NCBI RefSeq assembly: GCF_024223415.1
Contig: NZ_CP100500.1
Length of the DNA: 64,000 nt
Source: Escherichia coli
Lineage (GTDB): Bacteria; Pseudomonadota; Gammaproteobacteria; Enterobacterales; Enterobacteriaceae
Strand: one strand, 5' to 3'
How positions within the stretch are numbered: position 1 is the first letter of the stretch; each line of letters begins with the position of its first letter. This document shows positions 1 to 64,000 of this stretch, in pieces. The notes under the pieces were generated by a model, which searched no databases, was not told the DNA's origin, and saw only the letters and a program-made list of their open reading frames with translations. Both the position numbers and the translations under genes were made by a program.

Positions 1-1559
1 GCGCAGGCTCAGGCAACGTTGTTAATTACGATCCCTCCAACGTGATTATGCTCACCGGACGCGCCTCCGTTGTGGAGCGGCTGACGGAAGTGATCCAGCG
101 TGTGGATCACGCGGGTAATCGCACTGAAGAGGTGATCCCGCTGGATAACGCCTCGGCTTCGGAAATCGCCCGCGTGCTGGAAAGCCTGACTAAAAACAGC
201 GGCGAGAACCAGCCTGCGACGCTGAAATCTCAAATTGTCGCCGACGAACGCACCAACAGTGTGATTGTCAGTGGTGACCCGGCCACGCGGGACAAAATGC
301 GCCGTCTGATCCGTCGGCTGGACTCAGAAATGGAGCGCAGCGGCAACAGCCAGGTTTTCTATCTCAAATACAGCAAAGCGGAAGATCTGGTCGATGTGCT
401 GAAGCAGGTCAGCGGCACGCTCACGGCGGCTAAAGAAGAGGCGGAAGGCACCGTCGGTAGCGGGCGTGAGGTTGTCTCCATCGCCGCCAGCAAACACAGT
501 AATGCCCTGATTGTTACTGCGCCGCAGGACATCATGCAGTCGCTGCAAAGCGTGATTGAACAACTGGATATTCGCCGTGCTCAGGTGCACGTCGAGGCGT
601 TGATCGTGGAAGTTGCCGAAGGTAGCAATATCAATTTCGGCGTGCAGTGGGCGTCGAAAGATGCCGGATTAATGCAGTTTGCTAACGGTACGCAGATCCC
701 TATTGGTACGCTGGGGGCAGCCATTTCTCAGGCGAAACCGCAGAAAGGCTCGACGGTGATCAGTGAAAACGGCGCTACCACCATTAATCCGGATACCAAC
801 GGCGATCTCTCCACGCTCGCCCAGCTTCTTTCCGGCTTTAGCGGTACGGCGGTTGGTGTGGTGAAAGGCGACTGGATGGCGCTGGTGCAGGCGGTTAAAA
901 ACGACTCCAGCTCTAACGTGCTCTCCACGCCGAGCATCACCACGCTGGACAACCAGGAAGCCTTCTTCATGGTGGGTCAGGACGTTCCGGTATTAACCGG
1001 CTCTACCGTTGGCTCCAATAACAGCAATCCTTTCAATACAGTAGAAAGGAAAAAAGTCGGCATCATGCTGAAAGTCACGCCGCAGATTAACGAAGGTAAC
1101 GCGGTACAGATGGTGATTGAGCAGGAAGTCTCGAAGGTGGAAGGACAGACCAGCCTCGACGTGGTGTTTGGTGAGCGCAAACTGAAAACCACCGTACTGG
1201 CTAACGATGGCGAGCTGATCGTGCTTGGCGGTCTGATGGACGACCAGGCGGGAGAAAGTGTGGCGAAAGTGCCGTTACTGGGCGATATCCCATTGATTGG
1301 TAACCTGTTTAAATCGACGGCGGATAAAAAAGAAAAACGTAACCTGATGGTGTTTATCCGCCCGACCATTCTGCGTGACGGTATGGCGGCAGACGGCGTG
1401 TCGCAGCGCAAATATAACTATATGCGCGCCGAGCAGATCTATCGCGATGAACAAGGCTTAAGCCTGATGCCGCACACCGCGCAGCCGGTACTGCCAGCGC
1501 AAAACCAGGCCTTACCGCCGGAAGTACGCGCGTTCCTCAATGCCGGGAGAACGCGTTAA
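1..1559 (+). CDS. gspD: Type II secretion secretin GspD, 5'-truncated by the window edge (frame 3 open from nt 3)
   Basis: Translation carries the secretin C-domain signature '[16 protein letters not shown]'. It is the first gene of a colinear gspD-M set. The reading frame is open upstream of the listed ATG at 42. Confidence 0.9.
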
Positions 1560-3052
1560 TGGTGCCTGTAGCACAGGAAACCACCGCTAACACCGTGCGT
1601 CTGCCCTACAGTTTCAGCCGTCGGTTTAGCCTGGTGGCATGGTGCGAAGCGTCGCTGGAGATCCTCCATGTTCATCCGTTGTCGCTCTCTGTTTTGCAGG
1701 AGCTACAGCGGGGGCTGAACGCGCCCTTTACGCTGCGGCAAATCGACGAGGCCGAATTTGAACAGCGGCTGAATGCGGTCTGGCAGCGGGACTCTTCCGA
1801 GGCTCGCCAGCTGATGGAAGATCTCGGTTCTGCTGAGGACTTTTTTACCCTCGCGGAAGAACTGCCAGAAACGGAAGATCTGCTGGAAAGTGATGACGAT
1901 GCGCCGATCATCAAACTGATCAACGCCATGCTGGCAGAGGCAATCAAAGAAGGCGCTTCGGATATCCACATCGAGACGTTTGAAAAGAGTCTGGTGATCC
2001 GTTTTCGCGTTGACGGCACATTACATGAAATGCTACGCCCTGGGCGCAAACTGGCCTCGCTGCTGGTATCGCGTATTAAGGTGATGGCACGGCTGGATAT
2101 CGCCGAAAAGCGCGTACCGCAGGATGGACGTATTGCGCTGCTGCTGGGCGGCCGGGCGATTGACGTGCGTGTCTCCACCATGCCTTCCGCCTGGGGTGAG
2201 CGCGTGGTGCTGCGACTGCTGGACAAAAATCAGGCCCGCCTGACGCTGGAGCGTCTGGGGTTGAGTCAGCAACTGACCGCGCAGTTGCGCCAGCTGTTAC
2301 ACAAACCGCACGGCATCTTTCTGGTGACGGGGCCGACGGGTTCCGGCAAAAGCACCACGCTGTATGCCGGATTGCAGGAGCTGAACAACCACTCGCGCAA
2401 CATTCTCACGGTTGAAGACCCCATCGAATACATGATTGAAGGGATAGGTCAGACGCAGGTTAACACTCGCGTCGGCATGACCTTCGCCCGTGGCCTGCGC
2501 GCGATTTTGCGTCAGGACCCGGATGTGGTGATGGTCGGTGAAATCCGCGATACCGAAACCGCAGAAATCGCTGTTCAGGCGTCGCTTACCGGGCATCTGG
2601 TGCTTTCCACGCTGCATACCAACACGGCGGTGGGGGCGATCACGCGTTTGCAGGATATGGGCGTGGAGCCTTTCCTGCTCTCTTCCAGTCTGACGGGCGT
2701 GATGGCGCAGCGACTGGTCCGCACGCTGTGCCCCGACTGCCGCCAGCCCGCGCCTGCCACTGACGAAGAAAAACGCCTGCTGGGAATTACCGACGTGCGT
2801 ACCGTCACTCTGTACCATCCGCAGGGCTGCCCCGCCTGTAATCACAAAGGTTTCCGCGGACGTACTGCCATCCATGAGCTGATCGTGGTAGACGCCACAT
2901 TGCGTGATTTGATCCACCGTCAGGCCGGGGAACTGGAGCTGGAACGTTATGTCCGGCAACACTCTGCGGGTATCCGCAGCAACGGCATTGAGAAAGTGCT
3001 CGCCGGAGAAACCTCTCTCGATGAAGTTCTGCGGGTAACCATGGAGGCGTAA
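1559..3052 (+). CDS. gspE: Type II secretion ATPase GspE
   Basis: Walker A 'GPTGSGKST', tetracysteine 'CPDC...CPAC'. ATG overlaps the gspD stop (TAATG). Confidence 0.95.
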
Positions 3053-4275
3053 TGGCACTGTTTTACTATCAGGCGCTGGAGCGTAATGGTCGCAAAACCA
3101 AAGGCATGATTGAGGCGGATTCCGCACGTCATGCCCGTCAGCTATTGCGCGGTAAAGATCTCATTCCTGTGCATATTGAAACGCGGATGAATGCATCGGC
3201 AGGGGGAATGTTGCAGCGTCGGCGGCACGCACATCGTCGCGTGGCGGCGGCAGATCTGGCGCTGTTCACGCGCCAGCTGGCAACGCTGGTACAGGCAGCA
3301 ATGCCGCTTGAAACCTGCTTACAGGCGGTCAGTGAGCAAAGTGAAAAACTGCATGTGAAAAGCCTCGGAATGGCGCTGCGCAGCCGGATTCAGGAAGGTT
3401 ATACCCTGTCGGACAGCCTGCGCGAACATCCCCGCGTCTTTGATTCTCTGTTTTGTTCGATGGTTGCTGCCGGAGAAAAATCCGGGCATCTCGACGTGGT
3501 GCTTAATCGCCTGGCGGATTACACCGAACAGCGACAGCGCCTGAAATCACGTCTATTGCAGGCCATGCTCTATCCGCTGGTTCTGCTGGTGGTGGCAACG
3601 GGCGTGGTCACTATTTTGCTGACGGCAGTGGTGCCGAAAATCATCGAACAGTTCGATCACCTCGGACACGCGCTGCCCGCCACCACCCGCGCGCTTATCG
3701 CCATGAGTGACGCGTTACAGGCCAGCGGCGTTTACTGGCTGGCGGGATTGCTGGCGCTTCTGGTGTTGGGGCAACGGCTACTCAAAAATCCTGCGATGCG
3801 CCTGCGCTGGGATAAAACCTTGCTGCGCCTGCCTGTGACGGGGCGTGTTGCGCGCGGGCTGAATACGGCGCGGTTTTCCCGCACATTAAGCATTCTCACC
3901 GCCAGCAGTGTTCCGCTACTGGAAGGCATTCAGACCGCTGCCGCTGTGTCGGCAAATCGCTATGTCGAGCAACAACTGCTGCTGGCGGCAGATCGCGTCC
4001 GCGAAGGAAGCAGTCTGCGCGCCGCGCTGGCGGAGTTGCGCCTGTTCCCCCCGATGATGCTGTACATGATCGCCTCCGGCGAACAGAGCGGTGAACTGGA
4101 AACCATGCTTGAACAGGCCGCAGTTAACCAGGAGCGGGAATTTGATACCCAGGTGGGGCTGGCGTTAGGGCTGTTTGAGCCGGCGCTGGTGGTGATGATG
4201 GCGGGCGTGGTGCTGTTTATCGTCATCGCCATCCTCGAGCCGATGCTGCAACTGAACAATATGGTTGGAATGTAA
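3052..4275 (+). CDS. gspF: Type II secretion inner-membrane platform protein GspF
   Basis: ~400 aa polytopic protein in the GspF position; ATG overlaps the gspE stop. Confidence 0.9.
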   Translation: MALFYYQALERNGRKTKGMIEADSARHARQLLRGKDLIPVHIETRMNASAGGMLQRRRHAHRRVAAADLALFTRQLATLVQAAMPLETCLQAVSEQSEKLHVKSLGMALRSRIQEGYTLSDSLREHPRVFDSLFCSMVAAGEKSGHLDVVLNRLADYTEQRQRLKSRLLQAMLYPLVLLVVATGVVTILLTAVVPKIIEQFDHLGHALPATTRALIAMSDALQASGVYWLAGLLALLVLGQRLLKNPAMRLRWDKTLLRLPVTGRVARGLNTARFSRTLSILTASSVPLLEGIQTAAAVSANRYVEQQLLLAADRVREGSSLRAALAELRLFPPMMLYMIASGEQSGELETMLEQAAVNQEREFDTQVGLALGLFEPALVVMMAGVVLFIVIAILEPMLQLNNMVGM

Positions 4276-4291
4276 TTTACGGAGTTATCAC

Positions 4292-4747
4292 ATGAATTCG
4301 TTATCCCGCACACAAAAACCACGGGCAGGTTTTACCCTGCTGGAAGTGATGGTGGTGATTGTTATTCTTGGCGTCCTGGCAAGTCTGGTGGTGCCTAACC
4401 TGTTGGGCAATAAAGAGAAAGCGGATCGGCAAAAAGCCATCAGCGATATCGTGGCGCTGGAAAACGCACTGGATATGTACCGACTGGATAACGGGCGTTA
4501 TCCAACTACCGAGCAGGGGCTTGAGGCGCTGATCCAGCAGCCAGCCAATATGGCGGATTCCCGCAACTACCGTACCGGTGGGTACATTAAACGACTGCCA
4601 AAAGATCCGTGGGGCAATGATTATCAGTATCTCAGCCCGGGTGAAAAAGGACTGTTTGATGTTTACACCCTGGGGGCGGATGGTCAGGAAAATGGGGAAG
4701 GTGCTGGCGCAGATATCGGTAACTGGAATTTGCAGGAGTTTCAGTAA
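4292..4747 (+). CDS. gspG: Major pseudopilin GspG
   Basis: Prepilin leader and cleavage motif 'RAGFTLLEVMVV'. GGAG lies 8 nt upstream of the ATG at 4292, so I prefer it to the track start at 4265. Confidence 0.9.
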   Translation: MNSLSRTQKPRAGFTLLEVMVVIVILGVLASLVVPNLLGNKEKADRQKAISDIVALENALDMYRLDNGRYPTTEQGLEALIQQPANMADSRNYRTGGYIKRLPKDPWGNDYQYLSPGEKGLFDVYTLGADGQENGEGAGADIGNWNLQEFQ

Positions 4748-4750
4748 GCA

Positions 4751-5314
4751 GTGCCTGAACGCGGATTCACACTTCTGGAAATCATGCTGGTGATTTTCCT
4801 TATCGGCCTTGCCAGTGCGGGCGTGGTACAGACTTTTGCGACCGATTCTGAATCGCCCGCGAAAAAAGCGGCGCAGGATTTTCTGACTCGCTTTGCGCAG
4901 TTTAAAGACAGGGCAGTGATCGAAGGGCAGACACTCGGTGTACTAATCGACCCGCCGGGATACCAGTTTATGCAACGTCGTCAGGGGCAGTGGTTGCCCG
5001 TTTCTGCGACCCGGTTATCGGCACAGGTTACGGTGCCGAAACAGGTGCAGATGCTGTTACAACCCGGAAGTGATATCTGGCAGAAGGAATATGCGCTGGA
5101 GCTGCAACGTCGTCGCCTGACGCTGCACGATATTGAACTGGAGTTGCAAAAAGAGGCGAAAAAGAAGACGCCGCAGATCCGTTTTTCGCCTTTTGAACCC
5201 GCCACGCCGTTTACGCTGCGCTTCTACTCAGCGGCGCAAAACGCATGTTGGGCGGTAAAACTGGCACACGATGGCGCGTTATCCCTCAGTCAATGTGATG
5301 AGAGGATGCCATGA
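4751..5314 (+). CDS. gspH: Minor pseudopilin GspH
   Basis: N-terminal 'RGFTLLEIMLV' prepilin motif; synteny; GTG start. Confidence 0.8.
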   Translation: MPERGFTLLEIMLVIFLIGLASAGVVQTFATDSESPAKKAAQDFLTRFAQFKDRAVIEGQTLGVLIDPPGYQFMQRRQGQWLPVSATRLSAQVTVPKQVQMLLQPGSDIWQKEYALELQRRRLTLHDIELELQKEAKKKTPQIRFSPFEPATPFTLRFYSAAQNACWAVKLAHDGALSLSQCDERMP

Positions 5315-5682
5315 AGCGCGGATTTACCTTGCTGGAAGTGATGCTCGCACTGGCGATTTTTGCGCTGGCTGCCACGGCGGTGTTACAGATTGCCAGCGGT
5401 GCGCTGAGTAATCAGCACGTTCTTGAGGAGAAAACGGTAGCAGGCTGGGTGGCTGAAAACCAGACCGCGCTGCTCTACCTGATGACCCGTGAACAACGGG
5501 CGGTCAGGCATCAGGGCGAGAGCGACATGGCAGGAAACCGCTGGTACTGGCGAACCACACCGCTGAATACAGGTAACGCGCTGCTCCAGGCGGTGGATAT
5601 TGAAGTCAGCCGTCACGAAGACTTTTCGTCGGTAATTCAGTCACGACGCGCCTGGTTTAGCGCCGTGGGAGGCCAACAGTGA
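5311..5682 (+). CDS. gspI: Minor pseudopilin GspI
   Basis: 'KRGFTLLEVMLA' prepilin motif; 4-nt overlap with gspH. Confidence 0.8.
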   Translation: MKRGFTLLEVMLALAIFALAATAVLQIASGALSNQHVLEEKTVAGWVAENQTALLYLMTREQRAVRHQGESDMAGNRWYWRTTPLNTGNALLQAVDIEVSRHEDFSSVIQSRRAWFSAVGGQQ

Positions 5683-6284
5683 GAAGGGCTCGCGCTGGTT
5701 TCACGTTACTGGAAATGCTGGTGGCAATTGCCATTTTTGCCTCGCTGGCACTGATGGCGCAGCAGGTGACTAACGGCGTCACGCGCGTGAATAGCGCCGT
5801 CACCGGACACGATCAAAAACTAAACCTCATGCAGCAAACGATGAGTTTTCTGACCCACGATCTGACCCAAATGATGCCGCGTCCGGTAAGAGGCGATCAG
5901 GGCCAGCGTGAATCAGCGTTACTGGCGGGCGCTGGCGTGCTGGCGTCTGAGAGTGAAGGAATGCGCTTTGTACGCGGCGGCGTGGTTAATCCGTTGATGC
6001 GTCTGCCGCGCAGTAATCTGCTCACCGTCGGTTACCGCATTCATGACGGTTATCTCGAACGGTTAGCCTGGCCGCTGACCGACGCAGCAGGCAGCGTGAA
6101 GCCAACAACGCAAAAGTTGATTCCGGCGGATTCGCTCCGTTTGCAGTTCTACGACGGCACACGCTGGCAGGAGAGCTGGTCATCACTTCAGGCGATCCCA
6201 GTGGCGGTACGCATGACCCTGCACTCGCCGCAATGGGGCGAGATTGAACGCATCTGGTTGTTACGCGGGCCGCAATTATCATGA
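5679..6284 (+). CDS. gspJ: Minor pseudopilin GspJ
   Basis: 'RAGFTLLEMLVA' prepilin motif; overlapping start; synteny. Confidence 0.8.
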   Translation: MRRARAGFTLLEMLVAIAIFASLALMAQQVTNGVTRVNSAVTGHDQKLNLMQQTMSFLTHDLTQMMPRPVRGDQGQRESALLAGAGVLASESEGMRFVRGGVVNPLMRLPRSNLLTVGYRIHDGYLERLAWPLTDAAGSVKPTTQKLIPADSLRLQFYDGTRWQESWSSLQAIPVAVRMTLHSPQWGEIERIWLLRGPQLS

Positions 6285-7258
6285 TCAGCTCACCACCAAA
6301 ACGCGGAATGGCACTGGTTGTGGTGCTGGTATTACTGGCAGTTATGATGCTGGTGACTATCACGCTTTCCGGGCGGATGCAGCAACAACTTGGGCGAACC
6401 CGCAGCCAGCAGGAGTACCAGCAGGCGCTGTGGTATAGCGCCAGTGCAGAAAGTCTGGCGTTGAGCGCACTCAGTCTGAGCCTGAAAAATGAAAAGCGCG
6501 TGCATCTGGCACAGCCGTGGGCTTCCGGCCCTCGTTTTTTCCCACTGCCGCAGGGGCAAATCGCCGTCACTCTGCGTGACGCACAGACGTGCTTTAACCT
6601 GAATGTCCTCGCTCAGCCGACGACGGCGTCGCGTCCGCTCGCGTTACAACAACTGATTGCCCTGATCTCGCGCCTCGATGTGCCTGCTTATCGGGCCGAA
6701 CTGATAGCCGAAAGCCTGTGGGAGTTTATTGATGAAGACCGCAGCGTGCAGACGCGTCTGGGCCGTGAAGACAGCGAATATCTCGCCCGCTCGGTGCCTT
6801 TCTACGCCGCCAATCAACCGCTGGCCGATATCAGCGAGATGCGCGTGGTGCAGGGAATGGACGCCGGGCTTTATCAAAAACTGAAACCGCTGGTCTGTGC
6901 GCTGCCGATGACCCGCCAGCAAATCAACATCAATACTTTAGACGTCACGCAAAGTGTGATTCTTGAGGCGCTGTTTGACCCGTGGTTAAGCCCTGTTCAG
7001 GCGCGGGCGTTATTACAACAACGTCCGGCGAAGGGCTGGGAAGATGTCGATCAGTTTCTTGCACAGCCGCTACTTGCTGACGTCGATGAGCGTACTAAAA
7101 AACAGCTAAAAACCGTCCTGAGCGTGGACAGCAATTACTTCTGGCTGCGTTCAGATATCACCGTGAATGAGATTGAACTGACGATGAATTCGTTAATTGT
7201 CCGCATGGGCCCACAGCACTTTTCTGTTCTCTGGCATCAGACAGGAGAAAGTGAGTGA
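6281..7258 (+). CDS. gspK: Minor pseudopilin GspK
   Basis: ~325 aa with an N-terminal hydrophobic segment, in the GspK position. Confidence 0.8.
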   Translation: MISSPPKRGMALVVVLVLLAVMMLVTITLSGRMQQQLGRTRSQQEYQQALWYSASAESLALSALSLSLKNEKRVHLAQPWASGPRFFPLPQGQIAVTLRDAQTCFNLNVLAQPTTASRPLALQQLIALISRLDVPAYRAELIAESLWEFIDEDRSVQTRLGREDSEYLARSVPFYAANQPLADISEMRVVQGMDAGLYQKLKPLVCALPMTRQQININTLDVTQSVILEALFDPWLSPVQARALLQQRPAKGWEDVDQFLAQPLLADVDERTKKQLKTVLSVDSNYFWLRSDITVNEIELTMNSLIVRMGPQHFSVLWHQTGESE

Positions 7259-8433
7259 GTTCCATCCTTGAGATTTTTTTCCCACTTTGCGCCGCTAATC
7301 CCATCCGTTGGCAGCGCCGTACTCCCGACGTGGAGCACGGTATCTGGCCTGACGTTGCTGACGAACGTCTCCAACAATGGCTGCAAACTGATGCGATTCG
7401 ACTCTACATTCCCGGCGAATGGATCAGCATCTGGCAGGTTGAACTGCCTGATGTCCCTCGCAAGCAGATACCAACTATTCTGCCCGCCTTACTGGAAGAA
7501 GAGCTGAACCAGGATATCGATGAACTGCATTTCGCCCCGTTGAAAATCGACCAGCAACTGGCAACCGTGGCAGTGATTCACCAACAGCATATGCGCAACA
7601 TTGCGCAGTGGTTGCAGGAAAACGGCATCACCCGCGCTACCGTCGCGCCAGACTGGATGTCTATTCCTTGTGGATTTATGGCTGGCGATGCGCAACGGGT
7701 TATCTGCCGCATCGATGAATGCCGGGGATGGAGCGCCGGGCGGGCGCTGGCTCCGGTCATGTTCCGCGCCCAGCTAAATGAGCAGGATTTACCGCTTTCG
7801 CTAACGGTAGTCGGCATTGCACCGGAAGAGCTATCAGCATGGGCTGGCGCAGATGCTGAACGCCTGACCGTTACGGCTCTGCCCGCCATTACCACTTATG
7901 GCGAACCGGAAGGGAACCTGCTAACAGGGCCGTGGCAGCCTCGCGTCAGCTACCGAAAACAGTGGGCGCGCTGGCGGGTGATGATTCTGCCGATATTGCT
8001 GATTCTGGTTGCGCTGGCAGTGGAACGGGGCGTGACGTTATGGAGCGTCAGCGAACAGGTGACGCAAAGCCGCGACCAGGCGGAGAAACAGTTCTTAACG
8101 TTGTTCCCAGAGCAGAAGCGGATTGTGAATTTACGCTCTCAGGTGACGATGGCGCTGAAAAAATATCGCCCACAGGCCGACGATACCCGGCTGCTCGCCG
8201 AGTTGTCAGCGATAGCAAGCACCCTGAAATCAGCGTCACTTTCCGACATCGAGATGCGTGGTTTCACCTTTGATCAAAAACGCCAGACGCTTCACCTCCA
8301 GTTGCGGGCAGCAAACTTTGCCAGTTTCGACAAACTGCGTAGTGCACTGGCAACCGATTATGTTGTGCAACAGGACGCGTTACAGAAAGAGGGTGATGCG
8401 GTTTCCGGCGGCGTAACGTTGCGGAGGAAATAA
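7255..8433 (+). CDS. gspL: Type II secretion assembly protein GspL (YghE-type)
   Basis: ~390 aa bitopic protein with a central TM ('WRVMILPILLILVALAV'); synteny. Confidence 0.8.
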   Translation: MSSILEIFFPLCAANPIRWQRRTPDVEHGIWPDVADERLQQWLQTDAIRLYIPGEWISIWQVELPDVPRKQIPTILPALLEEELNQDIDELHFAPLKIDQQLATVAVIHQQHMRNIAQWLQENGITRATVAPDWMSIPCGFMAGDAQRVICRIDECRGWSAGRALAPVMFRAQLNEQDLPLSLTVVGIAPEELSAWAGADAERLTVTALPAITTYGEPEGNLLTGPWQPRVSYRKQWARWRVMILPILLILVALAVERGVTLWSVSEQVTQSRDQAEKQFLTLFPEQKRIVNLRSQVTMALKKYRPQADDTRLLAELSAIASTLKSASLSDIEMRGFTFDQKRQTLHLQLRAANFASFDKLRSALATDYVVQQDALQKEGDAVSGGVTLRRK

Positions 8434-8434
8434 C

Positions 8435-8971
8435 ATGTTACGCGATAATTTTATTCACTATTTTCAGCAATGGCGTGAACGCCAGTTAAGCCGTGGCGAA
8501 CACTGGCTGGCACAACACCTGGCGGGGCGTTCGCCGCGTGAAAAGGGCATGTTACTGGCAGCGGTGGTGTTCCTGTTTAGCGTCGGATATTACGTCCTCA
8601 TCTGGCAGCCGTTGAGCGAACGGATAGAACAACAGGAGACGATGTTGCAGCAGCTGGTGGCAATGAACACCCGACTGAAGAACGCCGCGCCGGATATTAT
8701 TGCAGCGCGAAAATCTGCCACAACAACGCCTGCGCAGGTATCGCGGGTCATCAGCGATAGTGCTTCTGCGCACTCAGTGGTTATCAAGCGGATAGCCGAG
8801 CGCGGGGAGAATATTCAGGTCTGGATAGAACCTGTGGTGTTTAATGATCTGCTGATCTGGTTAAACGCACTGGATGAAAAATATGCGCTGCGGGTAACAC
8901 AAATTGATGTCAGTGCTGCTGAGAAGCTTGGGATGGTGAATGTGCAGCGGCTGGAGTTTGGACGGGGGTAA
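8435..8971 (+). CDS. gspM: Type II secretion protein GspM (YghD-type)
   Basis: 178 aa with a single N-proximal TM; last gene of the operon. Confidence 0.75.
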   Translation: MLRDNFIHYFQQWRERQLSRGEHWLAQHLAGRSPREKGMLLAAVVFLFSVGYYVLIWQPLSERIEQQETMLQQLVAMNTRLKNAAPDIIAARKSATTTPAQVSRVISDSASAHSVVIKRIAERGENIQVWIEPVVFNDLLIWLNALDEKYALRVTQIDVSAAEKLGMVNVQRLEFGRG

Positions 8972-9077
8972 AGTATCAGGAGATTAATATCAATAAAATT
9001 ACTCTCGTTAACGTGGCGAGAGTAATTCACCCAGACTTTATAAGCTAATTTTTTTCGTGAAGGTTATTGTCAGATCC

Positions 9078-9107
9078 AAAAGCAAAAACCCGCCTTGTGG
9101 GCGGGTT
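9078..9107 (-). terminator. Rho-independent terminator read on the minus strand (native tRNA-Phe terminator)
   Basis: Stem AACCCGCC (9087-9094) / GGCGGGTT (9100-9107). On the minus strand it is followed by TTTTTGCTTTTGG. It lies directly downstream of the tRNA-Phe 3'-end repeat. Confidence 0.7.
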
Positions 9108-9119
9108 CTTAAGAATTAG

Positions 9120-9139
9120 TGGTGCCCGGACTCGGAATC
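9120..9139 (-). repeat. Partial tRNA-Phe 3' end (20 nt): distal att repeat of the island
   Basis: 'TGGTGCCCGGACTCGGAATC' is the reverse complement of the E. coli tRNA-Phe 3' end (…GATTCCGAGTCCGGGCACCA). Similarity stops after 20 nt. Confidence 0.85.
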
Positions 9140-9326
9140 ATATCCACGATTAACATACTGTTTGTTATTGGTTTTGTTGCGATTTCTTGTAAACAGCGCC
9201 CCCACTAAAGCCCCCATAAAAAATCGCTTTGGTTTTGTGAGGGTTATCACGAAAAATCAATGTTAAGTGGAGGGCTTCGTTATGTGTGGAGTTATGACCC
9301 TGGCCCAAAATCAGTGCAGTGCTAAA

Positions 9327-10175
9327 TCAGAGATCTTCGTCTTTCCGGAGACTTCGGATGAATTCAGCCGGAGTCATGTCATTTAATGATGAATGCGTCC
9401 TTTCATGATTGTATTCCCTGCGCCAGCTGTCGAGTTTGTCCTGCGCATCTTCCAGTGACAGGAACCAGTGAATGTTCAGACACTCATCCCGTAGACTGCC
9501 GTTAAATGATTCAATAAACGGGTTATCTGTCGGCTTCCCGGGGCGCGAGAAGTCCATGGTCACTCCGTGTTCATACGCCCATTTATCCAGACTTTTTGAG
9601 ATAAACTCGCTGCCGTTATCTGTCTGAATACGTACCGGCAGGCGCTTACCCGGCACCCGCAACCCTTCCATCACACCGACCACATCCTCGCCTTTCAGCG
9701 ACTTTCCGGCATGGATCGCCAGACACTCCCGACTAAAATTATCGACTACAGTCAGCGCCCGGAAACGCCGTCCGTTAAACAGATTATCCGACACGAAATC
9801 CATATTCCAGCACTGATCGACACCGGTCAGGATGGGACGCTGTTGGCGATGTGCTGCACTGACATGCCTGCACGGACGTTTTCTCCGCAGGTTAAGTCCT
9901 TCCAGACAATAAATCCGGTGTGTTTTCTTGTGGTTAACAGGCCAGCCTTCCTGCCGTAACTGGATATGAATACGCGGGCAACCGTAGCGGATCCGGGTTT
10001 CCGCTATCTCCCTGATGCGCAGGGTTATCGCCCGATCATCTCGCCGACTCTGCCAGTGGTAAACGGTTCTGCTCTGTATCAGCAGTCCACATCCCCGTCG
10101 GACACTGATACGGTAAGCTTCCCGCAGAAAATGTACCGCCTGACGCTTCTGAGCCGGCCTCAGAACTTTTGTTTC
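9327..10175 (-). CDS. IS3-family transposase OrfB (DDE), expressed by -1 frameshift from OrfA
   Basis: The frame is open without an ATG from the 'ACAAAAG' region at the orfA end. It reads '...RYGCPRIHIQLRQEGWPVNHKKTHRIY...MDFVSDNLFNGRRFRALTVVDNFSRE...DNGSEF'. Confidence 0.8.
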   Translation of the reverse strand, partial: ETKVLRPAQKRQAVHFLREAYRISVRRGCGLLIQSRTVYHWQSRRDDRAITLRIREIAETRIRYGCPRIHIQLRQEGWPVNHKKTHRIYCLEGLNLRRKRPCRHVSAAHRQQRPILTGVDQCWNMDFVSDNLFNGRRFRALTVVDNFSRECLAIHAGKSLKGEDVVGVMEGLRVPGKRLPVRIQTDNGSEFISKSLDKWAYEHGVTMDFSRPGKPTDNPFIESFNGSLRDECLNIHWFLSLEDAQDKLDSWRREYNHERTHSSLNDMTPAEFIRSLRKDEDL

Positions 10176-10426
10176 AGTACCTCCTGCAACATCTCCTTAT
10201 CCAGACTCAGATCAGCCACCAGTTTCTTCAGCCGCTGATTTTCATCCTCCAGTTGCCGCAGACGCCGCAGTTCCGTCACGCCCAGACCGGCAAATTTCTT
10301 CTTCCAGTTGTAAAAGGTGGCCTCAGAAATACCCATCTTTCTGCAGACTTCCCCGACGCGGGTGCCGGTTTCGGCCTGTTTCAGCGCAAACGCAATCTGT
10401 TCTTCGGTATAACGGGTCTTTTTCAT
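10160..10426 (-). CDS. IS3-family transposase OrfA (HTH)
   Basis: 'MKKTRYTEEQIAFALKQAETGTRVGEVCRKMGISEATFYNWKKKF' followed by a leucine zipper. Confidence 0.9.
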   Translation of the reverse strand: MKKTRYTEEQIAFALKQAETGTRVGEVCRKMGISEATFYNWKKKFAGLGVTELRRLRQLEDENQRLKKLVADLSLDKEMLQEVLKQKF

Positions 10427-10554
10427 GGTAATAAGCCTCTCTGTGAGCAGGAAGAAAGACCGGAGACTTCAGTTTAGACTGGTACTGTTTTCAGGGGGGA
10501 GATCAGTTAGGTTCACACATAACGAATTCTAAAAACACCGCCCTAAATTTTCCG

Positions 10555-12786
10555 CTAGTTCTCTACCATCAACCGGGCAAGCTTGGCAAAAATCGAACAC
10601 TTGCTGCTTTCACCGCTCCTGAGCATATCCAGGGTAAAGCTATTGAGATAAACGCCAGTTAACGGGTGGCTAAATACATCTACGGCTTTGCCTTGGGCAT
10701 CCCATATCAGCAGATTTTCCACCAGGTTAGGCCGTGCAATAGTAGGATTTGTAGGCTGGGCATCGCTTACCAGAACAAATACACCATTCTCATGCGGTTG
10801 CAGATAAATATGGTGATGCTTCATCTTTTGCGCTTTGGTCAGCGAGTCGTATTTCGAGCGGCCAGGTGATATCAGATAGGGCAGTACGTTTTGATCCGGT
10901 TTTGCAGAGCGGGTGATGGCGTACCCGTTAAATTTATCCCCTTTACGCTCTGCCAGAGTTTTTTCTTGTTCCTGATAAGCGTATGAATCGACGATATTAA
11001 ATTGCGCCGGGCCAATCAGGCGCGGTACGCGGGAGCTGTTGTAGGTGGTAAGCAGGACATCTGCTGTGTGGTCGTAGAGATAGAAGCTTTTGTCGAATAA
11101 TTTCTTTAATCGTCCCAGAGAGGGGGGATCAACAGACAGATAGTCTAATTTACCTTCAGCGATCCCGGTATCAACCACCCTAAGTTGGCCGTGTTCTATT
11201 TTTAGTTCGACATATCCAAGCAGGGGGAGATAGCTTTTCGTTTTGCGTACTGCATAGGCGGTATAGTGCCCGTCCGCCAAATCTGGTAGTGGGATGTGAT
11301 GCTGATTGAGTAAGCTCTCTTTGAACCATAGCTCGGTTTTTGTTCGGCGAACCTTACTGTTAAGTAAGGTAACTGCTGACTTGAGACGACTGTGAGGCTT
11401 CGTAAGATCGATTTCGTATTGAGTAGGGTTGCTTGTCAATTGTTCATTAATAAAATCAATCGCATCCAACAACTTGTGATCAATATTCATACCCTGTAAG
11501 ACTACGGGCAGAGGTTGCTGATTTAGCCACCCTTGCAAACGATCTAGTTTAAGCTGGGTATAAGTATCCCAATTGAGTTCGGGTTGTTTTCGGGCGTCGG
11601 CAAAGGCCGCATAGAAATCATTGTACTCAACAGATTCATTATCTTGCTGGCGGATGCTGTTGCTCCGCTCTTCATCTACTGCATTGAGTACCAGAATAGA
11701 TGTACTGGCAGGCAGCTCAGAAAAGCCGGTTTGCTGAGAATGTTTAAGCGACGCCAGAGGCCAGAGTTGATACCCGGGGAACTGGATGGCTAATGTGTCA
11801 AAGAAATAAGCTTCTTGCGTGGCGCTAAATTCGACGCCGTTATTAACCACCAACAGCGTATTAGTCAGTTGTTGATCGAGGTCGGTAGCGAACTGATTGA
11901 CCTCGTGGGTGGCCTGAAATGCGATAGGCTGATGCGGGATCTCTAGTTCACTGAGCCGCTCGCAGGCGGCATTCATGACCACGTTATAGGTATAGGCCTG
12001 GCATTCACCATAGCCGCTGCGCTCACGAAAAAAGTCCAGTTTGCTATCCCGGGCATCGAGTTTGCGCCGGGCTTTGAGCCGACGATTATCGATGTTAAAC
12101 CACACGCAGGTATCGTCCAGAGAGAGATGCAATTCATCCTCCGGTTCGACCAGAAATTTTCGTTTGTGCAGGGTAAAGGCGAGTTCGTTATATTCTGATG
12201 CATAAATGTCGAGTTCGAATGCCTCCATCACTCCAGTGCCGCTTTTCTGCGTGACGGGCTGACTCAGGCGAGCGTTGAGATAGAACGTAGAGTTGAAGTA
12301 GGTTGGCGGTACCGAAAAGCGCTCGCTGGCTTGTTCCAGCATTACCATTTTCAAATGCAGACTGAACAATCCCTGAATCAGGCGAGATAAATCATAATTT
12401 TCAGCTGTGAGTCGCTGGCAAAGCGTTTCAATGCGTTCTGCCAAAGTCCGATGCGCTAGGCTGTTCGGTGCAGCAGCAGGCGCCAGGAAAAAAAAGACGT
12501 GATGGTAATTGGGTAAGCAATGCAGCTCATATTTTACTTCCTGTCCGGCCTCAAGCCCAAGCTTCTGCCGCACGCAAGTTTTTACCTCCTGATGAATTCG
12601 CGCATAGTAATCAGCGGATTTTTCTTTTCGCTCTTTAGTAAAGTGCTGAACCATAAAGTCTATCGTATAGATATTAGATACCGGGGCCAATAGACGCTGG
12701 ATTGTTGTCAGCTGATCTTCTTCAAGCTTGATCAAATTGGTACGGGCAATCGGAGTATCCGTCAGCTCATTCAGATTAGGGATCAT
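10555..12786 (-). CDS. 743 aa protein of unknown function; last gene of the five-gene operon (possible Argonaute/PIWI-like partner, unproven)
   Basis: Long uninterrupted ORF. ATGA start/stop overlap with the upstream helicase-nuclease gene. I recognise no motif except a C-terminal 'SSKCSIFAKLARLMVEN' tail. Confidence 0.75.
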   Translation of the reverse strand: MIPNLNELTDTPIARTNLIKLEEDQLTTIQRLLAPVSNIYTIDFMVQHFTKERKEKSADYYARIHQEVKTCVRQKLGLEAGQEVKYELHCLPNYHHVFFFLAPAAAPNSLAHRTLAERIETLCQRLTAENYDLSRLIQGLFSLHLKMVMLEQASERFSVPPTYFNSTFYLNARLSQPVTQKSGTGVMEAFELDIYASEYNELAFTLHKRKFLVEPEDELHLSLDDTCVWFNIDNRRLKARRKLDARDSKLDFFRERSGYGECQAYTYNVVMNAACERLSELEIPHQPIAFQATHEVNQFATDLDQQLTNTLLVVNNGVEFSATQEAYFFDTLAIQFPGYQLWPLASLKHSQQTGFSELPASTSILVLNAVDEERSNSIRQQDNESVEYNDFYAAFADARKQPELNWDTYTQLKLDRLQGWLNQQPLPVVLQGMNIDHKLLDAIDFINEQLTSNPTQYEIDLTKPHSRLKSAVTLLNSKVRRTKTELWFKESLLNQHHIPLPDLADGHYTAYAVRKTKSYLPLLGYVELKIEHGQLRVVDTGIAEGKLDYLSVDPPSLGRLKKLFDKSFYLYDHTADVLLTTYNSSRVPRLIGPAQFNIVDSYAYQEQEKTLAERKGDKFNGYAITRSAKPDQNVLPYLISPGRSKYDSLTKAQKMKHHHIYLQPHENGVFVLVSDAQPTNPTIARPNLVENLLIWDAQGKAVDVFSHPLTGVYLNSFTLDMLRSGESSKCSIFAKLARLMVEN

Positions 12787-15700
12787 GATACTTTTCCTTT
12801 AGTCGGCAACTTTTCTACACCCAGCAGGGTTAGTAACATTGGGTTTATATCCAATGTCATGCGCAGTTTCGAGTTTTCCTGAGCGCGTCCGCTCTCTCGA
12901 TTTTTGGGCTGATAATACTGGTAGTCAGTTTGCAACAGGTTGAGGTAGTGGATCGTGTGATCCACATTATCCTGCCACATCAGATTATTAGGGTTCTGGC
13001 TGTAGGCGACGTTCAGATAGATAAATCGAATACGTTCATAACGGCCTGCCAGCGCCGTCTGGAGCTGTTTCTGCCCCTCAGTATCCGCCTTTTGGCTGGC
13101 GATATTACGGATCTGGCGAATCTTGTTGTCGCTTTTCTCAAGCGTTTCTTCTGCCCGCGTCAAATCGTCCAACTGTGTCGCCCAGCGCTTAACGTCGATG
13201 CAGAGCAGGTCGTCGCCCACTTCAATAAAGCGGTCAAAAAACTCATAGACCAGCGGTTCAAGGCGTTCAAACACCTGCTGGTCGGAGAGTGGGGTAACAC
13301 CATAACTTTTTAGCACTTTATCGAAGAGATATTCACCGACATTGCCTTTGAGCAACGGAACTAGCCTGGGGTTGGGTACCCATTTTTTGAATGCCTTTTC
13401 CTGGATGTTGTCACATTCACGAATCAACTCGCCGACCAGGTTGCCGGGGGTAAAATCGACATCGTTTCTATACTGCGGAAAGAGGGTGAGCTCTGGCCGG
13501 TACTCTCTTGCGCCGCCAGCGAAATCCGACAGGGCGGAATAATCTCTGTGGGCAAGTCCATCCGGGCCGCGTTTGTGGCAAAGTAAAATCGTTTGATTCC
13601 CTTGCTGACGATCGATAAACAGAGCGTCGTGAACAGATTGCATTTGTCGATTGGCGGTATACAAGGGATTAGCCTGGAGTTTTGCCAGCCAGCGCTGGGG
13701 ATCGGTAAAGGAGTCAGGATCGCGGAATAAATTACATATCTCGAGATAATCGAGATTGCCAGCGCGTACCTTATTAATCCAGTCGGTTTTAAGGACACGT
13801 TTGTGAATTTCATCGATGCGGCGACCATTCGCGACGATAGCTTGCTCAAACGTCAGTCGCTGTTCCGCATTATTGAATGACTGGCCCTGACTCAGCTTTT
13901 CGCACTCCTCCATGAGTCGGTGGTTAAGCAAAGACATACTTTCTGATACCACCTCGTTACCGCTATCTTCACTAAGAGCGGCGAACTGAAATGCAACATT
14001 ACGGAACACATCGCGGGGTAAAAAGATTTCTGTTTTCAATAGAGTGTCGCGACGCTCGACTCGCCCTACGGCCTGCACGACGACTTTGAATAAGCTCATA
14101 TCATGTTCGGCCATTAACAGGCGATAGTTTTCGCCGTGGGCGAAATTAACGTTGAAATCGGCCAGCTTGTGGACGGTAATATCGTCATCGGCGTAGTGTT
14201 TAAGCACGGTAACGTAGTTAGGTAATGTATTGAGGTTGCCGCTGTTGTCCTTTACTTCGCTGTAAAACGAGGAGTTGATGAGCACTAAGCGCTCAAAATC
14301 GACATCCAGACGTGGTGCATTGATATCATTAATATCGCCGTCATGGTATTTAACAAAGTAGTTGAGGCCGGTACCCGCACTTTTATAACTGCTCATAAAT
14401 ACCAGTACGGTATTGCTGTTCTGGAGATAGGTTTCTTGCCTGATATCTTCGACATTAGCCAGTGGTGAATCGAAAAAGACCAAATGGACGGTGTGACGCC
14501 CTTTGAATGGGGTAAAGGTCAGGATCTGGTCATGTTTCTTACCGTTATCCGTTTTTTCATCGCACCGGGAGTGCATACCGTACTGCTGACGCCAGGTTGT
14601 CTGGTGCGTGCGCCAGGCGCTGATAAAGGCCCGCTTAAACGTCCCTGAAAGTGACAGAATCAGGCTGTTTTTACCCTCCCAGGCGGCAAGCAGTAACGCT
14701 TCCAGTTCCCGCTGGCACTGACGCCGTTTATAGGTATTTTTCAGGTCGTATTCCAGCGGTTTCTTCAGCGCGTCGAAAAAGTTGTCATACGTCCTGCGAT
14801 AGATTTCACAATTTTGGTAGATATCGGTCAATTTTAACTGCTTATCATCGAACACCCTGAAGTCTACGTTGCGGATACTGGCCCTCAACCCGCGTAATGC
14901 CTTAAGCGTATCGATATCTGCCTTTTCGCGTTCAACGACCCGGTAGCCAAGGTCGCGGCTATAGTGCGCCAGGAAGTGACGATTGAAGTTACCGTTTTTG
15001 GTGTGGCTAAAACCGCTGGTGGCGCTAAGCCCAATTACTTTATTGTGCGTGCCGGTTAATAAACGCAGCAGCATGGCTTCAGGCAACTCTTGTACCAGAT
15101 CCATCTCGAACGCCAGAATAATTGTGCGCTCGGCTCCCCTGTTCACGTAATTGAGTTCAGCTATCGGCGTCATCGTGAATACGGTTTTGGGTTGCAGGTA
15201 AGTGTAGAAATGATCAATCAACAAGTTTTTATCGGTGGTGCGATCGAAGATATGTCGCACCACGCCGGCTACGTTATTGGCTGCGTCAACAAACTGGCCC
15301 AAAGGCGTATTCTGGCTGCTGGAGTTGTCCTGGCCACCATTCTTTACCCAGCGCTTAAAGTGCCGGTTGGTGATTTCAGAACAGGCGGCGAGGATGACGG
15401 AGACCAACTGGAACAGATCGTGCAGAGTGGGGTTGGTGTCATTGGCATCATTTTCGACTTCGTAATACAGTTCGGTGCGCGTTATGTCGCCTTCGCTGTT
15501 GCGCATGCGAATGCGTTTCAGCCCTTCTTCATTGACGTACATTTTGGGGTTAAAGCTGAATACGTTGCGGGTGATTGAGATGATGCGTTCGGCGGCGTCG
15601 CCGTTGACTTCAAATGCCCCTAACTGGTCACGAAACATCTCCAGGATCGATCCCAGCCTTGTACCGGGGGATAGTTCGCACTTTTCCGCCAGTAAATTGC

Positions 15701-17498
15701 GCAGAGTAGTGATGAATTTGACCATCTCTTGCTCAAAGGTCGTTTGCGCTTCTTTGGGCTTGTTTCGGCGTTCTAAGCTGAGTACCGCGTTGTGAATACG
15801 TCCTGCGACGGAAATAACGTGCGCCAGGTTATTTTCCTGTGTGATTAGCTTTACATGGCATGTTTCTTCAAGGCGAGTGTAGGCTTCATGTAGTTCATCA
15901 ATGATCACCGTAAAACGAATATTTTTCTGGCGAAAAGGACAATCTGGATTGCGTCTGAAGTGTTCGTCGCGAAGATAGGTAACCTGCCCGGTATGACCGG
16001 CTGCCGCAACGGTGCTAATCTGTGGATCTTTGGGAGTCAGCTTACCGCCAATCAGCAAGTCGAAACCTACGGACTCAAAACGCACACCTTCGCCTCGCTG
16101 ACGAGGCGCCAGTCGGTAAGTTGATGTGTCGAACTTATTCGTGGTCATTAATAGCACTGACGGGCGGTACTGGCAAACTTCGAAAGGCAATACCTGTTTG
16201 ATAAGCTCGAAATAGACTTCGTGTACGCTTATCTTAGGTTCAAGCTTTCCTGGTTTTCGTGCTGTCTCCGCGTTTTGCATTCGCTCTTGCCGCGCCTGGA
16301 GCCCGCGACGAATGTACTCTTTAATGGAAGCTTTTTCACTATCTGGTCCAAATAGTAATTTACAGGCTGACTCAATCGTATTGCGGATACTGTGACGGCA
16401 GTTTTTTAGCTGTTCTTCGAGAATTTCTCTTTCGTAGTTGGTATCCTGAGAACCGTATGTTGTCAGCTTTTTTAACTGCTCTTCACAGCGATCAATTTGT
16501 AAGACATGATAATTGAGCGAACGAATAGCGCCGCCGATATATTTGCTGCCTTTCGCCCCTTCGTACCACTGAATATAGCTGTCGCGGTTTTTCAGACCAG
16601 AGGCCCAGTCCATAAAGTCGAGGTCGGCAACATCCTTACGGGAGAGAACGCAAATGAACTCGCCGCTAGCGGCCAGAATTTTCTCTTTCTGACTGCTGTC
16701 CAGGTCGATTTGTGATTTTTGCGGTGACATGAATAGCAGGTTGGTAAAGCCACCTTCAGGAAACAGATCGTCTGACTTTTGGGTTTTGGCGAAGCGCTCC
16801 AGATATTCGACATACCCTTGGATCACGCCATAGCTTTTGCCGAACCCCGTGCCGTCGGAACTGAAGATGACCTCAGCGCCATCACGTTCATGCACGTGGT
16901 AAAGTTGAGAGACTTGGGCGCGACAGGCGTTAATCTCTTTAATCAGCGTTATGTCAGGAATTTGCCTAGAGATGAGATCTTGCAGATTATTATTGATATT
17001 TTTCTCTCCAACACGCTCACACTTGCGGTAACTATTGATGGTTATTTGGCCGCTGTCGATCAGAATCTTTTCCACCTGTATGGGGGCAAGATGCAAGGCT
17101 GTCGCGATTTCATTGATAGTATTGGACAGTGGTTCGTGTGGATTGCTAATCGTGAAGTGGTTTAGTGCTGCCGCAACGGTATCTGGATGCAATGCTTTTC
17201 TGAGGGTGGGAAAGGTGAGGCTGTAATCGTATAGCGCCAAATCATTGCTTATCAGGCAGCGAAACAGTTGTTTAGTGGGATCGCCACCAGGACGGCTGGC
17301 AAATCCCAAGATTTTTGCCTGTTCGAGGCGATAAAGCAATGCTGCGGCATCGCGGTCAGGTGAGTCAAATGCATCGTGGAGCTGCTGGCTAAATGGCATT
17401 GTGGCATTCAGCCGGTTATGGCTGACCAGCGCGGAAAAGAGCTGACGCACCAAGGTTAGCAGCTTACAATCTTCCTCTATAGTCCAGCTTTTTCTCAT
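12783..17498 (-). CDS. ~1571 aa SF2 DExH helicase fused to a C-terminal PD-(D/E)xK-like nuclease; family unassigned
   Basis: Motif I 'GTGFGKS' (nt 16833-16853). Motif II 'IIDELHE' (15888-15899). Motif III 'LSATSG' (15018-15026). Motif VI 'QAVGRVERR' (14049-14075). Nuclease-like 'GEYLFD...FFDRF...GDDLLCIDVKRW' (13188-13334). The ATG at 17498 is preceded by GGGGAAG, 11 nt after the sngC stop; the track start at 17534 is the alternative. Confidence 0.8.
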   Translation of the reverse strand: MRKSWTIEEDCKLLTLVRQLFSALVSHNRLNATMPFSQQLHDAFDSPDRDAAALLYRLEQAKILGFASRPGGDPTKQLFRCLISNDLALYDYSLTFPTLRKALHPDTVAAALNHFTISNPHEPLSNTINEIATALHLAPIQVEKILIDSGQITINSYRKCERVGEKNINNNLQDLISRQIPDITLIKEINACRAQVSQLYHVHERDGAEVIFSSDGTGFGKSYGVIQGYVEYLERFAKTQKSDDLFPEGGFTNLLFMSPQKSQIDLDSSQKEKILAASGEFICVLSRKDVADLDFMDWASGLKNRDSYIQWYEGAKGSKYIGGAIRSLNYHVLQIDRCEEQLKKLTTYGSQDTNYEREILEEQLKNCRHSIRNTIESACKLLFGPDSEKASIKEYIRRGLQARQERMQNAETARKPGKLEPKISVHEVYFELIKQVLPFEVCQYRPSVLLMTTNKFDTSTYRLAPRQRGEGVRFESVGFDLLIGGKLTPKDPQISTVAAAGHTGQVTYLRDEHFRRNPDCPFRQKNIRFTVIIDELHEAYTRLEETCHVKLITQENNLAHVISVAGRIHNAVLSLERRNKPKEAQTTFEQEMVKFITTLRNLLAEKCELSPGTRLGSILEMFRDQLGAFEVNGDAAERIISITRNVFSFNPKMYVNEEGLKRIRMRNSEGDITRTELYYEVENDANDTNPTLHDLFQLVSVILAACSEITNRHFKRWVKNGGQDNSSSQNTPLGQFVDAANNVAGVVRHIFDRTTDKNLLIDHFYTYLQPKTVFTMTPIAELNYVNRGAERTIILAFEMDLVQELPEAMLLRLLTGTHNKVIGLSATSGFSHTKNGNFNRHFLAHYSRDLGYRVVEREKADIDTLKALRGLRASIRNVDFRVFDDKQLKLTDIYQNCEIYRRTYDNFFDALKKPLEYDLKNTYKRRQCQRELEALLLAAWEGKNSLILSLSGTFKRAFISAWRTHQTTWRQQYGMHSRCDEKTDNGKKHDQILTFTPFKGRHTVHLVFFDSPLANVEDIRQETYLQNSNTVLVFMSSYKSAGTGLNYFVKYHDGDINDINAPRLDVDFERLVLINSSFYSEVKDNSGNLNTLPNYVTVLKHYADDDITVHKLADFNVNFAHGENYRLLMAEHDMSLFKVVVQAVGRVERRDTLLKTEIFLPRDVFRNVAFQFAALSEDSGNEVVSESMSLLNHRLMEECEKLSQGQSFNNAEQRLTFEQAIVANGRRIDEIHKRVLKTDWINKVRAGNLDYLEICNLFRDPDSFTDPQRWLAKLQANPLYTANRQMQSVHDALFIDRQQGNQTILLCHKRGPDGLAHRDYSALSDFAGGAREYRPELTLFPQYRNDVDFTPGNLVGELIRECDNIQEKAFKKWVPNPRLVPLLKGNVGEYLFDKVLKSYGVTPLSDQQVFERLEPLVYEFFDRFIEVGDDLLCIDVKRWATQLDDLTRAEETLEKSDNKIRQIRNIASQKADTEGQKQLQTALAGRYERIRFIYLNVAYSQNPNNLMWQDNVDHTIHYLNLLQTDYQYYQPKNRESGRAQENSKLRMTLDINPMLLTLLGVEKLPTKGKVS

Positions 17499-17509
17499 TC
17501 TTCTTCCCC

Positions 17510-19708
17510 TTAATATAAATGCCCCTGCAACCACTCCGTCACGCGTTCAATATTAAAAGCACGTAATCCATATTCCTGCGTCAGCAACGTCTCGGGTAAA
17601 TACTCATCATATTTTTCGAGGCACTTTTCAACGATGCTTTCGGCAAGACGGGATTCGTAAGGTAGCCCTTCCTGAAGTGCGCTGAATAACGCTTGTTTAA
17701 CCTCCGAGACCGTAGTTTTTTCTACTTCAACCACACCAGCAAATGAGCCCGCCTTGAAACCGCGTTGGATAAGTAATGCCGACAACGTGTTTACGGTTTG
17801 ATCGCCTAGCCAGGGAAGAATGTAGACATGCTGTCTCTGCTGAATAAAACATTCCGAAGCCAGATTATTGTTGCGAAAACAGTGCAGCCCTTCATCAAAC
17901 AGGTTTTTGGCCGTGGTATCGGCAAAATCGGCCTTGCGATTGCCAACGGTGATGCGGTAGTCGCCTTCCCGATAAATAGTGAGCATTTCTTGGCGGACGA
18001 CATCATGAATGGACATCCCTTGTCCGCCAAATAACGGCGGCTGCCCACCCTTTGTCGCCTCGACATAAATAACTTTTTTATCACTATCGATATCGGTTAC
18101 CTTCCAGCGTCGACCGCCGAAAATAATGTGTTGATCAGGCATCAGTGGGGAATCAACGGGAATGGAGCCCAGTGTTTTGCTCCCCGCCACAATGCGAAAC
18201 TCTTCCGGCGTGCTGAACACGGCGTAGAAGGTGTATTGATTTACCTGACGTTCGCCCTCGACGCCCAGAACCAGTTCGCCGCTTGAGAGCTGGGTCAGAA
18301 ACTGGTGCTCCCCCATATGTTTCAATAACGTTTTGAAGTCATAGATCCGGACTTTCTGAAATGGCCCTTGCAGGCATAGCTGTGACCAGATCTGATCCGC
18401 ACGCACGCCTCCCCACTGCGCCACGATCGCCAGGATCTGATGGAACAGGGTGGAATAGTGCATCTGCCGGGTATCAGCTGGCTCAAACCATTTGTTGCCG
18501 ATAAGTAAGCGGATCATGGCCAGCGACTGAACAAGCTGAAGCCTGAGCTGGTCGACAATGCCTGATGTTGGCGTCAGTTCATGTTCGGCAATCAGCATTC
18601 TCAATACGGCAGGCGAGTCGCGCCGACCGGAGCGTCCCATTCGCTGACGCAGGCTGGCTACGGAATGGGGGGCGGTAACTTGCACAACGGAGCTGACTTT
18701 ACCGATGTCGATGCCAAGCTCTAACGTCATCGTACAGATGGCGGTGGTGGGTAAGTTGCCTTGTTGAAGCCTCTGTTCCAGCGTTTCACGCAGATCTCTG
18801 GACAGAGATCCGTGATGGGGAAAGAACTCATTGGGAACGATGCTCGCTTCACTGAGATCGCTAAGCGTGGCGGCAATGCTTTCGGTCCGTTTGCGACTAT
18901 TAGCGAACACCAGATGGGAATCACCACGACAGAGGCGAAAGATATCATGGCAGATTTGCGTCTCTGCCGACGGTGGAGATTGCTGGCCCGAGGTGGTCAG
19001 CGGTTCCAGATAACCTTTCACCTGTACTTTTAGCGTGGCGTGAGTCTGACTGTCGGTAATAATGTCACAGGGCAGACGTTGATTTGGCCGCAGAGATAAC
19101 GGCACCTGTTCCAGTTCCCCCAGCGTTGCGCTGAGTGCGACTCGGGGGACTGGATTGTTGATTCTTCCCAGCAGGTGATCGACTCGATTTAACAGAGAGA
19201 GAAGCTGCATACCCCGCTCAGAACCGATGAAAGCATGGAATTCATCAATGGCGATATATGCCAGTGGCGCGAAAGCCTGCTTTAACCATCCCGCATTGCG
19301 GATCAGCATCGCTTCCAGCGATTCCGGGGTGATAAGCAAAATACCGGCAGGATTCTTCTTTGCTTTCAGCTTTTTGCTCTGCGCAACATCACCATGCCAG
19401 GGCGTGACCGGCATCTCCAACGCATCACCGAGGTTTTCCAGCCTTCGATACTGATCGTTAATCAGGGCCTTAAGCGGGCTGATGTATAAAATGCCAAAGC
19501 CGCCCTGAATATCCGCAATGGCAGAACAGGCGGGCAGGAAAAACGCTTCTGTTTTACCTGCGGCAGTCGCGGCGCTGATCAGAACATCCCGATCGCCCGC
19601 TAATATCGGTGAAACGGATTTTTTTTGCAGTTCCCTGAGATCGGCCCATCCCTGCCGGTATATCCACTTCTGTATCCGTGGATCCAGCCGCTGGTATTCG
19701 TTCATCAT
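17510..19708 (-). CDS. sngC: Lhr-like DEAD/DEAH helicase, Shango SngC-type
   Basis: Motif I 'TAAGKTEAF', motif II 'IDEFHAF', motif III 'LSATLG', motif VI 'QRMGRSGRR'. ATGA overlap with the upstream ATPase gene. Confidence 0.75.
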   Translation of the reverse strand: MMNEYQRLDPRIQKWIYRQGWADLRELQKKSVSPILAGDRDVLISAATAAGKTEAFFLPACSAIADIQGGFGILYISPLKALINDQYRRLENLGDALEMPVTPWHGDVAQSKKLKAKKNPAGILLITPESLEAMLIRNAGWLKQAFAPLAYIAIDEFHAFIGSERGMQLLSLLNRVDHLLGRINNPVPRVALSATLGELEQVPLSLRPNQRLPCDIITDSQTHATLKVQVKGYLEPLTTSGQQSPPSAETQICHDIFRLCRGDSHLVFANSRKRTESIAATLSDLSEASIVPNEFFPHHGSLSRDLRETLEQRLQQGNLPTTAICTMTLELGIDIGKVSSVVQVTAPHSVASLRQRMGRSGRRDSPAVLRMLIAEHELTPTSGIVDQLRLQLVQSLAMIRLLIGNKWFEPADTRQMHYSTLFHQILAIVAQWGGVRADQIWSQLCLQGPFQKVRIYDFKTLLKHMGEHQFLTQLSSGELVLGVEGERQVNQYTFYAVFSTPEEFRIVAGSKTLGSIPVDSPLMPDQHIIFGGRRWKVTDIDSDKKVIYVEATKGGQPPLFGGQGMSIHDVVRQEMLTIYREGDYRITVGNRKADFADTTAKNLFDEGLHCFRNNNLASECFIQQRQHVYILPWLGDQTVNTLSALLIQRGFKAGSFAGVVEVEKTTVSEVKQALFSALQEGLPYESRLAESIVEKCLEKYDEYLPETLLTQEYGLRAFNIERVTEWLQGHLY

Positions 19709-21021
19709 AATCTGAAGTCGGCCAGACCGTCCTCATCGGCATCTTCTGCCGATGTTATTTCATCCATATCACTGGGTTTTTCTTCCGCGATCGCGACACC
19801 GGCGATTAACTGTGACCACTGAATGGATGGGTTTTGTTCCAGCACGGCCAGCATATCCAGGAAGGCTTTAATCGTGTTTCGTGGCGTACGGAAATAGGCA
19901 TCGCCAATAGTGTTGCTACAGTGGCGTAAAAATGCCGTCAGAGCATCATCAGGAACCAGATACTTATCCGCATCGCCGCCGGAATAAACGTGACGAAGGT
20001 TTTTCAACAGAATATAGAGTTCTTCCGGCGTCAGGCTGGCTAAGTGCAGGGAAGGGGACGAATAATCAATGACACCAGCCCGCTGAGCGAAGCTATTTTC
20101 CGCCAGTCGGGACTGGAGCGCTTCGTAGCTGTACAACCCCTTGCGCGGATCGAACAGGAATTCTGGCGTACCGCCAAGTAAAAAACCGATATATTCAGCC
20201 GTCCCTTGCAGGCAGTCATTCAGAATACGCAGTATCTGTTCATAGTTGGCAACGCGGGCCTGAGTGTTACTGAGCTTATACAGATTGACCATCTCATCCA
20301 GATTCACCAGCAGACCCGCGTATCCGGCCTGACGGACAAACAGGCTCATCAGCTTTAGCGAATCGTAGAAAGAGGCATCAGAAATAATGGTGCGCACACC
20401 CAGATCGTTACGGGCGTCGGTTTTCGTGGTGTATTCACCTCTTAGCCAGCGGATGGCATTTGATTTCAATGTCTCATTATCCTGCTCGTGGCCCTGCCAG
20501 TAACATTCAATGACTTTGGCGAAATCGTAACCGCCAACCATATCAGACAGGGCGGCGAGCTTTTGGTGAATAATCGTCGGAACTGACACATTTGTACTTT
20601 CTGCTTCTTTTCTGGCTTCCGTGATAAAGCGCTCAACCACGCTTAATAATGCGTTTCCATCCGGCTTATTTCGGGTGGATAGATTTTTCATTAGCTCGGA
20701 GTAGAGGTTACGCGCCTGCCCACCCGTCGCGTGGATGCGCCTGTCCGGGGATAAATCGGCGCTGATTGTCACCAGCTTTTTTTCTAGCGCAATTGAGCGC
20801 ACAACGCTTAAAAAGAATGTCTTACCTGAGCCATATTCCCCAATAATCAGCCGGAGTCCTGCGCCGCCATCAGCGATACGCTCAATATCCTGATACAGCG
20901 CTTTTATTTCGTTGACCCGGCCAACCTGAATGTGCTGAATACCAATTTTAGGCGTAACACCTGACTTCAGTGACTGAATAATAGCGTCTCTTTCTTTGAG
21001 ACGAATACGAATGCCAGACAT
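19705..21021 (-). CDS. sngB: DUF2791-type ATPase, Shango SngB-type
   Basis: Walker A 'GEYGSGKTF', Walker B 'LLVNLDEM'. Sits between the TerB protein and the helicase. Confidence 0.75.
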   Translation of the reverse strand: MSGIRIRLKERDAIIQSLKSGVTPKIGIQHIQVGRVNEIKALYQDIERIADGGAGLRLIIGEYGSGKTFFLSVVRSIALEKKLVTISADLSPDRRIHATGGQARNLYSELMKNLSTRNKPDGNALLSVVERFITEARKEAESTNVSVPTIIHQKLAALSDMVGGYDFAKVIECYWQGHEQDNETLKSNAIRWLRGEYTTKTDARNDLGVRTIISDASFYDSLKLMSLFVRQAGYAGLLVNLDEMVNLYKLSNTQARVANYEQILRILNDCLQGTAEYIGFLLGGTPEFLFDPRKGLYSYEALQSRLAENSFAQRAGVIDYSSPSLHLASLTPEELYILLKNLRHVYSGGDADKYLVPDDALTAFLRHCSNTIGDAYFRTPRNTIKAFLDMLAVLEQNPSIQWSQLIAGVAIAEEKPSDMDEITSAEDADEDGLADFRL

Positions 21022-21024
21022 AAA

Positions 21025-23352
21025 TTATCCTTTGAGTTCTTGTGCAATTTCCAGGTCAACGTAAATATCATCGTCATCATCAAGCACCGGGGCGTCAACC
21101 TGTTCGAAAGACCAGTCATTAATTGCTTCAATCGCGCCGCTTAGCATCAAATTAAACTGCTGGCATAGCTCAGCGACTTCGTTTCGCGCCCAGCGTTCTT
21201 TTTCCTGCAAACGTTGGTAAAGTTGATGATGTGCTTCATCAAGACCTGCGCCAGCGTGTGGCGGGATCTCCGCTGGGGATTCGTCTGCGGGTTCATCTTC
21301 GGTGAAGATGGTGTTCAGTAACTGGCGTACGTCCGTTGTGTCGGATTCATGACGGGCAAGGATCCGTTCATCAAGAGAAAACGCGCCGCTCGTCGCTGAT
21401 GGGGTTTGTAACGTAGCTGTCGGAGTTGTTTCTGCGGTTGACAGTCGGTGGATATCGCTGGTAACGGCACTGCTGTCCAGACCGAGGCTGGCGTAGATTT
21501 TTTCCAGTTGTTTGATTTCAGCCGGATCGATTTTTCCATCTGCGCAGGCGACGCTGATAATCACGTTGCCAATAGTGGATTTATCTTTATCGCTGAGTTG
21601 CTCAATTTTACCTTTCAGACCAGCCTGATTTGCAGGCGTATTGAGCCGCCAGGTGAGGTAGGCGTGCAGCGAACGTTTTTCTGTTGGCGACAGCGCATCG
21701 TTATGATTAATCGTTTTCTCCAGCGCGGCCTGTTCAGCAACATCCACGCGCTTGTCCATTTGTGCAATCATGGCACCCAACCGAAGCGCCACAGAGACTG
21801 ACGTAAATTCCGCCGACGGTACGTAGAATTCCGCATGCCCTTCAGGAAATAAAACAAGATGACCTTCTGGATCCGGTCTGACAAGGTGATAGCGCATATC
21901 CGGCGCAATGCCGTAGCCTGCTCGCCGGGCGAAATTTTGCATCAGCTCGGCTTCTTTCTTATTAATCTTATCCGGTACAGGCATACCCAGTCTGGCCCAG
22001 AAATCAGCCACTGTCGCCAGTCCTGAATGTTCACGGATTTTCTCATCTGCCCAGTGTTTAAATTCAGCAAATAGACGTTCTGCATCTTCGGTCAGTATTT
22101 CATCGGGAAGCAGCATGATGGCGGCGACATCACTTGGTGAGGCATCTTTTTTACCGAGATAGCGACTGTAGGCATCCAGCGCGTTGATACAGGATTCTGC
22201 AACAGAAATTAATTTCTGAACTGGGGCTTTTAAAACGCTGGGATCGGGAAGATCCATCTGTTTTTTTACCTGAAGTTCCCGAAGCGTACCACTGGCGGGG
22301 GTATAGCTTAAATACAACCGTGTTTTATTGGGTTTGACGACAATACCGTCACCGTATTTTTGAGTATAACGCTGTTTGAATAATGCGGAAAATTCAGCAT
22401 GACATCGACGGGCAGGCGTGCGCAGGGTGTAATCAGGAAAATAGTATATCCATGCCAGTGCCAGAGCGGCACAAATAGGTTGTCCTTTATCGACCACAGT
22501 CGCTAGATTTAATCTGAACAGTAATGAACTCCTCGATGAGAAATATTCGTTTTCGGTATATATAGAAAGCAACTTCGGTCGGAGAACGATCATCATTTCC
22601 AGCAACTGCGTTGCATAATGCCGGAAGGAACCGCTTGCCTGAAATACGGTTCTCAGGCGCGATATCTCTTCGAATAATGCTTTGAATTCATCGTCAGAAA
22701 TGGCTTCTTGTGTGCCATCGGCCAGTACGCGGCGTTCTAGACCGTAAAAATAGATAAAAACATAGCCAACGGGGCAGCTCGCATCGCTGCGATCGCTTGC
22801 CAGCCAGTCAAGATAGGCGCCACGGCAGCGAGGGGAGAGTGTGGCAAAGCTGGGCCAGTATCCCAGTGACTCATCATAATAATGCCGTGAACCAGGCTCG
22901 ATGGGAAAAGCGTCATTAACCAGCGAAGCGTCGGAGTCATCGTTATAAAGATATCCATATTCTCCTGATGAATGTGTTTTTAACCGCCCGCCGAAATAAA
23001 AATAACCGTGATTAATGACGACATTTTGAATGGTGATGCTTTCTCCCGGTTTGACCCATCGCGCTGGAGTGGTATTGCTACGGGCGGCGTTTTCTCGTGA
23101 CGGCTGGCGGCTGGTGCTGTATTCAACCGTCTGCCCGTTCACAAAAGTAAAGGTTGCCAGTTCGTCATCATCGGAGGCCTGAGAATGCATATTTGTCATG
23201 CTGTTATCTGGCTTATTGAGAGATTTCTGTCGAGATGAATGATTTATTTTGGTGATGATTTTGTTGTTTACTCTGGGGGGCGGCGATTTTTTCTTTTTGG
23301 AAAACAGAAGCCAGATAACCGCCAGCATAATAACAAATATCCAGAAGCCCAT
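21025..23352 (-). CDS. sngA: TerB-N / TerB / TerB-C domain membrane protein, Shango SngA-type
   Basis: N-terminal TM 'FWIFVIMLAVIWLLF'. TerB-like '...VACADGKIDPAEIKQLEKIYASLGLD'. TerB-C-like 'FSLDERILARHESDTTDVRQLLNTIF'. Confidence 0.75.
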   Translation of the reverse strand: MGFWIFVIMLAVIWLLFSKKKKSPPPRVNNKIITKINHSSRQKSLNKPDNSMTNMHSQASDDDELATFTFVNGQTVEYSTSRQPSRENAARSNTTPARWVKPGESITIQNVVINHGYFYFGGRLKTHSSGEYGYLYNDDSDASLVNDAFPIEPGSRHYYDESLGYWPSFATLSPRCRGAYLDWLASDRSDASCPVGYVFIYFYGLERRVLADGTQEAISDDEFKALFEEISRLRTVFQASGSFRHYATQLLEMMIVLRPKLLSIYTENEYFSSRSSLLFRLNLATVVDKGQPICAALALAWIYYFPDYTLRTPARRCHAEFSALFKQRYTQKYGDGIVVKPNKTRLYLSYTPASGTLRELQVKKQMDLPDPSVLKAPVQKLISVAESCINALDAYSRYLGKKDASPSDVAAIMLLPDEILTEDAERLFAEFKHWADEKIREHSGLATVADFWARLGMPVPDKINKKEAELMQNFARRAGYGIAPDMRYHLVRPDPEGHLVLFPEGHAEFYVPSAEFTSVSVALRLGAMIAQMDKRVDVAEQAALEKTINHNDALSPTEKRSLHAYLTWRLNTPANQAGLKGKIEQLSDKDKSTIGNVIISVACADGKIDPAEIKQLEKIYASLGLDSSAVTSDIHRLSTAETTPTATLQTPSATSGAFSLDERILARHESDTTDVRQLLNTIFTEDEPADESPAEIPPHAGAGLDEAHHQLYQRLQEKERWARNEVAELCQQFNLMLSGAIEAINDWSFEQVDAPVLDDDDDIYVDLEIAQELKG

Positions 23353-23535
23353 TCCTTGCCCTTAATCGCTGATAACGCTTCCCGGCATTGTTCTACGATA
23401 GGCAAAGGCGGTAAGCATAAAACTGGAAGAGAGATCGTAAAATGATACCGCGAATGGGCTAGAGTACAAGCATAAAAACCCTATTATTCAAAAGGATTAT
23501 GTCATATGGCTGGGGGAGCAATTGGCAGGACCAGG

Positions 23536-24603
23536 TTATACCTCTGAATCACGCATAAAACGATTGATTTCATCTTGCGCATGACGAAGACGATCGGCAA
23601 TGTCAGCAAATCTGTCAGGCTGATGAAAGAACATTCCCCCTTCCACCGCCGTTTGATGATCCCCGGCGATCGCTGCGAACCGTTCAGCATCGTCAGGCAA
23701 CAGTTGCAGGTTTCCGACAATCACCTGAGTAAAATCCACACCCGGCACAGACCAGCGACGTTGCTTCATCTCGACCACATTGCGCATGGCTTCCAGCGTT
23801 TCATAGGGGCTGGCAAAATGATTACTCAGCAGACAATCCACATCATACCAATGGCGTGCCAGTCGGGCCGGATTTGGCGCTTTGGTTTGCGTGCAGAACT
23901 GGTGCAGCGCCGTCAGCTTTTCCCAAAGAATATAACCGGTGTCATAAGCGTTTACGGTCGCGGTGGGTAACTGGAGTGTATCCATGCCTGCGATCCCGGA
24001 CAGATAGCTTACAACAGGCATCAGATCGGTTGGCTTGCCACGATTTCGTCCGCCAAATTCCAGCAGAATATGATCGCGCTGATAGGCCATACTGTCTTCT
24101 TTCACCCGTGGGAAATAGATATCGACTTTTTCGCCACCACTGTCGGGTTCCATTTTTGCTTCAAGGCCCGGAATTTCATAAGTCTGAAAGCGTTGGTTTA
24201 ACCGTTCTGCCAGCGCGTTTGTCCATTCTGTTAAGCGCTCTTGCTGCTGCTCTCTGAACCGGCGATTCTGGCTGTTATTTAGCGTGCTTTGCTCCCATGC
24301 CTGCTGTTCTTCCTCTTCTGAGTGGCCTGCCAGATCGGCCCAGTGAACAGAAAGATCGATATCTTCAGAAAAACGCTCAATCACGTTCCAGCATTTGCTT
24401 AACGCCGTTCCACCTTTAAACGCGACAGATAAACCTCCCAGCAGCTCCTCATTAAAAAGTAACCGAAGGATCTCCGTTACCCAGAGATCCTTTTCCAGAA
24501 AGCTGGCTCCCAGCCCGGAGGGATGCTGCTGCGCCGCGTAAGAGAGGATTTCCTGAAGCTCGCGACGTTGTGATGCGCTCCGGTAGTAATCAAAAATGTC
24601 CAT
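23536..24603 (-). CDS. abiEii: AbiEii/AbiGii-family nucleotidyltransferase toxin
   Basis: NTase signature 'FKGGTALSKC...ERFSEDIDLS'. The start 'MDIFDYY' overlaps the AbiEi stop (TGATG). Confidence 0.85.
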   Translation of the reverse strand: MDIFDYYRSASQRRELQEILSYAAQQHPSGLGASFLEKDLWVTEILRLLFNEELLGGLSVAFKGGTALSKCWNVIERFSEDIDLSVHWADLAGHSEEEEQQAWEQSTLNNSQNRRFREQQQERLTEWTNALAERLNQRFQTYEIPGLEAKMEPDSGGEKVDIYFPRVKEDSMAYQRDHILLEFGGRNRGKPTDLMPVVSYLSGIAGMDTLQLPTATVNAYDTGYILWEKLTALHQFCTQTKAPNPARLARHWYDVDCLLSNHFASPYETLEAMRNVVEMKQRRWSVPGVDFTQVIVGNLQLLPDDAERFAAIAGDHQTAVEGGMFFHQPDRFADIADRLRHAQDEINRFMRDSEV

Positions 24604-25220
24604 CAGAGCGCCTTTTGCAACGTTATCAGCTGCGAGCGCCACGCGTGAAGCGCAGGCTCATTCATCAACTTTCCGGCAATCTGCCGTGCTTTAGCGGACG
24701 GGATGCTCAGCCGATGAAAAGCATTCTTCAGCGTTTCCAATGGGGTATGTTGCTGATCCAGACTCAGCAAACCGCGCATCAGCTCTCCTTCAGGCCGGTT
24801 CAGCCAACGTAACCGACTTGCTGATTTATGCTGGATCCGTACCCGCTCATTGCCGACGCGGAATTCTCGCGTAGGGCCGTTTGACCAGTAGATGCGTTTA
24901 ACTGGCGCCTGCGTTTGCAGCCCCAGCCGGTAAGCGGCTTCCAGCCCCTGAAGGGTGATTTTGTAACCACGCTCTTTTGCCCATGCGGCGGCAACGGCAT
25001 TGGCGCTGGCAACAACGTTAACAGAGGGGATGTTTTTCAACGGCTTTGGCCGGGAGTAGAAACCGCGTTCAACCCGGACCAGCAGGCCTTCTTTGACCAG
25101 ACGGCTCATTGCCTGTTGTACCGACGCACGGCTTCCCAGCGAGTAAAACCCGCTGATGGAAAAGGGGATGCCACGCTTCATGCGGTGAACCCGCTGGCGG
25201 GCCAGAGCGGCAACAGACAT
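24603..25220 (-). CDS. abiEi: AbiEi-family antitoxin/transcriptional regulator
   Basis: 'MSVAALARQRVHRMKRGIPFSISGFYSLGSRASVQQAMSRLVKEGLLVRVERGFY' (wHTH). AGGAG lies 6 nt upstream of the ATG at 25220. Confidence 0.8.
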   Translation of the reverse strand: MSVAALARQRVHRMKRGIPFSISGFYSLGSRASVQQAMSRLVKEGLLVRVERGFYSRPKPLKNIPSVNVVASANAVAAAWAKERGYKITLQGLEAAYRLGLQTQAPVKRIYWSNGPTREFRVGNERVRIQHKSASRLRWLNRPEGELMRGLLSLDQQHTPLETLKNAFHRLSIPSAKARQIAGKLMNEPALHAWRSQLITLQKAL

Positions 25221-25418
25221 TGATTCTCCTGTACTGACGTTTTCATTGATATGTATTTTCATTATATCCCTTGTGTAGCAAGGAGTCTAACCTAAAAAAT
25301 GTCAGTAATATTCATTCTATGACAATGTTTAAAATGGCAGATATCAGTGAGGTAGCTTGCTGTAGGAAATTCCGACGATAAAATACCCACATACAGCAGG
25401 CGGTGATAAGGATATAGC

Positions 25419-27614
25419 ATGAGCATTCTCTCCATCCACGGCGTTCGCAGTTATCAGGGCGAAAGGCCAGTGGAGTTCGACTTGAGTAAGTATGTCACTC
25501 TTATCTATGGACAAAACGGCTCAGGAAAATCAACCGTTTCTGGTTACTTTTATAAGCATGGTCGTCCAGATTACAGCCAGTGCAGCCTGCGACCTCCACT
25601 GGATATGAACTACCTGGTGTTTAATCAGGAGTATGTAGACGATATTTTCAGCCAACCTTCTCAGCCGGGCATTTTCACTTTAAATAGTGAAAATGCAGAA
25701 ATTAAAACTGAAATAGATGCTCTGGAAGCGGAGAGTAAAGTTTTGTTTGCCCGGCGTGATGCTTTGGACGTGCAAAAACGCGACGTTGAGGGCATGGAAG
25801 AAAGTATTAAAAATGGCTCCGCAAAACAGATTTATAGTTCTACCGCAGAAATCAGAAAAACAGATTTATGGGATTTGATGTCTGGAACTAAACAGACCGA
25901 CAAACTTTTTCAGACCATCCTTGAACACACTGAAGTCGAAGATACTTCGACGCAGGAATTAACCGAAGAACTACACCGACTTGAAGCCAGTAAAGGCAAC
26001 CCTTACGCTTTGCTCGAAGCATTGCCAGCATCCCCTTTGAATGACAATGATATTGCGCTATTGATGCAACCTCTTATTCCAGCAGGTGATAGCCGTCTTG
26101 CTGCCGCAATTAACCAATTGGGCAACATTGACTGGGTGAGGAATGGACAGCAGTGGCTGAGTGATGACATTTGCCCATTTTGTCAAACGCCGATAGATGC
26201 CCGGCAACTTCAACAGGAAATCACTGCCCTTTTTGATACCTCATGGGAAGCTGCGATGGACCAGTTGCGGGAACTTCAGGCGCGATATCAATTCTGGCAC
26301 GATAAACCCGAACATATGCGGCAGTTAATAAAAACGTGTCCGTTAGTTGATCAGGAACATCCTGTTTATCTCTATCTACTTGAACTGGAGCAGGCGTATC
26401 AAAGAAATAAATTGCATATCGATGAGAAATTGACATCACCCTCTGCGTCGATTGCTGTTGAGGATCTTTCTGCTCTGGCTGGCAATGTCTCTGTGCAGAT
26501 AGCCAGTATTAATACAATAATAAGCGAACATAACCGAAAGGCTGAAAATTATCAGACTGAACGGGTTAGACTGAAACAGAGACTACTCAGTCATATCCGA
26601 AAACTGGCTACCGATACGATAATTAACCATGATGAACAACTAGCAGAACTTGCTGAAAAATTGGCAAAATTAACGGTGTCTCGGGATGAAATTACGGCCC
26701 AGCTTGATACGCTGAACGCAATTATTCGCGGTAAATCCAGCCTGATCGTCAATACGCAGGAAACGATTGAACGTATTAATCACAGCTTGGATAGCCTTGG
26801 AATCACTGGATTCCGCATTGCTCCCTATGACGATCGGGATGATTATCGTCTGGTGAGGGAAGGTGAGAACAGCGATACGCCTGTTTTTAGTAGTCTGAGT
26901 GAAGGGGAAAAGACGCTGATTGCTTTTCTCTATTTTCTGGAGACTTGCACAGGGAGAAAAAGTCGTGATGACAATGACCAACGAAAACGTTTAATTGTCA
27001 TTGATGATCCTATATCCAGCCTGTCGCAAAACTATGTTTTTGAAATAGCATCGTTGATCCAGCATCAGGTTATACGTGCCAGAATTGGTGAGAAAGTGAT
27101 TATTCTGACGCACAGCCTGTTTTTCTTTCAGGAGTTACTGCTTTCTGCGGAACGGAAGAAAAGGGCAGCGGGTTCTTGCCCACCAGAATGGACGCTTTAT
27201 CGGGTATCCAAATCCTTACATAGTTCTGCTTCCCTTGTTTCCGAAAAAGAATTACTGAACGACTATCAGGCACTCTGGTATGTCTTACGCCACGCCCAAA
27301 AAGATGACATTGCCAGTGTGGTGATCCCAAATACGATGCGGCAAATCCTTGAATACTATTTTGGTTTTTCGGGGAAAAGTGAGACGCTTCACCGGGCGCT
27401 TGAAACACTGGCGAGCGGGCCTGAAGGTGAACCTGGTTTCCGTATATTTGCTCGTTATCTAAATCGACATTCTCACCAGGATGCCCGCAATATCTCTCTT
27501 CATGAGGGGGCTTCGGTTGAACGCTATCTTACCTGGTTTAAGAAAGTATTCGAGGCGGCAAAGGATGAAGAGCATTACACATCAATGATGGAAAAGACGA
27601 CACAAACGACCTGA
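25419..27614 (+). CDS. rloC: RloC-like ATPase / putative anticodon nuclease (AAA_13 type with zinc hook)
   Basis: Walker A 'GQNGSGKST'. Coiled-coil insert with 'CPFC' (nt 26172-26183). Walker B 'LIVIDDPISSL'. C-terminal 'FARYLNRHSHQDARN'. Confidence 0.7.
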   Translation: MSILSIHGVRSYQGERPVEFDLSKYVTLIYGQNGSGKSTVSGYFYKHGRPDYSQCSLRPPLDMNYLVFNQEYVDDIFSQPSQPGIFTLNSENAEIKTEIDALEAESKVLFARRDALDVQKRDVEGMEESIKNGSAKQIYSSTAEIRKTDLWDLMSGTKQTDKLFQTILEHTEVEDTSTQELTEELHRLEASKGNPYALLEALPASPLNDNDIALLMQPLIPAGDSRLAAAINQLGNIDWVRNGQQWLSDDICPFCQTPIDARQLQQEITALFDTSWEAAMDQLRELQARYQFWHDKPEHMRQLIKTCPLVDQEHPVYLYLLELEQAYQRNKLHIDEKLTSPSASIAVEDLSALAGNVSVQIASINTIISEHNRKAENYQTERVRLKQRLLSHIRKLATDTIINHDEQLAELAEKLAKLTVSRDEITAQLDTLNAIIRGKSSLIVNTQETIERINHSLDSLGITGFRIAPYDDRDDYRLVREGENSDTPVFSSLSEGEKTLIAFLYFLETCTGRKSRDDNDQRKRLIVIDDPISSLSQNYVFEIASLIQHQVIRARIGEKVIILTHSLFFFQELLLSAERKKRAAGSCPPEWTLYRVSKSLHSSASLVSEKELLNDYQALWYVLRHAQKDDIASVVIPNTMRQILEYYFGFSGKSETLHRALETLASGPEGEPGFRIFARYLNRHSHQDARNISLHEGASVERYLTWFKKVFEAAKDEEHYTSMMEKTTQTT

Positions 27615-28743
27615 TTAACAACAGAAGAGGACCATCACCCCGGGATTAACCGTTAGCAGTTCGGCAAAGAGCGCATGTGCTGGCACACGTGCTCCCAGCG
27701 ACCAAAACGGAAACGCAGATACTGGTGAACCAGCACAGTTTTCTGTTTCATACCGGGCTCCTTTCTTTCGACGCCGACAAGCTGTCGGCGAGCCCCGTAC
27801 ACCTCGTACGAGCGTGACTATCGTGTAGAGGCTAAGGATCCCGGGGGATGGCTTCCGCTATCGTAGGCGATTTCATTTGATGATTCAATCTTTGCTTTGG
27901 ATAACAATTAATTGAGATGGTCGTATTTTAGTATTAGCACTGTATGTCTTAGCTATAGTGCTGCTGAAATGACCAATTCGGGAACCGTGATGGTTTCCTG
28001 GAAACTCTCTTGCTTATTTTACGATGCTGGCCGATTATCACAAAACGTTGCTTAAACGCTGATTGGATATGGTGCTTTGTGGCAGTCATTCGCTTGTCTG
28101 ACGTTGCCATGGCTTACATTTGATGTAGCCAATGTAGAAGCCGCTTGGTGAATTGTTCTATGACATGGTCTACTACTTCGTTGTGGAAAATGAAGATGCG
28201 GTACCGGGTATGTACCATTGATGGTGAGAGGCTTATCGACGAATGGACCGTACGATATTGCTTGGCTGGAAAGGTGTGTGAAGCATTGTAGATTTACATT
28301 CACAAAATCGCGAGAAAATCTACAAACAACTCTATTTCCAGAAAAATGAGTTTCCCCTTTCTGCGCCAGAAATAAAGGCGTAATCTCCCTCCTGCACTAT
28401 GTTGTCGTGGACAACTCCCTTGCTTCATGGTCTGCAAGAAGCCCCTGATTTATCAGGATGACCAGCCCTTTCTACCGGTACGACCTCCGCAATACCGGAA
28501 CGCGAAAGCGTTTGAGGCTAAGAGTACATACACATGAACGGCTCCATCGTCATCGCTTAACGGCAACAGCCTTCACCGGCTGAACGGCCTCTCTTTGCCG
28601 GAATTTTCCTGGCCCACTTATACCCTGCTGATAACCAGCGCCTTTTTACATGACGGGCTGCGGCCTGCATTGCCGAAGGCTTTGCTGCCGCGTGACCGTC
28701 ATCCTGCACCAGAGTGTTAATTTTCAGACCCTGCGCCAGACCA

Positions 28744-28782
28744 GGGCGTCAGTCGCTCACGCGCAGTGAGAGACTGACGCCC
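28744..28782. repeat. Strong isolated hairpin (about 16 bp stem with one mismatch, 5-nt loop)
   Basis: GGGCGTCAGTC-G-CTCAC gcgca GTGAG-A-GACTGACGCCC, in an ORF-poor stretch. Confidence 0.6.
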
Positions 28783-29132
28783 GCAGAAATTTCCATCTGC
28801 ACCAGTCATATCAACTGTTCCAGCCACAGGCGAGCTTCTGACGTCGCTTTTCAGCATTTATCTCAACCATTCATTCACAAAAGGAGAACATGAGCCAGTA
28901 CCGGAGGAGGACCACCAGGACGGTCCGGGGGATGACCAGCTCACGCTGGCGGCTGCTCTGAGAGCACAACCGATACCCCGCAAAACCTCAACAGCCGTCG
29001 CCCCGGCGCTCAGGTACTGCTCGCAGCCCCGACAAAAATCAGGGGCTATCGGCCTACGCGCCGGGGAAAGCTGTATCCGTTGTTTGTTGTGGTTTTGTGA
29101 AAATCAGGAGCGAGAGAAGAGGAAAACGTAAA

Positions 29133-30014
29133 ATGGGTATGCTGGAAAGAGAGATGAAAAACCTGGCGCGGCAGGCTGGCGGGTCGCACAAGACTGTCCA
29201 TGACCGTATCGCCATGGCAGGACGTTTCTGCGAACGCCTGATGGAACTGAACGTTCAGATACGCTATGTCCACCATTTAAAGGCGAAGCATATTGAGGCG
29301 TATATTCAGATGCGGCTGGCGCAGGGGATTCAGAAAAATACGCTGCATAACGAAACGGCGGCTATCCGTAAAATCCTGACGCAGGCCGGGCGCGAAAAGC
29401 TGGCGCAGAGTGAACGGATATCGAATAAATCGCTGGGGCTGGCTGGCGTATCCCGCAATGGTACGCGGAAAGCCATCACGCCGGAATATTATCAACAGAT
29501 GGCAGAGGCTGCCCGGCTGAAAGATGCGGGGCTGGCGGCGGCGCTGGAACTGACGCGGCTGATGGGGCTACGCTCTCAGGAGGCAGTACGCTGTTCCGGT
29601 TCGCTGAAAACCTGGCGCGAAGCACTGGAGAAAGGTGATACCCGGCTAACCGTGGTACTCGGTACCAAAGGTGGACGGCCCCGTGACACGATTATTCAGG
29701 ATACTGGCGCAGTTAAACAGGCGCTGGATAAGGCCATCGTGGTGGCAGAACGGCGCAACGGCAGGCTGATTGATGCGGCGAGCCTTAAACAGGCAATGAA
29801 ATACTGGCGCAACCAGACTTTGCGTATGGGGCTGACGGGCAAATACTCCCCGCACTCACTGCGCTACGCCTGGGCGCAGGACGATATCTGCCGGTATCTG
29901 GCGCAGGGGTTCAGCGAAAAAGAAGCGCTGGCGATGGTGGCAATGGACCTAGGGCATGGCGACGGGCGTGGTCGCTGGGTGAAGCAGGTGTATGCACGGA
30001 ATGATGAAGCGTGA
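29133..30014 (+). CDS. Tyrosine-recombinase-like 'integrase domain' protein
   Basis: Candidate catalytic residues are in order: 'GLRSQEA' (R), 'TKGGRPR' (K), 'HSLRYAWA' (HxxR), 'LGHGDGRGRWVKQVY' (H...Y). The ATG at 29133 follows GAGGAAAA. Confidence 0.6.
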   Translation: MGMLEREMKNLARQAGGSHKTVHDRIAMAGRFCERLMELNVQIRYVHHLKAKHIEAYIQMRLAQGIQKNTLHNETAAIRKILTQAGREKLAQSERISNKSLGLAGVSRNGTRKAITPEYYQQMAEAARLKDAGLAAALELTRLMGLRSQEAVRCSGSLKTWREALEKGDTRLTVVLGTKGGRPRDTIIQDTGAVKQALDKAIVVAERRNGRLIDAASLKQAMKYWRNQTLRMGLTGKYSPHSLRYAWAQDDICRYLAQGFSEKEALAMVAMDLGHGDGRGRWVKQVYARNDEA

Positions 30015-30144
30015 TTTTTTGCTGGCGCAGCGAAAGGAAAAAGGCCAAAGGGTAAAGGTGGGTTAAGGGTAACAGCTCCTTACCGGAAAGGGCCAAAGGG
30101 TTGGGACTGGCGCAGATCGACGTCTATCCACGGATATCTGGCGC

Positions 30145-30180
30145 AAATAAAAAGCAGATCCCTGATGCAGTGGATCTGCT
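30145..30180 (-). terminator. Rho-independent terminator downstream of the integrase (minus strand)
   Basis: Stem AGCAGATCC (30153-30161) / GGATCTGCT (30172-30180), followed on the minus strand by TTTTTATTT. Confidence 0.65.
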
Positions 30181-30195
30181 TTCCGGCATTGTCCG

Positions 30196-31463
30196 TTAGC
30201 TGGCGCAGGCCGCCTGAATCTGCCTGTCATACCGATACGGCGGGATAAATTTCTGCCGACAGGCGTCGAGATAATCCGACCACCACTGCATCATCTGTGT
30301 GCGCTCGTCGAGGTGCTCCGCCTTGTGGATATACGCGGCACGAACGTGATTACGCTCCTGATGGCTCATTTGTCGCTCCACGGCGTCTTTTGACCAGCGC
30401 CCGGACTCGATCAGCGCACTACAGGCCATCGTGCGGAAACCGTGACCGCAAACATCTGCCTGTGTGTTGTAGCCCATAACCCGCAGTGCTTTGTTGATGG
30501 TGTTTTCGCTCATCGGCTTACGCGGATCGTGGTCGCCGGGAAACAGTAACTCACTACTGCCGGACAACAGTTTTAACTGTTTGAGTATTGTCACCGCCTG
30601 CGCTGACAACGGCACCAGATGCTGCATCTTCATCTTTGCGCCGCGATTTGAATAACGCACGCCCGGAATCGGCTCCCGCTCCGCCGGGATGGTCCACATT
30701 GCGCCATCCAGATTGATCTCCGTCCAGCGGGCAAAACGTAGCTCGCTGGAACGGATAAAGATCAGCAGATTAAGCTGTACCGCCAGACGGGTTAACAGCC
30801 TGCCGGAATAGCCTTCAATACGCTCCAGCATCTCCGGTATTTTCTCCAGCGGCAGGGCGGGGTAGTGGTTTTTGGGCGGCGGTGCGATAGCCCCGGTCAG
30901 ATCGTTCGCCGGATTGCTGTCGATTATCCCCTCCTGCACCGCGTAACGCATGATTGCCGTGGTGCGCTGCTGAATCCGTGCAGCGGTCTCCAGCGTACCT
31001 TTTCGTTCCGCCACCCGCAGCGGGATCAGCAGATCGGCAGTTTTCAAATCAGAGACCGGAATTTGCCGATCAGTGGAAAAACATGCAGCTCCAGCGAGCG
31101 CAGGACTTTGGCGGCATGGGCTTCATTCCAGCGGATATTGCCCGCTACCCACTTACGGGCGATATCTTCAAAGGTGTTGCCGCTTTTACGTGCAAACTTC
31201 TCCTGCTGTTTTTTCACGCCGGGATCGCTGCCTGCGCTCAATACCGAGCGGGCATCCTCGCGCAGCTTGCGGGCATTTGCCAGAGAAACGGCCGGGTAAG
31301 CACCAAACGCCAGCTTCTTCTCTTTACCGCCGAAGCGGTACTTGAGGTGCCAGAGTTTAGATCCGTTGGGCTTTATCAGCAGGTACAGACCCTGCGCATC
31401 GCTGAGTTTCCAGGATTTATCAAGCGGCTTTGCATTACGGATGGCGGTATCGGTGAGGGACAT
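30196..31463 (-). pseudogene. int: P4-type tyrosine integrase, split by a 1-nt frameshift near 31057-31061
   Basis: The N-terminal ORF 'MSLTDTAIRNAKP...FPLIGKFRSLI*' continues in another frame as '(PVSDL)KTADLLIPLRVAERKGTLE...GHGFRTMA...'. It lies next to the tRNA-Phe repeat. Confidence 0.85.
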
Positions 31464-31625
31464 AGTGGGGCTCCATAGTTTATCGAACCGACGGGCCCCC
31501 AATTAAGCCCCCAAAAACTATGGATGTCAAAAAATCTGGCAGTACCTGTTGGTACTCCAGACTCTTTGTAACTAACTGATTTTTTGATGTTTCAGGACTC
31601 ATAGAGACGCCATGAAACTAAATAG

Positions 31626-31647
31626 TGGTGCCGGACTCGGAATCGAA
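31626..31647 (-). repeat. Partial tRNA-Phe 3' end (22 nt, one C missing): int-proximal att repeat
   Basis: 'TGGTGCC-GGACTCGGAATCGAA' against the reverse complement of the tRNA-Phe 3' end. It lies ~160 nt upstream of the int start. Confidence 0.8.
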
Positions 31648-31757
31648 TATTTCATTTATCATATTGATATTTGTGTGATTTATTTGGTTTGATTAAAAAT
31701 GTACCCTCATTTGTACCCGTAGTCCCTTTTGATATTGAAAGGGAATCACACTCGGGA

Positions 31758-32600
31758 TCAGGCTGAGAGCACAGAAAGAAAGTGCTTGGCTATTATATCG
31801 TTAATTCTGTCAATCAGTTCCAGCCTTTTGAAAGTGATGTGTGCAGATCCCTTCTTAAAATATTTAATGATGAACATCTCGTCTTCATAGCGCTCTTTAC
31901 CCTGAACGGACTGGATGTGACCATCCAGACGAATAGTGATGTTTTCCCGGTTGTCGGGGATGGGGGTGCCGCTGAACAGATGTAGCATTCTTTCCAGGTC
32001 GGCGAGTCGGTCAGTCTCTTGTCCGGTGATAAGATGAAATCCCCACCGGTCCCATCTCACCAGATTGTTGATAATGATTTTACTTCCAAATTTACAGGGA
32101 GAGTTGGTTTTATAATTCCAGCTCAGTTCCCTGAAGACGTTAATCACTCCCCGCTTAAACACCTCATCCTTGTTCTGGTGCAGTTGTTCAAATGTGCTCA
32201 GAATGTTCGCTTCGCTGATTTCCGGAAAATTATCGTACTCCAGTGACCGGTACCATGTATCACGGGCCTGTGCATCCATTAATGACAGCATCCCGGAACG
32301 TTGCATCAGGTCACGCCAGATTTCACGGTCAAGGTTGCGGGTAATGGCTTTCATTATGGTTTCCGGTTTCTCAGTCAGCCAGCAACCACAGCGAAAATCC
32401 TGTTTCATGGCCCAGTCCGGGGCGGTTTTATCTCCAATACTTTCTGTCATTGCTGAGATTTCTGTCAGTTGCCGGATAAGTGTGTCGATTTGCATCAGTG
32501 TGGTCTTTCGTACAGCCAGAATGTGTCCGATTGAGGTGGAACAGATAACGTCCGTATGCCCGTTGACCACTTCAGGACGGGAGATTGTGATACCTGACAT
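31758..32600 (-). CDS. DUF4942-type protein (CP4-like island end gene)
   Basis: 280 aa ORF. I recognise the sequence as the DUF4942 family that commonly follows cbtA-type modules. Confidence 0.6.
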   Translation of the reverse strand: MSGITISRPEVVNGHTDVICSTSIGHILAVRKTTLMQIDTLIRQLTEISAMTESIGDKTAPDWAMKQDFRCGCWLTEKPETIMKAITRNLDREIWRDLMQRSGMLSLMDAQARDTWYRSLEYDNFPEISEANILSTFEQLHQNKDEVFKRGVINVFRELSWNYKTNSPCKFGSKIIINNLVRWDRWGFHLITGQETDRLADLERMLHLFSGTPIPDNRENITIRLDGHIQSVQGKERYEDEMFIIKYFKKGSAHITFKRLELIDRINDIIAKHFLSVLSA

Positions 32601-32684
32601 AATCGTTTTTCCTTTTTGCCGATAAATGAAAACGTCAGCCCTGTTCAGGCTGGCGTCAGTGGAGTGAAGTATAGTGAGTGAGAC

Positions 32685-33038
32685 TCACGCGCTCAGGTGA
32701 ATGAGTTGCAGGTGACGCAGGGTACGGACATCTTCCCTGGCCTGTTCGATACAGGGCAACAATGCTGCCGAATCCGTTTTATCCTCATTGTTGTCAAAGA
32801 TAATCCCCGATTCGCAGTCGGATATTGTCCTGCAGCCACGCAATGTTGTAAACGGTGGTGGAGTGCAGGTTGACTGCTGGTCAGGGTCGTCCACCACGCG
32901 GAGTGAATAACCGTATTCAGCGACCTTGTTAATCAGTTCAGTGAGCTCAACACCATCAATGTCAACGACAATTCGCCCTATATTCAGTGCCTGTACGTTA
33001 ACGCTGTCTGCTTCCAATGTCAGGGCCAGTTTCATCAT
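32685..33038 (-). CDS. YeeW/DUF5983-like protein
   Basis: 117 aa ORF immediately downstream of, and overlapping, the CbtA-family toxin gene. Confidence 0.55.
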   Translation of the reverse strand: MMKLALTLEADSVNVQALNIGRIVVDIDGVELTELINKVAEYGYSLRVVDDPDQQSTCTPPPFTTLRGCRTISDCESGIIFDNNEDKTDSAALLPCIEQAREDVRTLRHLQLIHLSA

Positions 33039-33409
33039 TTCGCCTCCGGATACTTACCCAGGGTAATGTTATTTACCGTTCTGTAATTGTCGCGGGTCAT
33101 CAGGCCGGTCGCCCTGCGAGCCCGGAGGATATCGATGCTGTTTATTAACTGAGAGCGGGTACAGGTGCTGAATCCCGGCTGGTCGGTACGCACCAGCGCG
33201 TATTTTTCCACGAGAAAGTTCACCGCATCACACAGTGAAATGCCAGCCTCAATATGCTGCTCAATCACACGTTCATCGGCAAACGGTGTGTCATGCAGTG
33301 TGAGGCCGTAATGCTGGTCCAGCAGCCGGGTCAGCAGTATCTGCCAGATTTCAAGCGGAGACGGGCGTGAACTGGCCGCTTGCTTGGGTAATACAGGTAA
33401 TGTTTTCAT
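33035..33409 (-). CDS. CbtA/YkfI/YpjF-family type IV toxin
   Basis: 'MKTLPVLPKQAASSRPSPLEIWQILLTRLLDQHYGLTLHDTPF...' is typical of the family. Confidence 0.85.
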   Translation of the reverse strand: MKTLPVLPKQAASSRPSPLEIWQILLTRLLDQHYGLTLHDTPFADERVIEQHIEAGISLCDAVNFLVEKYALVRTDQPGFSTCTRSQLINSIDILRARRATGLMTRDNYRTVNNITLGKYPEAK

Positions 33410-33454
33410 TTTAAGTTCTCAGTAATGGGGGAGATAAAGGTGAGATATTCGGGA

Positions 33455-33817
33455 TTATGCTGTTGTTGCGGGAACTGCTGGTGTCGGATAAACAGCCATA
33501 TAAACGTAGCCACAACTGCCGAGGGTGTCGGCTTCGCAGGTCAGCCCTTTTGCATACAGCGTGACGGTATGCTGATGACGGGGACTGAGTTCACCGCTGG
33601 TGAGCATTAATTCCAGTTGTTTCATCAGCAGCGGAAAGGCCTGGTCCGGATGGTATGCATCTGCGTCGCTGAAGCGGCCTCTGATACCGGCGCGGTCGGC
33701 AAGGTAATGCAACCGGTTACCCTCCTGCACCAGACAGGCCCCGAAACAGGGCGTCACGGTGCAGGGTAGTCCCCACCAGGGGCGGTCGTGATTGTCGTCG
33801 GGGAGTGTGTCTGACAC
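33455..33817 (-). CDS. CbeA/YeeU-family antitoxin
   Basis: '...WWGLPCTVTPCFGACLVQEGNRLHYLADRAG...'; sits upstream of the toxin. Confidence 0.85.
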   Translation of the reverse strand: MSDTLPDDNHDRPWWGLPCTVTPCFGACLVQEGNRLHYLADRAGIRGRFSDADAYHPDQAFPLLMKQLELMLTSGELSPRHQHTVTLYAKGLTCEADTLGSCGYVYMAVYPTPAVPATTA

Positions 33818-33892
33818 GATAAAGTCCTCACAGAAAATCGGTTAAGAATGGTCCGGTAGTGGCGATAATTCTGCTCATCAGAATGCCCTGAC

Positions 33893-34114
33893 TCAGTTCA
33901 GGGTGACACTCATCAGGCGGACATACGGGCCAAAACTGTCCTTACGGCGTTCTGCAAATACAGCCAGCACACCGGGAATATCCTGCACTTCACGACCGGT
34001 ATACGCCTCAGCACTGCCGTGCCAGCGGTATTTACCGGTACAGAACGGAAAAAGACGGGATGTCGGATGTTGTTGGTGAATACGCATGGCTTCACCACGG
34101 GTGATAATTTTCAT
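33893..34114 (-). CDS. YeeT/DUF987-family protein
   Basis: 73 aa; conserved position between radC-like and the antitoxin. Confidence 0.65.
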   Translation of the reverse strand: MKIITRGEAMRIHQQHPTSRLFPFCTGKYRWHGSAEAYTGREVQDIPGVLAVFAERRKDSFGPYVRLMSVTLN

Positions 34115-34176
34115 AATGGGATACCTCTGAAGACAGAAGATAAAAGTGAAAACAGGTGTGATGTGGTTGTGACGGG

Positions 34177-34653
34177 TTAAAGCAGACCATGTTCGGCAAA
34201 GGAGAAAACCTGGCTGCCACCGACTATCAGATGGTCCGGCACCCGGATATCCACCAGGCCCAGTGCCTGTACCAGACGTTCCGTGATAAGGCGGTCTGCC
34301 TTGCTGGGTGTGACTTCACCGGACGGGTGATTGTGCGCCAGCACCACGGCAGCGGCATTGTGGTACAGGGCGCGTTTAATCACTTCCCGGGGATGGACTT
34401 CCGTGCGGTTGATGGTGCCGGTGAAGAGGGTTTCACCGGCAATCAGCTGATTCTGGTTATTCAGATACAGCACCCGGAATTCTTCACGCTCCAGTCCCGC
34501 CATGTTCAGAATCAGCCATTCCCGTGCCGCACGGGTGGAGGTGAAGGCCACGCCGGGTTCATGAAGATGGCGGTCCAGGGCTTTCAGGGCCCGCTGAATG
34601 AGGCTGCGCTCGCCGGGCGTCATCGCTCCGGGCAGAAAGGAAAGCTGCTGCAT
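34177..34653 (-). CDS. RadC-like JAB-domain protein (YeeS-type)
   Basis: JAMM motif 'VLAHNHPSGEVTPSKAD'. Confidence 0.85.
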   Translation of the reverse strand: MQQLSFLPGAMTPGERSLIQRALKALDRHLHEPGVAFTSTRAAREWLILNMAGLEREEFRVLYLNNQNQLIAGETLFTGTINRTEVHPREVIKRALYHNAAAVVLAHNHPSGEVTPSKADRLITERLVQALGLVDIRVPDHLIVGGSQVFSFAEHGLL

Positions 34654-34668
34654 TGTCCCTGCCTCCAT

Positions 34669-35157
34669 TCAGTCGATAATGCGCATAATGGCGCTGCATT
34701 CCGGATGCTGCAGGGCGTAATCCCGCAGCCGGTAATAATGGACCGTCATGGCATAACACTCCGTACGACAGGCATGATGACTGTACGTCATCAGACAGGC
34801 AGCAATGCCGGCGGCTTCCGGGCTCATTTCAGCGCGGTTACCGTTCATGGCATTGAACAGTACCCATGTTTCGTCATCATCGTCATCCGGTTCGGGTGCC
34901 ATAAATGCCCCGCCATTGTTCAGGGTGTACAGATTCCAGATACCACCGCAGTAGTCTTCGCACAGACGGTCCATCCAGCCGAAGACACGGGGCTCCAGGG
35001 CCACCCACTGTGGAATGAGGCCAAAGTGCTGCGGCCAGAAGCTGATGCGCTGTTCATCAGGGACTATGGTGGCAACCAGTTGAGACTGGTTATTCCCTGA
35101 TGCAACGGTTACGGAAACAGAAGGTGTGGTGGAATTATGCGAAGAGGTTGTCATGAG
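34669..35157 (-). CDS. Antirestriction protein (ArdB/KlcA, YfjX-type)
   Basis: Family-typical sequence '...FWPQHFGLIPQWVALEPRVFGWMDRLCEDYCGGIWNLY...' and synteny. Confidence 0.7.
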   Translation of the reverse strand, partial: LMTTSSHNSTTPSVSVTVASGNNQSQLVATIVPDEQRISFWPQHFGLIPQWVALEPRVFGWMDRLCEDYCGGIWNLYTLNNGGAFMAPEPDDDDDETWVLFNAMNGNRAEMSPEAAGIAACLMTYSHHACRTECYAMTVHYYRLRDYALQHPECSAIMRIID

Positions 35158-35245
35158 ATTATTCCTTATAAAAAGCAAATGAATGGAAGAATGCCTGGGG
35201 ACTGGTACAGACGTGAGTCAGGGCTGCACTTTCAGGGAAACAGCA

Positions 35246-36064
35246 TCAGCGCAGGCTCTCCAGCAGCGTTTCTGCCATCACCCACAATGCGCGGTTGAGC
35301 CTAATGTCCGTGTCGATGCTGTGAATGGCACGGGTGTGGATACGTTTTCCTTTAGCGCTGCGACCGGAAATCCCGCCTTTCAGCATATTCTCCTGGATGG
35401 TCTGATATGCACTCCACAGGTCCTTACCGTAATCCTCCCTGCGTCGTGGCGTCAGAATGTCGGCGGTGGTGACCGGCTGATGTTCGTCACCATAACGGTA
35501 AGTCAGTGCCGCCTGTGCCAGCGCCTGACGTGCCGGTGGCGGCAGGACCAGAGACTGCATGGCATCACGCTTTTCCTCAATCCGGTCAAAAACGCCCACT
35601 ACCTCGTAAGCCCCTTCAATGACTCTGTCCACCACATTTCCCCGGTGGGGCACACGGACTTCCCCCAGAGACTGACCGCAGACGCAGCCGTTCTGGCAGA
35701 CGAATCTGAAGTAACCCGGCAGCATCTGGTAGCTGGAGGTACCGTCATGGGAGTTGAGCAGAATAATTTCAGGGACATGTTGTCCGGTTATCTCCCCGGC
35801 CCGCCGCAGACGCAGCATGTGTCTGGTGTATCCCCGGCGGCCCGGGTCGCGCACGCGGGTCTGGCAGGCGAAGAATGGCTGAAAACCTTCCCGCTGCAGG
35901 CTTTCCAGTACGGTGATGGTGGGAATGTACGCATAGCGTTCACTGCGGGAGGTATGCCGATCTTCCCCAAAAATACTGGGTACATAGTGCATCAGTTCTT
36001 CATGTGTCAGCGGACGGTCACGGCGTATCTGGTTTACATGACCAAAACGACTTGCTAATCGCAT
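35246..36064 (-). CDS. DUF932-family protein (YafZ/YfjQ-type)
   Basis: 272 aa; typical CP4-island gene order. Confidence 0.7.
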   Translation of the reverse strand: MRLASRFGHVNQIRRDRPLTHEELMHYVPSIFGEDRHTSRSERYAYIPTITVLESLQREGFQPFFACQTRVRDPGRRGYTRHMLRLRRAGEITGQHVPEIILLNSHDGTSSYQMLPGYFRFVCQNGCVCGQSLGEVRVPHRGNVVDRVIEGAYEVVGVFDRIEEKRDAMQSLVLPPPARQALAQAALTYRYGDEHQPVTTADILTPRRREDYGKDLWSAYQTIQENMLKGGISGRSAKGKRIHTRAIHSIDTDIRLNRALWVMAETLLESLR

Positions 36065-36154
36065 GATTTGCTCCTTATGAATGAGTTAGCGGTATAAATG
36101 AAAAAGCCGCGTCTCCCGGAGAAGACGCGGCCTGACCGATGAAATGAATGACGT

Positions 36155-36388
36155 TTATTGTCTGAGAAGCCCTTCACTGGCGAGCCACGCATTAAGTTGT
36201 TTGCCGGCATCGTATTCAAAATTCCAGCACCGCCAGCGCAACTGACATTCAGCATTGTGGATAACCAGCCGGAAATGCGTTCCCTGGTCATTTTCGATAA
36301 ACACATTGCGATAAGCTGTTGTGATGGCAACCGCCTGCTCTCGAGAGAAAGGGCCTTCGGGCAATAAAACAGGGTGACAGTCCGACAT
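36155..36388 (-). CDS. DUF905-family small protein
   Basis: 77 aa '[42 protein letters not shown]...'. Confidence 0.6.
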
Positions 36389-36393
36389 ACCGG

Positions 36394-37071
36394 CTATTTT
36401 CCGATAAATTCAACGCTGGCACCGGTGGCATTACCGTCAGCACCAACCGTGACGGTCACTTTGTCGTACGCACGGTCTTCAGGATTGAACACTTCAAACT
36501 CAACCTTATTGCCTTTTACTTCGTAAGAGCCAAAATCAGCGGTTTCTGTTGTTTCCTCGTCATATTCCCGGGCGTATGCCTGCCGGGCAGCCTGCAGGAC
36601 GGAATCTTTATTAATGGCGGGTGTCTGTTTCGGGGAAAAATCGGCAAGTGATGTGACAAATTTCGGACAGACCTTCAGCATATCACCGCGGGTGAATTCC
36701 ATTCGTACACCAAATGCCTGTAAAACGGACACATCACGCTCTGCTATGGAGTGAACGGCTTTTTTGACCATTTCCGGCGCCTGTCCGACTTCCACCTCAA
36801 CAGCCCTGAATCCTGTCTGCTGATTACACATTTGTGATGTGGGGATCAGGTTACCGTTAATATTGATACGGCTGCCCAGGAGCGTCTGTACACCATTCGG
36901 GCATCCCTGCATCAGGCCGGTAATACCAATCGTGCCATTTTTCAGCATTACCAGCGCCTGACCATCTTCCGTCATGGTCTGACACCAGCCGTTTTTGACA
37001 GCCCAGTTGCCGGCGGAGGCGGAGAATGATGCCACAGTGAACAGCAGGGGAAAAAGAATTCTGGTATTCAT
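36394..37071 (-). CDS. Secreted protein of unknown function
   Basis: Signal peptide '[20 protein letters not shown]'; 225 aa with several Cys. Confidence 0.6.
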
Positions 37072-37189
37072 GACTGACCTCTGAAATTAAAGAGCGTGTT
37101 ATTGATAATGACAGACGGTATACGGCAGTGGTTACCGTAATCCGTTGTCGTGTAAAGGTATACGGTTGCCACGGGGGACTCCGGGGCGC

Positions 37190-38074
37190 TCAGAACAGGT
37201 GATCCCACAGTGTGACCAGCAGGTGGATAATGCGGTCCCGGGTTTTGCGCAGAAGCTGTAACATCCAGGCCGGAAAACTGAAACGGGCAACGGCGTCGTC
37301 AAAACTTTTCCCGATGGTTTCACCAAAAGTCTGTTGTGCGTGTTTCCGGGCCTGTTCAGAGCGGTTTTCCCCCCGGATATGTGAATAAACCGCACTGGTT
37401 GCCTGTGGTGGCAGTGCGTGGATCATCAGCGACACAAACGCCGGAAGGTTCCAGCCGACAGGTGCGGCAACGGAGAGTACCGGAAATGATGAAGGGAACA
37501 GGGTTGCCACCCGGGCTGTCACCGTCGCCAGTGAGAGCGCCTGCTGACGGGACGGGCATTTTTCTGTGTCGTTCCATTCTTCAGCAGGAAACACGCGATC
37601 GGCATGGCTGAGAACAAACAGAAAACGCGAGGGATCTGCACCTTCATTCAGTAAAAACTGATGCATGGCAATATCAGCAGCATACGCACGTTCATCAGCC
37701 CGCAGGATCCAGATAATCAGATCCAGTTCGGGCAGTAACTGACTGTAAAGTGCCCGGTATTCCTGATCATGCTGTGGTGTTTCGCCAGTGCCGGGCAGAT
37801 CGACCAGCGTCATTCTTCGTTCACCGGGCTGAAAGGTAAGACGATGAGCCTGACGGGTGCAGCCGTTCAGCGGATGCGTGGCGCAGACACGGGACTGAAA
37901 AATGGCATTGCACAGGCTGCTTTTTCCGGCACCGGATTTACCCATAATGCCAATAACGGGTTCGTACTGAATGACGCTGCGAAGATGTTCAAGGATTTTC
38001 TGGCGAATTTCTTCAGGAAGAAAGGTCAGATGTGACTTTACGTGTGCGGAGAGGGAAGAATGGCTGAATGACAT
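37190..38074 (-). CDS. YeeP/YkfA/YfjP-type GTPase
   Basis: G1 'GKSGAGKSS', G3 'DLPGTGE'. Confidence 0.8.
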   Translation of the reverse strand: MSFSHSSLSAHVKSHLTFLPEEIRQKILEHLRSVIQYEPVIGIMGKSGAGKSSLCNAIFQSRVCATHPLNGCTRQAHRLTFQPGERRMTLVDLPGTGETPQHDQEYRALYSQLLPELDLIIWILRADERAYAADIAMHQFLLNEGADPSRFLFVLSHADRVFPAEEWNDTEKCPSRQQALSLATVTARVATLFPSSFPVLSVAAPVGWNLPAFVSLMIHALPPQATSAVYSHIRGENRSEQARKHAQQTFGETIGKSFDDAVARFSFPAWMLQLLRKTRDRIIHLLVTLWDHLF

Positions 38075-38174
38075 ACCGTTATCCTGTTGATTTCACTGAA
38101 CCGGATCACATTAATCCGGCCTATCAGTCAGGTAATATGGACGTGAAAATTTTTCCATTGACGGGAAGAAGAGT

Positions 38175-39323
38175 ATGGCTAAAAACAAAGGTATCTGTCG
38201 GAATAAAAAATGCAGCAATCCTGTTTCAGAATTTGATGAGGCAAATGCCCTGAGGTTATGTGATGATCATTATCAGTTATGGAAACGAAATAAAGAGAAC
38301 CGTCGGGTCAGGAATATTTGTCGTATAATCAGTAAATATGACAAAAGTCTGGACCGGGAGATATTTGACAGAGTAATAGATGCTGCAAGAAATCAAACGG
38401 GAAAGAGAATTGTTGAGGACGCAAAAATATTACATCAATTGCGCAATTCAAAGCAAGTAAGAAAAAGTCTTCATAATGGAGTACTCCGGTCACGGGAATG
38501 GCTCAATACACAGGAGTTACTGAGAAGAAAAAATATATCTGTTACAGGTGACTCATTTAAATCTTACATAAAGGATATTGTCAGATTATATTGCTATAAG
38601 TTTCTCTACAGCAGAGAATATCTTAATGAAAACGCATACAAAAAACAATATCAGAGAGTTATTAACCCCAGAGAATTTAATGTTCCGATACTTCAACTTG
38701 AAGTTGCATGGATCAATAATAATTGCCGTTCAAGTGATTCAAGCTCTGATATTATCATCCTTCCCAGGATGATAAGAAGAATGGTTGTATTTAATGATAC
38801 GAAGATAAATAAACAATTAGAGGAAATGTTGGGGGGGATAGCACGAAAAAAAGTCGCAGTAAGGAATAAAGGCGGTCTCTATACCAGAATAAAAAAAGAA
38901 AATGATTTTCGTTCTATGGATAGATTTATGGTGGAAATCGAAAATATCATAAGACCTGAAATATTTCCGACATCAATTTACCCGCCTTTTTCACTTTCAT
39001 TTATCGAGAGAGAATTGCCACTACTGAATCTGGCGCACTCACAGTACAAAAGAGCAATAAGTAAAAAAGTGGCGAATTCAATTTTTTATACTTTGCGAAA
39101 AACTCACGTGGCATTATGGCTGCATCTTGAAATGTTTGCTCTTGTGGCATTCATCAAACTGTATACAGGAAAAGGGTTTGAATTCATGAAAAACATGTGT
39201 GTATTTATAGATTATGATAAAGGGATAATAAAATCCACGCATGAAGAACTGCTGAGTGAAATTAAGTGTAACATTCAGTTGAATTTAAAGGTGAATCCTG
39301 ATAATTTTCCTGAATTAATATAA
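38175..39323 (+). CDS. 382 aa AT-rich orphan protein with an N-terminal Cys/His cluster
   Basis: Long ORF in very AT-rich DNA. 'CRNKKCSNP...LCDDH' may be a zinc-binding motif. No family recognised. Confidence 0.55.
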   Translation: MAKNKGICRNKKCSNPVSEFDEANALRLCDDHYQLWKRNKENRRVRNICRIISKYDKSLDREIFDRVIDAARNQTGKRIVEDAKILHQLRNSKQVRKSLHNGVLRSREWLNTQELLRRKNISVTGDSFKSYIKDIVRLYCYKFLYSREYLNENAYKKQYQRVINPREFNVPILQLEVAWINNNCRSSDSSSDIIILPRMIRRMVVFNDTKINKQLEEMLGGIARKKVAVRNKGGLYTRIKKENDFRSMDRFMVEIENIIRPEIFPTSIYPPFSLSFIERELPLLNLAHSQYKRAISKKVANSIFYTLRKTHVALWLHLEMFALVAFIKLYTGKGFEFMKNMCVFIDYDKGIIKSTHEELLSEIKCNIQLNLKVNPDNFPELI

Positions 39324-40981
39324 ATATACAATTCATGCTTTAGTAAAAATATATTGTTGTATGATGTTCAGGATGATGGTTTTAAATGGTGTTTATGATG
39401 TGAAAATATTAAATTTATATTACATTTTAATTATCGACAAAAAACACATAAAGAAATCTAAAGGGAATGAGCGTCAAATGAGCTGATATAGCGCCAGTTT
39501 GGTATGGTCATGTGATTTGATGATTAAAGCTTACGGATAATAACACTCCTCTGTGAGCCATATAAATGAGCATGCCATAATCGTCAGTTCAGAGATAAAA
39601 CTGACTGAATGATCTTATGTTATAGTAAGCAGTGTTTACCGGATACGATGACTTATCTCTCTCACATCATATGGATTCACTTTCATGGGGTAAAGCGATG
39701 GGACTACAGACGCTGATTATGATGGTTTGCTGTAAAGTTAGCACAAGTTTTTGCTGTACAGAATACGGAGTAAGAAAAATAATTCCAGAGTAAATCTGCT
39801 CTGCTTTTGAACAGAAAAGATTCATGCTTACCGTGAAAAACTGAAACCAACATTCAGTCTGCATGGATGTCTTAAGATGTTGAGAATGTCGGATATGGTA
39901 TTATATACACCTTTTCCATTAGGTCCTTTTATGTTTTCATTAAGTCGTTTTGTATGTATTCCTCCAGTGATTCATTAGTGCCTGTTTACGCATTTACACA
40001 CTTTTCCCATTAATCTCCTTTAAATGTGTTTCATTACGCATTGCTGTACACATTTTTGAACTGATACACATCCAAGTTAGTAAACCTGTCAGTTCTGATT
40101 TTACGTTAACTAAATCAGTTTAATGCTGCTGTAAAACAATCCTTCCTGTTTAAGCAATCAATCTGCTATTCGATTTTACTGATGTGACGTTTAACCTTTC
40201 CTGAGCTTTGGTTGTTTGTGGTTTTTGGTTTGTGTTTCGACGTTAAGCTGAGAAAAGTATCTTTACGCTAAATCAACCCGAACTTTCCTGAGGTGATCTG
40301 ACGTTCTTTTCGATGTGCTTACGACGATTCTGTTAAACGACTTTCTGGATGTTTTGATAACAATCAGATTGAGGCATTAACGATTCCTGACGTTTTGCTT
40401 TTTCATGTAAGGTCATTGTTTTCGTCATGATGTGGTTTTTCTTCTTGCATTGCGAAAGTGTGATGATTGGTTTTGGTTTTTTGATTCAGATGAGATTTAC
40501 GTTATCGATGGTTAATCGTTTTTATGGTGAGTAGTGAAACGTAACATTTTCGGGATGAGAAAATCGATTCTGATGGTGATGGGGATGATCGTGTTACGGC
40601 GTTATCTGTAAACAGGTTTTAAACGTGTCATTCGCATTCGTGATTGAGTTGTGTGATTAAGCTGTAGGTTTTGGCGTTGTTGTTGATTTGCATTGCCAGG
40701 AAGCGTTCTGGTTGCGTTTCTGGTGTTTTGTTCGAATGTTCTGTGGATCCTTTTCCCTTCAGGCTTTTCTCGTCGTCCATGTCGTTTTTAAATCCATTCA
40801 TGCTGTTGTTGCGTGTTTTGCTGCTGTGTGCAGGATTATCTTTTCGTTCCGGGATGGTTTGTTCCGTTTCAATCACTCTTAATCAGAGAGTTGTAGCATT
40901 GCTTAATGACATGATGCCGTAAAGTTTTACCGCGGTGATTAATGATGTGAAGTCAATCCAAATCAACGGAGATCTCTCATC

Positions 40982-41713
40982 ATGAATCAACCAATACACA
41001 ATGCTTACTGGTTATCCCGTTTTGACAGCCTTCTCGACAGTGCCCTGTCGCAGCACCGTGCCGTCTCGTTAATCCGGGTGGATTTACGTTTCCCTGAGTA
41101 TATGCCTGTCACCATCATGGATCCCGATCCGGATTCAGCGGTGATTTCTCGTTTTTTCGAATCCCTGAAAGCCAAAATCCAGGCTTACCAGCGGAAAAAA
41201 CGACGTGCCAACAAGCGTGTGCGTGCAACCACTCTGCGTTATTTCTGGTGTCGGGAGTTTGGCAAGGAAAAAGGCAGGAAACATTATCACGTGATATTGC
41301 TGCTCAACAAAGATACCTGGTGCTCGCCAGGGGATTTCAGCGAACCATCTTCGCTGGCGACGATGATCCTGGAGGCATGGTGCAGCGCCCTGCATCTTGA
41401 GGCCTGGCAAGGCGATGGCCTGGTCCATTTTTCCAGGTGGACGCCTTCCCGTAAACCAGCATCGTCTGATGCTCGCCCTTCTTCCGATGACACGCCTTTG
41501 TCGGGTGGATGTTCTGATACCAGGAAGGCTTCAGAAAAAAAGCCGGGTGAAGCCGCTGTTCTCTGGATCAAGCGTGGTGATGTGGAAGCGCTGCAGAAAG
41601 CCCGGAACAGAGCCAGTTATCTCGTGAAATATGAGACGAAGCAGCATGACGGTTCCGGGCAACGTAATTATGGTTGCAGTCGTGGGCCGGGGCGTCTGCT
41701 GGATGGCAGGTGA
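40982..41713 (+). CDS. Inovirus-Gp2-family protein (YagK/YfjJ-type)
   Basis: '...LIRVDLRFP...LRYFWCREFGKEKGRKHYHVILLLNKDTW...'. Confidence 0.7.
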   Translation: MNQPIHNAYWLSRFDSLLDSALSQHRAVSLIRVDLRFPEYMPVTIMDPDPDSAVISRFFESLKAKIQAYQRKKRRANKRVRATTLRYFWCREFGKEKGRKHYHVILLLNKDTWCSPGDFSEPSSLATMILEAWCSALHLEAWQGDGLVHFSRWTPSRKPASSDARPSSDDTPLSGGCSDTRKASEKKPGEAAVLWIKRGDVEALQKARNRASYLVKYETKQHDGSGQRNYGCSRGPGRLLDGR

Positions 41714-42070
41714 GCCCTGTAAAACGACATCCGGTGCCTGAGCTTATGCTACAGGACGTTGGCTGACGCCCTTAGCTCGTTTTCTGAAAAAGTCGTCCTG
41801 AAGTCATGCAACGGTATTTTTCTCTGCTTTCGCTCCTGGAAACACTCCGTCGGTAAAACCTTACTGTCCTGCTTAATGATGTGAACCGAAGTCAACGGAG
41901 ATCATTCATTCTGAACCTGCATCCGGTGTTCTGTCCCTTGTCGGTTACCTGATCTTCCCGTTCTGCCGCGGTTTTTCACTTATTCCATCAACCCCATACG
42001 CAAGCCATAACACGTCAGCGCATCCACGGGCAGGACGCGTTGTGGGCTGCGTATAACGGAACATATCTTA

Positions 42071-42642
42071 TGAATGCTATCCCTTATTTCGACTATAGCA
42101 TGGCGCCCTTCTGGCCATCTTATCAGAACAAAATCATCGGCGTTCTCAACCGTGTGTTGCGCGAGCAGTCCTGCTCCCGAATACGGCGGATCCTGCTTCG
42201 TCTGCCGGGGGAACATGGCAACATCTTCAGCGACAGAAAAACCTGGTTCGGTATGGCCTTTATCGAAACCGTCAGTGCGCTGATGAATGCAACACCCGGA
42301 CGTGACCTCTGCTGGCTCCTGACTCGTCATCCTGAAAAACCGGAATACCACGTGGTGCTGTGCGTCAGACAGGAGTATTTCGACGGCCCTGAACTGGATC
42401 GGCTGATTCTGGATGCCTGGAGCAACGTACTGGGCTTCGCGTCACCGGGTGAAGCGGCACCGTACCAGAAACAGATAACCCGGGATGTGGTGCTGGACAG
42501 TTGTTCACCGGACTGCGAAGAGAGACTCAAAGAGCTGATATGGGCGTTCAGTGATTTCGCCCGCGATCATCGTGGTGTGCGCGATCCGGAAGCCCGTTAC
42601 CTCGCCGGTAATCCCTGGTATCCCGTAGCAGGCCAGCTCTGA
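42071..42642 (+). CDS. Second inovirus-Gp2-family paralogue
   Basis: 'MNAIPYF...RRILLRLPGEH...EYHVVLCVRQEYF'; start chosen at the ATG at 42071. Confidence 0.55.
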
Positions 42643-42710
42643 AAGCTCAGCTCAGCAGATTCACCCGCATTTGCCCAACATTCATAAATCTCACAGAGGA
42701 CATTCTGACC

Positions 42711-42947
42711 ATGTTGACCTCAATGACAGGTCACGACAGCGTATTGCTGCGTGCCGACGATCCCCTGATCGACATGAACTACATCACCAGCTTCACTGGT
42801 ATGACCGACAAATGGTTTTACAAGCTGATCAGTGAAGGCCATTTCCCTAAACCCATCAAACTGGGGCGCAGCAGCCGCTGGTACAAAAGTGAAGTGGAGC
42901 AGTGGATGCAGCAACGAATCGAGGCATCACGAGGGGCAGCAGCATGA
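42711..42947 (+). CDS. alpA: AlpA-family (MerR-like) phage/island transcriptional regulator
   Basis: '...FTGMTDKWFYKLISEGHFPKPIKLGRSSRWYKSEVEQWMQQR'. Confidence 0.8.
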   Translation: MLTSMTGHDSVLLRADDPLIDMNYITSFTGMTDKWFYKLISEGHFPKPIKLGRSSRWYKSEVEQWMQQRIEASRGAAA

Positions 42948-43209
42948 AACGTGTTGTAATGCCGGTACGCTGGCAATGTGCAAAATACCAGCGTTGGTAT
43001 TGTGGAAGCCGGCCCTGTCCCTGGTGCTGGCGACACTCCCGCTCATCTTTCTGCTGACACCCTCTGGTCAGCCAGCGGACTATCGTCCTTTCCTGACCGA
43101 TTCGTCATTCCATTCTTATTGATTATAACTGGCATTACACCGGTGCCGGCGTGCTTTTCTGTAGATCTGCACCGGTTTAACAAAATTCGACAAGGTTTGA
43201 AGGAGTATT

Positions 43210-43760
43210 CTGTGCAAATAAGCGAGGCCCTAATTTCAGAACCGGGGAAAATCCAGCGTTTTGTTCAGCAGGCGGTGGACCACTAGCCGCGTCTGCTGGC
43301 AGTCCACTTCACGCTTGATTCGGCTGAAGGGAATATTGACGAGGGGCAGATTCATGCATTCTGTACTGCCTTTTACCGACAGGTGCACGAGCGTATTACT
43401 GAACGTAATCACACGGCCAGCCCATCCTCGCCGGTGGTATTACGCTGGTTGCGGGAACAACATGGAGGAGCAACAATACGATGCCTGTTGCTGTTCAGCC
43501 AGGAGCTTTTCTGCCATCCGCGAGCCAGTGTGACAGTTGATGAAGAATGTTCACAACTGGTGGATTTACTACAACAGACTTGGCAGGTGATAAGCGCTGG
43601 CGGACAATGCCGGGTGGAAAAGCGTTTTCAGGTCGTCCGGGGTGATACATCTGGCCAGTATGTTGCGTTAAAAACAGTCGCATTGTCTCTGGGGTTACCG
43701 GTTGTGATCGCCATTACCCATCGTCCGGTACAGCGCTGTACATTGATTACAGCTCAGTGA
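43210..43760 (+). pseudogene. Third Gp2-family paralogue interrupted by an in-frame TAG (43284-43286)
   Basis: ORFs 42978..43286 and 43383..43760 share one frame. The read-through gives '...RFVQQAVDH*PRLLAVHFTLD...LRWLREQHGGATIRCLLLFSQELF'. Confidence 0.45.
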
Positions 43761-43778
43761 ATCAGCGCAGTTGTGCAG

Positions 43779-44290
43779 TCAACGAGGTTTTCTGGCTTTT
43801 CGTCGGTCATTCAGCATCATTAAACGGGTCTCTGCCTCTTTCTGTTCCTGTGGTGTCACTTCCCCGCACGGCTGACCGTTCAGGTTGTAACGGGCGCCAC
43901 CTGCTATTAACGCACGGTAATAGCGCGGAGACTGCACATAAGACGCCACTGCTGCATGTAATGTACCAGCGCCAAACGCCAGTTCTCGGATGGCGATATC
44001 CTGTATCAGGTCGTCAGGTATCCCCACTTTAAGTGGTTTTGTTTTTTTCCCGGTTGAATGACTCAGGCCAGAGTTCCACAAGACGAATAATGCGCTTACG
44101 GTTTTTGCTCTGGCGTTTTGTCATGTCGCCACGGTGTTTTATCAGCAGGTTTCTGTTTATCGTTCAACTGTGGTATCTGGTCACCGGCCTTCATTTTGTA
44201 TGCTGTGTCCGTTTTATTCTGCAGCGGCGTTGCCGGTGATTTACTGAAAATACCCTGCGGTTTACGGTTAATGGTCAGAGTTACCATCAA
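43779..44290 (-). pseudogene. FinO/ProQ-family RNA-chaperone-like gene with two frameshifts at A-runs
   Basis: Three frames join as 'MMVTL...TPEQK' / 'RKRIIRLVELWPESFNRE' / 'KTKPLKVGIPDDL...'. The second shift is in the A7 run (44042-44048); removing one A restores the frame. Confidence 0.6.
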
Positions 44291-44882
44291 TTTTGTTACC
44301 TCGCGCTGTCAATGGAAGTAGTACCTCATCCGATATCTGAAAATGTTTTCCGGTGGATGTTACAGCGAATTTCATGTAAGACATGTTGTTGTCGGTATTG
44401 TTCAGTACTGTGCGTTGTGAGCGTATTCGTTATCAGACAGAGGGGCAGGGAACAAACGTCAGAGGTTAAGGATATCCGGGAACAAATGGCGTAAACGGAC
44501 ATCTCAGTGCCTGAGAAACAGTACAGGTCAGGCCATCATGGCCTGCAAACAGAGCCCTGGCGACCCCGTGGCCGAAAACGAAACAATAACCCGCGCGCAG
44601 TGCGAGGAATCCGGATGTGAAGCAATCAGCAGGTAATATTAATGGCAGGACCAGCAGGTTCTTTAAACAAACGAACATGCTGTAATTGATATTTTGCTTA
44701 TTGTATTTTCTTTTTAGTTATTAAATTAATTTATTTACGAAAAATTTTCTGCAGATACAGGATGGGAATTCAGGGTGTCATCACGCCTTATGATGACACC
44801 CTTCCCCTGGTTGTGGAAAACCGAAGGATATATCAGGTTCAGCAACAAAATCAGTGAGCTGAAAGATACCAGTCCCCCAGCT

Positions 44883-45902
44883 TCAGCAGCTTTCACGTAA
44901 ACATAAACAGGGCTCAATGAATATCTGATTGCTCCAGTTACCTTCTTTAATTCGTTCCAGCAAAACATTTCCTGCTTCCAGACCAATTTTCCTGTGAGGA
45001 ACGGCCATTGTTGTTAATGATGGTTGGCAAACTTTGCTGACGTCACTGTCACCAAATCCTACTACGGCGAGCTCGTCTGGAACTTTGATCCGTCTTCGTT
45101 GACATTCATAGAGAACACCGCAGGCTAACTCATCTGACACACATACCAGGGCATCCAGTTCCGGCCATGCGAGCAAAAATTCCGGTAGTTGTGATGCTCC
45201 GGTGGAAAAAACAGGTGGCAGAGCAGCGTTAATAACACGGTTGGGAGACATATGATGGCGTAACATAGCTTTATACCATCCCTGTAAATGCTGCTGAAAG
45301 ATCCACTGTTCCTGGTTAGCGCATAGCAAACCGATATTCTGATAACCACGTTGTACCAGCATATCCGTCAGCTCGAACATTGCTGCAACATTATCAATAC
45401 CAATGTTGATATCTATCGGATCAGTACGAATGGCACCGATTTCTATAACAGGAATCGAGGCATTTTTGAGCAAGTGACGCACGGTACTATTATGCTCAAC
45501 ACTAAGCAAAATTGCTGCAGCGATATTAGAAGCCAGCAGGGTTTCCAGCAGTTTTTCTTCTTGTTCCAGACGATGGCGTGACTCAGCCAGGATTATTTGA
45601 TACCCCGCTGGTTGTAGCACATGTTGCAGCCCGGCAAACATTTCCGTGCATCCCGCTTCAGCCAGGTTTGGCACGACCATTGCGATCGTGTGTGAAGATG
45701 CCGATGCCAGTGCGCTTGCAGTGAGGTTGGGCATATACCCTAATTCATTAACTGCGGCTTCAATCTTCTCCCGCAATTTATCTGAAACTTGTTCGGGAGT
45801 GCGTAACGCTCTGGATACAGTCATTGTGCCAACTCCCGCGAGTTGCGCGACATCAGCAATAGTGACTTTACCTGTACTACGACGTTTTCGGGTTATTGCC
45901 AT
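44883..45902 (-). CDS. LacI/GalR-family transcriptional repressor
   Basis: N-terminal HTH 'VTIADVAQLAGVGTMTVSRAL' plus a periplasmic-binding-protein-like core. Confidence 0.9.
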   Translation of the reverse strand: MAITRKRRSTGKVTIADVAQLAGVGTMTVSRALRTPEQVSDKLREKIEAAVNELGYMPNLTASALASASSHTIAMVVPNLAEAGCTEMFAGLQHVLQPAGYQIILAESRHRLEQEEKLLETLLASNIAAAILLSVEHNSTVRHLLKNASIPVIEIGAIRTDPIDINIGIDNVAAMFELTDMLVQRGYQNIGLLCANQEQWIFQQHLQGWYKAMLRHHMSPNRVINAALPPVFSTGASQLPEFLLAWPELDALVCVSDELACGVLYECQRRRIKVPDELAVVGFGDSDVSKVCQPSLTTMAVPHRKIGLEAGNVLLERIKEGNWSNQIFIEPCLCLRESC

Positions 45903-46034
45903 ACAAAATCCTGCTCAGCGACTACATATGGAGATCTTTTATTACTTATCATCAACGGCTTCCTGCACTGCCAGTAGCAGAGTATACCTCTTAATATCTG
46001 CCATAAGTCTGGATTTAATCAGTGAAATCTATTT

Positions 46035-46082
46035 TGATAGCGCTATCACAAATTCGAACAATACCTCCTGATAGCGCTATCT
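46035..46082. promoter_or_regulatory. Two LacI-type palindromic operators in the divergent promoter region
   Basis: TGATAGCGCTATCA (46035-46048, perfect 14-bp palindrome) and TGATAGCGCTATCT (46069-46082), centres 34 bp apart. Confidence 0.6.
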
Positions 46083-46153
46083 TTGTGATATTGATCGCAG
46101 ATATACCGTCGTTACTTGAATACATTCTGGTCATATAAATAAGAAATTAGGGG

Positions 46154-46603
46154 GTGGGAGTGCTTAATATCTGGCTTTCTGATTCAACAATCGCATTACG
46201 AAAGAATGCCGCAACCTGGCAGCAGGCATTAGATATCTGTGCCAGACCGTTACTGGATGCAGAGATAATTACGACGGATTATCTCAGTGCGATAAAGACA
46301 CAACATGAAAAACTGGGGCCTTATTATGTCCTGGCACCCGGGCTGGCCATGCCGCATGCCCGACCAGAAGAAGGGGCAAAAGGATTAGGTTTATCATTAT
46401 TAAAACTTGAAGAAGGTGTCAGTTTTCATACAGAGGAATTTGATCCTGTAGATGTTATCATTTTACTTGCCGCACCAGACAAACACAGTCATATCGAAAT
46501 GATATCTGCACTGGCTGAGTTATTCTCCAGCGAAAAAGATTTACATGAATTGCATCAGGCTTGCAATGTGGAGGAAATAAAAAAGATAATTTCACGGTTC
46601 TGA
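46154..46603 (+). CDS. PTS EIIA component (ascorbate/EIIA_2 type)
   Basis: Phosphorylation-site region 'APGLAMPHARPEEG'. Confidence 0.8.
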   Translation: MGVLNIWLSDSTIALRKNAATWQQALDICARPLLDAEIITTDYLSAIKTQHEKLGPYYVLAPGLAMPHARPEEGAKGLGLSLLKLEEGVSFHTEEFDPVDVIILLAAPDKHSHIEMISALAELFSSEKDLHELHQACNVEEIKKIISRF

Positions 46604-46681
46604 TTACATTATAAATTCAGTCTTTTCACAACATTGCGCCGTTGCGTGATGGGACTTCTTCAACTTAAAATGGTGAATATA

Positions 46682-46954
46682 ATGAAAATTATGGCTATTT
46701 GTGGCTCAGGGCTTGGTAGTAGTTTTATGGTCGAAATGAATATTAAAAAAGTTCTGAAAAAAATGGATATAGAGGCGGAAGTGGAACATTCCGATCTCTC
46801 ATCAGCAACGCCAGGGGCTGCCGATTTATTTGTGATGGCCAAAGATATTGCTGCCAGTGCCAGCGTACCGGAAAGTCAGTTGGTGGTTATCAACAACATC
46901 ATTGATATTAATGAACTCGAAACGCAACTGCGTAACTGGTTAGCAAAACAATAA
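46682..46954 (+). CDS. PTS EIIB component (ascorbate/UlaB type)
   Basis: 'MKIMAICGSGLGSS' active-site Cys motif. Confidence 0.8.
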   Translation: MKIMAICGSGLGSSFMVEMNIKKVLKKMDIEAEVEHSDLSSATPGAADLFVMAKDIAASASVPESQLVVINNIIDINELETQLRNWLAKQ

Positions 46955-46976
46955 CCTTAATTGAAGCGAGGTGGAT

Positions 46977-48365
46977 ATGTTTATCCTTGAAACGCTGAAT
47001 TTTGTTGTTGATATACTTAAAGTGCCCGCGATACTGGTCGGCTTGATTGCCTTAATTGGTCTGGTTGCCCAGAAAAAATCTTTTTCAGATGTTGTTAAAG
47101 GTACAATTAAAACTATTCTCGGCTTTATTGTACTGGGCGGTGGTGCCACTGTTTTGGTTGGTTCGTTAAATCCTCTTGGGAGTATGTTTGAACATGCCTT
47201 TAATATTCAGGGCATCATTCCGAATAATGAGGCTATTGTTTCTATTGCGCTGGAAAAATATGGCGCATCGACGGCCCTTATTATGGCATTTGGTATGGTG
47301 GCGAATATTATTGTTGCCCGCTTTACCCGCCTTAAATATATCTTCCTGACCGGACACCACACATTTTACATGGCCTGCATGATTGGTGTGATTCTGACAG
47401 TGGCTGGTTTTGAAGGTATATCACTGGTCTTTACCGGTTCTCTTATTCTGGGACTTGTGATGGCATTTTTCCCGGCATTAGCACAACGCTATATGAAGCG
47501 TATTACGGGGAATGATGACATTGCTTTTGGTCACTTTGGCACTCTGGGATATGTACTTTCTGGCTGGATTGGCAGCGTGTGCGGTAAAGGTTCCCGCTCC
47601 ACCGAAGAGATGAATTTGCCCAAAAATCTGAGCTTCCTGCGCGACAGTTCCATCTCTATTTCTCTTACGATGATGGTGATTTATCTGATCATGGCGATCA
47701 GTGCTGGTCGTGAGTTCGTTGAAAGCCAGTTCAGTGGTGGTCAAAACTACCTTGTCTACGCCATCATAATGGCCATCACCTTCGCTGCTGGTGTATTTAT
47801 TATTCTGCAAGGCGTGCGTTTAATCCTTGCTGAAATAGTTCCGGCATTTACCGGGTTTTCAGAAAAGCTGGTGCCGAATGCCCGTCCGGCCCTCGATTGC
47901 CCGGTTGTGTATCCGTATGCGCCAAACGCAGTGTTAGTTGGTTTCTTGTTTAGCTTTTTTGGCGGTCTGGTAGGGCTATTTTTGTTGGGACAGATGAAAC
48001 TGGTGTTGATTCTTCCGGGTGTCGTTCCTCACTTTTTTACCGGGGCGGCTGCTGGCGTATTTGGTAACGCTACGGGGGGACGTCGTGGCGCAATGATTGG
48101 TGCTTTTGCGAATGGCTTATTGATTACCTTCCTGCCTGTACTGTTATTGCCGGTTCTTGGGGCGATAGGCTTTGCTAATACGACCTTTTCCGATGCAGAT
48201 TTTGGTGCTGTCGGCATCGTCCTCGGAAACCTGGCACGTTATCTCTCACCTTTTGCCATCACCGGACTTGTAGTAGCGCTATTTGTGCTGCTGGTTGCCT
48301 GGAACATTTTCGCCAGTAACAAAATCGCTGCCAAAGCGCAGAAGAAGAGTGGAGCCAAATCATGA
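46977..48365 (+). CDS. PTS EIIC permease (UlaA/SgaT family)
   Basis: ~460 aa polytopic membrane protein. GAGGTG lies just upstream of the ATG at 46977 (track start 46971). Confidence 0.85.
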   Translation: MFILETLNFVVDILKVPAILVGLIALIGLVAQKKSFSDVVKGTIKTILGFIVLGGGATVLVGSLNPLGSMFEHAFNIQGIIPNNEAIVSIALEKYGASTALIMAFGMVANIIVARFTRLKYIFLTGHHTFYMACMIGVILTVAGFEGISLVFTGSLILGLVMAFFPALAQRYMKRITGNDDIAFGHFGTLGYVLSGWIGSVCGKGSRSTEEMNLPKNLSFLRDSSISISLTMMVIYLIMAISAGREFVESQFSGGQNYLVYAIIMAITFAAGVFIILQGVRLILAEIVPAFTGFSEKLVPNARPALDCPVVYPYAPNAVLVGFLFSFFGGLVGLFLLGQMKLVLILPGVVPHFFTGAAAGVFGNATGGRRGAMIGAFANGLLITFLPVLLLPVLGAIGFANTTFSDADFGAVGIVLGNLARYLSPFAITGLVVALFVLLVAWNIFASNKIAAKAQKKSGAKS

Positions 48366-49192
48366 ATGTTAAAGAATTGACTCAATTTGCACGGGATATA
48401 CGTATCCAGACGCTTAAATCATTAACTCATCTCGGCTTCGGTCATTATGGTGGCAGCATGTCGGTTGTGGAAACGCTGGCAGTGCTTTATGGCGCTGTAA
48501 TGAAAATTGATCCTGCTGCTCCCGACTGGCCTGAGCGTGACTATTTTATCCTGTCCAAAGGACATGCCGGACCTGCTCTCTACAGTACTCTGGCGCTGAA
48601 AGGCTACTTTCCACTGGAAGAATTAAGCACCTTAAATCAGAACGGAACCCGCTTACCAAGTCATCCGGATCGGCTAAAAACGTGTGGTGTTGATAGCACC
48701 ACAGGATCGCTGGGGCAGGGGATATCCATTGCCGGAGGGATGGCGCTGTCGCATAAACTGGCGGGGCGCAAGAATCGGGTTTTTTGTATTGTCGGCGATG
48801 GCGAACTTAATGAAGGCCAATGTTGGGAAGCTTTCCAGTTTATCGCGCATCATCGTTTGAATAACCTCACTGTGTTTGTGGACTGGAACAAACAGCAGCT
48901 TGATGGTCAACTGGATGAAATTATTAATCCATTTGATTTGGAAGGAAAATTCCGGGCTTTCGGTTTTGATGTCGTGACAGTGAAGGGCGATGATATTGAG
49001 GGCTTGTTGAATGTAGTTAAACCTGTCCTGCCAGCTGAGGCCAGACCGAGAGTGGTCATTCTCGATAGCATTAAAGGGCAGGGGGTGCCGTGTCTCGAGC
49101 AACTCAGTAATTCTCATCACTTACGCCTCACAGAAGAGATGAAGGGGACGCTAAACGAAACAATTCGCCAACTGGAGGCTATGCATGATTAA
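48362..49192 (+). CDS. Transketolase, N-terminal (TPP-binding) subunit
   Basis: 'GHYGGSMS' and 'GDGELNEGQ' TPP motifs; overlapping start. Confidence 0.9.
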   Translation: MNVKELTQFARDIRIQTLKSLTHLGFGHYGGSMSVVETLAVLYGAVMKIDPAAPDWPERDYFILSKGHAGPALYSTLALKGYFPLEELSTLNQNGTRLPSHPDRLKTCGVDSTTGSLGQGISIAGGMALSHKLAGRKNRVFCIVGDGELNEGQCWEAFQFIAHHRLNNLTVFVDWNKQQLDGQLDEIINPFDLEGKFRAFGFDVVTVKGDDIEGLLNVVKPVLPAEARPRVVILDSIKGQGVPCLEQLSNSHHLRLTEEMKGTLNETIRQLEAMHD

Positions 49193-50138
49193 TCTCGCAC
49201 CGGCAGGACAAAAAGACAGCATTGAAATGCGCAAAGTTTATGCAGATTTTATCGCGCAACAGAGTAAAAACGTCAGTTCTGTCATTGCTCTTGAGGCTGA
49301 TTTAATGAGTTCCATGGCAATGGACAGCGTGGCGCAGGATTATCCAGATCACGTCATTAATTGCGGCATTATGGAAGCCAATGTTATCGGCACAGCTGCA
49401 GGGCTGGCCTTAACCGGGCGCAAGCCATTCGTGCATACCTTTACCGCATTTGCCAGTCGTCGCTGTTTTGATCAACTCTTTATGTCGCTTGATTACCAGG
49501 GCGCTAACGTCAAAGTTATAGCTTCTGATGCGGGTGTTGCTGCTTGCCACAATGGCGGAACACATATGTCATTTGAAGATATGGGAATTGTGCGCGGGCT
49601 GGCGCATTCGGTGGTGATGGAGATGACAGATGCCGTAATGTTCAGCGATATCTTGCGTCAACTCGTTGCACTGGAAGGATTTTATTGGATTCGTACCATT
49701 CGGAAGCAAGCAGCGAGTATTTACGCACCAGGTACAACCTTTACAATTGGCAAAGGGCAGGTATTACGTGAAGGTACGGATGTCACCTTAATTGCTAATG
49801 GCATTATGGTGGTGGAAGCCCTGGAGGCCGCACGTCAACTTGAGCTGGCTGGGGTAAGTGTAGCGGTGATTGATATGTTTACGCTCAAACCCGTTGATCG
49901 GATGTTAATTAAAAATTATGCCGAAAAAACAGGACGGATCGTAACATGTGAAAACCATAGTATTCATAATGGATTAGGTTCAGCGGTTGCTGAAGTGCTT
50001 GTAGAAACTTGTCCTGTGCCCATGCGTCGGGTGGGGGTTAAAGAGCGGTATGGCCAGGTTGGAACTCAGGACTTTTTACAGAGAGAGTACGGGTTAACCG
50101 CGCAAGATATTGTGGCGGCAGCCAGAGAGCTATTGTAA
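49185..50138 (+). CDS. Transketolase, C-terminal (pyrimidine-binding) subunit
   Basis: 317 aa; overlaps the N-terminal subunit gene by 8 nt; typical split-tkt arrangement. Confidence 0.9.
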   Translation: MINLAPAGQKDSIEMRKVYADFIAQQSKNVSSVIALEADLMSSMAMDSVAQDYPDHVINCGIMEANVIGTAAGLALTGRKPFVHTFTAFASRRCFDQLFMSLDYQGANVKVIASDAGVAACHNGGTHMSFEDMGIVRGLAHSVVMEMTDAVMFSDILRQLVALEGFYWIRTIRKQAASIYAPGTTFTIGKGQVLREGTDVTLIANGIMVVEALEAARQLELAGVSVAVIDMFTLKPVDRMLIKNYAEKTGRIVTCENHSIHNGLGSAVAEVLVETCPVPMRRVGVKERYGQVGTQDFLQREYGLTAQDIVAAARELL

Positions 50139-50244
50139 TTCATGGAGTTTGTTTACCATTCTGTTTTTCTTAAAAGTGAGTGTCTGTGCGGTCACTAAAC
50201 TCGGTAATAAAGCAGTTCATTGCAGGATAAGAAGCGTTTGGTTG

Positions 50245-50513
50245 TGTCGTTTTACCGTAAGAACCGACCGCCGTATGTAGCCATTAAGCCAGTATTGGTA
50301 ACGTAGGTGCCCACCTTTTCAAACTGGTGGACGCCTGTTATGGAGCAAAAACATTATCCGCAGAACCCCGCAGATCATTTTCAAATGAGTTAAACTTCAA
50401 ATGGTTAAACTGGTTTTGCAACCAGGAGCCTCTGTTGCCCGTATTGCCCGGGAACACGATATCAATGATAACCTCCTGTTCAAATGGCTCAGACTCTGGC
50501 AGAACGTAAGGTA
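50245..50513 (+). mobile_element. Truncated left end of an IS66-family element (IRL plus frameshifted tnpA 5' part)
   Basis: 'ACCGTAAGAACCGACCGCCGTATGTAGCC' parallels the IRL at 63470-63500. It translates to '...LQMVKLVLQPGASVARIAREHDINDNLLFKWLRLWQNV' and then ends. Confidence 0.7.
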
Positions 50514-50593
50514 AAGGGAGATGAAAAAGGCAATAGCAGAACTGAGTGACAGTGAAACCATTCTGGCGTACAGGGTTGGATGGTGAAACTGAT

Positions 50594-50626
50594 AAAAAAA
50601 CCCCTCTGAAAATTCTGTCAGAGGGG
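50594..50626 (-). terminator. Rho-independent terminator-like hairpin (minus strand)
   Basis: CCCCTCTGA (50601-50609) / TCAGAGGGG (50618-50626), with T7 on the minus strand (50594-50600). No convincing upstream gene. Confidence 0.4.
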
Positions 50627-51365
50627 TGTAGTCAATAAGGGTGTCATATTCAACATGAAGATGTCTTCTGGGAATGTTTACATAGCAAATGCTTTCACTC
50701 CGGTAATTAATTTCCGTGATTAACTGCTTTCGATCAATAAAGGAATTGCAAAAGTGTGATCTTGTTCACGACATTGTGGATGATAATATGCCTGATGTCT
50801 GAATCCGGAAACAGTGCTCTGGCGGGTTTCATGTGAAGTTGACGGATAAAAAATCCTCACGACCAGACAGACGTGCGGTTTACGAAATTCGTAACAAGAG
50901 GCTTTTCTACGGATCACGTGGTGCGTGCCACGTGAAATTTTTGTAGCGCAAAATGTGTGATGTGTAAATACAGGAAGGAAAAAAGTTAAATCGGTGGAAG
51001 TCCATACCTGCCACGTGTACGTCTGCATTCCTCGTTTTGAACAGAATTCTCACCAGACATCGTGAATTTCTCATTCAATCATCAGAGATATTAACCAGGA
51101 TTTTTATTGTTTTGTGATAGCAGTACTTTAAATGTTCAGATGCTAAAATAAGCGCGCTTATTATAATTATAGTTATGATGTTTTATCTGTATGTATTTTA
51201 ATGATTTTCGCGTCATTGCTTTTCTGCTGCTTAAATTGAGGGCGCATATTATACACAATAATATTCCTGGTATTATTAAATTAATAAAAGAGGATTCTTA
51301 TCACTGTATTTTTGCTCCGCACTACCGTTCTGGCTGGTGAAGTAATAATACAGGAGAATAACAGA

Positions 51366-52601
<1,236 letters not shown>

Positions 52602-52661
52602 CAGGTCAGGATTTAGATATCTGTCCCGGGGGAGTCCCCCGGGATATAATGAGGTACAGAG

Positions 52662-53117
52662 ATGCTGGATATAATCCTGGCGACGAGAGATATTTATTTT
52701 GAAAAAGCCCTGCGAGAGATATTTGGAACCGTAAGCAGTCGAATCAGATATATAGAAGATGCCATATCAGACAGAAGAAGGGTGCAGTCAGGCAGGTCAT
52801 TCAGATATTATTTTGTATTCTGTGATGATGAGTATACAGATATTGTTCGTATTCTTTTTACCGGAGAGGCCTGCTGTATTCTGAATAAGTCGATGCTGAA
52901 TCTGAGAGCGGCCGGAGGTGTGTTGACGCTGGAAGAGCGCAGAGCGGTACTGAACCGGTATTACAGAGGTTTAAGTATTGCGGAGATTACAGAAGAGACG
53001 GGGCAGAATGACAAGACGGTATACGGTCATCTTCGTCGTGCACTGCAGCGGTCTGGATTCCGGAAGGGGCGTTTTATAAAGGGGAGAGAAGCTGCGGGGG
53101 ATTCAGGTGTTGAATAA
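52662..53117 (+). CDS. Small HTH regulator (LuxR/GerE or sigma-70 region-4-like C-terminus)
   Basis: 'LTLEERRAVLNRYYRGLSIAEITEETGQNDKTVYGHLRRALQR'. Confidence 0.5.
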   Translation: MLDIILATRDIYFEKALREIFGTVSSRIRYIEDAISDRRRVQSGRSFRYYFVFCDDEYTDIVRILFTGEACCILNKSMLNLRAAGGVLTLEERRAVLNRYYRGLSIAEITEETGQNDKTVYGHLRRALQRSGFRKGRFIKGREAAGDSGVE

Positions 53118-53501
53118 TGTATCTTATATTGTGATATCGGTGCTGCTGCTGTTATTTTTTGTTGTATTTGTGACGAATGGTTAAGAATAAAACATGAGCT
53201 GGTGATTATCAGGACAGGTTGCTTGTATATGAAGATAACAAAGGCGGCATTTATTTTTGCGCTGTCAGTGTGGAGTGTTGCTGTGATATGTCTTTTATTA
53301 TTTGTACTGATTGTTCTGGGATAGCCATAGTGAAATAAAAAGCTGTCTGAATTAAATTATTTTGCACACATATTTTAATTCTGCACTGAATTCAGAATGG
53401 GTAATCAGTGACCGTCCTGACGGTCACTTTAAAGAAAAGGCATTTACACAGAATGGTAAACAGGTTAAGTCAGCAGAATATCACGGTTAGCACGATGGCT
53501 G

Positions 53502-53840
53502 TCATTCGGCCGATGAACAGTTGCTTAAGACAGGATTATCATTCCCTTCCACCAGATTGGCTTTTTTCCCTTTTGTGTACAGTTTATATGAGTATCTTTT
53601 ATTGATGGCTTCGTAATTGGCTCCGGAGGCCATTTTCATAAGCTGCATAGGTATCATCTCATCCATCTGATTAATCACTGCATATGAGTTCCCAGCAGTG
53701 GTGTTGATATAGACCACCTCCATTGTCTTATTTCCATTACAGACATAAGCTGTTTTTGAGATTTCTTTTGTGGCAGCGGAGGATACCATACTGCTGCTAA
53801 CAAGAATGAGTGCAAGGACGGGAGAAGAGTATTTTTTCAT
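53502..53840 (-). CDS. MliC-like periplasmic protein (C-type lysozyme inhibitor family)
   Basis: Signal peptide, 'YVCNG...ASGANYEA...SNC' Cys pair and an SGxxY core. Confidence 0.55.
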   Translation of the reverse strand: MKKYSSPVLALILVSSSMVSSAATKEISKTAYVCNGNKTMEVVYINTTAGNSYAVINQMDEMIPMQLMKMASGANYEAINKRYSYKLYTKGKKANLVEGNDNPVLSNCSSAE

Positions 53841-54049
53841 AATAACTCCTTCTGTAGGTTAAAAAAACAGGTGTTTGATCAGAATTATATTAATAATTCA
53901 TTCATCAGAAAAAAAGGTTTTTGTTATAGCAATAATAATGAGCACAATTGCTTGTGAAACTGGTGCCATTTTACGGTTGCTTAGGAGTGCTGAAACTGTG
54001 CCTGTTAGGGCACAGCTGGTGTGGTGGTCTCAGTACGGAACAATTTGAA

Positions 54050-54270
54050 AACCAGAACATCACTTAGGCTTGTGTCCACATTACATGGGGTAGGATCAGT
54101 ATTCCTCTATCAGGGGTAACTCGACCAGGCTGGCTGAGCTCTCGTTTTACTGCGAGTATCTATGCCCATTCAGCCAGTGTCAGCGCGAGAGTGTTAAATT
54201 CCGAGCCATTATCCATGCGCAGCATGACCGGATAACCATGATTTAGCCCCTGCCGAGCTAATCGGGTACT
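54050..54270 (-). pseudogene. Remnant of an IS3-family transposase OrfB
   Basis: The minus strand reads 'GLNHGYPVMLRMDNGSEFNTLALTLAEWA*' and then shifts frame. Confidence 0.5.
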
Positions 54271-54344
54271 GCATAGCACTCTCAATATGGAATAAGCGAT
54301 AATTATCGCTTATTCCCAGCAAAATATCATGCCTCATCGGTGCT

Positions 54345-55034
54345 TTACGAGGCGATCGCTGCGATAAAGCGTGTCGTTATCTGCTGCGGACGAGTGATTG
54401 CCCCCCCAACCACCACGGTATGAGCGCCTAATGTCAGGCAACGTGCGGCGCACTCCGGGGTGTCGACATTCCCTTCCGCCACGACCGGAACGCTGACCGC
54501 TTTCAGGACCTCACGTAAGAATCCACAGTCATTTTCCGCCAGCACATGCCTGGCAGTTTCTGCGGTATAGCCGTAGAGCGTAGTGCCCACACAGTCAAAA
54601 CCCAGACGTTCAGCTGTCACTGCCTCTTCTACTGTTGCTATATCTGCCATCAGAAGTATGGACGGGTAGCGAGCGCGGATCTGCGTGACCAGTTCTTCCA
54701 GCGTCTGACCACCAGGGCGCGGGCGCGCAGTAGCATCCAGGGCAATAATTTCCGGCTCAACGGTCATCAGCTCATCCACTTCCCGGAGAGTGGCCGTGAT
54801 AAACACCTCACTGCCAGGGTAATCGCGTTTGATAATCCCTATCATCGGAAGGGAGACAATCTCTTTGATAGCACTAATATCCGCCACGCTGTTGGCACGG
54901 ATACCTGCAGCACCACCTTGTGCTGCCGCCAGCGCCATACGTGACATAATAAACGGACTATGTAGAGGCTCATTTTCCAGAGCCTGACAGGAGACGATTA
55001 ATTTACCTTTCAGGGAATCCAGTACAGTTTTCAT
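54345..55034 (-). CDS. nanE: N-acetylmannosamine-6-phosphate 2-epimerase (NanE family)
   Basis: '[41 protein letters not shown]'. Confidence 0.85.
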
Positions 55035-56590
55035 TACGATAAAATCTCTTCGACTTCGTTTTTAATGATGGTGACATGAGGGCCATAAATCACCTGAACG
55101 CCGTTGCCGCGAATAATCACGCCACGCGCTCCGGCCACTTTCAGCGCAGCTTCATCTACCTTACTGCTCTCTTTAACCGTCACGCGCAGGCGCGTGGCGC
55201 AACAGTCCACCTCTTCCAGATTCTCTTTGCCTCCCAGCCCGGCAATGACTGCCGCTGCGCGTTCACTCTGAGGCTGGCCGGATTCAACCTGGGTTACGTT
55301 CTCACGCCCCGGCGTCAGCCAGCCAAAGCGGTTAATCAAATAGCGGAAAGTAAAGTAGTAAAGGAAGAACCACGGTATTCCCACTATGGGGACATACATC
55401 CAGTTTGTTTTAGCTTCCCCCTGCAACACGCCGAAGAGAAGGAAATCGATAAGCCCGCCCGAAAAGGTTTGCCCAATAGTGATATGTAAAATATGGGCGA
55501 CCATAAACGCCAGACCATCGAAGAAGGCGTGAATTACGTATAATACGGGCGCGACAAACAGGAAGGAGAACTCAACAGGCTCAGTGATTCCCGTCAGGAA
55601 AGAGGTCAGGGCTGCTGACAAAAGTAGTCCGGCGACAACCTTTCTATTCTCCGGCTTTGCAGTATGGTACATTGCCAGACATGCGCCAAGCAGGCCAAAC
55701 ATCATGGTGATAAAGCGCCCGGACATAAAGCGAGCGGTACCCGCGTAGAACTGCTGCGTATTCGGATCGGCAAGTTGGGCAAAGAAAATCCGCTGCGTAC
55801 CTTCAACCAACTGGCCGTTGACGATTTCACTGCCGCCCAGCGCCGTCGTCCAGAACGGCAAATAAAAGATATGGTGTAAACCCAGTGGACCAAGCATACG
55901 CAGGATGAAGCCGTACAACAGCGTCCCCAGATAGCCCGTCGCATCCACCAGGTCGCCCAGTCCAAAAATGAGTTTCTGGAAATGCGGCCACACCACCGTC
56001 ATAACCGCACCCACTACTATCGCGGCAAGGGAGCTGATAATGGGTACAAAACGAGAACCACTAAAAAAACCGAGAAACTGAGGTAGTGAGACTTTATTGA
56101 AACGGCTATGTAAAGTGCAGGTGACGAGACCAATCACCACCCCACCAAACACACCAGTTTCCAGTGTCTGAATACCAAGCGTCATCCCCTGGCCAACTGA
56201 AGCGGGGTTCTTGTGCGCCAGCGTTCCGTTGAGCGTTAATAAGGCGTTGATGGTGGCATTCATCACCAGAAACGCCAGCAATGACGCAAGCCCGGCAGTG
56301 CCTTTATCCGATTTCGCCAGCCCCACGGCGACGCCGACTGCAAAGAGTACCGACAGGTTGGCAAACACAATAGAACCTGCGCTGGTCATGATTGTGAATA
56401 TTGCCTGCAACCAGTCGGCATCTAAAAACGGATAAGCCGTCAACGTGTTTGGATTTGACAACGCGCCACCAATCCCTAATAACAGCCCTGCTGCGGGCAA
56501 TACCGCAATCGGCAGCATGAAGGATTTTCCGAACCGCTGCGCTTTTTCAAACCATCCCCCCGATGAAGCGCCGCTAAACATTTGCATCAT
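55034..56590 (-). CDS. PTS EIICB permease, glucose/GlcNAc family
   Basis: Polytopic EIIC followed by the EIIB motif '[12 protein letters not shown]'. AGGAG lies 9 nt upstream of the ATG at 56590. Confidence 0.85.
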
Positions 56591-56755
56591 TTTATCATCT
56601 CCTCGATTTTTGATGAAAATTTTCACTATAATTATTCTTATAAATAAAAATCACCATCAAAATCTAAGAAGTCGATCATACTTTTTTAAAATGTCTGGCA
56701 TCAATCCCCTCCTTTCCGTCACACTATCAACAGATAAACGCATTAAGGATTTTAC

Positions 56756-57580
56756 ATGTCAGAAAATGAAAACCTGCTGCTGAGATTGCGCCAGAGCGTT
56801 GATGGATATAGCCGAACACAACAGAAGCTGGGAGAGTTTGTACTTAGCGATCCGGCAAAAGTTGTCTACCTGACGATTACCGAACTTGCGCGTGAAAGCG
56901 GCACCAGCGAGGCTAGCGTCACACGTCTGTGCCGAACGCTTGGGTGTAAGGGCTATAACGAATTCAAAATGGCGCTGGCACTCGATCTCCGACAAGTACA
57001 GTTTGTAGAGCACGGCGGTGATGAGATTGACAATGTGGTCAATGAATCCGTGCAAGCAATACAGGACACAGCAAAATTACTCGACAGAACCTTGCTGGAA
57101 GCAGCCGCGCTTGCACTGCATCAGGCTCAGTCAGTGCAGATTTATGGCGTAGCAGCCAGTGCCATTCTGGGGGAGTATTTACATTATAAACTCCTGCGTC
57201 TGGGGAAACCCGCACAATTGTTCAGCGATATGCATCGTGCTGCCATGAACGCCACAACACTTAGTAAAAACACGTTCGTGGTGGCGATTTCCAGTTCTGG
57301 ATCCACGCGCGATCTGCTGCATGTCGTAAAACTAGCGCGTAAGCAAGGTGTGCGTGTACTGGCGCTGAGTAATACACCGCGCAGTCCGTTATCTTCGCTG
57401 AGTGATATTCAACTGGTCGCGGCCAAACCGGAAGGACCCTTGAGTGCCGGCGCGCTGACTGCCAAAGTGGGAGTGATGCTGTTGGTAGAGCTACTCACCA
57501 CATCGCTGATTGCGCTGGATGACCAGTACAGCGAGGTGAGCCAGAAAACAGCCAGCGCGACCCTACCGCTACTGCTTTAA
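56756..57580 (+). CDS. RpiR/MurR-family regulator (HTH_6 + SIS)
   Basis: N-terminal HTH 'LTITELARESGTSEASVTRLCRTLG' and a SIS domain 'VVAISSSGSTRD'. Divergent from nanE-PTS. Confidence 0.85.
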   Translation: MSENENLLLRLRQSVDGYSRTQQKLGEFVLSDPAKVVYLTITELARESGTSEASVTRLCRTLGCKGYNEFKMALALDLRQVQFVEHGGDEIDNVVNESVQAIQDTAKLLDRTLLEAAALALHQAQSVQIYGVAASAILGEYLHYKLLRLGKPAQLFSDMHRAAMNATTLSKNTFVVAISSSGSTRDLLHVVKLARKQGVRVLALSNTPRSPLSSLSDIQLVAAKPEGPLSAGALTAKVGVMLLVELLTTSLIALDDQYSEVSQKTASATLPLLL

Positions 57581-57672
57581 AGACATAAAAAACCGCCGAA
57601 GCGCTGGGTGCTCCCCATGAATCAGTGATAATAAACCAACATCATATTCTGGTAGGTTCTGGCGAGGTGATT

Positions 57673-57700
57673 AAAAACGGTGCTCAGCACCGTTCGTTTT
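57673..57700. terminator. Bidirectional rho-independent terminator between convergent genes
   Basis: AACGGTGC tca GCACCGTT stem flanked by an A-run (left) and 'CGTTTT' (right). Confidence 0.65.
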
Positions 57701-57736
57701 AAAATTAGCGAGGAGTATCGTAAGATGCTCTTCCCC

Positions 57737-59080
57737 CTACTTCAGAAAATCCTTCACATCCAGTAGAATAAACTCGTTGTCATCCGCCATATTAGGCCAG
57801 CGGCTGGAGGAAAACGGGAAGTTATTATCGTTGCCTACGATGATGTGGTTAGTGTCAACCACATCCACGTTCTCGATGGTGAAGAACGGGAAGGTCAGCA
57901 CACCGTCGTTCAGCGGCTTGCGTGCCAGCTTGTTCGGATCCTGAATCTTCATCAGGTCAATATAGCCCAGTTTTTCGACAGGTTTTCCGACGTTAGTGTC
58001 CGAGAAAGCAATTTTATACACCCGTTTGAACCTGGCTACTTGACTGAAGCAGTTGTTGGTCGGCGCGCCGGCGACGCAGGCTTTATCCGCCGTGCCTTCG
58101 CCGTTATCACGCTCGATCACCAGTCCGTGGGTATCATCTATCATATTGAAGTCGCCGATGGCGTTCTGGTTGTCTTCCAGCACGTACTGCCAGCTGCGAC
58201 CAGTCCAGGCCTGCTGTTTGGCATCGAACTCCAGCACACGCAGGTAGCGTTTTCCGCCAACGTTCTCGAACTGCTCACCGTCCCACAATGCCCCTTCCAG
58301 CAGCGGATACAGCTTACTGCCGTCCGGCGAGATGGCCATGCCTTCAAAGCCTTTGGAACGCGCCACCTGGAAGTTCAGCTTACCGTCCGGAGCGCTAGGT
58401 AGAGTCAGCGTCGGGTTGTCCGGCGATTTAACCACCTTACCGTCCACTTCTGTGTCGAACACCGCCAGCACCTTGCCGTTCAGGTCGGTCTTGATCAGGT
58501 AAGGACCGAACTCATCACCGATCCATAAGGCATCGTCGGAAAACTGGAAGCTTTCCGGATCAAAATCGCTGCCGGTCAGATAGCGTAGTTCGGTGCTCTC
58601 GTTGATGATGTGGAACGGCACCTTTTTATCCGGATCATGCAGGAACAGCGTCTTCAGCGGTACTACCGAGCCGTCTTTGAAATCTATCTTGTATTGGTTG
58701 AGGTACAGCATGGCGTCCGGGGAGTTGGCTTTGCTGCCGAAGCCATTGTCAGTCAGCACCCAATAGGTACCGTCGGGCATGTGTTTGATACCTGAGTGGC
58801 CCTGCAACGGCTGACCATTGATCGGCAGGCTGAGTCCTGTCAGGCGTTCTGCGGATTTGCCCGCTACGCTGCCCAGCTCGGTGACGCGTTTGCCGCTGGT
58901 GTATTTGCCGCTCTGTTGCAAATCGCCCGGCGCATCCTTCGGTGTTGAAACAGCGGATTTTGCCGGCAGAATTGCATGCCCGGCCAGCGTTGCCTGCACC
59001 GGCTGCGCTTTGGCCCACAGGTTGGCGCTCAGAGCCATGCAGCCAACCAGTATAGCCAGCCGGATTTTGGAGTTGTGCAT
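57737..59080 (-). CDS. Secreted phytase-like esterase family protein
   Basis: Signal peptide 'MHNSKIRLAILVGCMALSANLWA'. Beta-propeller-like repeats. Family assignment is from memory. Confidence 0.5.
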   Translation of the reverse strand: MHNSKIRLAILVGCMALSANLWAKAQPVQATLAGHAILPAKSAVSTPKDAPGDLQQSGKYTSGKRVTELGSVAGKSAERLTGLSLPINGQPLQGHSGIKHMPDGTYWVLTDNGFGSKANSPDAMLYLNQYKIDFKDGSVVPLKTLFLHDPDKKVPFHIINESTELRYLTGSDFDPESFQFSDDALWIGDEFGPYLIKTDLNGKVLAVFDTEVDGKVVKSPDNPTLTLPSAPDGKLNFQVARSKGFEGMAISPDGSKLYPLLEGALWDGEQFENVGGKRYLRVLEFDAKQQAWTGRSWQYVLEDNQNAIGDFNMIDDTHGLVIERDNGEGTADKACVAGAPTNNCFSQVARFKRVYKIAFSDTNVGKPVEKLGYIDLMKIQDPNKLARKPLNDGVLTFPFFTIENVDVVDTNHIIVGNDNNFPFSSSRWPNMADDNEFILLDVKDFLK

Positions 59081-59438
59081 GTCATACTCTCCTTTCGTTG
59101 TTATCGCCCAGAAGTAAAACTAACGTCATTGTAGGGAGCAGAAATGACAGAAATATTATGATTACGGTAGGGATAGCCGTTGCCGGCTTCCCCGCCATGT
59201 CAACGCCGGTATTTATGGTTTCTGTTTGCTTTTCTGTAAAAATAAAGGGGAGAGACGACGGTACTATAAACAACCATGATGAATCTCATCTATTCGGCCC
59301 AGATGAAAGACGCGAGTGAGGCTCTTGTTCGTTAAGCGGATACGTATATCCTGTACAATAATCAGATATACCTCACGGGGTCTAACACTTTATCATCAAC
59401 GAGTTGCAGATCAGATAGTCATACGGTTGCTGCGTGCT

Positions 59439-60440
59439 TTAGCTGGCTGAATACAGCCTGAAATCATCACCGTAATGACATGATGCCCAGCACAGCCTTA
59501 CCTTTCTGGCGGCGATGGCCACAACAGCGCGTCAGTATTCTCTGCGTTCAACCAGTGAACAGACCCAACGACTGAATGAGTCAGTCCTTTTCTCAGCACC
59601 AATCAGTACTGAACGAGCCCCCTGAACCAGAAGCATTCGCAGATACGAATCACCGGCTTTTGTTATCCTGCCCAGCTTCGACATTCAGCCGCTGCTGTAT
59701 TGTGATAGCGTCAGCCCAGCCAGGCTGCCAGTTGCCGTCCCTTTTTAAAATCATGTGCATTACCGATACAGGCAACCAGCGCACAGGCTGTTGTGGGACC
59801 AACTCCTTTTAGCTCCATCAGCTGTTTAATACGGATATCATCCCTTGCAGCCTCATGAAGACGGTGGTCATGAGACGATATGAGTTCATTTTACTCTGAC
59901 AGTTCGCACAACAAACGGATGAAGGGTCATTCCACTGCCCCTGGACAGTATTCCCTGCTGGATTTTACGCACGTGCCTTATCCCCACAGGCAGCAGCAGA
60001 CCAAATTCACTCAACAGCCCCCGGATTTCATTACGCAACGCCGTTCGCTCGCGGATGATTCTGGCCCGGACCCGGTATTCTTCCTGTAACGTCTGCTGGG
60101 ATTCCGATATGAAAACAACAAATCGCATGCCGGGCCTGCTGACGGCCTCACAGATGGCAGCTGCATTATTAGCGTCGTTTTTGTTACCTTTGAGATAAGA
60201 TTTGACAAGTTTCTACGGAATAATGCGCACGGTAGGCCCCATACGGAATGAGTTCCCGTGTCCAGAATGGGAAGAGCCACAGACTTCGATGCTGATGAGG
60301 CAGGGAGAAATCCCGGAGAAAAACGTCATCATGTGGGGAGGGCTCAGCGTTTTTCTCCGTACCACTATTCATTGTGATCAACGCCGTGGATTTGAAAAAC
60401 ATTTTTCGGCAAGATCGAAACCAATACGATTAATATTCAT
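59439..60440 (-). pseudogene. IS110-family transposase/recombinase gene with multiple stops and frameshifts
   Basis: 'MNINRIGFDLAEKCF...*...EVCGSSH...KGNKNDANNAAAICEAVSRPGMRFVVF...LMELKGVGPTTACALVACIGNAHDFKKGRQLAAWLG' spread over three frames. Confidence 0.75.
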
Positions 60441-60574
60441 GACTGACTTCTCCACCAGGGAACTGGGTACATCTCAGTCTGGAACGTTGATGCCGTAAGG
60501 AGGAAGATGTCAATCACATCGGCCTACACGCGATGTTAGCTCAGATAGGCGAAACGTATCCGACATTACACTGG

Positions 60575-61891
60575 TTAAGACTTCGTCGATTTCTCAAAGC
60601 GGCGTAGTAACTGATTCCCACGCTCAACGGCGGTATCCAGCGCCTGCTGTGGCGTCTTCTTACCGGTCCACACGCTCTCAAGCTCTTCATCCACAATCGC
60701 TCTGATCTGCGGCATGTTGCCCAGACGTAGTCCTTTGGTGAACGGTAACGACGGTTTGTTCAGCATCTGACGTGTCGCGATATCCGCCCCTGGGTTTTTC
60801 TCATAAAAGCCCTGCTCACGGGTCAGGTCATACGCCGCTTTGGTGATTGGCAGATAACCGGTTTTCTGATGCCACTCGGCAGCATTTTCTGGCTTCGCGA
60901 GGAAGTCGAGGAACTTCGCCACGCCGGTATACGTTTCTTTATCTTTGCCCTGCATCACCCACAGGCTGGCTCCGCCGATAATGGCGTTTTGTGGTGCATC
61001 TTTCGCGTCAGCGTCGTAAGGCATCATGCCTACGCCGTAGTTGAATTTGGCGTACTCGCGAATGCTGGCAAGAGAACCAGAAGAGGCAGTCGTCATTGCG
61101 CAATCACCGTTATAGAACTTCTCGGTGGATTCATCCTTACGCCCGACGTAGCTGAAATCGCCTTTCTTGTTCATCTCTTCGAGCATGGCGATGTGTTTCA
61201 CCTGCTCCGGCTTGTTGAACTCCAGCACCGCATCTGTGCCGTCAAAGCCGTTGTTTTTGCTGGCAAACGGCAGACCGTTCCAGGCGCTAAAGTTTTCCAG
61301 TTGGATCCAGCCCTGCCAGCCGCTGGAGTAGCCGCACTTCATACCGGAGGCTTTCAGTTTCGCGGCATAGTCCGCCAGATCCTGCCAGGTTTTCGGCGGC
61401 TGTTCTGGGTCTAATCCTGCTTTCTTGAAAGCATCTTTGTTGTAATAGAGAACAGGAGTCGAGCTGTTGAACGGCTGGGAGAGTAAGTGTCCCGTTTTGC
61501 TGTCGGAGTAGTAGCCTGAAACCGTCGGCACAAACTGCGACTCATCAAAGTTAATCCCCGCCTCTTTAAACACGTCATACACCGGTTTAATGGCTTTCGA
61601 CGCCATCATGGTGGCGGTGCCAACTTCATAAACCTGCAAAATAGCCGGAGCGTTACCGGTACGAAATGCTGCGATCCCCGCACTTAAACTCTCTTCGTAG
61701 TTGCCTTTATAAGTCGGTATAATTTTGTAATCCGGGTTTTCGGCGTTAAAACGTTGGACCAGAGAATTCACCTCTTTACCCAGTTCCCCTTCCATAGAGT
61801 GCCAGAACGGAATGGTCGTCACTGCCTGTGCATTCCCCATTAACGTCAGTCCGAGCACCAGTGCTGAAGCTGTATAATGTAACGGTTTCAT
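60575..61891 (-). CDS. ugpB: sn-glycerol-3-phosphate ABC transporter periplasmic binding protein
   Basis: Full-length 438 aa with a signal peptide. I recognise it as near-identical to E. coli UgpB. Confidence 0.9.
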
Positions 61892-61994
61892 CGTTTATCT
61901 CTCTTGCTTGTTGTACCTGATGAGCGAATTCACACGTTTCATGCTCGTGGGATTAAATATCATGCCCGAATTGCAGAAAAATAACTTTTTTATT

Positions 61995-62033
61995 ACATGT
62001 GTTAGACAGTAAAGTGTTAGAAAGATGACAGAG
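61995..62033 (-). promoter_or_regulatory. Pho boxes of the ugpB promoter
   Basis: The minus strand reads CTGTCATcttt CTAACACttta CTGTCTAacac ATGTAAT: 7-nt half-sites at 11-bp phasing. Confidence 0.6.
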
Positions 62034-62047
62034 CAGTGACGGCACAG

Positions 62048-62363
62048 GTGAGACGTGGTGGATTGAATTTGATCCTGCTGTTGACAGTGAAATCCGCAAG
62101 ACATGTCCGGCAGTGATCGTGAGCAATGACGCAGCAAACAGGAACCTCGCTCGAGTAGTCGTCGTTCCTCTGACCAGTAACACAGAGCGAGTGTATCCAA
62201 GTGAGGCTGTTGTGACCGTAGGTGTCAGAGCAGCAAAGCGATTGTAGAGCAGATTATGGCGGCGGATAAGTCCTGTCTCAAAACACATATTGGCTCGTTG
62301 TCCAAAGCAGATATGTTGTCTGTTGAGGACGCAATCAAGATCCATCTTGGTTTACTGCGGTAA
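62048..62363 (+). pseudogene. MazF/PemK-family toxin pseudogene
   Basis: '...WWIEFDPAVDSEIRKTCPAVIVSNDAANRNLARVVVVPLTSNTERVYPSEAVV...' ends at TAG 62245-62247. It then continues in another frame as 'EQIMAADKSCLKTHIGSLSKADMLSVEDAIKIHLGLLR*'. The N-terminus is also out of frame. Confidence 0.6.
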
Positions 62364-62998
62364 CGCCATGTGAATCTGTCGGCTACCGCCATTAGTGACG
62401 GAATTTTCTGTGGGGCAGCGTACCAATGGCATTCGGTTAAGTTCTTGCTGGAGCATCAAAAGAGTTCCAGCGCGTTCTGGGCCGTACATATTTTCGTGGG
62501 TAACACCTCCCTGGCCTTACTCGCTGAGTCATACAACTGCGATCGATTCAGATGCCATTTTGCAATCAGCCTCTCAGAAAGAGCGCAACAGAATGATTTT
62601 AAATGTTTTCCTGTTACCCGAATCAGTAAAGACAAGTACCTCACTACGAGAAACAAGCAGTTTTTGAAATTAAAATTTTGTTTATTTCTACTACTACCGA
62701 TGAAAACGTTATTATCTTAATAATTAATGTCATTTCAGGATATCCATGTAAGGTTAAGTAATAATATATGAGCCTGTATTTTTATTTTACATCTTTCTCA
62801 CTCTGTGAATGAAAATCTTCAATAGAAAATTTGATTTGAATAATTTATATAACTCTTCTATATTACATCAATGCCGATAGAAATCGTAAAAAGCTTCGTT
62901 TTCATAAAAATTTCTTTCAATAATATTTGTAGCTGGACCAGCCCCTTGAAACGCCAGATAGTGGATGTATCTTAAAATAAGAGACAGGCTTGGATATA

Positions 62999-63391
62999 TG
63001 TCTGACACTGGTTCTAATTTTGAGATGACTGGAACTTTGCCGGGGCTGGAGCTTCGTAAACGTAAAACTCCTCAGGAAAAAATTGGCATTATTCAGCAGA
63101 CAATGGAGCCTGGCATGGCGGTGTCACATGTGGCGCGTTTGCGTTGTATTCAGCCCTGCCTGTTGTTTAAGTGGAAAAACAATCTCTGGAAGGAAGTCTC
63201 ACTGCTGTTGCTTCAGGAGAGGGTGTCGTTCCTGCCTCAGAACTGCCTGCCGCTATAAAACAAATAAAAGAGTTACAGCTCTTGCTGGGTAAAAAACCAT
63301 GGAAGTTTAGATCCTCAAAGAAGTGGTGGAGTATGCGCAATCGCGAAAATGGATAGCGCATGTGCCCTTGTTACCTTCGGACAAGGAATAG
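62999..63391 (+). pseudogene. IS2-like OrfA (InsC-type), frameshifted
   Basis: '...QEKIGIIQQTMEPGMAVSHVAR...' and '[36 protein letters not shown]' lie in different frames. Downstream InsD-like residues 'VNAKRVYR' abut the IS66 end. Confidence 0.65.
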
Positions 63392-63561
63392 CCCCGGTAA
63401 GCCGTGTTCTGGGCGATACTCAGGCGGCAGTCCCTAAATGAAGGACTACCGTTAGTGAATGCAAAGCGCGTTTACCGTAAGCGTAAACTGACCGCCGTAT
63501 GTAGCCATCAGACGAGAATTGGTAACTTAGACGCCCATCTGATATAGACGGACATCTAAGT

Positions 63562-63987
63562 ATGGAATTACAGGACTGGCGAAAAGAACCTCGTAAAAAC
63601 TATTCGAATGAATTCAAACTTCGTATGGTGGAACTGGCATCACAACCTGGAGCTTGTGTTGCACAGATTGCACGTGAAAATGGCGTCAATGATAATGTTA
63701 TTTTCAAATGGCTCAGGCTCTGGCAGAACGAAGGGCGTGTTTCGCGGCGTCTTCCGGTAACGACCTCTTCTGACACTGGCGTTGAATTATTACCTGTAGA
63801 AATAACGCCGGATGAGCAGAAAGAACCTGTGGCGGCCATTGCGCCGTCTTTATCCACTTCCACTCAGACCAGAGTCAGTGCCAGTTCCTGCAAGGTGGAA
63901 TTCCGTCACGGTAACATGACGCTGGAAAATCCATCGCCAGAGCTGCTCACGGTGTTGATCCGTGAACTGACCGGGAGGGGAAGATGA
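63562..63987 (+). CDS. tnpA: IS66-family accessory protein TnpA
   Basis: '...NYSNEFKLRMVELASQPGACVAQIARENGVNDNVIFKWLRLWQNEG'. Confidence 0.85.
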   Translation: MELQDWRKEPRKNYSNEFKLRMVELASQPGACVAQIARENGVNDNVIFKWLRLWQNEGRVSRRLPVTTSSDTGVELLPVEITPDEQKEPVAAIAPSLSTSTQTRVSASSCKVEFRHGNMTLENPSPELLTVLIRELTGRGR

Positions 63988-64000
63988 TCTCACTCCCATC
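63984..64000 (+). CDS. tnpB: IS66-family TnpB, first codons only (cut by window end)
   Basis: ATGA overlap with tnpA; 'MISLP...' is the typical TnpB start. Confidence 0.6.

Follow-up and report, generated by a model that had tools for sequence, protein, structure and literature searches.

Shango and ApsAB, two described defence systems, arranged head-to-tail in a genomic island of Escherichia coli

Introduction

Shango is defined and validated as a system of three genes, in the canonical order TerB protein, ATPase and helicase (Millman et al. 2022, Johnson et al. 2023). Anti-phage activity is published for homologues in Pseudomonas aeruginosa PA14 and in E. coli (another allele than the one described here). 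The sngABC trio alone suffices in PAO1. A 'large multi-domain helicase' is published as a Shango neighbour in P. aeruginosa PA14.

ApsAB is a published two-protein antiplasmid system (Zongo et al., Nat Commun 2024, PMC11096173). Expressed alone under pBAD in MG1655, apsAB eliminates a ColE1 plasmid; elimination held for the ST38 allele, the CNR36C9 allele and a homologue of 28/25% identity. Both apsA and apsB are needed, and activity is abolished by K221A, E533A and ApsB K413A. Against 8 phages no effect of ApsAB was seen. The ST38-type system is active at native expression. SngABC and AbiEi/AbiEii are already drawn beside apsAB in Fig. 8b of that paper as 'other defense systems'; in the text of the paper as far as it was searched, the sngC-apsA junction, co-transcription and sngC remnants are not mentioned.

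Description of the locus

The window is a stretch of 64,000 nt of E. coli DNA. Five same-direction ORFs are read on its minus strand from 23352 to 10555: sngA (21025..23352, 775 aa), sngB (19705..21021, 438 aa), sngC (17510..19708, 732 aa), apsA (12783..17498, 1571 aa counted from the ATG) and apsB (10555..12786, 743 aa), the last encoding a predicted Argonaute-like (DdmE-like) partner protein. Junctions are minimal. A 3-nt gap separates sngA from sngB (TAA, TTT, ATG), ATGA overlaps (-4 nt) are shared by sngB and sngC and by apsA and apsB, and an 11-nt gap separates sngC from apsA (TAA, GGGGAAGAAGA, ATG). The sngC stop codon overlaps the Shine-Dalgarno sequence of apsA; stop and spacer together, TAA-GGGGAAGAAGA, occupy 17499..17512 on the minus strand. 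Every close-clade locus keeps the CATTTATATTAAGGGGAAGAAGAATG motif of the spacer, exactly or with a few bases changed, whether sngC is intact or not. RefSeq places the apsA start at the ATG at 17498, and the published ApsA likewise opens with MRKSW; a GTG at 17534 is an alternative. In a consensus scan neither terminator-like sites (21 versus 16.3 +/- 4.3 in shuffled sequence) nor promoter-like sites (15 versus 18 +/- 4.2) were in excess, and none of either kind was found at any of the gene junctions. The layout given in the earlier note, five co-directional ORFs with minimal junctions and no terminator between them, is borne out. The spacing suggests that translation of the five genes may be coupled.

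By their profile matches the first three genes are Shango, as had been proposed. SngA is a TerB-domain protein (Pfam TerB_N 2.5e-44, TerB 2.5e-09, TerB_C 7.5e-29; PADLOC SngA 4.6e-97). SngB is a BrxC/BrxD-like ATPase (Pfam BrxC_BrxD 3.9e-151; PADLOC SngB 4.1e-187). SngC is a DEAD/DEAH helicase (Pfam DEAD 5.5e-30, Helicase_C 1.4e-14; PADLOC SngC 1.2e-273). All three Shango HMMs are matched over their full length, and the features of membership are present: a TerB protein with an adjoining co-directional BrxD-like ATPase and DEAD/DEAH helicase.

Genes 4 and 5, compared residue by residue, are ApsA and ApsB. Over the residues of the E. coli CNR36C9 allele printed in PMC11096173, identity is 382/385 for ApsA and 385/385 for ApsB, and none of the functional residues known from that paper is missing. 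Lengths (1571 and 743 aa), the overlapping apsA-apsB order and the helicase, nuclease and MID-like motifs are equal to those published. ApsA carries the motifs DGTGFGKS (215-222), DELH (534-537), SAT (825-827) and QAVGRVER (1142-1149) and a C-terminal PD-(D/E)xK nuclease motif (D1422, D1435-V-K1437); helicase and nuclease motifs are invariant across 24 homologues. In ApsB, Y409, K413, Q431, G432, K489 and N743 are invariant across 32 homologues, forming a Y-x3-K...QG...K MID-like motif and a C-terminal Asn. Residues 372-1571 of ApsA were modelled with pLDDT 83, and the top 17 Foldseek matches of the model are DdmD (E 5e-17 to 2e-13). The ApsB model resembles DdmE or Argonaute in fold. The invariant motifs together with the DdmD-like fold uphold the earlier assignment of gene 4 as an SF2 helicase with a C-terminal PD-(D/E)xK nuclease. 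The N-terminal extension of enterobacterial ApsA, of ~180 aa, showed no similarity by phmmer to the small ORFs found upstream of distant apsA genes, and these ORFs are unrelated to each other across lineages.

The identification of ApsAB was reached through a full-text literature search on Shango/SngA. For genes 4 and 5 no matches were obtained in Pfam, PADLOC or NCBIfam, profile searches against all PDB sequences returned nothing relevant, and a literature search by RefSeq accession gave no match. Annotation libraries thus trail the literature: two proteins of 1571 and 743 aa without a match in these three libraries are a characterised antiplasmid system.

The cluster belongs to a defence island. 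Directly upstream of sngA, and co-directional with it, lie the AbiEii toxin (23536-24642, minus strand; Pfam AbiEii 7.2e-38, PADLOC AbiEii 2.8e-193) and the AbiEi antitoxin (ORF 24603-25262, minus strand; PADLOC AbiEi 7.2e-46). The AbiE pair accompanies sngABC-apsAB in loci L007, L013 and L068. A divergently transcribed AAA_13 ATPase, PADLOC candidate PDC-S06, belongs to the same island (25419..27614, plus strand; Pfam AAA_13 7.7e-104, PADLOC PDC-S06 3.3e-242). An IS3-family insertion sequence (9327..10515, minus strand; Pfam rve/rve_3; RefSeq IS3 family transposase with programmed frameshift) sits between apsB and yghD, ~40 nt past the apsB stop; its left end is estimated from sequence. A scan of the remainder of the window for further defence genes showed nothing notable.

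Distribution of apsAB and sngABC

The apsA-apsB pair is a conserved two-gene module of ~45 species, and the only gene pair universally linked over 53 loci. Of the 48 loci in which an apsA ORF was called, 45 also have an apsB ORF called downstream of it, with one extra ORF in between in L041; the two genes overlap or abut in nearly all loci. In most lineages the upstream gap is 250-550 nt or the neighbour is divergent, and flanks are unrelated. The pair is essentially absent from PLSDB, searched for plasmid-borne copies.

Shango rarely accompanies the pair. No sngABC is found beside apsAB in ~40/45 species-level loci, and only 4 of ~45 carry it co-directionally. Among 148 E. coli genomes with the pair, Shango is present in 21 and absent in ~127. 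Conversely, 11 of 32 E. coli genomes have sngABC and no apsAB. The sngC-apsA junction is also seen in Brenneria, Budvicia, Enterobacter and Pectobacterium and is thus conserved in five genera. Purifying selection acts on each of the five genes (omega 0.02-0.18), and dS is broadly similar across them in most comparisons. The AbiE-sngABC-apsAB block occurs at a second E. coli chromosomal site, adjoining cadCBA. In a sister E. coli island of the same frame, Wadjet, convergent to sngC, replaces apsAB, and homology stops 2-5 nt past the sngC stop.

A divergent sngCBA/apsAB-like block occurs in two Pseudomonas species; their ApsA proteins are 79% identical and flanks differ. No neighbour other than Shango is found again in a second ApsAB lineage. 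In P. aeruginosa, where the helicase beside Shango in PA14 raised the question of an ApsA-like protein, the ApsA-like protein located (P0133) lies away from Shango. The adjoining of Shango and apsAB-like pairs in two Pseudomonas species is a point against full independence of the systems; it could exceed island clustering.

E. coli islands with apsAB only are eroded and retain a sngC remnant; sngABC was repeatedly deleted while apsAB stayed. In group-A pair-only islands the sngA upstream block is fused to a 3' remnant of sngC, immediately upstream of apsA. In group-B islands ~180 nt of sngC are left, the sngA upstream block is gone, and a 1569-aa ApsA with ST38 numbering is encoded. Since the stand-alone E. 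coli apsAB islands keep a sngC fragment, they descend from the fused cassette.

Transcription and rival readings

The locus is two already described defence systems head-to-tail in an E. coli genomic island and no new five-gene system. The earlier note had offered an extended five-gene Shango variant with genes 4 and 5 as accessory genes, and the tight operon-like arrangement is the one point in favour of such a subtype. Genes 4 and 5 belong to a family of their own, for which a function is published, are distributed almost entirely outside Shango loci, and Shango was defined and validated with three genes; the subtype can hardly be credited. The co-occurrence survey points the same way, the extra genes being usually found without sngABC. 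As apsAB occurs mostly without Shango, and Wadjet follows sngABC in the sister island, the five-gene variant is rejected. Two systems fused into one transcription unit, the other proposal, is plausible and a reasonable reading of the junctions; novelty, claimed for either arrangement, falls away, since genes 4 and 5 are the published ApsAB, the same allele worked without Shango and their adjacency is shown in Fig. 8b of PMC11096173.

The reading preferred here is of two autonomous systems, Shango and ApsAB, placed in one cassette of an integrase-bearing E. coli island and probably expressed from one mRNA. This transcript would most likely start in the AbiEii-sngA intergenic region, 183 nt (23353..23535, minus strand), which holds the best promoter-like site of the cluster. 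The putative promoter reads TTGTAC, 16 nt, TATCAT, with the -35 starting at 23469 and the -10 ending at 23442. It ranks 5th of ~75,000 minus-strand positions between 10400 and 25400 by a rough sigma-70 matrix; the -35 hexamer is weak (3/6 matches). Five-gene loci of other genera also conserve the block upstream of sngA. Its retention upstream of apsAB in group-A eroded islands fits a shared promoter and is no proof of one, group-B islands being without it.

Alternatively, apsAB could be transcribed separately from a promoter inside the sngC 3' end, with the tight junction as a scar of cassette assembly. Group-B islands are without the sngA block and the ST38-type system is natively active (PMC11096173), and therefore a different promoter can drive apsAB. 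A weak site, GTGACG-19-TATATT (TTGGCT-19-TATATT in remnants), reaches to 13 nt from the apsA ATG; its spacer is 19 nt, however, and transcription from it would set in within the Shine-Dalgarno sequence or immediately ahead of it. In group B, moreover, unrelated DNA 425 nt upstream holds a far better site (TTAACA-17-TATATT, score 13), group-A islands keep the sngA upstream block, and the gap between sngC and apsA is just 11 nt, without a terminator. A scan of the sngC 3' end for a conserved internal promoter gave weak sites with poor geometry and none that is convincing. Separate transcription is considered unlikely.

Shango and ApsAB might also form one cooperating system of five components, for example with ApsA as the nuclease effector of Shango, in which no effector domain was recognisable by Pfam scan, or with SngABC sensing or licensing for ApsAB. 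That five genera and two E. coli sites conserve the five-gene block, with every gene under purifying selection, would fit. So would the recurrence of Shango, alone among neighbours, in more than one ApsAB lineage; its genes run with apsAB in Enterobacterales and divergently from it in the two Pseudomonas species. Each system, however, works alone in a heterologous host (this apsAB allele in MG1655, PMC11096173; sngABC in PAO1). Cooperation is further opposed by the many loci and genomes with apsAB and without Shango, by the repeated deletions that took sngABC and spared apsAB, and by Wadjet in the place of apsAB in the same island; it is regarded as very improbable. A combined anti-phage and anti-plasmid unit, selected for co-expression or physical interaction, is a slightly better prospect and still an improbable one. 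By rough estimate there are ~2 independent Shango-ApsAB pairings in ~27 distinct genomic contexts. With Shango assumed to make up ~1% of neighbouring defence systems, <0.3 pairings are expected. This gives a weak hint of a real association.

With one cassette of two autonomous systems as the preferred reading, the five genes would be carried on a single mRNA, and their short or overlapping junctions would permit coupled translation. The proteins would then act as two separate machines. SngA (TerB), SngB (BrxD-like ATPase) and SngC (helicase) would restrict phages. ApsB probably holds the 5' end of a short nucleic-acid guide in its MID-like pocket (Y409, K413, Q431, K489) and, once plasmid DNA is recognised, would recruit ApsA. 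ApsA, a DdmD-like SF2 helicase with a PD-(D/E)xK nuclease, would translocate on plasmid DNA and break it down. This account of ApsAB draws on the mutagenesis in the literature and on the analogy to DdmDE. Presumably the cassette arose in one enterobacterial lineage; it has since moved as a block and has also been eroded by deletions that kept apsAB.

ApsAB affects the final location of carbapenemase genes in E. coli. Three modest points are new: apsAB is welded onto the 3' end of the Shango operon in one enterobacterial lineage; widespread stand-alone E. coli apsAB islands carry a sngC fragment, some also the sngA upstream block; and the slot adjacent to sngC may hold Wadjet, another antiplasmid system. 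Co-expression, if true, would make the locus a clean natural case of anti-phage and anti-plasmid systems sharing one promoter, and no new kind of system.

Comparison with known systems

The canonical order of Shango is kept here. Canonical Shango stops after sngC, whereas two more genes come next in the window without a terminator. The ST38 prototype of ApsAB stands alone in a tRNA-Leu island; the pair of the window follows sngC after 11 nt.

DdmDE of Vibrio cholerae and Lactobacillus casei (10.1101/2024.05.10.593530; PMC11795196) has no sequence similarity to ApsAB by HMM profiles: profile searches with ApsA and ApsB gave no match to DdmD or DdmE among PDB chains at E <= 10, nor was there a PADLOC match. 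In predicted structure a DdmDE-type fold is found for both the helicase-nuclease and the Argonaute-like partner. ApsA is ~400 aa longer than DdmD, with an N-terminal extension. The MID-like Y-K-Q-K motif is kept in ApsB and missing from DdmE (PMC11096173). Compared with prokaryotic Argonautes, PIWI, MID and PAZ domains are not recognisable in ApsB by sequence. Systems of a long-B pAgo and a nuclease (e.g. BPAN; PMC13535254) likewise couple an Argonaute-type sensor that is catalytically inactive to a distinct nuclease effector. Wadjet (JetABCD) is also antiplasmid and fills the slot beside sngC in the sister island. Unlike ApsAB, it is an unrelated SMC-type machinery, convergent to sngC and unfused.

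Organization of the gene cluster

Five tightly packed, co-directional ORFs occupy the minus strand of an E. coli chromosome from 23352 to 10555: sngA, sngB and sngC (genes 1–3), then apsA and apsB (genes 4 and 5). The region is 100% identical to NZ_CP084096.1 and other genomes; beyond about 29000 collinearity with NZ_CP084096.1 is lost, ORF positions lying about 12 kb apart, which places the window in a different strain of the group matching at >=99%. The packing described in the earlier note was confirmed by direct reading of every junction. sngA and sngB are separated by 3 nt (TAA, TTT, ATG); sngB and sngC overlap at ATGA. Between sngC and apsA, TAA, GGGGAAGAAGA and ATG form an 11-nt gap, with a Shine-Dalgarno sequence overlapping the sngC stop. 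apsA and apsB likewise share an ATGA overlap. Terminator-like and promoter-like sites in a consensus scan did not exceed the shuffled-sequence level and none lay at the junctions, in agreement with the earlier note, which saw no terminator-like hairpin between the genes.

Elsewhere in the window, 38000–41000 has a GC content of 34–39% (about 50% around it) and lies inside a CP4-like island. Its 382-aa ORF (38175–39323) has no Pfam or PADLOC match.

Identity of the genes

By profile matches, genes 1–3 are the canonical Shango trio, as proposed earlier, and all three PADLOC Shango models match. SngA has TerB_N, TerB and TerB_C domains (PADLOC SngA, 4.6e-97), SngB is a BrxC/BrxD-type ATPase (PADLOC SngB, 4e-187) and SngC a DEAD/DEAH helicase (PADLOC SngC, 1e-273).

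Pfam, PADLOC and NCBIfam gave no match for gene 4 (1571 aa) or gene 5 (743 aa), nor did profile searches against all PDB sequences. Both families are small: in a set of 5.8 billion proteins each makes up 52 clusters at the 90% identity level. The clusters carry no functional name (named ones are 'hypothetical' or 'uncharacterised') and no Pfam domain. The proposed helicase-nuclease nature of gene 4 is borne out by a 24-homologue alignment, with invariant SF2 motifs DGTGxGK (215–221), DExH (534–537), SAT (825–827) and QAxGRxER (1142–1149) and a C-terminal D1422...D1435-x-K1437. The literature supplied the identity of the pair: Zongo et al., Nat Commun 2024 (PMC11096173) describe ApsAB, an antiplasmid system of E. 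coli made up of two genes. The helicase and C-terminal motifs of ApsA in that paper are exactly those of gene 4. The ApsB described there is Argonaute-like and 743 aa long; Y409, K413, Q431 and K489 form its MID-like motif, and it ends in N743. None of these residues varies across the alignment of gene 5 homologues. Over the first 385 residues of the CNR36C9 (ST219) proteins (Supplementary Data 9 of PMC11096173), the window differs at 3/385 positions in ApsA and 0/385 in ApsB; judged on that portion, the two alleles are essentially the same.

Enterobacterial, Vibrio and Oceanisphaera ApsA proteins are extended at the N terminus by about 180 aa (in the window, ApsA residues 1–185; gene at 12783–17498). 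Pseudomonas-type homologues are shorter (about 1300–1350 aa) and lack the extension. No relative of it was detected, and the small ORFs that precede distant apsA genes show no homology to it.

Distribution and probable independence of the two systems

The earlier note offered a five-gene Shango variant as one reading. It is rejected, because apsAB acts alone, Shango is active as three genes in PAO1, apsAB mostly occurs without sngABC, and a sister island carries Wadjet instead. The predominance of apsAB without sngABC is the first of the outcomes that the earlier note had named as speaking against its reading. According to PMC11096173, apsAB eliminates plasmids by itself, whether plasmid-borne under pBAD or carried by MG1655 as a mini-Tn7 insert; targets are IncL, p15A, ColE1 and pMB1 plasmids, a ColE1 plasmid being eliminated by the CNR36C9 allele. 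In that study the activity required both genes and was abolished by K221A, E533A and ApsB K413A, and eight phages were unaffected. Among 5426 complete E. coli genomes, 148 carry the apsAB pair, 32 this sngABC variant and 21 the intact sngC-apsA junction. Sampling one genome per species across GTDB gave 51 loci with ApsA relatives. Where a locus leaves room for it, an apsB homologue lies 3' of apsA almost without exception (in locus L041 after one intervening ORF), down to 31%/24% identity, and clustering of all neighbours left apsA plus apsB as the only universal pair. Co-directional sngABC is limited to a close enterobacterial clade (Brenneria, Budvicia, Enterobacter nematophilus, Pectobacterium, E. 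coli). Distant lineages, including Photorhabdus, Neptuniibacter, Vibrio, Duganella and most Pseudomonas (P. aeruginosa among them), have an upstream gap of about 250–550 nt or a divergent neighbour, and unrelated flanks. In the sister island (yghD side; AbiEi/AbiEii, PDC-S06, integrase), sngABC is followed by convergent jetABCD of Wadjet, homology to the window ending 2–5 nt past the sngC stop.

Shango is the only neighbour recurring in a second ApsAB lineage. In two Pseudomonas species (L032, 3405–15969; L035, 3724–15963; apsA-relative loci of the survey) a distant Shango (SngB about 60% identical) and an ApsAB-like pair (about 32%/24%) stand back-to-back as a divergent sngCBA/apsAB block, about 300–400 nt apart, with differing flanks. 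This is a weak hint of a real association. Cooperation is unlikely, given how defence genes cluster in islands.

In Pseudomonas sp. No.117 (L057, 8001–15576) an apsAB-like pair adjoins MerR-ihfA-pheT-pheS genes, markers of the Pseudomonas core defence hotspot cDHS1 (Johnson et al.). In the window a PDC-S06 AAA_13 ATPase (25419–27614) is divergent from AbiEi; in the cadC-site copy of the island (L068, 21376–23349) its place is taken by a co-directional gene with the annotation 'ATP-dependent nuclease', another swappable island slot. Many E. coli genomes (H10, H20, H22, H74, H75, H86–H92) have apsA, apsB, sngC or sngA interrupted by IS elements (IS1, IS3, IS21, IS1397), which recalls the loss of apsAB through IS1 insertion that plasmid carriage selected for in PMC11096173.

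Probable transcription unit and eroded islands

In every close-clade locus the junction reads CATTTATATTAAGGGGAAGAAGAATG or differs from it by a few bases. Purifying selection acts on each of the five genes (omega 0.02–0.18, window against four other genera), and dS is broadly similar between them in most comparisons, as expected of a block inherited together. An AbiEi-AbiEii-sngABC-apsAB block with about 93% nucleotide identity also occupies a second E. coli site, beside cadCBA. Within the close clade, islands with apsAB alone retain a frameshifted sngC 3' remnant (about 180–650 nt recognisable) and the identical junction; by these traces, they are eroded descendants of the fused Shango-apsAB cassette.

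In one kind of eroded island (group A; e.g. L002, L004, L006, L014, L017) the remnant is joined to a stretch with homology to 23362–23705, which spans the 3' end of AbiEii and the intergenic region between AbiEii and sngA. There lies the top sigma-70-like site of the cluster, a putative promoter (TTGTAC, 16 nt, TATCAT; -10 ending at 23442) ranking 5th of about 75,000 positions. It is kept as TTGTTC-16-TATGAT in most group-A loci (TATCCT in L014) despite an overall identity of 66–78%, which suggests that the former sngA promoter drives apsAB in these islands and all five genes in the window. Two TTTTATGCTT copies about 50 nt apart flank this site (23410–23480, minus strand), and both are preserved in the group-A islands as well as in five-gene loci from other genera; a regulator may use them as its operator.

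The other kind (group B, E. coli; ApsA 1569 aa, numbered as in the ST38 prototype) keeps only about 180 nt of sngC beside an integrase fragment and lacks the sngA upstream block; its best promoter-like site is 425 nt upstream, in unrelated DNA. Transcription may thus start within sngC. The single transcription unit proposed earlier is plausible from the conserved junction, dS, the second site and the eroded islands, but because of group B co-transcription of all five genes is rated only as likely.

Comparison with known systems

The Shango trio, the helicase-nuclease and a plausible operon stand from the earlier note. Novelty does not: Shango and ApsAB are both already known, this ApsAB allele has been tested, and Fig. 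8b of PMC11096173 draws SngABC and AbiEi/AbiEii beside apsAB as the island's other defence systems. Three points were not found in the text of that paper: the 11-nt fused sngC-apsA junction, the descent of the common islands with apsAB alone from a cassette that joined Shango and apsAB, and Wadjet as alternative occupant next to sngC.

One mRNA from upstream of sngA would encode two machines. Shango combines a possibly membrane-associated TerB domain with a BrxD-like ATPase and a helicase. In ApsAB, the MID-like pocket of ApsB would hold the 5' end of a short guide and recognise plasmid DNA, which would pass to ApsA; its XPD/DinG-like SF2 motor would move along single-stranded DNA while the PD-(D/E)xK domain degrades the plasmid. 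These steps are drawn from the published mutants and fold similarity to DdmDE. The scheme would parallel DdmE-guided loading of DdmD, as given in the abstracts of two DdmDE papers (10.1101/2024.05.10.593530; PMC11795196).

Follow-up and report, generated by a model that had tools for sequence, protein, structure and literature searches.

The 1.5 kb between an ATPase gene and a gene annotated as an integrase, positions 27615-29132 of the window (the whole 64,000-nucleotide stretch of Escherichia coli DNA analysed here), is a composite of three parts and not one unit, and most of what appeared to be empty DNA is conserved, non-coding, and the control region of a relaxase-like gene in a genomic island. 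On balance, and with modest confidence, we favour the reading, drawn by analogy with Salmonella Genomic Island 1 (SGI1), that the third part (28293-29132) is the non-coding half of a mobilisation module that would combine an oriT-like inverted repeat with an RNA and a relaxase. The features on which the argument draws are as follows.

27640-27840, + strand: conserved structured non-coding element, directly 3' of a PDC-S06/AAA_13 ATPase gene and containing a small hairpin
27936-28292, no strand: AT-rich filler with no recognisable feature, G+C content about 0.40-0.44
28293-29132, + strand: conserved non-coding block that precedes the MOB_M-like gene and travels with it in hundreds of genomes (alignments A1 and A3)
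28400-28545, + strand: degenerate STAXI-like stretch (Rfam STAXI RF01728, below threshold)
28704-28823, - strand: four copies of a 9-mer, CTGGYGCAG (at 28704, 28731, 28797 and 28815; read on the + strand as CTGCRCCAG / CTGTTCCAG), flanking the hairpin
28744-28782, no strand: conserved inverted repeat or hairpin with the core GCGTCA(C/G)...(G/C)TGACGC, candidate oriT core
28881-28886, + strand: conserved AAGGAG, Shine-Dalgarno (SD)-like, directly 5' of EFASI and not tied to a conserved start codon
28890-29023, + strand: EFASI RNA motif (Rfam RF02957)
29001-29066, + strand: helix X, in which CCCCGGCGC (29001-29009) pairs with GCGCCGGGG (29058-29066)
29133-30014, + strand: gene for a 293-aa protein of tyrosine-recombinase fold, of the MpsA/MOB_M relaxase kind, annotated 'integrase domain-containing protein'
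30022-30208, + strand: downstream 9-mers, CTGGCGCAG at 30022, 30107 and 30200, and CTGGCGCAA at 30138
30196-31502, - strand: frameshifted P4-type tyrosine integrase of the island, in two open reading frames (Pfam Arm-DNA-bind_3, Phage_int_M and Phage_integrase)

The initial annotation had described the 1.5 kb as free of credible open reading frames, and this holds: the longest is 83 aa, and RefSeq/PGAP places no feature in it in the 20 E. coli chromosomes that carry the whole 1.5 kb at an identity of at least 99.7%. Minus-strand small frames, which PGAP calls as 'hypothetical proteins' of 49-58 aa in some genomes, are regarded here as spurious, with 1-nt indels between clades breaking the frames in alignment A1. 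The block 28293-29132 has a much wider distribution. More than 130 other E. coli chromosomes carry it at about 93% identity, and in about 680 more it occurs together with the gene at 60-80% identity. An earlier suggestion, that the stretch is a structural site serving the adjacent recombinase-like gene, fits these 840 bp well, since the block travels with the gene, its hairpin covaries, and the gene is of the MpsA/MOB_M kind, in which the oriT is upstream of the relaxase gene; it does not fit the rest of the 1.5 kb. Within 27400-29400, promoter-like and terminator-like sites are no more frequent than in shuffled sequence, the same scan finds no sigma-70-like promoter on the + strand, and inspection by hand near the invariant TCTGAC gives nothing convincing for sigma-70, sigma-E or sigma-54 boxes. 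In addition, other E. coli islands carry orphan 174-bp copies of 28490-28667; these remnants are truncated and lack both the hairpin and EFASI.

The product of the gene at 29133-30014 is, as judged from sequence comparison, a distant homologue of MpsA, the MOB_M relaxase of SGI1. It matches PF12835 with E = 2.7e-58 over positions 1-149 of the profile and PF12834 with E = 1.5e-34. PF12835 is the signature that has been used for SGI1 MpsA ('INT_DTR_like'; PMC10484663), and SGI1-family MpsA itself matches it with E = 4e-11. Compared directly with SGI1-family MpsA, whose locus was found through a knock-out primer (Nagy 2021, Table S3; PMC9299015), the 293-aa protein gives a BLASTP E-value of 2e-7 over 289 aa at 24% identity, and hhalign gives 93.7%; against a classical P4-type integrase it shows no similarity (E = 0.59). 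It is therefore closer to a characterised MOB_M member, the member compared being MpsA, than to ordinary integrases. A search for homologous proteins with the 293-aa protein returns close relatives only, with no named MpsA among them.

According to a preprint (bioRxiv 10.64898/2026.01.13.699239), MOB_M relaxases are the commonest chromosomal relaxases, 96% of them adjoin an integrase, annotation as an integrase is frequent among them, and the intergenic region upstream is the candidate oriT; the CONJscan MOB_M profile, with a cut-off of 84 bits, is described there as separating relaxases from recombinases. The protein studied here resembles TcpM of pCW3, MobK of pIGRK and MpsA of SGI1 in having a tyrosine-recombinase fold and an integrase annotation, and it likewise is chromosomal and adjoins a true integrase, its proposed membership being based on PF12835 and the homology to MpsA. 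The large conserved intergenic region upstream is also like the candidate 'oriT_rM' regions that the preprint describes (bioRxiv 10.64898/2026.01.13.699239). RefSeq labels the adjoining P4-type integrase 'frameshifted'. The element has therefore probably lost the ability to excise itself, even with an intact mobilisation module.

The inverted repeat at 28744-28782 may be, by analogy, the origin of transfer of the island. The strong hairpin noticed at first reading is confirmed, with arms at 28744-28760 and 28766-28782, 16 pairs, a 5-nt loop and a folding energy of -32.7 kcal/mol (z = -6.57), and none of 200 dinucleotide shuffles folds as well. It is found in five clades, including the Klebsiella/Pantoea and soil metagenome loci. 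Of 17 pairs, 9 are changed on both sides, and the proportion of paired cells, 87.8%, drops to 31-47% once the partner columns are slid. The core CGTCA/TGACG is invariant while the upper stem varies in sequence with its pairing kept, a pattern that suits a structure which is extruded or single-stranded. The repeat is 351 nt from the ATG, on its upstream side, and is flanked left and right by 9-mers as direct repeats. In both respects it is like a MOB_M-type oriT, such as those of SGI1, pIGRK and pCW3, which is intergenic, precedes the relaxase gene, and consists of inverted repeats, at times with direct ones. STAXI, hairpin, EFASI and gene follow one another in this order in the Escherichia, Salmonella, Klebsiella, Pantoea and soil-metagenome clades. 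An intrinsic terminator was considered for this hairpin and rejected: no T/U run follows it on either strand, and it is absent from the output of the terminator scan. The small hairpin at 27772-27790 is not followed by a T-run either.

The 9-mer CTGGYGCAG is strand-polar. Besides the four copies around the hairpin, whose positions are conserved in alignment A1, a fifth lies at 28361-28369, and the gene itself holds another four (29316, 29400, 29704 and 29898). On each side the copies are strictly co-oriented, and the orientation flips at EFASI; with the downstream copies they spread over 2.4 kb, gene included. Polar short motifs flipping at one point are known from KOPS/dif and from the arm sites of phage attP, but the sequence CTGGYGCAG and the 2.4-kb scale are different, and the likeness is a resemblance only. 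The 9-mer is absent from the SGI1-family locus, and also from the Klebsiella/Pantoea and soil clades, three clades which keep the hairpin and EFASI.

These sites bring in another reading, namely that the product of the gene is a genuine site-specific recombinase, such as an island resolvase or invertase, with the inverted repeat as its crossover site and the 9-mers as arm-type or accessory sites. Actually, the protein could be a true recombinase, having the complete catalytic set (R147, K179, H241, R244, H275 and Y287) invariant and a weak similarity to XerC (TIGR02224, E = 1.4e-4). The 9-mer has TGCGC in common with the XerC arm of dif, and the opposed 9-mer orientation recalls the P and P' arms of attP. 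We nevertheless regard this reading as improbable. The arms of the repeat are 15-22 bp apart around a spacer that is itself palindromic, unlike a crossover spacer of 6-8 bp; the 9-mers extend through the gene and are missing from three clades in which the hairpin and EFASI persist. Moreover, no second partner site was found, the aligned loci include no inverted or deleted variants, and MpsA, the nearest relative to have been characterised, is a relaxase.

Between the inverted repeat and the gene lies the RNA, in the position of sgm-sRNA in SGI1 and on the + strand. The Rfam scan proposed as a check returned EFASI (RF02957) at 28890-29023 with 112.7 bits, about twice the gathering score of 51.2 (E = 1.5e-23), over the full model 1-133 of 133, so that by this match the segment is a member of the EFASI family. 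The family name stands for 'Enterobacteriaceae, Frequently Around STAXI and Integrases'. The copy here agrees with the family in lying in E. coli and in preceding an integrase-like gene, and as a member it shows no difference; in the place of the STAXI example that family members follow at several hundred bp, there is a sub-threshold STAXI-like match. What is new relative to the known EFASI is helix X, which reaches 43 nt past the 3' end of the model, the AAGGAG at the 5' edge, and the nature of the 'integrase', which is MpsA/MOB_M-like. In the window EFASI ends 109 nt upstream of the PF12834/PF12835 gene. The same arrangement, on the same strand and 55-135 nt upstream of the homologous gene, is seen in 25 of the 26 other loci scanned, where protein identities run from 100% to 47%. 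The motif behaves as a + strand RNA, with many G-U pairs and with GNRA and UUCG loops in the alignment, and EFASI and STAXI RNA have been detected in E. coli vesicles by RT-qPCR (PMC12370729). In Thiothrix, Caballeronia and Burkholderia plasmids, where the PF12835 homologues are more distant, EFASI is absent upstream of the gene, showing that the RNA is not a general requirement of the protein family.

The same segment had been noted for an Arg-rich mini-ORF of 22 codons preceded by AAGGAG. An ATG does stand at 28890, 3 nt behind the AAGGAG, and opens a frame over 28890-28958; the frame has 23 codons and not 22, followed by TGA. As a small gene it does not stand, being the first 69 nt, the 5' part, of EFASI, with neither ATG nor frame conserved. 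That it is translated into a small Arg-rich leader peptide or small protein seems to us very improbable. An ATG is present in 41 of the 73 unique homologues, but 29 of the 73, making up two whole clades, have no start codon, and where a frame is present its length ranges from 8 to more than 50 codons with differing stops and frames. The changes keep the base pairs of the EFASI closing stem and not the codons. The SD-like sequence itself is found in 70 of the 73 homologues, including 29 with no start codon after it. No complementarity was found between AAGGAG and the invariant ACCUCAAC loop.

Helix X, which is absent from the current Rfam model, joins EFASI to the downstream leader by covarying pairs. 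Its 5' strand (29001-29009) is unpaired in the Rfam model, and inside the helix lie a small hairpin, at 29025-29047, and the 3' strand of the stem that closes EFASI, so that helix X forms either a pseudoknot with the closing stem or an alternative fold. Over the alignment 98.5% of cells are paired and 5 of the 9 pairs show compensatory changes; the soil clade has a further variant, CTCTGGCGC/GCGCCAGAG. Such a helix lends weight to the view that EFASI and helix X are only a cis-acting 5' leader, a protein- or ligand-binding switch for termination or translation of the relaxase or recombinase mRNA, and that the 39-nt hairpin is a signal for RNA processing or termination and not a DNA site. We think this rather unlikely, while giving it more weight than the recombinase reading. 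It would account for the fixed position of EFASI on the strand of the gene at 55-135 nt from the start codon, and for the tie between an otherwise unpaired, highly conserved segment and the leader. In the L004 clade a U-rich, terminator-like run (TGTTTGTTTTTTG) begins two nt after the 3' strand of helix X, and the SD-like AAGGAG abuts the closing stem. However, the U-run is poor or absent in the window and in the Klebsiella and Pantoea clades, and the invariant core of the inverted repeat in the upstream DNA is left unexplained. In addition, the RNA of SGI1 acts in trans, with mpsAB expressed independently of it (PMC9299015), and EFASI is classed as a likely trans sRNA by the Rfam curators, as quoted in PMC12370729.

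The preferred reading, that of a mobilisation module, is modelled on SGI1. There the order oriT, sgm-sRNA, mpsA has been shown experimentally: an oriT of 125 bp, in which there are three inverted repeats, is followed on the same strand by an essential sRNA and then by mpsA (Kiss 2019, PMC6414798; Nagy 2021, PMC9299015). The region here resembles the SGI1 module (oriT, sgm-sRNA, mpsA and mpsB) in having an inverted-repeat region, a structured RNA region of 130-280 nt and a PF12835 gene in the same order and strand, and in both the inverted repeat is about 350 nt from the start codon. The two differ in that the MpsB-like domain (PF12834) forms here the N-terminal part of the same protein, and in the type of island, which here has a P4-type integrase at a tRNA-type site. 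The SGI1-family oriT stretch and the region here, compared by reading only, bear no obvious resemblance. Homology of EFASI to sgm-sRNA was tried and rejected: on the 1.1 kb upstream of SGI1-family mpsA the Rfam EFASI model gives no match at E <= 10, nor does our own model R1, run there with filters off. The parallel between EFASI and sgm-sRNA is thus one of position.

In the mechanism we propose, the module would sit in a tRNA-type genomic island with a P4-type integrase and would comprise, from left to right, a decayed STAXI, the inverted repeat flanked by 9-mers, EFASI with AAGGAG before it and helix X reaching into the leader, and the MpsA-like gene. A transcript on the strand of the gene would run through the region and yield EFASI, acting as an RNA. 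The MOB_M protein would recognise and nick the island DNA at or beside the inverted repeat, and a helper conjugative element would supply the mating pore for transfer. EFASI could then be a transfer cofactor like sgm-sRNA, which would make the RNA a requirement, or a controller of relaxase expression, or both.

A broader proposal is conceivable, although we hold it to be doubtful. EFASI with helix X, the inverted repeat and STAXI might supply the nucleic-acid components for a large clade of MOB_M relaxosomes in Enterobacterales, in which EFASI would be the widespread counterpart of sgm-sRNA, an RNA cofactor that the relaxase needs to process or deliver oriT, and the converging 9-mers would be sites for loading or guiding the protein. 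To our knowledge, EFASI and STAXI have been orphan RNA motifs ever since their description, and we know of no element besides SGI1 in which a small RNA is needed for conjugative mobilisation. If the broader proposal were true, two orphan Rfam motifs would gain a function, and RNA-dependent conjugative mobilisation would be general in many pathogenicity and defence islands. A third line of work is the recent report of MOB_M relaxases as the most frequent, and long overlooked, in enterobacterial chromosomes. The locus unites these three lines: two Rfam motifs and a conserved inverted repeat stand in a fixed order before an MpsA-like gene, next to the integrase of islands of the T6SS, Rhs and defence kinds. 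Should the SGI1 parallel hold, this gives a testable handle on the movement of "immobile" genomic islands together with a function for EFASI; should it fail, there is still a well-defined and strongly covarying leader RNA with a helix missing from the Rfam model. The accessible text of the MOB_M preprint mentions neither EFASI, STAXI nor any RNA (bioRxiv 10.64898/2026.01.13.699239).

The STAXI-like stretch is degenerate. With the Rfam model it reaches 18.2 bits (E = 0.24, 1.3 kb searched), where the gathering score is 40.5, so that the window copy is decayed at best, and a 7-kb scan at E <= 1 gives no match. The stretch lies about 345-490 nt upstream of EFASI, the same relative position as that of true STAXI in loci L012, L014-L016 and L081-L094, and its first hairpin, UGUUGUCGUGGACAAC, agrees with the consensus.

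The initial annotation had also offered decayed mobile-element DNA as an explanation. This could apply to 27936-28292 at most, 360 bp of filler-like sequence which is restricted to the 20 E. coli genomes with the whole 1.5 kb and gives no match to plasmids; no pseudogene remnant was found. In particular, a pseudogene or inverted remnant of the gene was sought by tblastn and blastn of the gene against 27615-29132, which return the 9-mer only. That the whole stretch is functionless, a decayed pseudogene or plasmid remnant, can hardly be right. It would suit the unconserved AT-rich filler, the degenerate STAXI part and the frameshifted integrase nearby, but in two of the three segments conservation reaches across genera and the base pairs show compensatory changes, the upstream DNA has no similarity to the gene at the protein level, and no reading frame is conserved. 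For 27640-27840 and 28293-29132 this reading is refuted by the covariation counts.

The first of these two segments, 27640-27840, is outside the relaxase module, and with it the treatment of the 1.5 kb as a single unit fails: the small hairpin belongs to a separate element tied to the upstream ATPase gene (25419-27614; PDC-S06 match with E = 3e-242). Such elements also follow homologues of this ATPase gene on two plasmids, one of Rahnella and one of E. coli (IncHI1A), and in E. coli NC101, with a truncated copy in C. freundii. An Rfam search of 27640-27840 at E <= 10 gives no match, and RNAalifold predicts 42 pairs, 13 of them with compensatory changes. The small hairpin reported earlier, CGCCGACA-agc-TGTCGGCG at 27772-27790, is confirmed at -13.4 kcal/mol (z = -2.78); it is weak alone, with 1 of 200 shuffles folding as well, yet it is kept in the homologous elements.

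The initial annotation saw no credible ORF in the region 27615-29132, and this observation is confirmed: the longest ORF has 83 aa, and none of the 20 E. coli chromosomes with the stretch at 99.7% identity or more has a feature annotated there. In a scan around the two hairpins of the region, promoter-like and terminator-like sites are shown to be no more frequent than in shuffled sequences. On the whole, similarity searches present the region as a mosaic of three segments, with a gene following:

27615-27935, left segment, 97% identical in 11 more genomes; copies of its core (27660-27828) reach ~75-80% in other chromosomes and plasmids
27936-28292, middle segment, AT-rich, only in the 20 genomes with the whole stretch
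28293-29132, right segment, ~93% identical in over 130 additional E. coli chromosomes
29133-30014, plus strand, gene of 293 aa annotated as integrase domain-containing protein

The right segment and the gene are present together at 60-80% identity in ~680 more E. coli chromosomes. The interpretation first given, a non-coding or structural site serving this recombinase-like gene, is partly right: such a site is present, but the small hairpin at 27772-27790 is not part of it, because the element holding that hairpin adjoins ATPase homologues elsewhere. At its centre stands an established Rfam motif, EFASI (RF02957), beside a relaxase gene of a kind that is known, if only lately recognised. Existing descriptions do not include the proposed link of EFASI and of the RNA motif STAXI (RF01728) to mobilisation modules of the MOB_M/SGI1 type, nor a conserved inverted repeat, an additional helix (helix X), a polar 9-mer and a separate ATPase-linked element.

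The Rfam scan suggested at the outset detects EFASI at 28890-29023 on the plus strand, over the full model, scoring 112.7 bits (gathering score 51.2; E = 1.5e-23) and starting exactly at the ATG of a mini-ORF proposed at 28890-28958. The name abbreviates 'Enterobacteriaceae, Frequently Around STAXI and Integrases', and Rfam considers the motif likely a trans sRNA (text quoted in PMC12370729). The mini-ORF does start at 28890 behind an AAGGAG (28881-28886), although it has 23 codons and not 22. As a gene it is ruled out, because the start codon is absent in 29 of 73 unique homologues, the frame varies, the length where a start is present varies between 8 and over 50 codons, and substitutions in the stretch preserve base pairs rather than codons. 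The SD-like AAGGAG is kept in 70 of the 73. The plus strand has frequent G-U pairs and GNRA/UUCG loops, which indicates that EFASI would work as an RNA, on the strand of the gene. Apart from EFASI, a single Rfam family passes its threshold in the window, the Hfq-binding RNA isrN (RF01396, 72.2 bits) at 10025-10161.

The conserved CCCCGGCGC (29001-29009), unpaired in the Rfam structure of EFASI, pairs with GCGCCGGGG (29058-29066). In 36 sequences this helix X is 98.5% paired, with compensatory changes in 5 of its 9 pairs, more than in any helix of the Rfam structure on the same alignment; its variants are CTCCGGCGT/ACGCCGGAG, TTCCGGCGC/GCGCCGGAA, CCCCGATG/CATCGGGG and, in the soil clade, CTCTGGCGC/GCGCCAGAG. 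Given the gap of 1 nt between its 5' strand and the 3' strand of the EFASI closing stem, helix X either stacks on that stem as an H-type pseudoknot or represents an alternative fold, and in both cases the functional RNA would reach at least 43 nt past the Rfam model, towards the gene.

The product of the gene matches PF12834 (1.5e-34) and PF12835 (2.7e-58), with an invariant R147-K179-H241-R244-H275-Y287 set. The PF12835 signature characterises MpsA, which in Salmonella Genomic Island 1 (SGI1) is an atypical relaxase of the tyrosine-recombinase type (PMC10484663). By the knock-out primer printed in Table S3 of Nagy 2021 we found an SGI1-family locus, whose MpsA of 321 aa matches PF12835 (4e-11) and shares 24% identity with the window protein over 289 residues (E = 2e-7; hhalign 93.7%). 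Comparison with a classical P4-type integrase gives E = 0.59. The product may also be a true recombinase. In a 2026 preprint (bioRxiv 10.64898/2026.01.13.699239), MOB_M proteins are described as the commonest chromosomal relaxases, often annotated as integrases and adjoining an integrase in 96% of cases, with the upstream intergenic region as candidate oriT. The window fits this picture, since a frameshifted P4-type integrase comes after the gene; in related loci the integrase lies beside tRNA-Asn or tRNA-Asp. At 31625-31646, where the frameshifted integrase is separated from a CP4-like island (DUF4942, CbtA/CbeA and others), GGTGCCGGACTCGGAATCGAA resembles, on the minus strand, the 3' end of tRNA-Phe (pheV/pheU); this is probably an att repeat separating two tandemly inserted islands. 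No intact tRNA is detected in the window by ARAGORN.

Homologous loci were drawn from E. coli genomes, one genome per species, plasmids and metagenomes. Among 26 of them scanned for EFASI by Rfam, with protein identities from 100% down to 47%, 25 have it 55-135 nt upstream of the gene and on the same strand, and the lone negative, a metagenome locus (L045), has an insertion in place of the EFASI 5' half. This insertion (1161-1283) contains isrC on the minus strand. In loci from Salmonella, Klebsiella, Pantoea and soil metagenomes STAXI precedes EFASI by 220-610 nt, and in the window only a degenerate trace of it is left (28400-28545, 18.2 bits, E = 0.24). Second copies occur 3' of the MOB_M-like gene in Pantoea and Klebsiella loci (L015, 3943-4093; L014, 4936-5052), with antirestriction and DUF3085 genes nearby, so that these ICE-like elements carry STAXI more than once.

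The strong 39-nt hairpin (28744-28760/28766-28782) holds up at -32.7 kcal/mol (z = -6.57, none of 200 shuffles as stable), with no T-run after its stem. Far from being an unconserved remnant, it is kept in all clades as an inverted repeat between STAXI and EFASI, 98-187 nt upstream of the latter, with the core GCGTCA(C/G)TTT...AAA(G/C)TGACGC. Rfam has no family for it. In a 19-sequence alignment, both-side changes are seen in 9 of 17 pairs, and 87.8% of cells are paired versus 31-47% with the partner columns slid. CGTCA/TGACG is invariant, while the upper stem is wholly different by clade (CTCAC/GTGAG, CCGC/GCGG, GTCGC/GCGAC, CCCG/CGGG) but still paired, a pattern that favours an extruded or single-stranded structure, sequence-specific at its base, over a simple double-stranded operator.

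In SGI1, a promoter, an oriT of 125 bp with three inverted repeats, the sgm-sRNA core, a hairpin and mpsA with mpsB follow on one strand, and the sgm-sRNA is essential for transfer, acting in trans and not via mpsAB expression (PMC6414798, PMC9299015). The window likewise has the inverted repeat (~350 nt before the ATG), a structured RNA and the MpsA-like gene, and from this common order 28293-30014 may be read as a mobilisation module, the parallel with SGI1 being one of position only. EFASI with helix X may, for its part, be purely cis-regulatory. Neither the Rfam EFASI model nor our own model (R1) has a match upstream of the SGI1-family mpsA, nor upstream of homologues with 35-37% identity on plasmids of Thiothrix, Caballeronia and Burkholderia. 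The SGI1-family locus also lacks the strand-polar 9-mer CTGGYGCAG present in the window.

This 9-mer, in the form CTGGCGCAG, has 13 copies in the window against 0.74 expected, 9 of them within 28361-30208. Its looser form CTGG(N)(G/A)CAG was counted in 34 non-redundant loci, with the start of EFASI as the reference point: the 600 nt upstream hold 114 minus-strand versus 3 plus-strand copies, and the 1800 nt rightwards, taking in the gene and AT-rich non-coding DNA past it, 237 plus-strand versus 3 minus-strand copies. The sign of the GC skew flips at this point too. Around the hairpin, copies lie 4-5 nt before it and 14-22 nt after it. The upstream DNA has no homology to the gene, the copies within the gene fall in more than one reading frame, and the spacers downstream of it have no ORFs. 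The 9-mer is not found in the Klebsiella/Pantoea clade or the soil clade either, and is thus a clade-specific addition; our best guess is that it provides putative binding sites for the relaxase-like protein.

The small hairpin is real but weak alone (z = -2.78), and no T-run follows its stem. It lies in an element, 27640-27840, found directly 3' of a homologue of the 731-aa ATPase (25419-27614) in a Rahnella plasmid and an E. coli IncHI1A plasmid, and in the same order in E. coli NC101 and a C. freundii plasmid. The copies in these homologous loci are:

L098, ~3000-3190
L099, ~3000-3160
L100, ~3000-3170
L101, ~3000-3170

The ATPase (AAA_13, with a PrrC-like C-terminal part) is a match for PDC-S06, a candidate defence family in PADLOC (E = 3e-242), and the element follows its gene in every compared locus, on chromosomes and plasmids of several genera. 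With ~75 invariant columns and 42 RNAalifold pairs, 13 of them with compensatory changes and the small hairpin included, while Rfam gives no match there at E<=10, this is apparently a separate, undescribed structured non-coding element tied to the ATPase, and may contribute an RNA to a candidate defence system of a single gene.

In addition, orphan 174-bp copies of 28490-28667 (~76%; 5001-5174 of L102, from E. coli strain 4069, and H55-H64), without hairpin, EFASI or gene, sit in decayed parts of other pathogenicity islands, beside iro genes and IS remnants. In related islands a P4/P1-type immunity RNA cluster (isrK, C4 antisense RNA, c4-a1b1 targets), accompanied by ash-family and HTH genes, lies near the module, either 1.2-1.9 kb upstream of EFASI (L003-L006, L008-L010, L012) or downstream of the gene (L081-L094). 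At this place the window has defence genes instead: the PDC-S06 ATPase, AbiEii/AbiEi and TerB-N/ATPase/DEAD helicase.
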